Origin: Puniceicoccaceae bacterium Marseille-Q1082
GTDB lineage: Bacteria > Verrucomicrobiota > Verrucomicrobiia > Opitutales > Intestinicryptomonadaceae
Direction of reading: 5' to 3'
Length of the DNA: 32,000 nt
Assembly: GCA_904424815.1 (NCBI GenBank)
Contig: CAJGBI010000001.1
Coordinates: 1,227,671-1,259,670 of the forward strand
In this document: in pieces, positions 1 to 32,000 of the stretch
How positions within the stretch are numbered: the stretch's first letter is position 1
Layout: each line of letters opens with the position of its first letter
Notes under the pieces: generated by a model
Database searches by the model: none
What the model saw: the letters and a program-made list of their open reading frames with translations, nothing else
Told to the model about the DNA's origin: nothing
Program-made: the position numbers and the translations under genes

Positions 1-1
1 T

Positions 2-1255
2 CCCGCGGCGTGGATCCAGGTGGAGAGCATGCCCGCCGCCCTCCCCGCCGCCGCGAAGAGCTTTTACGCCAGCCCCGACGAGTCTCTGAAAACTTTCGGC
101 GTCACAGGCACGAACGGCAAGACGAGCGTCACCTGGATGCTCCAGGCGATCCTCAACGCCTCGGGGCAAAAGTGCGGCGTAATCGGCACCATACACTACG
201 ACCTCGGCGGCAGGTGCCTGCCCGCGAGCCGCACTACCCCCGACGCGCTCGAGCTCCACGCGATGCTCAGCCAGATGCGCAACTGCTCCTGCAAGGCCGC
301 GGCGATGGAAATCAGCTCGCACGCCATAGCGCAAAAGCGCGCCTACGGCGTCCATTTGGACTGCGCGTGCTTCCTCAACCTCACGCAGGACCACATGGAC
401 TACCACAAGACGATGGAGTCCTACTTTGAGACGAAGGCGTCCATGTTCACGGGCGGGCTCGGGTCGCTGCCAAAAAACGCCGTCATAAATTTCGACGACC
501 CCTACGGCAGGCGAATCGCCGAACGACTCGACCCGTCCGTGCGCCTGGCGAGCTTCGGGATAGAATCCGCCGACGCGCAAATCCGCGCCGAAAATCTCAA
601 ACTGCTGCCGGGGCTCTCCGAATTTGAGCTCGTCTGGCCTGGCGGGAGGGCGAAAGCCTCAATAAAAATGCCGGGCCACTACAACGTCTCGAACGCGCTC
701 GCCGCCCTCGCCATGACATACGCCTCCGGCGGGGACGTCGGGAGGGCGGTCGAGGCGCTGAAAAATTTCCGCGGCGTCCCGGGGAGAATGCAAAAGGTTT
801 CCGGCCCCGCCGACTTCGACATATTCGTCGACTACGCCCACACAGACGACGCACTCAAAAACGGGCTGTCGATGCTCAGAAAAGTCGTCAAGAACCGGCT
901 GCTCGTGGTGTTCGGCTGCGGCGGGAAGCGCGACAGGTCGAAGAGGGCCAAGATGACGAAAGTCGTGCAGGAATACGCCGACATCGCGTGGGCGACCTCC
1001 GACAACCCGCGCGGAGAGCCGATTGCGCGCATATTCGGCGACATGAAAGAGGGCGTGGTGGACCCCGCCCGCATAGCGTTCGTGGAAGACCGCCGCAGGG
1101 CGATAAACCTCGCCATCGACTGCGCGGCCAAAGGCGACTGCATACTCATAGCCGGCAAGGGCCACGAAACTTTCCAGGAACTCGGAGACACCATAATCCC
1201 CTTCGACGACAAGCGCGTCGCCGAAGAGCTCCTAAACCTCAAAGGACTCGTTTGA
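2..1255 (+). CDS. murE: UDP-N-acetylmuramoyl-L-alanyl-D-glutamate--2,6-diaminopimelate ligase MurE, 5' end cut by window edge
   Basis: The open frame runs to the window start. It has the Mur-ligase P-loop GVTGTNGKTS and a C-terminal SDNPRGE (the DNPR motif typical of meso-DAP-adding MurE). It sits directly upstream of murF. Confidence 0.9.
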   Translation, partial: PAAWIQVESMPAALPAAAKSFYASPDESLKTFGVTGTNGKTSVTWMLQAILNASGQKCGVIGTIHYDLGGRCLPASRTTPDALELHAMLSQMRNCSCKAAAMEISSHAIAQKRAYGVHLDCACFLNLTQDHMDYHKTMESYFETKASMFTGGLGSLPKNAVINFDDPYGRRIAERLDPSVRLASFGIESADAQIRAENLKLLPGLSEFELVWPGGRAKASIKMPGHYNVSNALAALAMTYASGGDVGRAVEALKNFRGVPGRMQKVSGPADFDIFVDYAHTDDALKNGLSMLRKVVKNRLLVVFGCGGKRDRSKRAKMTKVVQEYADIAWATSDNPRGEPIARIFGDMKEGVVDPARIAFVEDRRRAINLAIDCAAKGDCILIAGKGHETFQELGDTIIPFDDKRVAEELLNLKGLV

Positions 1256-1256
1256 C

Positions 1257-2846
1257 ATGCCATTCTACAAATTCGACGACTTGCGCCTCTGGACGGGCGG
1301 CGCGTGGAAAATGCCCGAAGGCTCGGCCCGCAAAACCGACATCCGCGGATTCTCCGCCGACAGCAGAAAGATGGAAAAGGACTTCGCCTTTGTCGCCCTC
1401 AAAGGCGGGCGCGACGGCTGCGACTTCGCTGAAAGCGCGGTGGAAAACGGGGCGAGCGCGGTCATAGCCGACAGGCCCCTCGACCTCCCCGTCCCCGTGC
1501 TCGTCGTAAAGGACGCCCTGAAAGCTTTCCAGTCCATCGCAAAATTCCACAGGCTCCGGTTTGAAAACCCCGTCGTGGGGATAACCGGCTCCTGCGGCAA
1601 GACCTCCACCAAGGAGATGCTCGCGCGGCTCGTGGCGTGGAAAAATCCGCTCGTCACGGAAAAGAATTTCAACAACGAAATCGGCGTGCCGCTCACCGTC
1701 ACAAAAATCGACCTGCGCCAGAACCAGTGCGCGATAATAGAGGCGGGTGTCGCCGCGCCCGGGCAAATGAGGGAGCTCGCCGAAATAATTTCTCCGGACA
1801 TAGCGATAATAACCAATGTAGGGCTCTCGCACCTCGAAAAGTTCGGAGAGATCGCCAACGTCGCAAAAGAAAAGGCCATTCTCCCCGCCAACGCCGCCAA
1901 CGGCGGCTGGTGCCTTATGCACTCCAACCTTTTGAGTTGGAAATCCTTCGACGAGCTCAAATGCAAAAAGGCGATAGTCGCCAAAGCCGACGCCCCCGAC
2001 ATAAAGGCCGACCTCGTGTTCAGGTACTCCCTCTCCGAGCGCGGCGAAAGCGTCGGGGTCGACATGTGCGTCGAGGGGGGCTCGGAATACTTTTTTGAAA
2101 TCGGCAGAATGACGCAGGGAATGACCGAAAACGCGATGCTCGCCATAGCCGCCGCGCTGATGCTCGGCGCGCGGGAGGAGCAGATCGCCGCCGCCGCCGA
2201 AACTTTCGCGCCGCTGCCCATGCGCGGGCTCTGCGCCTCCGCCGGCGAAAGCCTCTATTACGTGGACTGCTACAACGCCTCCCCCACTTCTATGAAAGAC
2301 GCCCTCGCGCACTTCCTGAAAATTTCCGACGGCGGCGCACCGCGGCTCTTCCTGCTCGGCTCCATGGCGGAGCTGGGGCTCGCCGCGCACCGCCACCACA
2401 AGGAGATAGGCTTCAACCTGCCCTACCGCGCGGGCGACAGGGCGGCGCTCGTCGGCGAAAACGCCGAAACCTACAAGCTCGGAATGGTCGAATCCCAGTG
2501 GCCGGAAGAGGCGATAGAGATATTTGCGGACTCCGCCTCGGCGAAAGATTTCGTGGCGTCCTTCAAGGGCGCGGTGTTCGCCAAGGGCAGCCGCGTGTGC
2601 GAGCTCGAAAACGCCCTGCCCGCCGCCGCGCTCGCCGCCCTTGACTCAGAGGGCGCGCGCCGGATTGAGCCGGAACCCGAACCGGAGCCGGAAGAGCCCG
2701 AAACCGAACCAGAGCTTTCAGCAGACGGGGACGACGGGGGCGCGGACGAATTTGAAGACGGGGAAGATTTCGGCGACGCCGAAGATTCCGACGTCGAAAG
2801 CGCGGACGAAAACGAAGACGACGAAGACGAAAGGGACACCATCTAA
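1257..2846 (+). CDS. murF: UDP-N-acetylmuramoyl-tripeptide--D-alanyl-D-alanine ligase MurF with an acidic C-terminal extension
   Basis: 529-aa ORF with P-loop GITGSCGKTSTKE and a near-C-terminal KGSR motif, in the murE-murF-mraY position. The ATG lies 1 nt after the murE TGA. The last ~70 aa are a D/E/P-rich low-complexity tail. Confidence 0.87.
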   Translation: MPFYKFDDLRLWTGGAWKMPEGSARKTDIRGFSADSRKMEKDFAFVALKGGRDGCDFAESAVENGASAVIADRPLDLPVPVLVVKDALKAFQSIAKFHRLRFENPVVGITGSCGKTSTKEMLARLVAWKNPLVTEKNFNNEIGVPLTVTKIDLRQNQCAIIEAGVAAPGQMRELAEIISPDIAIITNVGLSHLEKFGEIANVAKEKAILPANAANGGWCLMHSNLLSWKSFDELKCKKAIVAKADAPDIKADLVFRYSLSERGESVGVDMCVEGGSEYFFEIGRMTQGMTENAMLAIAAALMLGAREEQIAAAAETFAPLPMRGLCASAGESLYYVDCYNASPTSMKDALAHFLKISDGGAPRLFLLGSMAELGLAAHRHHKEIGFNLPYRAGDRAALVGENAETYKLGMVESQWPEEAIEIFADSASAKDFVASFKGAVFAKGSRVCELENALPAAALAALDSEGARRIEPEPEPEPEEPETEPELSADGDDGGADEFEDGEDFGDAEDSDVESADENEDDEDERDTI

Positions 2847-3946
2847 TGCTCTTCGACCTCGCGGATTTTGAGTCGTACTTCGGGCCGCTGCGCCTCTTCA
2901 AATACCTTTCGTTCAGGTGCGCGTGCGCGGCGGCGATGGCGTTTTTTGTCGCCATGGCTTCGGCGCCCTGCGCCATAAGGGTTTTGCGCGCCATAAAATT
3001 CGGGCAGAGCTTCCGGACGAAGGAGGAGGTCGGCAGGCTCGCCGAGCTGCACGAATCCAAAAAGGGAACCCCTACGATGGGCGGGGTTATCATATTCGCG
3101 GCGGTCGCGCTGTCGAGCGTGCTCTTCGCGCGCATGAACGCGCTCGTATTTACCGCGCTGCTCGTGTACTCGGCGCTCACGGCGCTCGGGTTCGCCGACG
3201 ACTACCTCAAAATCGTCAAGAAAAACCCCAAGGGGGTGTCGGGGAAAATGAAGCTCGCGGTCCAGGCGGCTGTGACGCTCTCCGCCTGCGCGATACTATC
3301 TTTCTCCCCCGAATACTCCTCCATAATGCGCGAGCTCTGGATACCGTTTATGAAGTATCCGCTGGTTTCGTGCATGCCGCTGTGGTTCATGTTCGCCTTC
3401 ATGTTCCTCGTGCTCGCGGGGTCGAGCAACGCCATCAACCTGACCGACGGCATAGACGGGCTCGCCATCGGCTGCACCGTCTCCGCCGCCCTCGCCTACG
3501 CCGTGTTCACATACATCGCCGGAAACTCTATAGCAGCCGAATACCTCTTTCTGCGCTACATTCCGGGCTCCGGCGAAATGACCGTCGTGTGCTGCGCCCT
3601 GCTCGGGGCGTCGATGGCCTTTTTGTGGTACAACGCCCACCCCGCGGAAGTGTTTATGGGCGACACCGGTTCCCTCGCGCTCGGCGGGCTCATCGGGATA
3701 ACCGCCTTCATGTCGCTCCAGCCGTTCACGCTCGTAATCGTCGGCGGGATATTCGTAATCGAAGCCATGAGCGTGATACTGCAAGTCGCCTCCTACAAGA
3801 CGACCGGCAAAAGAATATTTTTGATGTCGCCCATACACCACCACTTTGAGATCAAAGGATGGAAAGAGACGAAAGTCGTCATACGCTTCTGGATTCTATC
3901 GCTGATCTTCGCGCTCGCGGGGTTGGCAACGCTCAAAATCAGGTAA
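2846..3946 (+). CDS. mraY: phospho-N-acetylmuramoyl-pentapeptide transferase MraY
   Basis: 366-aa polytopic membrane protein with MraY hallmarks KKGTPTMGG, NAINLTDGIDGLA, MGDTGSLALGG and PIHHHFE. A TAATG start/stop overlap joins it to murF. Confidence 0.94.
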   Translation: MLFDLADFESYFGPLRLFKYLSFRCACAAAMAFFVAMASAPCAIRVLRAIKFGQSFRTKEEVGRLAELHESKKGTPTMGGVIIFAAVALSSVLFARMNALVFTALLVYSALTALGFADDYLKIVKKNPKGVSGKMKLAVQAAVTLSACAILSFSPEYSSIMRELWIPFMKYPLVSCMPLWFMFAFMFLVLAGSSNAINLTDGIDGLAIGCTVSAALAYAVFTYIAGNSIAAEYLFLRYIPGSGEMTVVCCALLGASMAFLWYNAHPAEVFMGDTGSLALGGLIGITAFMSLQPFTLVIVGGIFVIEAMSVILQVASYKTTGKRIFLMSPIHHHFEIKGWKETKVVIRFWILSLIFALAGLATLKIR

Positions 3947-5238
3947 TGGAAAGCGCGGGGAAATTCGAAAAGATAAGGGCCCTCGCGGGAGGAGCCGCCG
4001 CCGCGATTTTCGGCGCGGGCGCGAGCGGCAGGGCGGCCGCGGAGCTCCTGAAAAGGGCGGGGGTTGGATTCTCCGTCTACGCGCAGGACGCCGGAGCTCC
4101 GGATTTCGCCGCAAAGCCCTTCGGAGCCGGAGCCGCCAAAGCGCACAGGCTTGTCGTGTACTCGCCCGCGTTTCGCCCCGACCACGAATGGATACGCCTC
4201 GCCGAAGAAAGCGGCGCGGCCGCGATTTGCGAGCCCGACCTCTCAGCCCTCGCGTGGGAGGGGAAAATCTACGCCGTCACCGGAACGAACGGCAAGACGA
4301 CGCTCGCGTCGTTTCTCGAGCGCGCGCTAACCCTCGCCGGCATAAGGGCGGTCGCGGCGGGCAACATAGGCCGCCCGCTTTCCGCTTTCTGCGCGGAAAT
4401 GGAGGATTCTTCAAACGCCGCCGCCGTGTGCGAACTCAGCTCCTTCCAGACATCGCGCCTGAAATTTCTGCGCCCCGACGCCCTGCTCTGGACGAACTTC
4501 GCGCCCGACCACCTCGACTGGCACAAAGACATGCGCGAATACTTCTGCGCGAAATTCAACCTCGTGAAAGCCCTGAGGGGAGAGCTGCTGTTCGTTTCAA
4601 AGGACGTGGCCGAAGCCGCGGAAGAGTACGGAATGGAAATGCCAGCCTTCGCGAAAATCCCCGCGGACATGGCTCCGTCCGCATGCCCGAAACCCTTCGG
4701 AACTTCCGTGCAGTCGCGCAACTTCGCAATGGCTTCGGAATTTCTAAAAAGCCTCGGATTGCAGTCAGCAGCGGCGGAGGCCGCCAGGGGCTTCGCGCTC
4801 CCTAAATACAGGTTCGGGGAACCCGTCGAGGCGCGCGGGGTCAAATTTTACAACGATTCAAAAGCCACCAACGCCCACGCCGCAATTGCCGCCCTGCGCG
4901 AGCTCTCGGGGGCGGAAAGCCTCGTGTGGATCGGCGGCGGCAAGGACAAAAACTGCGATATATCGGAGCTCGCGGCGGAAATCGCGAAAACCGCCAAAGG
5001 CGCCGCGCTAATCGGGCAGACCGCCGGCAAACTCGCAAAAATGCTGCGCTCCTCGGGCGTCGATGCGCGCGTATGCGGCTCCATGAAAGAAGCCGTGGAA
5101 ATCGCCGCAAAAATGGCGGGGGACGGAGGGAGCGTGCTGTTCAGCCCTGGATTTTCGAGCTTCGGAATGTTCTCGGGCTACGCGGACAGGGGGAAATCTT
5201 TTCAAAACGAAGTTTTGTGTTTGAAGAATTTAAAATAA
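3946..5238 (+). CDS. murD: UDP-N-acetylmuramoylalanine--D-glutamate ligase MurD
   Basis: I moved the start from the ORF-track 3859 to ATG 3946, which gives a TAATG overlap with the mraY stop. It has P-loop AVTGTNGKTT and the NDSKATN motif, in dcw order. Confidence 0.88.
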   Translation: MESAGKFEKIRALAGGAAAAIFGAGASGRAAAELLKRAGVGFSVYAQDAGAPDFAAKPFGAGAAKAHRLVVYSPAFRPDHEWIRLAEESGAAAICEPDLSALAWEGKIYAVTGTNGKTTLASFLERALTLAGIRAVAAGNIGRPLSAFCAEMEDSSNAAAVCELSSFQTSRLKFLRPDALLWTNFAPDHLDWHKDMREYFCAKFNLVKALRGELLFVSKDVAEAAEEYGMEMPAFAKIPADMAPSACPKPFGTSVQSRNFAMASEFLKSLGLQSAAAEAARGFALPKYRFGEPVEARGVKFYNDSKATNAHAAIAALRELSGAESLVWIGGGKDKNCDISELAAEIAKTAKGAALIGQTAGKLAKMLRSSGVDARVCGSMKEAVEIAAKMAGDGGSVLFSPGFSSFGMFSGYADRGKSFQNEVLCLKNLK

Positions 5239-5274
5239 ATATCAAAAATAGAAGGCAAAATTAAGGGGAAACGT

Positions 5275-6444
5275 ATGAAAAAATCAGTGGCAATCACGGC
5301 AGTGCTCGCGCTGCACATAGGCGTAATAAGCATGCTTCTCGTCCAGGCGGGATGCAGCTCCGAACCCGAAGCCCCCGCGGCGAAAGCCAAGACCGCAACC
5401 GAAGAGGTGACAACCATAGCCCCCGCCGAGCAGAAAGAAGCCGACGCCTCCGTGAGAGACGCGGAACTCCCGCCGGAGGGCAGCCCCACCCTGCGCGTGG
5501 CTCCCACGCGCCCCGCATGGAACATGGAAAAAGCCGACGGCGCGGGTGAAACGCTCGTGCCCGAGACGCCCGAAGAACCCGCCAAAGTTGCCCAAGTCCC
5601 TGCAAAACCCGCCGCAGAAACCGAAAACATTTACGTTGTAAGAAGGGGCGACAACCTCTCCTCCATCGCCCAAAAACACCGCGTGACGCTTTCCGAGCTC
5701 ATGGCTGTAAACGGCCTCTCGCGCTCGTCGGTAATCCAGATAGGCCAGGAGATAAAAATCCCCGCCTCCGGCGAAGTTTCAGCGCTCCCCGAACCCAAGC
5801 CCGCCGAACACGCCAACGCCCAGGTTTCCTCCGAAACCGAAACGTATATCGTAAAGAGCGGCGACTCGCTCTCCCGCATCGCCAAGAAATACTCCACAAC
5901 CGTCCGCCAGTTGATGGCCGTAAACAACCTCAAAAACCACAACATAAGGATAGGGCAAAAGCTTCTCGTGGCAAAGGGCTCCGCCGCCAGGGAGCAAAAA
6001 ACGGCGGAATCCGCCGCGGCGGCCGGAGAAATTTCCTACGAGATCAAGTCCGGCGACACTTTGGGCGCCATCGCCAGAAAGCACGGGACGAGCGTGTCCG
6101 CAATCTGCAAGCGCAACGGAATTTCCGACCCCCGCAAGATCCGCGCGGGCCAGAAAATAATCATAGCCTCCAAAGCGGAAAAGCCCCGGGCGGCGCAGCC
6201 CGCGCAAAAGAAAGCCGAACCCGCCCTGCCCCCGCAGCCGGCGGCAAACCCAATAACCGTGACCGCCGACGCCCCGAAGGCGCCCGCCCAACAGCCTGCG
6301 GCTGAGCCCGCTGCGCCTTCCTCCCCCGCTGCGCCTTCCGCGCCCGCTGCGGCGCCCGCCCCGTCGGATTCCCCCGCGCAGCCTCCCGCGCCCGCCCAGC
6401 CCGCCATTCCGGAAGCGGACGCGATCCCCGTCATAGAAATCTGA
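5275..6444 (+). CDS. secreted/lipoprotein-like protein with three LysM peptidoglycan-binding domains and a Pro/Ala-rich tail
   Basis: AAGGGGA RBS 6 nt upstream of the ATG. The N-terminal signal peptide ends in a lipobox-like VQAGC. Three LysM repeats start near 5632, 5845 and 6037 (YVVRRGDNLSSIAQKH..., YIVKSGDSLSRIAKKY..., YEIKSGDTLGAIARKH...). The C-terminal ~90 aa are P/A-rich. I see no catalytic domain. Confidence 0.8.
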   Translation: MKKSVAITAVLALHIGVISMLLVQAGCSSEPEAPAAKAKTATEEVTTIAPAEQKEADASVRDAELPPEGSPTLRVAPTRPAWNMEKADGAGETLVPETPEEPAKVAQVPAKPAAETENIYVVRRGDNLSSIAQKHRVTLSELMAVNGLSRSSVIQIGQEIKIPASGEVSALPEPKPAEHANAQVSSETETYIVKSGDSLSRIAKKYSTTVRQLMAVNNLKNHNIRIGQKLLVAKGSAAREQKTAESAAAAGEISYEIKSGDTLGAIARKHGTSVSAICKRNGISDPRKIRAGQKIIIASKAEKPRAAQPAQKKAEPALPPQPAANPITVTADAPKAPAQQPAAEPAAPSSPAAPSAPAAAPAPSDSPAQPPAPAQPAIPEADAIPVIEI

Positions 6445-6454
6445 TCGTCCGGAA

Positions 6455-7582
6455 ATGGACGGCCCGGACGCACAAGGTTCATTTCGGGGCGCTTGGTTCG
6501 GCATACTCTTTCCGGTGGCCTTTCTAAGCGCCCTTGGTTTGCTCACACTCATGAGCGCGGGCTCAAACCGCGCCGACCCTTACCTAATCGTCTCAAAGCA
6601 GGCGCTGTGGCTTGCGATCGCTTTCTGCGTTGGAACCGCCGCCGCATTCGTGGACCTCGGGCTCCTCAAGCGCTTCGCGCTCCCGATCGCCGCGGTTTCA
6701 GTCCTGCTGCTCGTCCTCGTCATAATACCGCATGTCGGCAGGGAGGTAAACGGCTCGCGGCGGTGGCTGGAGCTCGGCCCGATAGTCGCCCAGCCGAGCG
6801 ATCTGGCGAAATTCGCCCTCATAATTTTCCTCTCGTCGTACCTATACGACAACCAGCGGAAATTGAAGACGTTTACGGGGGGCCTCGTCAAACCCCTGTT
6901 TATAGTCGGGCTCTTTTGCGTGCCCATAATACTCGAGCCCGACTACGGCACCACTTTTCTCTGCGGGTTCGTGGGTCTGATTCTGATATTTCTGGCGGGC
7001 GCGAAAATCTCCCACATAACCGCAGTGTTCACCCCGCTCGGCGCGGTTTTCTGCGCGCTGATCTATTCCGACCCCGTGCGAATGAGGAGAATTTTCAGCT
7101 TTCTCGACGTCGAGGGGACAAAGGCCGACGGCTCCTACCAGCTCTATCAGGCGATACTCGCGTTCGGCTCCGGCGGCGTATTCGGCACGGGCATAGGCAG
7201 GGGGAGGCAGCAGCTCTCGTTCCTTCCGGAGGCGCACACGGACTTCATATTCGCGATAGTCGGCGAAGAGCTCGGAATTTTTGCGACCGTATCGGTCGTA
7301 GCCGCGTTTGCGATTTTGTTTTTCGTCACGATCACCTCTCTGCGGAAAGCTCCAAACCTCTTTGAGTATTCAATAGCCACGGGGGCCGTGATGATGATAA
7401 TCCTCCAGGCGCTCTTCAATATGTGCGTCGTCACGGGCCTCATGCCGACGAAGGGGATATCCCTGCCGTTCATAAGCTACGGGGGCTCAAACCTTGTGGC
7501 GATGTTCGCATTTACGGGGCTGATACTCAACTGCCTCAGGCGTTGGAGCAAGCCGGCGCAAATCAAAATAGGGGAACTATGA
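6455..7582 (+). CDS. ftsW: SEDS-family peptidoglycan glycosyltransferase FtsW
   Basis: 375-aa multi-TM protein with RRWLELGP..QPSDLAKF, EPDYGTT, PEAHTDFIFAIVGEELG and LPFISYGGSN motifs. It lies between murD and murG. Confidence 0.88.
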   Translation: MDGPDAQGSFRGAWFGILFPVAFLSALGLLTLMSAGSNRADPYLIVSKQALWLAIAFCVGTAAAFVDLGLLKRFALPIAAVSVLLLVLVIIPHVGREVNGSRRWLELGPIVAQPSDLAKFALIIFLSSYLYDNQRKLKTFTGGLVKPLFIVGLFCVPIILEPDYGTTFLCGFVGLILIFLAGAKISHITAVFTPLGAVFCALIYSDPVRMRRIFSFLDVEGTKADGSYQLYQAILAFGSGGVFGTGIGRGRQQLSFLPEAHTDFIFAIVGEELGIFATVSVVAAFAILFFVTITSLRKAPNLFEYSIATGAVMMIILQALFNMCVVTGLMPTKGISLPFISYGGSNLVAMFAFTGLILNCLRRWSKPAQIKIGEL

Positions 7583-8679
7583 GCAAATTTATCATTCTTT
7601 GCGGGGGAACCGGCGGGCATCTCGCCCCGGGGCTCGCGGTCGGGCAGGCGCTCATCGACGCCGGCGACGAGGCGAGCTTTGTCATCAGCCAGAAGGCGGT
7701 GGACTCGCGCCTTGCGGGCAAGTATTCCGGCCTGCACATAATAAAGGCGCCCGGGGTGGCGTTCTCACTGCGCCCCGCGCGGCTCTTCAAATTCTTTTCG
7801 GAGCTCGCAAAATCCGTGAAATTCGGCAGAAAGGTCATCTCTGAGGGCGGGTACGACGCCGTGATAAGCTTCGGCGGCTTCAATTCCCTCGGTTTTTCAA
7901 TAGCCGCCATAACGCTAGGGGTGCCGCTTATTCTGCACGAGGCAAACCGGCGCGCCGGAAAGGCCACGCGTCTGCTCGGCAGGTTTGCGGAGAGAATATA
8001 CGTGCCCCACGGCGTCAAAATCCCCAAGCGGAAGGGCGGCCAGGTGAGGTATTCCGGATATCCGGTCAGAAGCGAGATAAAAAAGCTGCCCGCCGCGGAA
8101 TCTAAGAGAAAATTCGGATTCGGGGCTGACGGGAAGCTACTGCTCGTGCTTGGCGGCAGCCAGGGGGCGCTCGCGCTCAACGAATGGGCGTCGCACAATT
8201 TCGACAGGCTCGCCGAAATGGGAATAGACGTCCTCTGCGTGTGCGGGCCGGGGAAAAACGCATTTCCCGACAGAACGGTAAAAACGAAGAGTTTCGGCGA
8301 CAGGAAAATCGCGTTTCTCGAATTTTGCGACGACATGGCCTCCGCGATGTCCGCGGCAAATCTTGCGGTCGCGCGCGCCGGAGCGGGAACAATCGCCGAG
8401 CTCGCGCGCTGCCGGCTCCCGTCCGTCATAGTCCCCTACCCCTTCGCCGCCGACAACCACCAGCGCGAAAACGCCAAGTGCTTTGAAAGGCAGGGAGGGT
8501 GCGCCGTCGTGGACCAGAACGACATGCACAGGCTCTTCGACGAAGTCGTCTGCCTGATGAACAACTCCGCGCTGCTGGAAACCATGCGCGAAAACCTCGC
8601 GAGGGTCGACGCGCTCAACGACACCTCGAAAATCATAGAAGACCTGCGGCTGGTCGCCGCCGGAGCGGGGGAGAAATAG
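7579..8679 (+). CDS. murG: UDP-N-acetylglucosamine--N-acetylmuramyl-(pentapeptide) pyrophosphoryl-undecaprenol GlcNAc transferase MurG
   Basis: Start set to ATG 7579 (ATGA overlap with the ftsW stop), giving N-terminus MSKFIILCGGTGGHLAPGLAV. It also has GGSQGA and RAGAGTIAEL motifs. Confidence 0.9.
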   Translation: MSKFIILCGGTGGHLAPGLAVGQALIDAGDEASFVISQKAVDSRLAGKYSGLHIIKAPGVAFSLRPARLFKFFSELAKSVKFGRKVISEGGYDAVISFGGFNSLGFSIAAITLGVPLILHEANRRAGKATRLLGRFAERIYVPHGVKIPKRKGGQVRYSGYPVRSEIKKLPAAESKRKFGFGADGKLLLVLGGSQGALALNEWASHNFDRLAEMGIDVLCVCGPGKNAFPDRTVKTKSFGDRKIAFLEFCDDMASAMSAANLAVARAGAGTIAELARCRLPSVIVPYPFAADNHQRENAKCFERQGGCAVVDQNDMHRLFDEVVCLMNNSALLETMRENLARVDALNDTSKIIEDLRLVAAGAGEK

Positions 8680-8681
8680 CC

Positions 8682-9920
8682 GTGCCGGCCCGCTACTACA
8701 TGGGCGGCGTTTGCGGCATGGGAATGGCGCCGCTTGCCGCGTTTCTCGCCGACGAGGGCAACGCCGTCGAGGGCTTCGACGACTCCCCCAACCCGGAGCT
8801 GCGCGAGCGCCTTGAAAACCTGGGAGTGAGGTTCCGCCCGCCGTCCGGAAGATATGACAGGGTCGTGGTAAGCACCGCCCTCTGGCGCAGGCGCGGGGAA
8901 TTTGCCGCCTTCTGCGGCCCCGGGGGCGTAGCGCGGCGCGGAGAATGCTGGGCGGATCTCTGCGCCCCCAGAAAACTTACGGCCATTGTGGGCAGCCACG
9001 GCAAGAGCACGGTCAGCGCGCTTCTGGCGCACGCGATAAACCGGCTCTCGCTCGACTGCGGGTATCTCGTGGGCGCAATTCCAAACGGGTTCGCCATGCA
9101 CGGATACTGCGCCGCCGGAAAGCCCATAGTTTCAGAAATCGACGAGAGCGACGCGACGATAGAATACTTTTCTCCGGAAGTCGCCGTCGCGCTAAACGCC
9201 GACCTCGACCACACCGACACCTACGCCGACGACCGGAAGCTCGGCGAGATGTTCGAGCGGCTGTTTTCGAGGACGCGCAGGCTCGTAATATACCCCGAGG
9301 GCGACGAAATTCTCTCGCGGGCTGCCGCGCGCGCCCAGACTCCCTCCATAGCCGTGAAGGCCGCCGGAGACTATTTTGAAAAAAACGCGGCAATGGCGCT
9401 CGCCGCCCTGCGCGCGACTTTCCCGAACGGCTCGTTCGCCCCGTCCGCCTTCGGAGGGTTCGCGGGGCTCCAGCGGCGCGGCGAAAAGATTTTCGACGAC
9501 GGGAAAGTTTTCGCGATTTCCGACTACGCCCACCACCCCAACGAAGTCGGGGCGTTCCTGCGGAGCTTCCTGCCGCAATCCGGCGCCGAAACCGACGTGT
9601 TTTTCCAGCCCCACAGGTACACGCGCACGCGGAGGTTCGCCGCGGACTTCGCAAAAATCCTGTCGGAGGCCGAAACGGCCGGCGCGCGGGTTTTCGTCCT
9701 GCCCGTCTACGCGGCGAGCGAAATTCCGGATCCGCTCGGCGAGAGCTCCGAAATAATCAAAAACGCCCCGAAAGGCTCCCAAATAAAACTTGCCGAACCC
9801 TGCGATTTTTTCAGAATCGCAAAAGCCGCGCTCGAAGGCGGAAAGCCGAGGCGCATAGCGCTCGTGGGCGCGGGCGACTTCCACTTCGCGGCGAAGAAAT
9901 TTTTTGCGCAGATAAAATGA
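8682..9920 (+). CDS. murC: UDP-N-acetylmuramate--L-alanine ligase MurC
   Basis: GTG at 8682 is preceded by GGGGAG 9 nt upstream; ATG 8700 is an alternative start. N-terminal YYMGGVCGMGMAPLAAFL Rossmann motif, P-loop GSHGKSTVSALL, and EIDESD motif. Position after murG. Confidence 0.8.
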   Translation: MPARYYMGGVCGMGMAPLAAFLADEGNAVEGFDDSPNPELRERLENLGVRFRPPSGRYDRVVVSTALWRRRGEFAAFCGPGGVARRGECWADLCAPRKLTAIVGSHGKSTVSALLAHAINRLSLDCGYLVGAIPNGFAMHGYCAAGKPIVSEIDESDATIEYFSPEVAVALNADLDHTDTYADDRKLGEMFERLFSRTRRLVIYPEGDEILSRAAARAQTPSIAVKAAGDYFEKNAAMALAALRATFPNGSFAPSAFGGFAGLQRRGEKIFDDGKVFAISDYAHHPNEVGAFLRSFLPQSGAETDVFFQPHRYTRTRRFAADFAKILSEAETAGARVFVLPVYAASEIPDPLGESSEIIKNAPKGSQIKLAEPCDFFRIAKAALEGGKPRRIALVGAGDFHFAAKKFFAQIK

Positions 9921-10846
9921 ATCCCAAAATCGCAGTATTCAGCGGCGGGATCTCCCCCGAACGCGAAGTGTCGCTCGTAAGCGGCGAAAACGTATTCAAG
10001 GCGCTGTCGAAGAAATTCGACGCCGTATCCGTTAGGCTTGACGAAAACGCCCTGCCCTCCGGCATCGACCCTGACGAATACGTAATCTTTCCCGCGATGC
10101 ACGGGGACTACGGCGAGGACGGCACTCTGCAGGGGCAGCTCGACGCCGCGGGATTCGAATACGCCGGATGCGGCAGCCTGTCGAGCCGCGCGTGCATGGT
10201 TAAGCCGGCGGCCAAGGCGCTGTTGGCATTCGCGGGCCTGCCGGTGGCCAGATCGATAGAATTTCGGGCATGCGAAAAACCCTCTGCGGGCGCGCTCGCC
10301 GCTCTCTTCCCGGGCGGGTGCGTCGTGAAGCCCGCGGACAAGGGCAGCAGCGTGGGGCTCTCCGTGGCGCGGGACTCCGCCGGAGCGGAAAAAGCCCTGT
10401 CCGGAATCGAAAGCGGCTCGTGGATGGCGGAGGAGCTCGTCAAAGGCCGCGAATTTTCAATCGGCGTGATATTCGGGCGCGCCGCCGGAGTCGTCGAGAT
10501 AATCCCCGACGGCGGGATTTACGACTACAAGCGCAAATACACCGCGGGCTCCACGCGCTACGTCTACCCCGCCGAAATTCCGGAGCGCGCGGCTTCGGCG
10601 ATGCGCGCCGCGGCGGAAGGCGCCTTTCGGGCGTGCGGCTGCCGGGACTTCGCGCGCGTGGACTTCATCGCCGCCGACGCCGATAGGCCGGATTTCGCCA
10701 TACTCGAAATAAACACCCTCCCGGGCATGACCCCGACGAGCCTGCTTCCCAAAAGCGCCTCGTGCGCGGGTTACAGTTTTGAATCCCTCTGCGAAACGCT
10801 CGTGGGGGGGGCTGTAAAAAGGTTTTTGGCCAGGACAAAAAGGTAA
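9917..10846 (+). CDS. ddl: D-alanine--D-alanine ligase
   Basis: 309 aa with EREVSLVSG, HGDYGEDGTLQG, VKPADKGSSVGL and EINTLPGMT (ATP-grasp Ddl signatures). ATGA overlap with the murC stop. Confidence 0.9.
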   Translation: MNPKIAVFSGGISPEREVSLVSGENVFKALSKKFDAVSVRLDENALPSGIDPDEYVIFPAMHGDYGEDGTLQGQLDAAGFEYAGCGSLSSRACMVKPAAKALLAFAGLPVARSIEFRACEKPSAGALAALFPGGCVVKPADKGSSVGLSVARDSAGAEKALSGIESGSWMAEELVKGREFSIGVIFGRAAGVVEIIPDGGIYDYKRKYTAGSTRYVYPAEIPERAASAMRAAAEGAFRACGCRDFARVDFIAADADRPDFAILEINTLPGMTPTSLLPKSASCAGYSFESLCETLVGGAVKRFLARTKR

Positions 10847-11745
10847 TGCCAAAAAAACCGGCAGCAAAAAAAGCCTCCACATGGCGCGACCTCAAATCCG
10901 ACGGCGGGAAAAGGCGCCGGAAGATACCGCTGTCGCTGCGCGCCAAGCTGCGGGTTGTCTGGCTGTGGGCGCGCGCGGCTCTCGCGCTCGCGGCGCTCGG
11001 GGGCCTTGGATACGGCGCGTACTTCCTGTACCAAAACGCATTCATCGAAGACATCTTCGCCCCGAAAGACGCGCGCATAAAGCGCATAGAATTTAAAACA
11101 GACGGGCTCGCAACCGCCGAATGGCTCAAAAGCTACCTGAAAATTCCGCCCGACGCCCGCCTCGGCGACGTCAATATTTTCGCGGTAAAAAGCGCGCTCG
11201 AATCCCTGTCGCAAATTGAATCGGCGTCTGTGGAGCGCGCATATCCGGACGCGCTGAAAATCACCCTGACTGAGCTAAAGCCCTTTATGAAGCTCTTTGC
11301 GGACGTCTCCGGAAAGCGGAAAATTTTCATAATGTCGCCCGACGGCAGGTTCTTCGAGCCCTCGTGCGTCCCGCCCGAAATGATAGACGCCATGCCCAGG
11401 CTCGACGGCTGGGCGCCGCGCTTCGACGGCGCGGTTCCGCAGCCCTGCAAGTTCGCTCCGGAAATCGCCGGATTTCTCGGCGCGGCGCACGCAGCCCTCC
11501 CCGCGGTTGCGCGCGGCTGGAAGAGCATAGACGTGTCAGACCTCGGAAGCCTCACCCTGCCCCTGCTGAAAGTCGTCGACGCCTCCGGAATGGAGATAAT
11601 CTTCGCCCCGAAAGACTACAAAAAACAGTTCGGGAGGCTCGAATATATCTTGCGTTATCAGAGGGAAAACCCTTTAACAGTCATAAAGCGCATAGACCTG
11701 TCGATAAAGGGGTGGGCGCCAGTAAAAATCAAGACGACCAAATGA
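10846..11745 (+). CDS. ftsQ: cell division protein FtsQ (POTRA domain)
   Basis: Basic N-terminus, a single TM segment (VVWLWARAALALAALGGLGYGAYFLY), then a POTRA-like IKRIEFKTDG... segment. TAATG overlap with ddl, and position before ftsA. Confidence 0.75.
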   Translation: MPKKPAAKKASTWRDLKSDGGKRRRKIPLSLRAKLRVVWLWARAALALAALGGLGYGAYFLYQNAFIEDIFAPKDARIKRIEFKTDGLATAEWLKSYLKIPPDARLGDVNIFAVKSALESLSQIESASVERAYPDALKITLTELKPFMKLFADVSGKRKIFIMSPDGRFFEPSCVPPEMIDAMPRLDGWAPRFDGAVPQPCKFAPEIAGFLGAAHAALPAVARGWKSIDVSDLGSLTLPLLKVVDASGMEIIFAPKDYKKQFGRLEYILRYQRENPLTVIKRIDLSIKGWAPVKIKTTK

Positions 11746-12944
11746 GCGACAGCAAGACAATAACGGCGTTGGAAATCGGCACCGGAAAGATGCAGGTTTT
11801 CATCGGCGAGATAGTGGACGGCAAAATGCTCAACCTCGTTGGCGTCGGGCAGGCGGCCACCGACGGCGTGAAAAAGGCGGACATCATCGACGTGAAAAAG
11901 GCAGCCGAGCAGGCTCAAACGGCCATAGTCATGGCGGAGCGCTCCTGTTCGGCGCGGATAAAGTCCGTGTGCCTCGGCATAAGCGGAACCCACATACAAG
12001 GCTTCAGAAACATAGGGTCGGCGAACGTTGCGGGCTCCGACGGCATAGTCCGCAAGAGCGACGTTGACCGCGCAAAGGAGGACGCAAAGAGCAAGGCGCT
12101 GCCCGACGGCAGAAGCTATATACACAGGATCTGCTGCGGGTTCTACCTCGACGACGAAAGGTATTGCGTCGACCCCGTCGGCGAGCGCGCCTCGAAGATA
12201 GCGGCGGAATACTGGATGATGCACGGCGACAGCGAAAAAATCCTCACGGCCATGCACGTGGTTCATAGCTTCGGAATGGAGGTGGAATACCTCGTGTTCT
12301 CGGGGCTCGCCTCCGCGATGGCGGCGTCTTCTCCGGTCCAGAAGGAGAACGGGGTGCTGGTCGTGGACATCGGCTGCGGGACGAGCGACTACGCTTTCTA
12401 CAAAAACGGCATTCCCGTGCAGGCGGGCGTAATCCCGATAGGCGGCGACCACATCACCAACGACCTCTCGTTCGGAATACGGCTGAGCCGGAAAAATTCC
12501 GAGCGCATTAAGACCCGCTTCGGAAAGGCGATAATTACCGAAGACGAGCGCAACGTCAAATTCTGGAGCCTCGGCGACAGGCAGATCGGCGACAGAAAAA
12601 TTCCGTTGGAGGCCATAAACAAAGTCATACGCGCGCGCCTGGAAGAGCTGTTTTTGCTGCTGCGCCAGGACATGATAGACCACTTTTCGGAGGGCTCGGT
12701 CAACGAGGTCGTCCTGACGGGCGGAACGTCGAAGCTCAACGGGATATGCGAGCTCGCCGAAGCCGTGCTCGAACGCCCGTGCTCGCTCGGCAAATTCCCG
12801 CCGTCGGTCGCCGAAAACCTGCGCCACCAGGAATTCTCAACCGCGCTCGGGCTGCTCGAATACGCCAGGATGAAGGAGACGAGCGGCGGCTCGAAGAGCG
12901 GGAACTCCATAACCGACAAAATCGCAAAATTTTTTAAAATCTGA
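11742..12944 (+). CDS. ftsA: cell division protein FtsA
   Basis: Start set to ATG 11742 (ATGA overlap with the ftsQ stop). Actin-fold motifs ALEIGTGKM, VVDIGCGTSDY, IPIGGDHITNDL and LTGGTSKLNG. Confidence 0.88.
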   Translation: MSDSKTITALEIGTGKMQVFIGEIVDGKMLNLVGVGQAATDGVKKADIIDVKKAAEQAQTAIVMAERSCSARIKSVCLGISGTHIQGFRNIGSANVAGSDGIVRKSDVDRAKEDAKSKALPDGRSYIHRICCGFYLDDERYCVDPVGERASKIAAEYWMMHGDSEKILTAMHVVHSFGMEVEYLVFSGLASAMAASSPVQKENGVLVVDIGCGTSDYAFYKNGIPVQAGVIPIGGDHITNDLSFGIRLSRKNSERIKTRFGKAIITEDERNVKFWSLGDRQIGDRKIPLEAINKVIRARLEELFLLLRQDMIDHFSEGSVNEVVLTGGTSKLNGICELAEAVLERPCSLGKFPPSVAENLRHQEFSTALGLLEYARMKETSGGSKSGNSITDKIAKFFKI

Positions 12945-14233
12945 TGCAGACGGAAACCGGACAGAAGCTTTCAATCCGCGTCGCGGGCGTCGGGGGCGCG
13001 GGCGTGAAAATCGCCGCCGCCCTATGCGCCGCGGGTTGCGGAGGCGCGGATATTGCGGCCGTTGACACCGACGAAGCCTCCCTGCGCGACTGCCCTGTCG
13101 AAAACGCCGCCTGCGTCGGCAAGACGGCAACCGGCGGAATGGGCTCCGGAGGGGATCCGGCGACCGCGAAGGAGGCCGCCATATCAGACCTCGCCGCGCT
13201 CAAGCGCATCGCCTCGGGCGCGGACGTATTCATCTGCGTCGCCGGCCTCGGCGGCGGAACCGGCAGCGTAATCGCGCCGATACTCGCAAAGCTCGCGGCG
13301 GAAAACGGCGCAAAGCTCGTAATTTCATTCTCCCTGATGCCGCTATCGGTCGAGGGGGTCGACAAGTCGTCGCTCGCCGAGCGCTCGGTGCGCTACATGC
13401 GCAAGGTATGCGACGCCGCCGCCGCCCTGCCCAACGACATAATCCTCGCGCGCTCCGCCCTGCCGGTAAAGGCGGCGTTTGAAGCCGCAAACATGTACGC
13501 CGTATCCGCAATAGGCGAGATATGCGCCATGCTCCTCAACAGGGGCGTGGTCAACATAGGAATCCCGTCTTTCAAAAAGGCGTTTTTCCAGAAAGGCTTG
13601 CCGACTTTCTTCGGCATAGGCTGCGGGAAGGGCGCAAACGCCGTCGGAGACGCCGCGGCGGAACTCGCCTCCTCCCCTCTCCTGGGCGGAGGGGCTGCGG
13701 GCCTCAACGCCGAAAGCCTCATGATTTCCCTCGTCTGCGGGGAGGATTTCGAGATGAATAAAATGCAGTCCCTGCTCGAAACGGTATCGCAGGCCTTCGG
13801 CGTGCGCGAGCGGATTTGCTTCGGGGCGTCCGTGGACAAGTCGATGCAGGGGCGCATAAGAGTCTGCGCCATGGGCCTTGCCGGCAATCCGGAGCGCGCT
13901 CCTCAGGCGCCCGGCGCCGCCTCCAAACCGCCCGCGGCACCCCGCGCTACGGCGGAGCTTGCGGGCGCGGGCAAAAACCCGCCGGAGGGCGAGGAATCCG
14001 CAGCGAGCAGTAGAGAGGAGCCCAAACCGAAAAAATCGCGCGGATTTTTCAGCTTCGTGCGCCCGAAAGCCAAACCGGCCCCCCGCGAACCCGGGGCGGA
14101 ACAGTCGGAGTTCAAATTCGTCGAGATGTCGGAACAGCGCGGATTTTTCGAGGACACGCCCGTGAATATGCGCAAGGGCGAGGATCTCGACGTGCCGACT
14201 TTCATGCGCAGAAACATAAAAATAAACTTATAG
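12944..14233 (+). CDS. ftsZ: divergent FtsZ homologue
   Basis: TGATG overlap with ftsA. N-terminal IRVAGVGGAGVKIA, tubulin-signature variant GLGGGTGSV (13244-13270), AVDTD and LPND motifs. A P/A-rich linker is followed by the conserved C-terminal peptide DLDVPTFMRRN. It is clearly more divergent than typical FtsZ (see findings). Confidence 0.8.
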   Translation: MQTETGQKLSIRVAGVGGAGVKIAAALCAAGCGGADIAAVDTDEASLRDCPVENAACVGKTATGGMGSGGDPATAKEAAISDLAALKRIASGADVFICVAGLGGGTGSVIAPILAKLAAENGAKLVISFSLMPLSVEGVDKSSLAERSVRYMRKVCDAAAALPNDIILARSALPVKAAFEAANMYAVSAIGEICAMLLNRGVVNIGIPSFKKAFFQKGLPTFFGIGCGKGANAVGDAAAELASSPLLGGGAAGLNAESLMISLVCGEDFEMNKMQSLLETVSQAFGVRERICFGASVDKSMQGRIRVCAMGLAGNPERAPQAPGAASKPPAAPRATAELAGAGKNPPEGEESAASSREEPKPKKSRGFFSFVRPKAKPAPREPGAEQSEFKFVEMSEQRGFFEDTPVNMRKGEDLDVPTFMRRNIKINL

Positions 14234-14241
14234 ATTTTACC

Positions 14242-15564
14242 ATGAAAAAGAAAATATACCCCATACTGGCGGCGATAACCGCGATAGCGGCGTTCGCCTT
14301 TGCGGAAACGCAATCGGACGGAGACTTGAAAATGCGCCTCAAAGCCTCGCGCGACGGCTCGCTCTACAAAATGGGCGAACCCGCGGAGTTCGTCCTCGAA
14401 ATATCCAACGGCGACAAGCCGCAGGGCGGAATCCGCTTCTGGAGCAGCGTCAGCAAAGACGGCGCAAGCCCCGTTGTCTCGAACCGCGGAATAACCGACA
14501 AAGACGGGAAGGCGGTAATCAAGGCCGGCACGCTCAACGAACCCGGGGTTCTCAGGTGCGCGGTCGGCGTCTACAATCCCGAGACTAAAAAGGAAACGCA
14601 GCTTCTTGCCGGCGCCGGATTCGAACTTGAAAAAATCCGCCCCGGGCTGCCCGTACCCGAGGACTTCGCCGAATACTGGAAGGCGCAAAAGAGAATGCTC
14701 TCGGAAATCCCGATGAACGCGGATATGAAAGAGGTTCCGTGCGACAACAAAAACGTGGAGCTCTTTGACATAAAAGCCGACACGTTCAAAGGCCTGCTCA
14801 CCGGCTACTACGCCCGCCCGAAGGGCGCCAAGCCAAAGAGCTGCCCGGCGATTCTCTTCCCGCACGGCGCGGGGGTGAGATCCTCCGGAAAGGGCGCGCC
14901 CGTTGCGTGGGCGGCGCAGGGGTATATCGCGCTCGACTACAACGCGCACGGCATACCCAACGGCAAGTCCAAGGAATTTTACGACGAGCTCGCCAAGAAA
15001 GACCTCAAAGACTACCGCTATATCGGCGCGGACAACCGCGACAACAGCTTCTTCCGCGTCCTATACCTGCGCACGATGAGGGCGCTCGAATTTCTGATGG
15101 AACAGCCCGAATGGGACGGCAAAATCCTTATCGTAAACGGCACGAGCCAAGGTGGCGGGCAGGCGCTCGCCGCCGGCGGGCTATGCGACAAGGTGACGTT
15201 TGTCGCCGCGTTCGTGCCCGCAATGTGCGACCACAACGGGATAGCCGCCGGGCGCGTATGCGGCTGGCCCAACCTGCTGAGGGCCGACAAATACGGCGCG
15301 TACGACAAGAGCGTCTACGAGGCTTCGAGGTATTTTGACGCCGCCAACTTCGCCTCAATGATAAAAGGCGACGCTTTCGTCACGACGGGGCTGCGCGACA
15401 ATGTGTGCCCGCCGAGCTCCGTGTTCGCGGCGTACTCGAATATCAAGAGCCCGAAATCCTTCCGCATAGTCGAGGAAGGCAGCCACGGCGTTCCGCAGGA
15501 GGTCTACGCCGAGGGCGCGGAAAAAATCAAGGAGCACGTAAAGAAGATGCGCTCCAAAAACTGA
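14242..15564 (+). CDS. secreted alpha/beta hydrolase of the acetylxylan esterase / cephalosporin-C deacetylase (AXE1, CE7-like) type
   Basis: Signal peptide MKKKIYPILAAITAIAAFAFA, an N-terminal ~130-aa beta-rich domain, the nucleophile elbow GTSQGGG, and C-terminal EGSHG. The start is 8 bp after the ftsZ stop. Confidence 0.75.
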   Translation: MKKKIYPILAAITAIAAFAFAETQSDGDLKMRLKASRDGSLYKMGEPAEFVLEISNGDKPQGGIRFWSSVSKDGASPVVSNRGITDKDGKAVIKAGTLNEPGVLRCAVGVYNPETKKETQLLAGAGFELEKIRPGLPVPEDFAEYWKAQKRMLSEIPMNADMKEVPCDNKNVELFDIKADTFKGLLTGYYARPKGAKPKSCPAILFPHGAGVRSSGKGAPVAWAAQGYIALDYNAHGIPNGKSKEFYDELAKKDLKDYRYIGADNRDNSFFRVLYLRTMRALEFLMEQPEWDGKILIVNGTSQGGGQALAAGGLCDKVTFVAAFVPAMCDHNGIAAGRVCGWPNLLRADKYGAYDKSVYEASRYFDAANFASMIKGDAFVTTGLRDNVCPPSSVFAAYSNIKSPKSFRIVEEGSHGVPQEVYAEGAEKIKEHVKKMRSKN

Positions 15565-15596
15565 CGCGCTTCCCGCATTTCGGAAACAGCGTTGAA

Positions 15597-15630
15597 AATT
15601 GGGCGCGCGGAGTTTTCCGCGCGCCCAATT
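15597..15630. terminator. bidirectional hairpin between the convergent esterase and purT genes
   Basis: Perfect 15-bp stem AATTGGGCGCGCGGA / TCCGCGCGCCCAATT with loop GTTT. The flanks (GAAAATT...AATTTG) give short A/T tracts on both sides. Confidence 0.6.
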
Positions 15631-15668
15631 TGCGCCTGGCGCGAAAGCCGCGCCGGAGAGCACAGCCG

Positions 15669-16856
15669 CTAAAAAGTTTTTATCTCAAAGTCGGCGAGCA
15701 TTTCGGCGGTCGTAGCGTCGGCGCGCTCCACGGTGTCCGAGCGCGCGAGAAGCACGGCCATGCGCCTGTGCCCGCCCGTCACGCACGGCTTGGAAAATAT
15801 CCGCATGTCGGTATTCGGCCGCGACAAAACTTTGTCCAGCCCGCAATACTCGAGCATTTCGGAGTTCTTCTCGACTACCACCGCCCTGCTCGCCGACGGC
15901 CCGTAAAGCTCTATTTCCGGAATAGGTATTCCGAGTATCGCGCGCGCGTGCAGCGCGAACTCCGAAAGATTCTGCGATATCATAGTCACCATGCCGGTGT
16001 CGTGCGGGCGCGGAGAAACCTCCGAAAACAGAACCTCGTCTCCCCTGACGAACATCTCGACGCCGAAAATCCCGTAGCCGCCGAGGGCGTCGGTTATTTT
16101 CTTCGCGTAATCCTTCGCCCTTTCGAGGGCGAGCGCGCCCATGGGATGCGGCTGCCAGCTCCTGCGGTAGTCGCCCGAGACCTGTTCGTGCCCTATCGGC
16201 GCGCAAAAAGAAGTTCCACCCGAGTGCCGCACCGTCAAAAGCGTGATTTCGTAGTCGAAGTCCACAAACCCCTCTACTATCACCTCGCCTCCGCCCGCGC
16301 GCCCGCCCGTCTGGGAACATTCCCACGCGGCGTCGATTTGGCTTTCGTCGCGCACAGTGCTCTGCCCGTGCCCGGAAGAGCTCATTATCGGCTTCACCAC
16401 GCACGGTATTCCGATCTTCTTCACGGCCTCCAAAAATTCCTCCTTCGTGCCCGCAAAAGCGTAAGGGGAAGTCTTCATTCCGAGCTTTTCCGCCGCAAGC
16501 GTCCTGATCCCCTTGCGGTTCATGGTGAAATTCACTGCTCCCGCCGTGGGCACCACATTGAAGCCCCGCCCTTCGAGCTCCACGAGCTTTTGAGTGGCAA
16601 TAGCCTCGACTTCGGGAATTATGTAGGCAGGGTTCTCCTCGAGCACGACGCGCTCGAGGGCGTCGGCGTCGAGCATGGATATGACGTGCGAGCGGTCGGC
16701 GACCTGCATAGCCGGCGCGTCCGCGTACTTGTCAACCGCGACAACCTCGAGGCCGAGCCGCTTGAGCTCTATTGCGACCTCCCTCCCGAGCTCCCCGCTG
16801 CCGAGCAGCATCGCCTTTGTGGAATTTTTCTTAAAAACAGTGCCTACGTTTGTCAT
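15669..16856 (-). CDS. purT: formate-dependent phosphoribosylglycinamide formyltransferase PurT
   Basis: Near-colinear resemblance to E. coli PurT as I recall it ([37 protein letters not shown]). Start set to ATG 16856 (MTNVGTVF...), which makes an ATGA overlap with the upstream gene's stop. Confidence 0.93.
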
Positions 16857-18274
16857 ACCTTTGCCTCGCTTTTTTTGATTTCCCCGCAACCAGCGGACTT
16901 CATTCCAAAATATTCGAGCGTTTCGAGAATCCTGCGCGGATCCAGCCCCCCGCCGCCCGCGGCTTTATAGACGCCCGTCATAAAACGCCTGCGGCGCGAA
17001 GACTCCACCGCGTTGCGCTGCTGCGCTCCGAGAGCGAAAGCCTCAATGTCGGCCGCGGCGGAGTCGTCGAACACGATGTTTATGTCGGGGTACGAGAGAG
17101 AGAGCTTCCCGAAAAACCTAAGGCGCGGAAGCCTTCCGAAAACGCGCGGAGGAAGCTCTATAACGGCGTCGGCGCATTCGGGGCGGCGCGACAGGGCAGC
17201 CGCGCACGCGCCGGAGCAAAGCACGCTGACCCGCGCGTCGGGGCGCGATGCGCGCAACGCCGCGAGAATCGGGGCTATGGATTCGGCATCGGAAAAACCG
17301 TCCGGAAGCGTGACGAAAATGGAGCTTTTGCGGGGAAGGCTGTCGAGCCCCATGCGCCGCAAAGAATAGTCCAAAATGCTCTTTCCCCCGCGCAGGCGCA
17401 GGGAAGTCCGCTGGTCGGGATGCGTCCGCCACCGCCTGTGCAGCCAAAGCCAGTCAAAGCGCGCGGTCCGGCTCGATTTGAGCTTGTTTTCAAGCCAGAC
17501 ATTGCCCGAATAGGTGATGTCCTCAATTCCCGAGGCGTCGAGAAATTCCCCGTCAACCTCCGACCGCCAAAACCCCGTGCGCCTGGCGTAAAACACGGCG
17601 ACCCGCGCGCCCGTCTTTTCCGCGAGGATTCCCGCAAGCTCTGAGGTGTGGCACACCCGCCCGAAAAAGAGCGACTCGCACCCCGCCCCGCCCGCGTTCT
17701 GGTCGAACAGCACGGCGACGCAGCCGTTTTCCTTTAAGATCCTCGCAGAGTGAAGAATGCCGTCGCGCCTCGAGAGCATCTCAATGCCGAAACGTTGGCG
17801 GCTCTCCCTGACCCACGCCTCCATTCCGGCGGAATCAAACGGCCTGTAAAACACGCCGACAGCCGGCAGCTTCAAATTTCCCGCCAAAAGCGGAAACATT
17901 GTTATCGTTTCCATCATCGCGAAATGCGGAATCATCAGCACGAGCGGATGGGGGTTTTCCGAATACTTTTCGAGCTCCGCCTTCACCGTGCCGCTCAGCT
18001 TCACGCGCCCCGAAAGCCTCGCAACCGACATGTGGGGGCTCGCGACGACAAACAGCGCCATCTCGACCATGCGCGCGCAAGACTCGTACGCGATTTTCAT
18101 TCTCTCGCGCCGCCCCATTTCGGGGAAGCAATGGTAGATGTTGGAAAACGCGACGCGCGTGCGGCGGTTCGGGAAATAGCATATCAGGAATCCGACGGCC
18201 CTGCAAACGCCGCTCATCACGCACTCGGGAGCGTTTGCAAAGACAAACCCCAATATCGAAAGAAGAAATTTCAT
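16853..18274 (-). CDS. lipid A biosynthesis (LpxL/HtrB-family) acyltransferase fused to a C-terminal segment resembling the N-terminal half of a family-9 glycosyltransferase
   Basis: Start set to ATG 18274 (MKFLLSILG...). The ORF-track N-terminus (to 18514) reads through the repeat region. The N-terminal ~300 aa carry the PHFAMME (HX4E) motif and the family-typical [14 protein letters not shown] end. The last ~170 aa align by eye with the heptosyltransferase N-domain ([34 protein letters not shown]...ADAVIELP). Confidence 0.75.
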
Positions 18275-18512
18275 AAAAATTTCCCGCCATCTTATCCCGC
18301 CGCAAAAAAAATGCAAAAAAAAACGGCCCCCGACGAAGAAATCCCCCGCCCCATCGCCAACCATAAGGTTAAAAACAGAAATCCCAATAAAGCCAAATGG
18401 GCAACGACAGCGCACTGCCATTACAGGCGCGAGGTGCACAGACCATAGAAGGGCGAATCCCCTTGCGAAGATCGGATTCGCCAATGCTTCTATCCCCTTC
18501 CCCGCTCCCCAC

Positions 18513-18542
18513 AAAAAAACGAACCTCCCATGAGAGGTTCGT
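18513..18542 (-). terminator. intrinsic terminator T1 of repeat unit
   Basis: Minus strand: ACGAACCTC-TCATGG-GAGGTTCGT followed by T7. Confidence 0.75.
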
Positions 18543-18685
18543 CAACACTTCCGGAGTTCGTTCCGAAAACCCAAGCTTCCCAGATTTGGCGCAATGATTT
18601 TGGAGATAAAAACGGGGCGCAAGCGAAACAAAGGGTTGAAGCGTATTAAACATACGCGAAACTCAACAGTTATCCGTTATCCAAC

Positions 18686-18715
18686 AAAAAAACGAACCTC
18701 CCATGAGAGGTTCGT
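18686..18715 (-). terminator. intrinsic terminator T2 of repeat unit
   Basis: Same 9-bp stem and 6-nt loop, followed by T7 on the minus strand. Confidence 0.75.
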
Positions 18716-18855
18716 CGACACTTCCGGAGTTCGTTCCGAAAACCGCAGGTTCCAGATTTGGCGCAATGATTTTGGAGCTAAAAACGGGGCGCAAGCGAAA
18801 CGGCGGATTGAAGCGTATTAAACATACGCGAAAGTCGCCGTTATCCGTCACCCAC

Positions 18856-18885
18856 AAAAAAACGAACCTCCCATGAGAGGTTCGT
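18856..18885 (-). terminator. intrinsic terminator T3 of repeat unit
   Basis: Same 9-bp stem and 6-nt loop, followed by T7 on the minus strand. Confidence 0.75.
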
Positions 18886-19027
18886 TAACACTTCCGGAGT
18901 TCGTTCCTGAAAACCAAGCTTCCCAGATTTGGCGCAATGATTTTGGAGCTAAAAACGGGGCGCAAGCGAAACGGCGGATTGAAGCGTATTAAACATACGC
19001 GAAACTCAACAGTTATACGTTCCCAAC

Positions 19028-19056
19028 AAAAAACGAACCTCCCATGAGAGGTTCGC
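19028..19056 (-). terminator. intrinsic terminator T4 of repeat unit (first terminator downstream of glgC)
   Basis: Minus strand: GCGAACCTC-TCATGG-GAGGTTCGT followed by T6. The basal pair is G.U on the minus strand only. Confidence 0.75.
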
Positions 19057-19096
19057 TAACACTTCCGGAGTTCGTTCCGAAAAGCCAAGGGTATCC

Positions 19097-19228
19097 GATT
19101 TGGCGCAATGATTTTGGAGCTAAAAACGGGGCGCAAGCGAAACGGCGGATTGAAGCGTATTAAACATACGCGAAAGTCGCCGTTATCGCGCAGCAACTCG
19201 TTTTTAGCCCAAAAGCATTCGCCAAATC
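19097..19228 (-). repeat. 132-nt long inverted repeat (REPIN/MITE-like hairpin) overlapping the glgC stop codon
   Basis: Arms 19097-19128 and 19199-19228 pair over ~29 bp with two bulges and one mismatch. Inner stem AACGGCG/CGCCGTT. Apical hairpin GCGTAT-N5-ATACGC. Confidence 0.85.
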
Positions 19229-20498
19229 AGGTGTGGGTGTTTGCGGGGATTACAGCTGTCTTTGTGACGATGAGTATGCCGTCGCGCACATAGAGGCCGT
19301 CGGATTCCCATTTGTCGGGCTTTCCGTCGGGAGAGAGCCAACAGTTGTCGCCGATGCTCGCGTTTTTGTCGATAATCGCGTTTTCTATGTGGCAGTTTCT
19401 GCCTATGCCGAGGCGCGGGGTCTTGTTGTGGCTGTGAAAGTCGTACATGTCTGCGCCCATCATTATGACGTTTTTCATGTACGTGCCCTCGCCTATTATG
19501 GAGCGCACGCCGACGATACAGCGTTCAAGCGTGGCGTTGCGTATGAGGCATCCGTCGGAGATGTCGCACCTCTCGACGCGGCTGCCGAATATGCGGGCGC
19601 CGGGCAGAAACCTGCTATGGGTGTAAACGGTCTGCCCTTTTTTATAAAAGTCGAACGGGGGAACGTCGTCGGTAAGGGCGAGGTTTGCATCGAAGAACGA
19701 GCGTATGGTGCCGATATCCTCCCAATAGCCGTTAAACACATACGCGCTGAGCTTCTTTTTCCCGAGCATTCCGGGAATCACCTCCTTGCCGAAGTCCATC
19801 TCGCTTCCGCCCATCGCCTCTTCGAGAATTTTTCTTGAGAACACATAGATGCCCATCGACGCCATGCAGTATCCCGCGGGATCGGGATTTTTTATGTCTG
19901 AAATCACGCTTGGGCTCACGAGGAAAGAGTCTATAACCGCGGGATCTTTGGGCTTTTCGGCGAATTCGACTATGTTGAGATCCTGGTCGACCTTCATGAC
20001 GCCGAGGTTCGGAGCCTCCGAGCGCGGCATTGGTTTCGCCGCGATGGTGATGTCCGCTCCGCTTTCAATGTGGGCGTTTATCATCTTGGTGAAATCCATC
20101 TGGTAGAGCTGGTCTCCGGAGAGGATGAGATAGTAGAGGTTTTCGCCCTGGTAGCGCTCGAAATGGTGCATGTTTTTGCGCACGGCGTCGGCGGTGCCCT
20201 GATACCAGCTTCCTCCGGAATCGGTCTGCTCGGCGGCGAGAATATCCACGAACCCCTGTCCGAAAGAATCGAATTTATAAGTCTGCTGGATATGCTTGTG
20301 AAGCGAAGCGGTGTTGAATTGGGAGAGGAGATATATGTGGTCGTAGCCCGAATTTATGCAATTGCTTATCGGGATGTCAACGAGCCTGTACTTCCCCGCT
20401 AGCGGAACCGCCGGCTTGCAGCGGTATTTTGTCAGGGGATAGAGGCGCGTCCCGCGCCCGCCGCCCATGATTATGCTGATTACGTTGTGTCTTGTCAT
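19227..20498 (-). CDS. glgC: glucose-1-phosphate adenylyltransferase
   Basis: Start set to ATG 20498 (MTRHNVISIIMGGGRGTRLYPLTKYRCKPAVP...). It has WYQGTADAV and a C-terminal left-handed beta-helix-type repeat region. The upstream 31 codons of the ORF-track call look non-coding. Confidence 0.92.
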   Translation of the reverse strand: MTRHNVISIIMGGGRGTRLYPLTKYRCKPAVPLAGKYRLVDIPISNCINSGYDHIYLLSQFNTASLHKHIQQTYKFDSFGQGFVDILAAEQTDSGGSWYQGTADAVRKNMHHFERYQGENLYYLILSGDQLYQMDFTKMINAHIESGADITIAAKPMPRSEAPNLGVMKVDQDLNIVEFAEKPKDPAVIDSFLVSPSVISDIKNPDPAGYCMASMGIYVFSRKILEEAMGGSEMDFGKEVIPGMLGKKKLSAYVFNGYWEDIGTIRSFFDANLALTDDVPPFDFYKKGQTVYTHSRFLPGARIFGSRVERCDISDGCLIRNATLERCIVGVRSIIGEGTYMKNVIMMGADMYDFHSHNKTPRLGIGRNCHIENAIIDKNASIGDNCWLSPDGKPDKWESDGLYVRDGILIVTKTAVIPANTHT

Positions 20499-20752
20499 AT
20501 TTCGGAATTTTAGGCGATGGCGTTTTTGACCCGCAATACGCGCGGGAGTTCCGGAAAGGCGGCCCGATCTGCGAAACCTCCCCCTCCGCAAAAACGCGGG
20601 AATTTTTTATCATTATAACCCCCGCAGTTTGCAGGGGATTATCGCATTTCCCCTCCGCAAATCCAGCTTTTTTTGATTATATTTCGCTCTACGTCAAAGA
20701 TTGTGGAATGGTGGAAAAAAAAGAGGGCAAAGAGAATAAAAAATGTTCTACA

Positions 20753-21934
20753 ATGCCCAATGTGTTAATCAAGGGTTACAAGATACTCAGGACAGTAAGA
20801 GTTGGTCAAGACTTTTCGCTTGCGGAAGTTGAGCATAAGCAGTCGGGTATACCCGACTGCTTATGCGGGTCGCATCGTTTGATACATTACGATTCCTACC
20901 GGCGTTATATTAAGCACGTCTCTGAAAACGGAGCTATTTATCATCTCAAGGTAAAATGCAAGCGTTACAAGTGTCTCGATTGCGGAAGGGTCTTTCGCGA
21001 AAGGCTTGAGGGAGTAAGGCCTTACGCTCGTCACTCGGAGAGGTTCAAAAACAGGCTCGTAAGTGAATACGCTCGGAACGTTTGCAATAAGGCTATTGCC
21101 CGGATTTACCGCATATCTGCAAGCACGGTTGAGCGGGCAATCCACAGTAGGTACGAGCAAAAGCTCAAAGAGCAAATCAACTATCCTTGTCCTGAAATTA
21201 TAGGAATAGACGAGCACACAATCCACAAGGGTTACAAGTTTGCGACTACGATAGCCGACTTATCGCACCACAGGGTATACGATGTTATTAAAGGGAAGAG
21301 ACATATCGATATAGCAGGCGCGCTAATGTCGTACAAAGGCAGGGAAAATGTGAAGGTAGTGTGCATGGATTTATCGAGCGGATATCGAAGTATCGTAAGG
21401 AGATGTTTTCCGAGGGCGAAGATAGTAGCGGATAGGTTTCATGTGATACGATTAGTGCTCCACCACTTTATGGAATTTTGCAAGAGTGCGCAGGAAGAAG
21501 TAAAGTGGAAGAGATCGATTACTTATCCTTTGCGGAAAAGGAGAGAGAGGCTAAAAGCGCAAGAGATGGAGCGGCTTAAAAGCTTTTTTAGTGGAAATCC
21601 GGCAATAGAGCTTGCGTACGAATTTAAGGAGCGATTATGCGGGCTATTGAATAAAAAGAGTCAGACGGCAAAGCAATGCAGGGATAACATAAGAAAGTTA
21701 AAGGAAATGATGAAGATAATGAAATACGAAGCGCCGACAGAGTTTGGGAAGCTTGCGGAAACGATAAGCGAATGGTTTGCGCCGATAATAAGAATGTGGA
21801 GATTTACAAAAAATAACGGAATAACGGAGGGCTTCCACCGCAAGATGAAATTAATACAACGCAGAGCCTACGGATACAGAAACTTTGAAAATTACAGACT
21901 GAGAGTCCTCGTGGAATGCGGGGTAAAACTATGA
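20753..21934 (+). CDS. ISL3-family DDE transposase
   Basis: zf-ISL3-like CxC...CxxC (CLCGSH...CLDCG), GIDEH, MDLSSGY and NNGITEGFHRKMKLIQRRAYGYRNFENYRLR. An alternative start at ATG 20708 lies inside the left IR. The ORF-track start at 20492 lies outside the IS and is rejected. Confidence 0.9.
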   Translation: MPNVLIKGYKILRTVRVGQDFSLAEVEHKQSGIPDCLCGSHRLIHYDSYRRYIKHVSENGAIYHLKVKCKRYKCLDCGRVFRERLEGVRPYARHSERFKNRLVSEYARNVCNKAIARIYRISASTVERAIHSRYEQKLKEQINYPCPEIIGIDEHTIHKGYKFATTIADLSHHRVYDVIKGKRHIDIAGALMSYKGRENVKVVCMDLSSGYRSIVRRCFPRAKIVADRFHVIRLVLHHFMEFCKSAQEEVKWKRSITYPLRKRRERLKAQEMERLKSFFSGNPAIELAYEFKERLCGLLNKKSQTAKQCRDNIRKLKEMMKIMKYEAPTEFGKLAETISEWFAPIIRMWRFTKNNGITEGFHRKMKLIQRRAYGYRNFENYRLRVLVECGVKL

Positions 21935-21946
21935 AAGACAAATCTA

Positions 21947-22020
21947 AAAAATCAACCTATTCCACAACCTTTGGTGTTGACCCAAAAATCAACCTATTCC
22001 ACAACCTTTGGTGTTGACCC
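21947..22020 (+). repeat. perfect tandem duplication (2 x 37 bp) of the IS right terminal repeat
   Basis: AAAAATCAACCTATTCCACAACCTTTGGTGTTGACCC occurs at 21947-21983 and again at 21984-22020. Confidence 0.9.
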
Positions 22021-22040
22021 AAATTTCGGGCAAATCCCAA

Positions 22041-22111
22041 TTCCCCGGCAGGGATTCGAACCCCGACTAGATGAACCAAAATCATCTGTGCTACCATTAC
22101 ACCACCAGGGA
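22041..22111 (-). tRNA. tRNA-Gln (anticodon UUG)
   Basis: Hand-folded cloverleaf on the minus strand: acceptor TCCCTGG/CCGGGGA (one G.U), D arm GTGT-AATGGTA-GCAC, anticodon arm GATGA-TTTTGGT-TCATC, T arm CGGGG-TTCGAAT-CCCTG, discriminator A. No encoded CCA. Confidence 0.85.
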
Positions 22112-22127
22112 GTTCTGCAAAAAAAAC

Positions 22128-22200
22128 TGGAGATGATCGGGTTCGAACCGACGACCCCCACAATGCCATTGTGGTGCTCTTCCAACTGAGCTACATCCCC
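22128..22200 (-). tRNA. tRNA-Ala (anticodon GGC)
   Basis: Cloverleaf on the minus strand: acceptor GGGGATG/CATCTCC with the G3.U70 alanine identity pair, D arm GCTC-AGTTGGAA-GAGC, anticodon arm CCACA-ATGGCAT-TGTGG, T arm GTCGG-TTCGAAC-CCGAT. No encoded CCA. Confidence 0.9.
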
Positions 22201-22217
22201 TAAAAAAATATTTTGTA

Positions 22218-22246
22218 ATTAGGACATCGGGCGGCGGTTCAGTCAA
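22218..22246 (-). promoter_or_regulatory. candidate sigma70-type promoter for the tRNA-Ala/tRNA-Gln pair
   Basis: Minus strand TTGACT-N17-CCTAAT, ending 17 nt upstream of the tRNA-Ala 5' end, in an AT-rich divergent intergenic region. Confidence 0.4.
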
Positions 22247-22442
22247 TGCTAATTTTCGTTTTTTTGAAAAATTTTTTGTTGAAACTTTTTCGGAAGACGC
22301 CCATTTTAGGCGTAAATTGCGCTCCCGCGCGGGCGCATAAAAAATGCCGCAAAACGCAAATGGGGGATTCGTTTGGCGTTTTGAAGGCGTTCGGGGCGGG
22401 CTCGAATGCGCGCCGAAAACTTCACAATCCAATTTAAACGCC

Positions 22443-23573
22443 ATGACGGGTTCTCCGCTTAAATTCATTTCCGCCGCGTTTCTCGCGGCGTGCGTCGCAT
22501 TCTCCTGGGGCTGCAAAGAGCAGAAATCCCAGAAAAAACAGCAGCTTTCCGACACGGTTGAGGTAGCCCTTCCCGTAAGGAAAGACGTCGAAGTGTGGGA
22601 CTCATACACGGCGCGAATCGAAGGCGCGCAGTCTGTGCAAATCCGCGCGCGCGTATCAGGCTACCTCGAAAAAATACACTTCACTGACGGCGACTACGTA
22701 AAGCAGGGCGACGTGCTCTTCCAGATAGACCCACGCCCCTTCCAGGCGGTCGCCGAGGCGTGCAAAGCCTCCGTGCTGGAAACGAACGCGCGCATAGAGC
22801 TCGCCAGAAGCAACTTGAAGCGCGCCGAAGAGCTCTTCGCCCAAAACGCCATTTCAAAGGAAGTCTACGAGACCCGCAAGAGCGAGCTTCTCTCCGCAGA
22901 GGCGGTTCTCATATCAGACAAGGCAAAACTCAAAGAGGCCGAGCTCAACCTCGAGTTCACGCGCATAACCTCCCCTATTTCCGGCTACGTCAGCCGCCGC
23001 CTCGTGGACGAGGGCAACCTCATAAACGCCTCCGACACCCTCATGGCGAGCGTGGTCTCCCGCGACACGGTGTACGCTTATTTTGAAATCAGCGAGAGGG
23101 ACATCATAAAATACAATAAAATCCGCCTTTTCGACTCGATAGACTCCAAGAAGCGGCAGGGGCCGCCCGTGCGCCTGAAGCTGCTCGACGAGCCCGCGCC
23201 CTCGCACTTCGGACAGGTGACCTACGTCGACAACACCCTGAACGCCTCGAGCCTCGAGCTGCGCGCGGAAATCGACAACTCTTCCGGCGCGCTCTTCCCG
23301 GGCATGTACGCGACTGTGGAGCTGCGGGCGGGCGCTCCCGCCAAGCGGCTTCTCGTCCCCGAGGCGGCGGTCGGCACGGACCTCGTGGGGAGGTTCGTAT
23401 ACATAGTCAATTCCGAAAACGTGGTCGAATACAGGGCGGTGACGGCCGGCGAGCTCGTCGGCAAGCTGCAAGTGATTTCCGCGGGGCTCGACGGGAGCGA
23501 AAAGGTCATAATAAACGGAATCCGCCGCGCGGTTCCGAAGAAAAAGGTCACCCCCGTCCTGAAAAAGCTCTAA
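22443..23573 (+). CDS. RND efflux periplasmic adaptor (membrane fusion protein)
   Basis: Start set to ATG 22443 (MTGSPLKFISAAFLAACVAFSWGC, lipobox-like). HlyD/AcrA-type motifs LFQIDPRPFQ and FTRITSPISGYVS. It lies immediately upstream of the RND permease. Confidence 0.88.
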   Translation: MTGSPLKFISAAFLAACVAFSWGCKEQKSQKKQQLSDTVEVALPVRKDVEVWDSYTARIEGAQSVQIRARVSGYLEKIHFTDGDYVKQGDVLFQIDPRPFQAVAEACKASVLETNARIELARSNLKRAEELFAQNAISKEVYETRKSELLSAEAVLISDKAKLKEAELNLEFTRITSPISGYVSRRLVDEGNLINASDTLMASVVSRDTVYAYFEISERDIIKYNKIRLFDSIDSKKRQGPPVRLKLLDEPAPSHFGQVTYVDNTLNASSLELRAEIDNSSGALFPGMYATVELRAGAPAKRLLVPEAAVGTDLVGRFVYIVNSENVVEYRAVTAGELVGKLQVISAGLDGSEKVIINGIRRAVPKKKVTPVLKKL

Positions 23574-23577
23574 GGCC

Positions 23578-26500
23578 ATGAAATTTTCCCACTTCTTCAT
23601 AGACAGGCCGATTTTCGCGACGGTAATATCCGTATTCATAACGTTCGTCGGCCTCATAGCGTTTTCCCAGCTGTCGCTCACGCAGTACCCGAACATTGCG
23701 CCCCCCGCGGTAAACGTCAGCGGCTCGTACTCCGGAGCGTCTCCGGAAGTCATAATGAACACCACCCTCGCCCCGCTCGAACAAAAGCTCAACGGCGTGG
23801 AAGGCATGATATACATGTCCAGCGAAGCGACCTCCGAGGGTTCGTGGTCCATAAACATAACTTTCGAGACCGGCGTTAACATCGACATGGCGCAGGTGCT
23901 CGTCCAAAACCGCGTGAGGCAGGCGGAAAACAGGATTCCGCAGGAAGTGCGCGACGTCGGCATAAACGTCTACAAGCGCAATCCGGACATACTGATGACT
24001 ATAAACCTCGTCTCACCCAACGGCACGCGCGACAAAATTTACCTCTCCAACTACGCGATCACCCAGATGCAGGACAGGCTCGCGCGCGTAAAGGGCGTCA
24101 GCGAATTCGGCGTGTGGGGCGCGAAGGAGTACAGCATGCGCGTGTGGCTCGACCCCGACAGGCTTGCGGCGGTCAACCTTTCGCCGATAGAGGTTGTCGA
24201 CGCCCTCAAAGAGCAGAATACGCAGGTGGCCGCTGGCAGGCTCAACCAGCCCCCGAGCGACACGGGCGCCGCCTTCGAGCTGCTCATCAACGCGCAGGGC
24301 AGGCTTGCGACAACCGAGGAATTCGGCGACATCATCGTAAAATACACCCCCGACGGGCGCATCATACATTTGAAGGACATCGCGCGCATAGAGCTCGGCG
24401 CGTACAGCTATTCGAACGAATCCTACATAAACCAGAAGAGCTCCGTGACAATGGGCGTATACCAGCTGCCCGGCACGAACGCCATCGAGACCGTAAAGCT
24501 GCTGCGCGCGGAACTCGAGGAAATGAAGAAAAACTTTCCCGACGACGTGGACTACGTCATAGGCTACGACACCACCGAGTACGTGCAGGAGTCCATCAAC
24601 GCCCTCTACCGCACGATATTCGAGGCCGTGGTGCTCGTGGTGCTGGTGATAATAGTATTCCTGCAAAGCTGGAGGGCGGCGATAATCCCGCTGTTCGCGA
24701 TACCCGTATCGCTGGTGGGCACGTTCGCGATAATGTACGCCTCCGGATTTACGATAAACAACCTCACGCTCTTCGGGCTGGTGCTCGCAATCGGCATAGT
24801 CGTCGACGACGCGATCGTCGTCGTCGAAAACGTGGAGCGCAACATGAAGGGCGGGCTCGGCGCGCGCGAGGCCACAAAGCAGGCGATGAGCCAGATACAG
24901 GGGGCGCTGATCGCCATCGTGCTGGTGCTGAGCTCGGCGTTTCTGCCAACCGCCTTCCTGCCGGGCATCTCGGGGCAGTTTTACAGGCAGTTCGCGATAA
25001 CAATCTCGACGTCAACCATCATATCGGGGCTGGTATCGCTCACCCTGACGCCCGCGCTATGCGCGCTATTTATGCGCCACTCCGCGCATGAAAAGAGGAG
25101 CCTCTTCGACCTGGTATGGGACTACTCCCTCGGATTTATCCTCAAATATTTCAATCTGGGCTTCGACAAGTTCGCCTTGTTTTACGGGAAATTCGTAAAG
25201 TTCGTGGTGAGGATCTCCGCGATAATGCTCATACTGTACTGCGGAATGATATGGGCGACCAAGGAGATATTCGTCGAGACCCCCACGGGCTTCATTCCCA
25301 AACAGGACAGAGGCTCTTTCAACGCCTGGCTGAGGCTTCCCGACGGGGCGTCGTTCGAGCGTTCGGAGGAGGCCGTTATAAAGGCCGGCAAGCTGCTCGC
25401 GGACATCGAGGGGATCCGCTACGCGGTGACTACCGCCGGACAGGGCGGCTCGAACGTCGGCAGGATAAATTTCAGGCTCTCCGACAGAAAGGAACGCGAC
25501 AAAAACGGCTGGACGCTCGACCACATAATGAACAGGGTAAAGAGCGTGCTCGACCGCGAAATACTCGAGGCCACCGTCAACGTGACGACCCCCGCCACGG
25601 TTCCGGGCATCGGCAGCGGCAGCGACTTCAAGCTGCAAGTCGAAGACCGCGCGGGGCTCGGCGTGTTCGAGCTCGAAAAATACACGAACGAGCTCATAGA
25701 GGCAATAAACGCCCTGCCCGCCGTCAACGACGCCTACACAACCTACACGACCAACAACCCGCAGCTCTACGCCACCATCGACCGAGAGAGGGCGCAAAAG
25801 CTGAACGTCTCGATAGACTCGATTTTCCGAACCTTGCAGTTCAACCTCGGCTCCGTCTATGTGAACGACTTCAACATTCTGGGGCGCGTCTACCGCGTCG
25901 TGGCGCAGGCGGAGGCGAGCAACCGCAAGGACATAGCCGACATCTACAAGCTCAAAGTCCCCAACGACCTCGGCCAAAACGTTCCCCTCGGGTCGGTTGT
26001 CACCATAAAGCGCGGCATAGGCCCGTACAAAATCGTCCGCTACAACCTCTATCCGAGCGCCGAAATACAGGGCAACCTGAACGAGGGGTACAGCACGGGA
26101 TACGTAATGAACGAAGTCGAAAAGCTCGCGGCAAAAATCCTGCCGCAGGGAATGGGCATCGAGTGGACGGACCTCGCATACCAGCAAAAGAAGGCGGGGA
26201 ATTCATCCATCTACATTTTCGCGGTCTGCGTGATTTTCGTCTTCCTGCTGCTCTCCGCGCTCTACGAGAGCTGGATTCTGCCGCTGTCGGTCATACTCGT
26301 GGTGCCGCTCGTGATACTCTTCGCGATGATAGGGGTCAACATCAGGGGGCTCGACAACAACCTTATGACGCAAATTGGCTTCGTGGTCCTAATAGGGCTG
26401 GCGTGCAAAAACGCCATACTCATAGTCGAGTTCGCAAAACAGCGCGAGGAGCACGGAGAGAAAATCGTCTCGGCGGTGAGCACGGCGGCGCAGAACCGCC

Positions 26501-26703
26501 TGAGGCCGATAGTCATGACGTCGCTTGCGTTCATCCTCGGCGTGGTGCCGCTGGCGTACGGGACGGGCTCGGGCTTTGAGCTGAGGCAGTCGCTTGGCAC
26601 GTCGGTTATGTTCGGAATGATAGGCGTGACGGTATTCGGATGCGTGTTCACGCCCGTATTCTACTATGTAATAAGGCGCATATTCGCCAAACCGAGAACC
26701 TAA
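23578..26703 (+). CDS. RND efflux permease (AcrB/MexB-like, HAE1 type)
   Basis: 1041 aa with N-terminus MKFSHFFIDRPIFATVISV, a 12-TM architecture with two large periplasmic loops, and the conserved TM4 GLVLAIGIVVDDAIVVVEN. Confidence 0.95.
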   Translation: MKFSHFFIDRPIFATVISVFITFVGLIAFSQLSLTQYPNIAPPAVNVSGSYSGASPEVIMNTTLAPLEQKLNGVEGMIYMSSEATSEGSWSINITFETGVNIDMAQVLVQNRVRQAENRIPQEVRDVGINVYKRNPDILMTINLVSPNGTRDKIYLSNYAITQMQDRLARVKGVSEFGVWGAKEYSMRVWLDPDRLAAVNLSPIEVVDALKEQNTQVAAGRLNQPPSDTGAAFELLINAQGRLATTEEFGDIIVKYTPDGRIIHLKDIARIELGAYSYSNESYINQKSSVTMGVYQLPGTNAIETVKLLRAELEEMKKNFPDDVDYVIGYDTTEYVQESINALYRTIFEAVVLVVLVIIVFLQSWRAAIIPLFAIPVSLVGTFAIMYASGFTINNLTLFGLVLAIGIVVDDAIVVVENVERNMKGGLGAREATKQAMSQIQGALIAIVLVLSSAFLPTAFLPGISGQFYRQFAITISTSTIISGLVSLTLTPALCALFMRHSAHEKRSLFDLVWDYSLGFILKYFNLGFDKFALFYGKFVKFVVRISAIMLILYCGMIWATKEIFVETPTGFIPKQDRGSFNAWLRLPDGASFERSEEAVIKAGKLLADIEGIRYAVTTAGQGGSNVGRINFRLSDRKERDKNGWTLDHIMNRVKSVLDREILEATVNVTTPATVPGIGSGSDFKLQVEDRAGLGVFELEKYTNELIEAINALPAVNDAYTTYTTNNPQLYATIDRERAQKLNVSIDSIFRTLQFNLGSVYVNDFNILGRVYRVVAQAEASNRKDIADIYKLKVPNDLGQNVPLGSVVTIKRGIGPYKIVRYNLYPSAEIQGNLNEGYSTGYVMNEVEKLAAKILPQGMGIEWTDLAYQQKKAGNSSIYIFAVCVIFVFLLLSALYESWILPLSVILVVPLVILFAMIGVNIRGLDNNLMTQIGFVVLIGLACKNAILIVEFAKQREEHGEKIVSAVSTAAQNRLRPIVMTSLAFILGVVPLAYGTGSGFELRQSLGTSVMFGMIGVTVFGCVFTPVFYYVIRRIFAKPRT

Positions 26704-26816
26704 TTTTTCAGAACAGTTCCGAAATATTAAAAATATAAGCGAGAGAATTCTTTAATTTCTTCCAACTCTCCAACAAAAAAATACAATCCAGGCGCATTGG
26801 CTTTGCCAATCGCCAA

Positions 26817-26897
26817 GGGGCGGCAGGGTCGCTTCTATTGAAAGGGACGGCAGGGCCGCTTCCATTGAAGGGGACGGCAGGGCCGCTTCCATTGAAG
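26817..26897. repeat. 3 x 27-bp tandem mini-repeat
   Basis: GGGGCGGCAGGGTCGCTTCTATTGAAA, then GGGACGGCAGGGCCGCTTCCATTGAAG twice. Related single units lie at 27278-27305 and 27609-27662. Confidence 0.85.
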
Positions 26898-26959
26898 GGG
26901 CTAACGCCCCTTACGAAGATTGGCTTCGCCAATGCTTCTATCCCCTCTCCGTTCCCCGC

Positions 26960-26989
26960 AAAAAAACGAACCTCCCATGGGAGGTTCGT
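26960..26989 (-). terminator. intrinsic terminator Ta of repeat unit
   Basis: Minus strand: ACGAACCTCC-CATG-GGAGGTTCGT (perfect 10-bp stem) followed by T7. Confidence 0.75.
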
Positions 26990-27368
26990 TAATACTTCCG
27001 GAATTCGTTCCGAAAACCAAGGGTTTCCGATTTGGCACAATGAAAACGAAAGCTTATTTTATCCGAAGCGCAGCGAGGCTATAAAATAAGGCTTTCGGGA
27101 AGGATAAAATGCGCTAGCATTTTATTCGGATATATACAAAACTCCATATGCGGAAACTTCGGGGGCAGGCGCATTGGCTTTGCCAATCGCCAGGGGGCTT
27201 GCCCCCTCTGCGGCAGGCGCGCCCCGCGCCCGCGCAGCGCAACCAAGCCAGCGAATCCATTTTGGATGAAGAGCGAGGGCGGGCGGCGGTGCCGCTTCCA
27301 TAGAAGGGGCTGGCGCCCCTTACGAAGATTGGCTTCGCCAATGCTTCTATCCCCTCTCCATTCCCCAC

Positions 27369-27398
27369 AAAAAAACGAACCTCCCATGAGAGGTTCGT
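27369..27398 (-). terminator. intrinsic terminator Tb of repeat unit
   Basis: Minus strand: ACGAACCTC-TCATGG-GAGGTTCGT followed by T7. Confidence 0.75.
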
Positions 27399-27747
27399 TA
27401 ATACTTCCAAAATTCGTTCTGAAAACCAAAGGTTCCCGATTTGGCGTAATGAAAACGAAAGCTTATTTTATCCGAAGCGCAGCGAGGCTATAAAATAAGG
27501 CTTTCGGGAAGGATAAAATGCGCTAGCATTTTACCCCGCAGGGGTGAGAACAGCGCGGATTGCGCGCAGCGCAACCAAGCGAGCGAATCCATTTTGGATG
27601 AAGAGCGAGGGCGGCACGGGCCGCCAGCCATTGAAGGGGGCGGCGGTGCCGCTTCCATAGAAGGGGCTGACGCCCCTTACGCCCATTGCTTTGCAATAGG
27701 GCTATCCTCACTATTTCGGAGTTCGTTTTAAAAACCAAAGGTTCCCC

Positions 27748-27879
27748 GATTTGGCGCAATGCTTTTGGATGAAGAGCGAGTATAGGGAAGCCGCCAAGGG
27801 CGCGTGGCGTATTCGACATACGCGAGCGGTCTTGGCGGCTTCCCTAACGGAGCTATTCGCCAAAAGCATTCGCCAAATC
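27748..27879 (-). repeat. 132-nt long inverted repeat (REPIN/MITE-like hairpin) 5 nt downstream of the MFS stop codon
   Basis: Outer arms GATTTGGCGCAATGCTTTTGG (27748-27768) and CCAAAAGCATTCGCCAAATC (27860-27879). Inner 16-bp perfect stem TAGGGAAGCCGCCAAG/CTTGGCGGCTTCCCTA. Apical GCGTAT-TCGAC-ATACGC. Confidence 0.85.
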
Positions 27880-27884
27880 GTGGA

Positions 27885-29159
27885 TTAGGATTCTTCGTAG
27901 TCCTTATCAAAGAAAAAGAACTTTGCTATCATAAGCAGCGCGACGGCTGAAAGGCAGCATATGGAGAGGCTCGCGATGGCGTACTGGGGATTCAGCATGT
28001 CGCGAATCCATCCGAGAACGGTGGGGGAAACTGAGCCGATTATGAAGCCGAAGCACAGCATTATCCCCATGCCGGTCGCCCTATACTTTGGCTGGACAAC
28101 GTCGAAGAGGGAGGCGAATAGGCTCGAGTCGTATACGCCCCTTGAAAATCCGAAGAAGAAAAGCGAGACATAGCAGAGAATGTCGTTTCCGAGAAACGCC
28201 ATGAGAACGGCAAACGGCGCCGTCAGCAGAAAGCCGACGGAGGTAGTCTCGAAGCGTATGACTTTTCTGCCTACCGCGGCGAGCCTGTCGGTTATGCGGC
28301 AGCCTATCATTATTCCGATAAACGCCCCTATGTACGACCATATAACGGCGTTGAACGCGGCGGCGGCGGGCTCCAAGCCGTGGACTTCCTGGAGGAAGTC
28401 GGGCATCCACGTCTTGTATCCGATGTCTATGCACACGTTCATTCCGAACACGAGCCCGAGTATTATGGCGGACGGCTTGCGAACCATCACAAGCAGCGCG
28501 TCTTTAAGGGTTGCCGCATCGTCGCCTGCGGGCGACTTTTTCGCCATGAGCTCGCGCGAATAGCGCATCAGAAATGATAGCACCAGCGCCCATATTATGC
28601 CGGCGCCGCCGACGGAGAAGAACGCGAGCCGCCAGCCCTCATAGCCGCCGACGCTCGGAATGTTTCCGATATAGCCCGCGAACAGGCTGCACACTATTAT
28701 GCCCAGATACTGCGCCGTCTGCAAAATTGAAAATGCGGTGGAGCGGTTCTTTTCAAAGTGCTGCCCCAGAAGCGACGACGCCGGCGGATAGTAGCACCCC
28801 TGCCCCAGTCCGTTCAGCACGCCGTAGGTGAAAATCATAAGCCCGATGCTCGCCACAAATCCCGAGAGGAATATGCCCGAGCAGAAAGTGAGAACTCCAA
28901 AGACTATCATCCACTTTCTGCGCAGGAAGTCGCTGGCGAGCCCTGAAAACAGAACGGTGACACCGTAAGTGAAAGCGAAAGCCGTCATCACCGCGCCCAT
29001 TTTTGCGGAACTGCCCTCGCCGAAATACTCTTTTATCTGCGGCAGAATCGAAGGGTATATCTGCCTCGATCCCTGGTGAATGAAGTATGCGACCCACAGC
29101 AGCGCCAGCAGCATCCATTTGTACATTTCCTCGTGGCTTTCAAGTCTTCTCAATTTCAT
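27885..29159 (-). CDS. MFS transporter (substrate unknown)
   Basis: 424 aa with ~12 predicted TM segments and the MFS loop 2-3 motif GLASDFLRRKW. Confidence 0.85.
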   Translation of the reverse strand: MKLRRLESHEEMYKWMLLALLWVAYFIHQGSRQIYPSILPQIKEYFGEGSSAKMGAVMTAFAFTYGVTVLFSGLASDFLRRKWMIVFGVLTFCSGIFLSGFVASIGLMIFTYGVLNGLGQGCYYPPASSLLGQHFEKNRSTAFSILQTAQYLGIIVCSLFAGYIGNIPSVGGYEGWRLAFFSVGGAGIIWALVLSFLMRYSRELMAKKSPAGDDAATLKDALLVMVRKPSAIILGLVFGMNVCIDIGYKTWMPDFLQEVHGLEPAAAAFNAVIWSYIGAFIGIMIGCRITDRLAAVGRKVIRFETTSVGFLLTAPFAVLMAFLGNDILCYVSLFFFGFSRGVYDSSLFASLFDVVQPKYRATGMGIMLCFGFIIGSVSPTVLGWIRDMLNPQYAIASLSICCLSAVALLMIAKFFFFDKDYEES

Positions 29160-29216
29160 GGCGTAAAAATCTTGCGTTTTGTTGTAATTGCCGGCTTTCG
29201 CCGCGCGGGACGGGAA

Positions 29217-29263
29217 TAAAAAAGGAGGGGGGGGCCGAAGCGTCGGGCGCTCCCCCCTTCGGC
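29217..29263 (-). terminator. candidate intrinsic terminator downstream of the aldolase gene
   Basis: Minus strand: a GC-rich hairpin (alternative pairings G6/C6-8 or CCGAAG/CTTCGG) followed by TCC and T7. The geometry is imperfect. Confidence 0.45.
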
Positions 29264-29266
29264 GGG

Positions 29267-30094
29267 CTATTTGCCCGCAAAGAATTTCAGAAGGCGCGCC
29301 GCGTGCGCCGCGCAGTCGTCGATTACGGGATCCATGAACTTGTCTATCGGCGCGAATCCGCCGCCGAGCTTGTCAAGCTCCCTCCGCGTCGATTTCAGGA
29401 ATGTGTCCATAAATTCGGTCGCGATGTTTATCTTGGATATTCCGTTTTCGATGACTTTCCGGAGATCCGCGGGCGGAGTGCCCGTGCCGCCGTGCAGCAC
29501 GAGCGGAACGCCCGGGAGGGCCTCGGCTATTTCGGCGCAGCGCCCCGCCTCGATCTTGGGATCCGCCTTGTAGAAGCCGTGCACCGTGCCTATCGAGACG
29601 GCGAGCGCGTCGACGCCGGTTGCCTTGTGGAAGGCAACGGCCTCCTCGACGGTGGTGATGGCGTTTTCGTCGCCCATCGCCACATGCCCGATCTCGCCCT
29701 CGCAGCTCGCGCCGAGGGTGTGGGCGTAGTCGGCGGCGTACCTGGTGAGCTCCGCATTCTTTTCAAACGGGAGCGTCGAGCCGTCGAACATGACTGACGA
29801 TACGCCGGCGGCGAGAGCCTTCCTCACGATTTCGGGCGACCCGCCGTGGTCGAGGTGGACGACTACCGGCTGGCTGCATCTGTGCGCCATGCGCAAAACA
29901 GCTCCCGCCAGATCCGAGCCCTTTTCCGTGAGGAAGAGCCTCTGGAAAATCTGGATGATAACGGGGAGCTTTTCGCCCTCGGCCGCGCGGATTGCGCCCA
30001 TTGCGGCCTCGACGTTGGCGACGTTGAACGCCCCGACCGCGCGCTTTTGTCGGCGCGCTTCGGGGAGTATTTCCTTCAAGGTTACGAGAGGCAT
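29267..30094 (-). CDS. class II ketose-bisphosphate aldolase (FbaA/GatY/KbaY family)
   Basis: 275 aa with N-terminal VGAFNV, metal-binding HLDHG and LHGGTG motifs. Confidence 0.88.
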   Translation of the reverse strand: MPLVTLKEILPEARRQKRAVGAFNVANVEAAMGAIRAAEGEKLPVIIQIFQRLFLTEKGSDLAGAVLRMAHRCSQPVVVHLDHGGSPEIVRKALAAGVSSVMFDGSTLPFEKNAELTRYAADYAHTLGASCEGEIGHVAMGDENAITTVEEAVAFHKATGVDALAVSIGTVHGFYKADPKIEAGRCAEIAEALPGVPLVLHGGTGTPPADLRKVIENGISKINIATEFMDTFLKSTRRELDKLGGGFAPIDKFMDPVIDDCAAHAARLLKFFAGK

Positions 30095-30110
30095 TTTATT
30101 TCAACCTTTT

Positions 30111-31187
30111 TTACAGGCAGTCCGCCGCGATCTCCGTGAGGGTGGAAACCTTGAGCTTGGTGTTCTTGCCAAGCTGGGCCTTCGTATAGGGGGAAGCGAC
30201 CGCTATCAGGCAGCCCTTGTCGGCGCGCTCCTCAACGTACTTGGCCATTTTCTTGGCGATCTCGGGCCTGAGCTGCGCGAAGACGACCGCGCCCTCGCCG
30301 CAGGTGTACGACTCCTCGTTGTTCGTGCCGAACATGAAGGGGGTCTTCTCCGAAGTGAGGTCGGTTGCAAAGCCTTCCGCGCTCTCGGCTTTGAGCTGGC
30401 CGAGCAGCATTCTCGGGAATTTGAGATTGCCGTTGTAGTTTTTGAGGAAGTCGCTTTCAAGATAGCAGAGCCTGCCCGGCTTCTTGGAGAATTTGAGCTT
30501 GAGGGAAGCTATGAATTCGCTTGCGTGGACGGCCTTGGCGGAGAGCTTTACACCCCATGCCTTGAAATCGTTGACAAGCGCGTCGTAAACGGCGGGGTTG
30601 GAGACGACAACCGTCTTGACGCCCGACTTGTTGACCGCCTCGGCGAATTCCGCTGCCGCCTTTTTGGCGGCGTCGGCGTAGCCGAGAACGTAGAGAGCCT
30701 TGCCCGTGTTGCCGCCCCTGCCCGCGCGGTATTTCACGCCGGCTTTCTTGGCGATTTTGTCGAAGGCCTTGGCTTCCGAAGCGACCGCCGCGGTGTCGGC
30801 GTCAACGTAATAGAGAATGTCGCCGGAGCCGGAAATCTTCGGCGCGGCGGGCTCGGCGGCGAGCTTTTCGGCGAGCTTCTTCACGTCGTCGGGCGCGAGG
30901 CCGTTTTCCACTATGTCGCGGCGCGCAGCGAGCATTATGCCGTTTTCGTCAAAGTGGTTGACGCAGTGGTAGCGGCACGCCGCCGAGAGGTCGGACGAAT
31001 AAACCGTGTCGATGAAGTCGGCGTTGGCGAGCTTCGAGTTGTCGAGCAGGACGCCGTAGACCATCGCCGTGCGGATTCTCGGGGTGTCGGCTTCGCGGAA
31101 AGTCACGTTGCCGACGCCCGAGAGGTGGCGGCACATGAAGCAGAAGCGGCACTTTTTGATGTCTTCCTGAAAACTGTCTATATTCAT
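30111..31187 (-). CDS. putative (Fe-S)-binding oxidoreductase subunit (GlcF/GlpC-like, degenerate cysteine motifs)
   Basis: 358 aa with N-terminal CRFCFMCRH and CRYHC cysteine clusters. It is tightly linked (12-16 bp gaps) between an FAD-linked oxidase and the aldolase. The assignment is by pattern only. Confidence 0.55.
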   Translation of the reverse strand: MNIDSFQEDIKKCRFCFMCRHLSGVGNVTFREADTPRIRTAMVYGVLLDNSKLANADFIDTVYSSDLSAACRYHCVNHFDENGIMLAARRDIVENGLAPDDVKKLAEKLAAEPAAPKISGSGDILYYVDADTAAVASEAKAFDKIAKKAGVKYRAGRGGNTGKALYVLGYADAAKKAAAEFAEAVNKSGVKTVVVSNPAVYDALVNDFKAWGVKLSAKAVHASEFIASLKLKFSKKPGRLCYLESDFLKNYNGNLKFPRMLLGQLKAESAEGFATDLTSEKTPFMFGTNNEESYTCGEGAVVFAQLRPEIAKKMAKYVEERADKGCLIAVASPYTKAQLGKNTKLKVSTLTEIAADCL

Positions 31188-31199
31188 TGCAAATCTCCT

Positions 31200-32000
31200 T
31201 TACAGACCCATTTTGCCGGGGTTCATGATGTTGTTGGGGTCGAGAACCTTTTTGAGGTCTTGAAGGATGTAGAAGCTGTTCTTGTACAAGTCCTTCATAT
31301 AGCGACCGAGCTTGAGGCCCACGCCGTGGTGCTCGTTGATCACGCCGCCGTTAGCGATTGCCTCGCGTATGGCGACGTCCCAGACCCTGTTGTAGAGGGC
31401 GGCGGCTTCGTCGGCGTCCTGCGGGACATCCTTGCCCTCGAATATGAAGCGCGCGTAGAGCATGCAGCCCCACTCGTACCAGTGAGAGAAGTGGCCTATG
31501 AAGCGCGCCTGCGGGAAGTTCTTGTTTACGGCCTTCTTCATCGCCCAATACACGTCTTCTATGTGCGAGAAGTCCGCGACGGTGTCGAGCGTGCCGAACG
31601 CCTGCGGAATGTGGAACATATAGCCGGGATAGAAAAACTTGTACTTGTTGTTCCACCAGAGGTCGCCGCCCTTGCTGCCGAGGTCGCGCCCCTTGTATTT
31701 CTTCTCCATGATTTCGCGCGCGTACTCCATTTCGAGATCGACGATTTTTTCCCTGCCGTCGAAGCCGAACACGAGATACGCGCCGGAATCGATGTCTATG
31801 CCGAACACCTTCTGGACGTGCGTGCGCGTCTCGGTTTCGTCGTAGAGGCGCACGGCGCACGGGCGCAGGCGGCTGCGCATGAGGTCGGCGCCCGCGCTCA
31901 TTGCGGTATGGAAATCCTTGAAGAGATACGCGCGGAATTTGCGCGCCTCCGGAACAGGATGGATTTTAAGCGTCACTTTCGTTATCACGCCCAGAGTGCC
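31200..32000 (-). CDS. FAD-linked oxidase (GlcD / D-lactate dehydrogenase-like), C-terminal part; 5' end beyond window
   Basis: The frame stays open to the window edge (..GTLGVITKVTLKIHP.., the typical FAD-oxidase linker). C-terminal INEHHGVGLKLG and DPNNIMNPGK motifs. Confidence 0.8.
   Translation of the reverse strand, partial: GTLGVITKVTLKIHPVPEARKFRAYLFKDFHTAMSAGADLMRSRLRPCAVRLYDETETRTHVQKVFGIDIDSGAYLVFGFDGREKIVDLEMEYAREIMEKKYKGRDLGSKGGDLWWNNKYKFFYPGYMFHIPQAFGTLDTVADFSHIEDVYWAMKKAVNKNFPQARFIGHFSHWYEWGCMLYARFIFEGKDVPQDADEAAALYNRVWDVAIREAIANGGVINEHHGVGLKLGRYMKDLYKNSFYILQDLKKVLDPNNIMNPGKMGL

Follow-up and report, generated by a model that had tools for sequence, protein, structure and literature searches.

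We consider it probable, judging from sequence, that the region downstream of glgC in the window (the whole stretch of DNA analysed, 32,000 nucleotides) is one locus of a dispersed modular repeat whose inner block has been amplified locally, with a presumed role at the transcript level. The tandem array found there is a mosaic repeat of the BOX/BIME/SPRITE kind and not a set of four sRNA genes, and its family is a previously undescribed, lineage-specific dispersed repeat of gut Opitutales (CAG-312 / Candidatus Merdousia group). Read in the sense of the upstream gene, the canonical element has the order a-X-b-h-T-E and recurs in both orientations in related loci. It is about 205 nt long and comprises a 20-nt 5' arm (a) beginning at or within the stop codon of a gene, a variable yet base-paired interior with a small apical hairpin (X), a 21-nt 3' arm (b, the box), a short tail with a small hairpin (h), and a predicted unidirectional intrinsic terminator (T) that is usually followed by the E module. 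The arms and the interior together form a hairpin of about 132 nt. The architecture at glgC is a-[X-b-h-T]n-E.

The array behind glgC and a second locus

The features at glgC are located as follows.

19227..20498, minus strand: glgC (glucose-1-phosphate adenylyltransferase, 423 aa), with Pfam NTP_transferase and LbH_GLGC and the C-termini of relatives aligned
19097..19228, minus strand: complete 132-nt long hairpin of unit 1, from folding and compensatory changes across copies
19228-19209, minus strand: 5' arm a of unit 1, GATTTGGCGAATGCTTTTGG
19171-19155, minus strand: apex of unit 1, GCGTATGTTTAATACGC
19117-19097, minus strand: 3' arm b of unit 1 (the 'box' of an earlier note), CCAAAATCATTGCGCCAAATC
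18511..19175, minus strand: tandem array of inner blocks, each with X, b, h and T, from TRF, repeat search and alignment
19032-19230, minus strand: unit U1, with the 5' arm
18861-19031, minus strand: unit U2
18691-18860, minus strand: unit U3
18518-18690, minus strand: unit U4
19026..19057, minus strand: predicted terminator T1 (hairpin 19057-19032), AGCGAACCTCTCATGGGAGGTTCGTT plus a T-run, -15.1 kcal/mol
18854..18886, minus strand: predicted terminator T2 (hairpin 18886-18861)
18684..18716, minus strand: predicted terminator T3 (hairpin 18716-18691)
18511..18543, minus strand: predicted terminator T4 (hairpin 18543-18518)
18443..18495, minus strand: E module, GGGGATAGAAG...CTTCTATGG, the usual post-terminator module, which closes the array

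The array is intergenic, flanked by the genes for GlgC and a lipid A acyltransferase, and TRF assigns it a period of 171 with 3.9 copies and 91% matches. Each of T1 to T4 is an 11-pair stem with a 4-nt loop and a run of T6-7, at about -15 kcal/mol, with the U-run on the minus strand only and none on the antisense strand; on these features the four are predicted intrinsic (rho-independent) terminators. T1 is the first on the path of a glgC transcript. Much of what the earlier note on this DNA had described is borne out here: a head-to-tail array after glgC (TRF and the terminator-to-terminator spacing of 173/170/171 agree), four minus-strand intrinsic terminators in that gap, four modules in the same order in all four units, and glgC and lpxL-like genes on either side, which Pfam identifies as GlgC and the lipid A acyltransferase. 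An ATAGAAG...CTTCTAT module was also said to be common to a second locus at 26.8-27.9 kb, and the repeat search agrees, the E module at 18443-18495 matching 26907-26966 and 27316-27375 at 80%. The authors of that note knew no matching ncRNA family, and the Rfam check that they proposed gives the same answer: with Rfam 15 no family reaches its gathering threshold in the array region, and only two tRNAs pass in the window. The best match in the region at a permissive threshold was Phe_leader (E about 1, 20.6 bits against a threshold of 55), which matches weakly because the terminator drives the score.

The TGA stop of glgC (19229-19227) shares its GA with the repeat, whose 5' arm begins with these two bases. 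Since the 20 nt right after the stop are the reverse-complement partner of the box, unit 1 forms a complete 132-nt hairpin, which the earlier note overlooked. Folding of the 213-nt segment of unit 1, from the hairpin through the tail to the terminator, gives -97 kcal/mol (z = -8.3), and folding of the hairpin alone -64.3 kcal/mol. Units 2-4 lack the 5' arm, and unit 2 folds like shuffled sequence (z = -0.49). The former description of 'structured units' is thus too broad, strong structure being confined to unit 1. Nor does the alternating inner stem amount to covariation within the array, as had been proposed, because its GTTGA version pairs with a TCAA found in every unit; genuine compensatory changes are visible only in comparison across other loci.

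The second locus is a mosaic of the same modules.

27885-29159: MFS transporter gene
27748..27879, minus strand: second complete 132-nt hairpin, starting 5 nt past the TAA of the MFS transporter gene
26790..27747, minus strand: rest of the locus, a mosaic of the same modules
27700-27747, minus strand: tail without terminator
27374-27399 and 26965-26990, minus strand: predicted terminators of two blocks of box variant, small hairpin and terminator
26872-27124 and 27281-27533: 409-bp segmental duplication, 94%
26815-26900: 27-bp tandem repeat

Its hairpin has the arms and apex of unit 1 and a different, fully compensated interior (GGGAAGCCGCCAAG / CTTGGCGGCTTCCC). The folding energy is -79.6 kcal/mol for the hairpin alone and -91.3 kcal/mol (z = -9.7) for a 186-nt segment. 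E modules are present here as well. Six of the seven contigs with the MFS gene were viewed, and in all six the sequence ends 35-83 nt past the stop, within the hairpin; MAG assemblies break inside the arm. Repeats at gene ends explain such assembly breaks in these gut Verrucomicrobiota, which are common in humans and animals.

Dispersal of the family and its junction with stop codons

In the genome collection the arm motif occurs in at least 99 stretches. Among the arm matches listed, 82 lie in five related Opitutales MAGs (79 of these in three), and the other 17 are scattered singletons, with about 9 chance matches expected by our own estimate from motif information content and database size. 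At least 35 a arms and 29 b arms were counted in Merdousia MAG11642, at least 15 and 22 in Opitutales HGM23550, and at least 13 and 10 in ERR414309-bin.19. As the census was drawn from short-read MAGs, these are minimum copy numbers, and contig ends truncate other arrays. At least 29 hairpins are complete, and behind nearly all of them stand the same tail and terminator. The E module has 33 copies in related loci; it directly follows the U-run in 21 of the 51 scored terminator tails, and a variant form does so in many others. Most other family copies have a single terminator, while at loci L031, L069 and L094 a further unit begins behind the terminator.

Many copies, a recurrent module order and a variable number of inner blocks are the marks of an interspersed mosaic repeat of the BOX/BIME type, and terminal inverted repeats, small size and lack of coding capacity (there is no consistent open frame in the element) are those of a MITE. 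The REP signature GTAG was absent from the arms by inspection. We class the family as one that works like BOX, REP and ERIC and not as a member of any of them, the likeness being one of description. An autonomous parent was not found in the ISL3 element beside glgC, between arm pairs in the examined loci (none of which encloses a gene) or in viral contigs. The ends of the ISL3 element are unrelated to the arms, and the viral contigs gave one match, which is chance level and speaks against a phage origin. The search for a target-site duplication and an exact right boundary found neither, the empty sites at glgC and guaA being too diverged to show the right end. With no transposase, duplication or exact right boundary found, we infer mobility from distribution only.

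The 5' arms are closely tied to gene ends. Of 61 testable 5' arms, 43 are located where a same-strand ORF of 150 codons or more stops (binomial p about 1e-40); among random positions the share is 5.4%, and the other controls gave 0 of 19 (opposite strand) and 0 of 45 (3' arms). Because orthologous copies shared by three MAGs are among the 43, they represent closer to 35 independent loci. In 25 of the 43 gene-end copies the GA of TGA comes from the arm (T^GA, the caret marking the left end of the element); five more begin at a distance of 1 or 0 nt from where the stop ends, and only about three lie 15-60 nt downstream. Pfam recognizes 16 of 17 stop-anchored ORFs tested as real housekeeping genes with intact C-termini, and the hosts overall are scattered housekeeping genes of up to about 1,140 codons. 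GuaA, for example, ends ...PPATIEWE immediately before TGATTTGGCG. TGA makes up 76% of the stops adjoining the element versus 44% elsewhere (Fisher p = 0.003). A terminator polarity test with crude ORF calls was uninformative, because spurious ORFs occur on both sides in DNA of 58% G+C.

Native stops with the element have the left junction T^GATTTGG, whereas in relatives the same codon position of glgC and guaA is a TAA or TAG stop; by these empty sites the junction coincides with the native stop. In relatives whose GuaA is 92%, 88% and 85% identical, TAA runs into ordinary sequence, and relatives whose GlgC is 91%, 82% and 72% identical have a single ordinary terminator and no array. Insertion at a TA target of the mariner / IS630 type can be set aside, since most left junctions read T^GATTTGG and not TA^element. 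The fusion of arm and stop could be caused by insertion specificity, by selection or by both. That the stop codon itself sets the 5' junction, making the element a 3'-end cassette of hairpin and predicted terminator, is a tentative suggestion that we regard as rather unlikely; its alternative is tolerance filtering of random insertions.

Conserved pairing, strain variation and rival explanations

Across copies, 19 of the 43 hairpin pairs have compensatory double changes, and the outer 20 bp are invariant. Compared between species at eight orthologous gene ends, the arms share 95-100% identity, and coding third positions 62-89% in the seven pairs with a valid measure. The 3' arm always carries one extra base, which forms a conserved single-base bulge. 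Interior subfamilies differ at the same orthologous stop in five of the eight species pairs, and one subfamily dominates per genome. The hairpin can often be read through in the frame of T^GA, and we rejected coding potential as the explanation on account of frames that are inconsistent across subfamilies and compensatory changes that argue against a protein. It had been proposed that a G.U pair in place of A.C speaks for constraint on a minus-strand RNA. This does not hold, as the antisense strand folds about 8 kcal/mol better in 28 complete hairpins and wobble juxtapositions number 91 of antisense type versus 58 of sense type, inherited at few positions; arm-against-arm alignment and two-strand MFE show the opposite or no clear signal, so this strand assignment was abandoned. 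Given the symmetric pairing and the outcome of the strand test, the conserved pairing could reflect a process at the DNA level (cruciform, single-stranded DNA hairpin or arm-to-arm conversion) and not RNA function.

The element lies in the 3' untranslated region of glgC in sense orientation, with the U-run of its terminator hairpins on that strand only. In the mechanism that we propose, the inner block (apex, box, small hairpin and terminator; 171 bp) would have been amplified in tandem to four copies at glgC, likely by unequal recombination between copies of the short motif GGATAACGGCG, one located in the inner arm of the hairpin and one just after the terminator; the single-copy guaA element has GATAACGGCG after its U-run. 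Transcripts of glgC would then fold the long hairpin right behind the terminating ribosome and end at T1, so that units 2-4 may be mostly untranscribed by-products, or back-up terminators at most. The hairpin near the stop may affect mRNA 3' stability or translation termination, as is documented for stop-proximal REP sequences in E. coli.

The earlier note had offered three readings of the array, namely four sRNA genes, a BIME/REP-like mosaic that spreads a terminator, and an insulator. Of these the mosaic is retained, as the modules recur dozens of times in order. Four paralogous sRNA genes, each 171-bp unit being transcribed independently to its own terminator, are a highly improbable explanation. 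Tandem sRNA paralogues exist in other bacteria, and here every unit ends in a good predicted intrinsic terminator and all are co-oriented. However, no sigma-70-like promoter was found on the minus strand in 17800-19800 (with a model that may not fit Verrucomicrobiota), units 2-4 have no structure beyond the terminator, as the z-score of unit 2 illustrates, and the units are truncated copies of a repeat present at dozens of gene ends. The exact 423-aa GlgC is on record in three assemblies, and with this identical protein the array has two units in L001 and four in L002 and in the window, while it is absent from the relative with 91% identical GlgC. The same variation bears on a selected terminator stack or insulator that shields lipid A acyltransferase-purT from glgC read-through. 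Four co-oriented terminators between two co-oriented genes, kept at four units in two independent assemblies (the window and L002), would suit such a role, but L001 combines its two units with another downstream neighbour, most family copies carry one terminator, and strains with identical GlgC arrange the unit variants in different orders, as neutral unequal exchange predicts. We therefore find an insulator unlikely as a selected function; nothing requires it, and it is possible as a side effect.

Two further explanations concern the family as a whole. It could be a purely selfish MITE, moved by some transposase that prefers a short target (e.g. T^A or T^GA) and without any role of the hairpin at the RNA level, its stop and sense placement reflecting purifying selection only, through loss of other insertions or of those with terminators in front of genes. 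The 20-bp terminal inverted arms, the small size, the high copy number without coding capacity and the strand-symmetric pairing fit this account, and enrichment of C at position -2 (CT^GATTTGG, versus 24% C before ordinary stops) suggests a sequence preference. Two frames of the arm also contain a stop codon (TGA at the first base, TAG at +24), so insertions near a C-terminus would be tolerated, and both Asd and SppA have gained the element-encoded tail DLANAFGE followed by a stop. Yet neither a target-site duplication nor a parent came to light, tolerance predicts a broad spread past stops where a sharp peak is observed (25 of 43 at the 2-nt overlap, about three at 15-60 nt), and the arms are better conserved than synonymous sites at orthologous positions across species. 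We judge this possible, though somewhat doubtful. The earlier note had regarded many copies in random orientation without covariation as the sign of a plain selfish repeat. The copy search that it suggested returned dozens of module copies in related MAGs, so the first part applies, but the copies are strictly gene-polar and the hairpin pairs covary across loci, even if the inner stem inside the array does not.

It is very unlikely that the hairpins are recombination sites, that is, attC-like substrates of a site-specific or single-strand DNA recombinase that mediate interior exchange and genome rearrangement. Invariant arms with their single-base bulge, variable interiors that remain paired, the exchange of subfamilies at orthologous stops and the dominance of one subfamily per genome are consistent with such sites, as are the slightly better folding of the antisense strand and the glgC neighbourhood, which differs on both sides between strains with identical GlgC. 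On the other hand, the arms lack the integron core site RYYYAAC / GTTRRRY, no integrase lies nearby, the hosts are ordinary housekeeping genes and not cassettes, and ordinary homologous recombination between dispersed repeats covers both the interior swaps and the rearrangements. A locally amplified, dispersed modular repeat is therefore our preferred reading.

This reading removes a tempting false positive, the 'tandem sRNA gene cluster', from annotation. The new family, in an under-studied phylum, joins a long covarying hairpin, a portable predicted intrinsic terminator and a variable-number tandem core, which are usually separate; at housekeeping genes it is fused to stops in sense orientation with single-nucleotide regularity, and orthologous sites in different species have kept it. 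This raises the questions of whether stop-abutting hairpins tune termination or mRNA 3' stability and how stops become so precisely occupied. If the junction is indeed set by the stop, through the mechanism of insertion or replacement or through selection for hairpins starting where the ribosome terminates, the family would be coupled to translation termination in a new manner, unlike E. coli REPs with their looser stop-proximity, and would amount to a natural portable module of stop, hairpin and terminator. The variable array is a ready-made strain-typing marker, and the hairpin-terminator module might serve as a compact 3'-end part when these bacteria are engineered.

Comparison with known repeat systems

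BOX elements of Streptococcus pneumoniae are composites of the form boxA-(boxB)n-boxC in which n varies by unequal crossover, and they have a predicted RNA fold and often share transcripts with adjacent genes (Croucher et al. 2011, PMC3049150). The Opitutales element shares with them fixed end modules around a tandem inner module, n being 2 or 4 at glgC. It differs in that sequence and host phylum are unrelated, the inner block contains a full predicted intrinsic terminator, and the element, with its strict polarity relative to the upstream gene, is fused to that gene's stop, which is not described for BOX. SPRITE is an interspersed terminator-like repeat near the 3' ends of coding sequences, proposed as a co-opted terminator (PMC3049150). 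Both resemble an intrinsic terminator and are enriched near 3' ends, but SPRITE has a single 18-bp duplex and a U-rich tract, whereas the Opitutales element starts at the stop codon itself and has a 132-nt hairpin followed by an 11-bp terminator.

In E. coli, according to Liang, Rudd and Deutscher (2015) as summarized in PMC12306157, a substantial fraction of REPs are found no more than 15 nt from a stop and there stall ribosomes and reduce translation. REP/BIME and the present family have in common that they are palindromic mosaics in 3' untranslated regions. REPs, in contrast, are 20-40-nt palindromes that alternate in orientation in BIMEs and have no terminator, and overlap with the stop is not reported as their commonest arrangement. 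ERIC / IRU (RU-1) elements are imperfect palindromes of about 127 bp that occur in intergenic regions that are transcribed and are sometimes fused to a gene 3' end, replacing the native stop and adding residues (Delihas 2007, PMC2759123). Their element-encoded residues parallel the tails of Asd and SppA, but such fusions are occasional, while stop fusion is found in 70% of the Opitutales arms, and the Opitutales element includes a terminator.

Further parallels exist among hairpins and repeats of other kinds. Integron attC sites are hairpins some 60-140 nt long; their ends and certain unpaired bases are conserved, and their interiors vary yet stay paired. They come immediately behind the stop of the preceding gene and often overlap it. 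We rejected an attC identity, as the arms read GATTTGGCG...CGCCAAATC, without the core sites, and the family has no integrase or cassette array and is dispersed among housekeeping hosts. Correia elements of Neisseria are inverted-repeat elements of about 100-150 bp that are co-transcribed and affect termination and processing; they duplicate a TA target and are not stop-anchored. MIRUs of Mycobacterium are variable-number intergenic tandem repeats whose ends overlap flanking stop and start codons; they sit between operon genes and hold small ORFs and not terminators. The Opitutales element differs from Correia in being anchored to the stop, and from MIRU in having a terminator, and not small ORFs, in its unit.

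The tandem array after glgC and its long hairpin

The tandem array that the earlier note described downstream of glgC is recovered by Tandem Repeats Finder (18511-19175, period 171, 3.9 copies, 91% matches). The terminator motif recurs at the described spacings of 173, 170 and 171 bp, the four modules follow the order given for them, and the gap is indeed flanked by GlgC (19227-20498) on one side and a lipid A acyltransferase on the other. The four minus-strand terminators (T1-T4, one in each of units 1 to 4) are confirmed as predicted hairpins with 11 pairs, a 4-nt loop and T6-7, having folding energies of about -15 kcal/mol and a U-run on the minus strand only. The ATAGAAG...CTTCTAT module is, as claimed, common to the array and a second locus at 26.8-27.9 kb (locus 2, 3' of an MFS transporter gene). 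A search of Rfam, which had been proposed as a check, found no known family, the sole matches being terminator-driven hits to Phe_leader (E ~1).

What had been overlooked is that 20 nt starting within the glgC stop codon, T followed by GATTTGGCGAATGCTTTTGG, are reverse-complementary to the ‘box’ CCAAAATCATTGCGCCAAATC, so that unit 1 forms a complete hairpin of 132 nt. A 213-nt segment that includes this hairpin has a folding energy of -97 kcal/mol (z = -8.3 against shuffled sequences). Units 2-4 have no 5' arm, and the fold of unit 2 is no different from that of shuffled sequence (z = -0.49). A second complete hairpin follows the MFS gene; its arms and apex are the same as in unit 1, and its interior is different and fully complementary. 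Aligning 21 distinct hairpins gave 43 consensus pairs, the outer 20 invariant and 19 of the 43 with double compensatory changes. We attempted to assign this pairing to a strand, and neither strand could be singled out.

Further features in the window
From 27879: second complete hairpin, 5 nt past the MFS gene stop (z = -9.7)
26815-26900: 27-bp tandem repeat of locus 2, 3.2 copies, AAGGGACGGCAGGGCCGCTTCCATTGA
26872-27124 and 27281-27533: 409-bp segmental duplication of locus 2, within 26872-27533, 94%
22041-22111, minus: tRNA gene by a 37-bp duplication
22128-22200, minus: tRNA gene by the same 37-bp duplication

The 409-bp duplication contains a box variant, the small hairpin, the terminator and the module that follows the terminator (E). 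A 94-codon ATG ORF (18369-18653, minus) overlapping unit 4 and the E module is built from repeat sequence; it might be called by automatic annotation but is probably no gene. Where the lpxL-like gene starts is ambiguous: the candidates are the ATG at 18274 used earlier and one near 18364 (NCBI MAG gene call, 511 aa); its longest ORF begins at TTG 18514, within T4.

A dispersed modular repeat at stop codons

In exact-protein look-ups, independent assemblies end within the hairpin, 25-83 nt past the stop of glgC or of the MFS gene. An arm-motif scan of one genome per species yielded at least 99 stretches. Among the matches listed, 82 belong to five related gut Opitutales MAGs, 79 of these to three (Candidatus Merdousia sp. 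MAG11642, Opitutales HGM23550 and ERR414309-bin.19), and the other 17 are scattered singletons, with ~9 expected by chance by our own estimate. The order 5' arm (a), apex (X), 3' arm or box (b), small hairpin (h), terminator (T) and E is recurrent, in both orientations. The 29 complete hairpins are mostly 131-133 nt long (some 203-368 nt), with the same tail and terminator after nearly all of them; the single-copy guaA element, measured from stop codon to U-run, spans ~205 nt. In general the family has the architecture a-[X-b-h-T]n-E, and the window array is one locus of this modular repeat of hairpin plus terminator, which at glgC has been amplified in tandem.

An arm counted as anchored when the stop of an ORF on its own strand, 150 codons or longer, fell between -15 and +31 relative to the arm start. 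Upstream sequence sufficed for this in 61 5' arms, of which 43 (70%) are anchored, against 5.4% of random positions, 0/19 on the opposite strand and 0/45 3' arms (p ~1e-40). The stop is TGA in 25 of the 43, with GA as the first two arm bases; the others are TA/G, split at the arm start, or a complete stop followed at once by GATTTGG. TGA makes up 76% of stops adjoining the element versus 44% elsewhere (p = 0.003). Eight genes read into the 5' arm, and most non-anchored arms have another repeat module just before them. Seventeen ORFs were tested, and all but one proved to be ordinary housekeeping genes whose domains extend to the last residues, and the conserved GuaA C-terminus ...PPATIEWE lies immediately 5' of TGATTTGGCG. 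Two unrelated housekeeping proteins without a native stop, Asd (L095:4900-5982) and an SppA-like protein (L024:93-1988), share the eight-residue end DLANAFGE plus stop, encoded by the 5' arm in its second frame. Empty sites confirm the junction position: GuaA relatives read ...tgg gaa TAA and then ordinary sequence, while GlgC relatives terminate in TAA or TAG, those 82% and 72% identical doing so at the window's stop codon position. On contig L001 of another assembly, a 5' arm is joined to the stop of pntB (11980-12198, minus strand), with a different interior, GAAAGAGCCCGC...GCGGGCTCTTTC; since no canonical 3' arm follows, the 5' arm also exists as a separate module.

Amplification and turnover

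Three assemblies encode an identical GlgC, followed by four units, two units or a contig break in the arm. The two-unit assembly also has a different downstream neighbour, and the two unit variants follow each other in a different order from assembly to assembly. More distant relatives, whose GlgC is 91%, 82% and 72% identical, lack the element and have one ordinary terminator in a short gap. Every array junction reads U-run ... GGATAAC(GGCG / TGTTG) ... apex. The motif GATAACGGCG is found at two places, within the inner 5' arm of the glgC-type hairpin and past the terminator of the guaA element, which is single-copy. The unit is therefore explained by unequal exchange between a pair of short direct repeats ~171 bp apart. 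The glgC array is a local, unstable amplification, and the terminator-then-new-unit junction also appears at three other loci, after which the contigs break.

Despite identical GlgC, the flanking genes differ on both sides between L001 (ENA ERZ27274822; ParA-like gene and RNase III upstream, convergent pntB downstream) and window 18200-22000 (ISL3 and tRNAs upstream, lpxL-like gene downstream), which suggests rearrangements at repeats. A related E-type array (11660-11830) follows the two-unit array in L001. Immediately upstream of glgC, within 20492-22023 of the window, is an ISL3-family transposase gene (Pfam DDE_Tnp_ISL3) with a perfect 37-bp tandem duplication at its right end (21947-22020), and an NCBI MAG contig with identical glgC stops 468 bp upstream of glgC, probably at this IS. 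A species with 88% identical GuaA has no element after guaA (L119:3540-3897, L120:3540-4045). Other local repeats occur there (CAAAGGCGAAGCCCTTGACG twice in L119, a ~150-bp block duplicated in L120), and two samples show a 148-bp difference in the length of the post-guaA region; related species may carry 3'-end repeats of their own.

Possible roles and relation to known repeats

Dispersal, modularity, copy-number variation, polarity, stop anchoring and covariation of the family are demonstrated by these comparisons, and the family may be a plain MITE filtered by selection or may be placed at stops by its own mechanism or function. Eight orthologous gene ends common to different species bear on its history. 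Their last 300 coding nt are 81-96% identical and third codon positions 62-89% (in the seven pairs to which an ungapped measure validly applies). The same stop carries the element in all eight pairs, with arm identity of 95-100%, indicating constraint or concerted evolution of the arms. The interior subfamily differs in five of the eight, each genome being dominated by one subfamily, which indicates either that interiors are exchanged or that replacement recurs at fixed sites.

The reading of the array as four paralogous sRNA genes is not supported, and an insulator is conceivable as a side effect. The glgC mRNA would instead fold the hairpin right behind the terminating ribosome and end at T1, with units 2-4 presumably by-products, or back-up terminators at most. 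Such a stop-located hairpin may influence mRNA stability or termination, by analogy with the effect of E. coli stop-proximal REPs (PMC12306157).

As far as we could find, no earlier description covers a repeat that unites a covarying 132-nt hairpin with a terminator of its own, keeps strictly to the gene-sense orientation and is fused to the stop codon in the majority of copies. Without any claim of sequence membership, the closest analogues are E. coli REP/BIME, pneumococcal BOX, with its A-(B)n-C layout and variable tandem core (PMC3049150), SPRITE, a repeat that resembles a terminator and lies close to the 3' ends of coding sequences (PMC3049150), and ERIC/RU-1, which form fusions to gene 3' ends (PMC2759123).

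Follow-up and report, generated by a model that had tools for sequence, protein, structure and literature searches.

The intergenic gap of 1181 nt between the stop of an RND permease gene (26703) and that of an MFS gene (27885) contains duplicated hairpin modules and intrinsic terminators, and raises the question of whether it encodes a set of independent small RNAs, as proposed in the initial annotation, or sequences that belong to the upstream gene. The gap lies in a window of 32,000 nucleotides (the whole stretch of DNA analyzed), and the array that it contains (locus 2, 26791-27879) shares its modules with a second array (locus 1, 18443-19228), as had been recognized previously. The earlier view that the gap has no credible open reading frame is borne out, the two mechanical ORFs inside it giving no match in a Pfam search. 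A chance origin of the modules is excluded because the same modules recur in more than 140 loci of other assemblies.

Organization of the two arrays

The AAAATGC-TAGC-GCATTTT hairpin, the AT-rich hairpin, the CATTnnGCCAAATC box, and the junction module described previously are all seen in locus 2. The conserved box, however, forms the 3′ arm of a hairpin of 132 nt, termed LH, that was overlooked in the initial annotation and that opens array 2 on the minus strand (27748-27879), as indicated by its fold, its covariation, and its distance from a stop codon. Its 5′ arm, GATTTGGCGAATGCTTTTGG, occupies 27860-27879 and its 3′ arm, CCAAAAGCATTGCGCCAAATC, 27748-27768; LH begins 5 nt past the TAA stop codon of the MFS gene (27885-27887). 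The window holds seven boxes in a single orientation, and none beyond these was found. LH is followed, on the same strand, by a terminator-less variant of the core (27655-27747), composed of a short stem with a AAAACGAACTCCGAAA segment and then a REP-like unit, J′ (27655-27707), with an ATAG head, the palindrome GCCC(T)ATTGC-AAA-GCAATGGGC, and AAGGGG/CCCCTT. This variant (core model score 42 bits, 27692-27770) had been interpreted as a degenerate third copy; it does have no terminator and does carry ATTGC/GCAAT, but it is a standard variant that is common in related genomes and frequent in the MAG loci. Between 27654 and 27563, also on the minus strand, there are short GC-rich hairpins and then a start resembling the LH 3′ arm, CTCGCTCTTCATCCAAAA, that diverges to TGGATTCGCT; this segment recurs at 27231-27282 (direct repeat D15, 98% identical).

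The duplication of a 253-bp block (26872-27124 and 27281-27533, offset 409 bp) was confirmed, the copies being 94% identical. The minus-strand AT-rich module lies at 27457-27532, with the AAAATGC-TAGC-GCATTTT hairpin at 27515-27532 and the long AT-rich hairpin at 27457-27505, and its second copy at 27048-27123. The core copies that end at the minus-strand terminators Tb (27367-27456; 102 bits) and Ta (26958-27047; 105 bits) contain, respectively, the boxes CATTACGCCAAATC (27438-27451) and CATTGTGCCAAATC (27029-27042), and the small-hairpin sequences CAGAACGAATTTTGGAA (27405-27421, preceded by an AACC/GGTT stem) and CGGAACGAATTCCGGAA (26996-27012). Tb (27369-27399; −15.5 kcal/mol) and Ta (26960-26990; −19.3 kcal/mol) each consist of a stem of 11 bp with a loop of 4 nt, followed by a run of 7 U, and there are four identical hairpins in locus 1, making six in all. 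REP-like unit J, which is found on the minus strand at 27298-27354 and 26889-26945, consists of a GGGGATAG head, the bulged palindrome GAAG(C)ATTGGC-GAA-GCCAATCTTC, an AAGGGG/CCCCTT hairpin, and CTATGG. A related palindrome, GGCG(C)ATTGGC-TTT-GCCAATCGCC, is inverted (plus strand, 27169-27191, with another copy at 26792-26814) and carries a GTAG head in related loci. A 27-bp minus-strand tandem repeat (26815-26900; 3.2 copies; Tandem Repeats Finder score 137, 93% matches) combines a GC hairpin with a CCCTTCAATGG linker.

The LH of array 1 (19097-19228, minus strand; RNA fold z = −8.9) overlaps the glgC gene, whose TGA stop codon (19227-19229) is formed by a T and the first two bases of LH, and the Pfam domain of the glgC product extends to residue 452 of 454. 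Four tandem core copies on the minus strand (18511-19119; Tandem Repeats Finder period 171 bp, 3.9 copies; core model 103-113 bits) are each followed by a terminator (19028-19057, 18856-18886, 18686-18716, and 18513-18543), and copies 2-4 retain only the inner part and the 3′ arm of LH. The array is closed by a degenerate REP-like J (18443-18497, minus strand; direct repeat D5, 80% identical to the J of locus 2). A 15-codon ORF in the locus-1 unit was considered as a small gene and rejected, not being conserved in locus 2.

Structure of the long hairpin and its position at stop codons

LH is a real conserved structure. It heads both arrays in the sense of the upstream gene as a hairpin of 131-133 nt with near-invariant 20-nt arms and a covarying interior, and in array 2 the region that includes it (27640-27882) has a predicted RNA folding energy of −122 kcal/mol (z = −9.8). 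An alignment of 48 distinct copies yields 39 consensus pairs, and in 15 of these both sides have changed. The proportion of cells that are paired is 98.7%, as compared with 85.9% in shuffled alignments (a value of 98.7% is reached in 0 of 500) and 33-47% in slid controls. The ends, GATTTGGCG ... CGCCAAATC (GATTTGG...CCAAATC), are present in 48 of 48 copies, and the diversity of the arm that was not used as search bait is 0.03-0.05 as opposed to 0.08-0.24 in the interior (within subfamilies). Invariance over 20 nt exceeds the need of a purely structural hairpin and therefore suggests recognition of the LH arms by a putative protein or nucleic-acid partner.

Tests based on terminator wobble, on counts of G·U versus A·C mismatches, and on fold energies gave no consistent support for an RNA in the gene sense: as RNA, the opposite strand of LH folds better in 48 of 48 copies, and LH has 107 A·C mismatches versus 55 G·U, or 19 versus 12 when counted as independent events. 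The U·G wobble in the terminator proves to be lineage-specific, with C·A in its place in 14 of 21 copies from a Merdousia MAG (terminator orientation). Similarly, the change from CGGAA/TTCCG to CAGAA/TTTTG between the two small hairpins of locus 2 is present as described, but its interpretation as a compensatory change does not survive comparison with 54 distinct cores: it is a single occurrence, Tb alone having the compensating TTTTG, and six other CAGAA copies are uncompensated. The 3′ arm, CTCCG, is fixed while the 5′ arm varies freely, and at least two of the five pairs are broken in 26 of the 54 copies. Covariation in the CGGAA hairpin and in the AACC/GGTT stem is not supported; in a fold of the core alignment the covariation term is only −0.27, and there is no supported structure besides the terminator.

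In 41 of 69 distinct contexts (59%), the TGA of the host gene consists of a T followed by the GA of LH, and in about 62 of the 69 the host stop lies within −15 to +56 of the LH start. TAA or TAG abuts LH in three contexts, the stop is 2-15 nt upstream in four, and in about 14 the reading frame of the gene continues for 8-18 codons inside LH; in some host genes the element has added an 8-residue tail, DLANAFGE. The hosts are genuine housekeeping genes, guaA, leuA, rpsA, nrd, and glgC, with Pfam domains that continue to the last residues; hemB is also among them. A T precedes LH in 85% of contexts, and no conserved target was found upstream of this T at the LH junctions. A conserved C before the TGA was rejected as part of the element, since the excess of C is just as large at −5 and −8, and the enrichment at −2, −5, and −8 reflects codon third positions. 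Read-through of the stop, or selenocysteine coding past the TGA, was also rejected because the frame beyond it is open in two LH subtypes, closed in a third, and broken by 1-nt length differences.

Distribution and relationship to known repeats

The 5′ arm of LH occurs in more than 120 metagenome stretches among the matches listed, mostly from human gut, and among these matches the family is restricted to Merdousia-like Opitutales. At least 29 LH sites are present in one population (ERZ1673738), and sites are scattered over many contigs at a frequency of 1-2 per 10-90 kb. As further signs of a dispersed, multi-copy family, all seven short-read contigs with the MFS gene break 35 nt past its stop, and the terminator hairpin was found at 18 loci in one Merdousia MAG and in two related MAGs, with contig ends frequent. 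The basic unit is about 215 nt long and lies at the 3′ end of a gene, in its orientation: LH overlapping or abutting the stop, a short conserved spacer, and a canonical intrinsic terminator. In two loci (L084 and L128) such a minimal unit is immediately followed by unique DNA. Array length ranges from 130 to more than 1200 nt, and composition differs between orthologous sites.

Occupancy also varies. One glgC orthologue (L038) is without LH, a gene in L081 (position 8624) ends in TAA while its L089 counterpart ends in TGA and LH, and a decayed LH copy is found in L021 (position 7204). LH is nevertheless located at the same gene end in diverged species both for glgC and for a gene shared by L011, L046, and L149. 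No filled and empty pair of glgC sites was usable for defining the distal boundary, because downstream synteny differs. A phage or plasmid origin was rejected, as no viral contig contained the LH arm and BLAST searches against phages and plasmids gave no match; an ISL3 element in the window was rejected as an autonomous partner, its inverted repeats (20679-20709 with 21959-22024) being unrelated to the LH arms.

The repeat of locus 2 is not a known Rfam family, a possibility raised in the initial annotation. At gathering thresholds only two tRNAs pass in the window, and with permissive E-values the best match over both loci is Phe_leader at 32.2 bits (threshold 55), such sub-threshold matches being attributable to the terminator. 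The papers found on Merdousia and Intestinicryptomonas are taxonomy, gut-survey, and cohort papers, with nothing about genomic repeats, and the family appears to be undescribed so far.

The closest parallels are the REP and BIME elements, known together with REPINs and RAYT transposases from Escherichia coli and other Proteobacteria. Each J unit includes a bulged palindrome of 27 nt, of which there are 124 distinct copies, all intergenic, in about 1 Mb of sampled loci; their stems fall into three fully compensated subtypes that are intermixed with other modules. The published definition of a REP includes a conserved GTAG tetranucleotide 5′ of the palindrome foot (PMC3333891), and the 145 bulged palindromes here that are headed by (A/G)TAG divide into 130 with ATAG and 15 with GTAG. 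Direct and inverted units occur inside one array, as at 27298-27354 and 27169-27191. Judged by sequence features, the units and their mosaics match the published REP/BIME description (PMC3333891). The shared features are many dispersed intergenic copies in 3′-UTRs, between convergent or co-directional genes; short imperfect palindromes with a 4-nt head and a stem irregularity; a few discrete subtypes related by compensated stem changes; and units joined by linkers into mosaics of widely differing length and composition. The roles that may be proposed are also the same, namely 3′ stabilizer, terminator, and brake on translation near the stop (PMC3333891, PMC12306157, bioRxiv 10.64898/2026.03.23.713779); REPs have been described as terminator-stabilizers of 3′-UTRs (bioRxiv 10.64898/2026.03.23.713779), and those located no more than 15 nt from a stop codon cause ribosomes to stall (PMC12306157). 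There are also differences. The leading module here is a 131-nt hairpin with invariant 20-nt arms, as opposed to a REP of 30-40 nt; the overlap with the stop is at one exact position in 59% of contexts, whereas a distance of ≤15 nt from a stop applies to about 11% of the REPs predicted in E. coli (PMC12306157); the arrays themselves include canonical Rho-independent terminators as well as an AT-rich module that is highly conserved; and the host is a verrucomicrobial lineage. A crude motif search (HUH...Y..NP) of the approximately 1 Mb of sampled loci found no REP-associated transposase (RAYT), and apart from a DUF4823 gene no ORF in these loci is flanked by REP-like units.

Other repeat systems also share some properties with the family. 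Mycobacterial interspersed repetitive units (MIRUs) are intergenic direct repeats of 40-100 bp that occur in tandem in varying numbers. Their ends overlap the stop codon of the gene upstream, and inside operons they contain small ORFs that overlap both flanking genes. The arrays described here resemble them in tandem organization, copy number variation, and stop codon overlap, but the long hairpins followed by terminators are absent from MIRUs. The Correia/NEMIS, ERIC, YPAL, BOX, and RIME repeats are 100-200 nt in length, form long hairpins, are cotranscribed with their neighbors, and are often near stop codons; BOX and RIME are modular. These MITE-like repeats end in inverted repeats and are associated with target-site duplications such as TA, whereas no target-site duplication is visible in the present family, and there is no sequence similarity. 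To our knowledge, no report describes a hairpin repeat of this type that provides the stop codon of its host gene at one fixed position in the majority of copies, and the +2 junction found in 59% of contexts is unexplained by known REP or MITE insertion mechanisms.

Interpretation of the arrays

With moderate confidence, we interpret locus 2 as an array belonging to a mosaic repeat family of the REP/BIME type that is lineage-specific, is present in many copies, and would serve as a 3′-end cassette. The array would form the 3′-UTR of the gene upstream and be transcribed with it. LH, lying flush with the open reading frame, would be a processing hairpin or a 3′ barrier whose base the terminating ribosome would have to melt; the array terminators would end the transcript and insulate the neighboring gene. 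Arrays may have grown by tandem duplication and by addition of other hairpin modules, including the REP-like (A/G)TAG-headed palindromes, the GC hairpins, and the very conserved AT-rich module. The anatomy, copy number, covariation, stop codon placement, and gain and loss between species are direct observations, whereas we infer the transcription of the arrays, their effects on stability and termination, and the spread of copies. The arrays resemble REP/BIME elements more than a cluster of small RNA genes, because an array opens with a stop codon hairpin and carries ready-made terminators, and they are better explained as 3′ appendages of upstream genes than as independent RNAs of about 200 nt. 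Points that weigh against the 3′-end cassette view are the strand tests, which do not favor a gene-sense RNA, the sequence invariance of the LH arms, the negative RAYT search in about 1 Mb of sampled loci, and a +2 junction that known insertion mechanisms do not explain.

If the core copies were independent small RNA genes, as envisaged in the initial annotation, RNAs of 90-200 nt would run from near the CAUUGCGCCAAAUC box to Ta or Tb under a promoter in the AT-rich module. This module does contain a promoter-like TTTATA-18-TAAAAT in the sense orientation, some 90 nt ahead of Ta and of Tb, and is the most conserved part of the family: across 20 distinct copies representing several species, conservation is ≥95% at almost all positions. 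The terminators are strong (−15 to −19 kcal/mol, 7 U), and at 29 or more stop codons the LH 5′ arm would find its complement in the box. However, a promoter scan gave 11 sites versus 6.7 expected, and each hexamer is one arm of a palindrome, so that such motifs arise for free. The cores of locus 1 and the minimal units have no AT-rich module, and in a Merdousia MAG the module precedes modules other than a terminator. Together with a core that has no supported structure beyond the terminator, a small hairpin broken in about half of its copies, and the lack of an Rfam match, these features make independent RNA genes improbable. An integron-like origin, in which LH would be an attC-type folded site at the 3′ end of mobile gene cassettes, is suggested by its similarity to attC sites such as the Vibrio cholerae repeats: an imperfect palindrome of comparable size (131-133 nt) with conserved ends, a variable paired center, and an extrahelical base. 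LH also has the orientation of the ORF before it and begins at or on the stop codon of that ORF. A low-GC foreign gene is present inside one array (L032). Nevertheless, attC sites have the core sequences RYYYAAC...GTTRRRY, which are absent from LH with its GATTTGG...CCAAATC ends; the hosts are dispersed core genes (rpsA, guaA, leuA, hemB, and glgC), with no cassette arrays and with one or two sites per 10-90 kb over many contigs, and no integrase is seen beside any array or in the window. Core-site sequence and genomic distribution already largely refute this proposal, which we consider very improbable.

More weight attaches to the possibility, which we still think unlikely, that the elements are selfish DNA only, the hairpins being copied as single-stranded DNA or cruciforms by a putative HUH/Y1 (RAYT-like) or other hairpin-specific enzyme, with a position at stops that would result from insertion specificity and the purging of harmful insertions, and no benefit to the host. 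The invariant arms, variable interior, bulge, and mismatch are as in REP and attC substrates (PMC3333891), there is no strand bias toward a sense RNA, presence varies at orthologous sites, decayed copies occur, and some host genes have acquired the DLANAFGE tails. Moreover, with T as the preceding base in 85% of contexts, the junction takes a form like C^TGAT, which resembles the E. coli RAYT cleavage site, TGCC^TGAT (PMC3333891). On the other hand, a reading frame is invisible to a DNA enzyme, and harmless intergenic targets should therefore far exceed in-frame stops, yet an exact in-frame junction at +2 is found in 59% of contexts. No conserved target is found upstream of the T, there is no transposase candidate in the sampled DNA, and the location of LH at the same gene ends in diverged species argues for long retention.

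The exact juxtaposition of LH and stop codon might itself be functional, as a termination-coupled device common to dozens of housekeeping genes (rpsA, guaA, leuA, hemB, nrd, and glgC among them) that, with cores acting in trans, would form a genome-wide post-transcriptional regulon. A terminating ribosome would unwind the sequence-invariant base of LH and expose its 3′ arm, whereas an untranslated mRNA would keep a 20-bp duplex as a target for RNase III or another factor; extra core copies, with a 3′ arm that has no partner and perhaps transcribed from the AT-rich module, might act in trans on 5′ arms. This extension is speculative and seems rather doubtful.

Interspersed hairpin repeats are best understood in Proteobacteria, and the present family, from uncultured gut Verrucomicrobiota, combines REP-like units and a long hairpin that sits, with single-nucleotide precision, on the stops of dozens of core genes. 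Such precision is hard to explain by insertion alone, and the family is therefore a natural system for questions about 3′ hairpins and terminating ribosomes. Annotators should recognize the spurious ORFs and the C-terminal DLANAFGE tails that it generates. It also breaks short-read assemblies of the host genomes at predictable places.

Structure of Locus 2 and Its Long Hairpin

The RND permease gene (23578-26703, plus strand) and the MFS gene (27885-29159, minus strand) are separated by a gap of 1181 nt, in which neither of the two mechanical ORFs gives a Pfam match. The array located there, locus 2 (26791-27879), was described in the initial annotation as carrying a 253-nt block duplicated at a 409-nt offset, and this is borne out with 94% identity. 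The same is true of the six terminator-like hairpins of the same sequence on the minus strand, four in locus 1 (18443-19228, behind glgC) and two in locus 2, Ta (26960-26990) and Tb (27369-27399), each having an 11-bp stem, a 4-nt loop and about 7 U. The smaller modules are each present at the position assigned to them, and seven copies of the conserved box share a single orientation, with no further copy in the window. The structural description of locus 2 stands. The locus is genuine and belongs, on solid statistical grounds, to a new REP/BIME-like mosaic repeat family of gut Opitutales, one that is no known RNA family.

On the minus strand, each array starts directly behind a minus-strand gene with the sequence GATTTGGCGAATGCTTTTGG; CCAAAA(G/T)CATTGCGCCAAATC, which includes the previously described box, is its inverted repeat. 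The two sequences close a 132-nt hairpin (LH) that the initial annotation had missed, with fold z-scores of −9.8 in array 2 (27748-27879, minus strand) and −8.9 in array 1 (19097-19228, minus strand). At locus 1 the whole LH is found in the first unit only, and three further 171-bp tandem units retain its inner part and 3' arm.

The structure of LH is conserved, and its arms are constrained in sequence. Its 48 distinct copies form about five interior subtypes, and both-sided changes are seen at 15 of the 39 consensus pairs; 98.7% of cells are paired, whereas shuffling gives 85.9% (0 of 500 as high) and sliding the partners gives 33-47%. Variation is almost absent from the outer 19 pairs and from the apical CGTA(T/C)/(A/G)TACG stem. 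The 3' arm, which played no role in finding the copies, varies at its two unpaired positions only (diversity 0.03-0.05), and the diversity of the interior is 0.08-0.24 within subtypes and 0.42 overall. In all 10 copies from loci retrieved via the terminator, the 5' arm is identical over 20 nt.

Modules and Distribution of the Family

Among loci sampled from other assemblies and metagenomes (L-numbers), the minimal element, in L084 and L128, consists of LH, a spacer of ∼40 nt and the terminator, ∼215 nt in all, with unique DNA directly after it. Longer arrays, up to >1.2 kb, have added modules: extra cores (3' arm, spacer and terminator), GC hairpins linked by CCCTTC(A/T)ATGG, an AT-rich double hairpin (27457-27532 and 27048-27123 in the window), with conservation of at least 95% at almost all positions in 20 distinct copies drawn from several species, and the J unit. 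In the last, an (A/G)TAG head stands immediately 5' of a 27-nt palindrome that has a one-base bulge, and an AAGGGG/CCCCTT hairpin comes next; the unit occurs in both orientations within arrays. The 124 distinct J units include three fully compensated subtypes (GAAG/CTTC, 66; GCCC/GGGC, 29; GGCG/CGCC, 15), with perfectly complementary outer stems in 113; over all copies, the head is ATAG in 130 and GTAG in 15. In the published description, REPs and BIMEs have an imperfect palindrome headed by GTAG, come in few compensated types, form mosaics and vary in tandem number (PMC3333891); the J units and mosaic arrays come close to this.

No part of the family is more conserved than the AT-rich double hairpin; its unpaired linker, ATCCTTCCC, is likewise conserved, and promoter-like hexamers are present on both of its strands. 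A low-GC stretch of ∼830 bp with a DUF4823 lipoprotein gene (L032:500-1320; Pfam E = 6e-25) lies within a repeat array, between two core units, where it substitutes for part of a partial LH; an insertion of foreign DNA at the hairpin or a chimeric assembly could explain it.

Each of the seven short-read contigs bearing the MFS gene ends 35 nt past it, a pattern typical of multi-copy repeats. Exact matches to the terminator hairpin, looked for in one genome per species, came from three related sources: 18 loci in a Candidatus Merdousia MAG (Verrucomicrobiota, Opitutales, Intestinicryptomonadaceae), four in an Opitutales gut MAG and one in another gut bin, many of them at contig ends; a single match in a Parcubacteria MAG is unrelated and due to chance. 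The 20-nt LH arm is present in >120 metagenome stretches among the matches listed, mostly from human gut, and in none of the viral contigs. A single population (ERZ1673738, about 14× coverage) contains at least 29 LH sites, and a covariance model of the core finds ∼50 full-length copies across 98 loci. Nothing similar was found in phage collections, plasmid collections or Rfam, and the papers retrieved by full text for the genus names Merdousia and Intestinicryptomonas concern taxonomy, gut surveys and cohorts, with none on genomic repeats. Exact matches to the LH arm in non-gut environmental metagenome contigs (L044, L051, L078, L080, L116 and L033), one of them inside a long ORF, are without other family modules and, given the great size of the database, are probably due to chance.

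Placement at Stop Codons and Turnover

The most unusual property of the family is the placement of LH at stop codons. When LH sites were clustered by the upstream 90 nt into 69 distinct contexts, the host TGA was found to consist of a T and the first GA of LH in 41; a TAA or TAG abuts or overlaps LH in three, the stop is 2-15 nt upstream in four, and in about 14 it lies inside LH, extending the gene by 8-18 codons. In the other seven, the stop is >15 nt upstream or there is no long ORF nearby. Within the population ERZ1673738, the host stop is between −15 and +36 at 27 of 29 sites. The base before LH is T in 85% of contexts; a C two bases upstream was rejected as part of the element, being equally enriched at −5 and −8, a codon-position effect. 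The host ORFs are real genes whose Pfam domains extend to the final residues, as in GuaA (C terminus ...TIEWE, 92 of 92 domain positions covered), LeuA (dimerization domain up to 130 of 131) and GlgC (up to residue 452 of 454); other hosts encode ribosomal protein S1 and ribonucleotide reductase. Genes downstream of complete arrays are convergent in 19 cases and co-directional in 14.

Genes that read into LH mostly do so in the frame GAT TTG GCG AAT GCT TTT GGC GAA TAG, which adds the tail DLANAFGE. Housekeeping genes with this tail (L113:8739-9818, L040:28-1848, L121:54-1451 and L034:117-1157) include hemB, an sppA-like gene and genes for a Cys/Met PLP enzyme and a CMD/cupin protein. In HemB, the Pfam ALAD match continues into the first residues of the tail, to residue 356 of 360, and Escherichia coli HemB has ...YFALDLA... 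near its C terminus, which hints that this junction formed at microhomology.

The glgC of another species (L038) lacks LH and ends in a TGA of its own, with unique sequence behind it, and the gene at L081:8624 ends in TAA where its orthologue in L089 has TGA and LH. At L021:7204 (L021:7180-7230), a decayed LH 5' arm, GATTTTGCGAATTTCTTTCAG, alone remains, still overlapping the gene's TGA; in other populations, orthologues of this gene have an intact LH. The same gene end can also be occupied in diverged species, as for glgC and the gene of L011, L046 and L149, sometimes by a different LH subtype. Copies have therefore been gained, lost or converted, yet long persistence is possible.

Strand Tests, Possible Function, and Other Features of the Window

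The interpretation of locus 2 as RNA genes is unproven, and the covariation argument advanced for it fails. The small CGGAA hairpin, in which a compensatory change had been taken as evidence of minus-strand RNA, has a fixed 3' arm (CTCCG) in 54 distinct cores and a variable 5' arm (CGGAA, 26; TTTAA, 8; TGAAA, 7; CAGAA, 7); the compensating TTTTG is found in Tb only, and at least two of the five pairs are broken in 26 of the 54 copies. Folding of the core alignment supports the terminator alone, with a covariation term of −0.27. The U·G pair beside the terminator loop, present in five of the six window copies and 20 of 26 in related gut populations, is replaced by C·A in 14 of the 21 Merdousia MAG copies in terminator orientation. 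As RNA, the opposite strand of LH folds better in 48 of 48 copies (−76.6 versus −67.6 kcal/mol), and A·C mismatches number 107 versus 55 G·U, or 19 versus 12 when independent events are counted, a non-significant difference. Taken together, these tests therefore give no family-level evidence for structure specific to minus-strand RNA, and the hairpins are equally compatible with recognition at the DNA level. It should be noted that LH mismatches (all loci, alignment A3) are mostly pyrimidine-pyrimidine on the gene-sense strand, that of the upstream host gene, and the antisense RNA is therefore ∼9 kcal/mol more stable; selection on the antisense strand, single-stranded DNA or shared ancestry of few subtypes could each account for this.

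Stop codon, hairpin and terminator form a cassette oriented with the host gene. Four terminators stand in a row between glgC and a lipid A acyltransferase gene, and two face the convergent RND operon. We lean toward a joint reading in which the cassette would be transcribed as the 3' UTR of the host gene, LH, flush with the ORF, may act as a 3' barrier or processing site, and the terminators would end the transcript and insulate neighboring genes. A link of LH to translation termination is plausible because the conserved base of LH has to be opened by any ribosome that reaches the stop codon, because the placement is exact, and because there are precedents in E. coli, where a REP placed within 15 nt of a stop causes ribosome stalling (PMC12306157) and REP325 is both terminator and stabilizer (bioRxiv 10.64898/2026.03.23.713779). 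The stop-codon-anchored LH is the part that merits experimental follow-up.

That the family is purely selfish hairpin DNA, moved by a putative enzyme, appears rather unlikely, and that the arrays are sRNA genes in their own right, driven from the AT-rich module, is improbable. Both are compatible with the 3'-UTR cassette, the readings not being mutually exclusive. Recombination sites resembling attC are a very doubtful explanation.

In the stretch 20492-22030, an ISL3-family transposase gene (Pfam DDE_Tnp_ISL3) lies between glgC and tRNA-Gln/tRNA-Ala. This element, which is unrelated to the LH family, has imperfect inverted repeats (20679-20709 with 21959-21989 and 21996-22024) and a right end duplicated in tandem (37 bp, 2.1 copies, 21947-22023). 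The left half of the window (1-16000) is a dense run of plus-strand ORFs, in which a nucleotide motif at 88-145 is repeated at 4263-4320 with 74% identity; it would encode a G-T-N-G-K-T ATP-binding loop, which suggests putative Mur-ligase genes in a cell-wall or division cluster.
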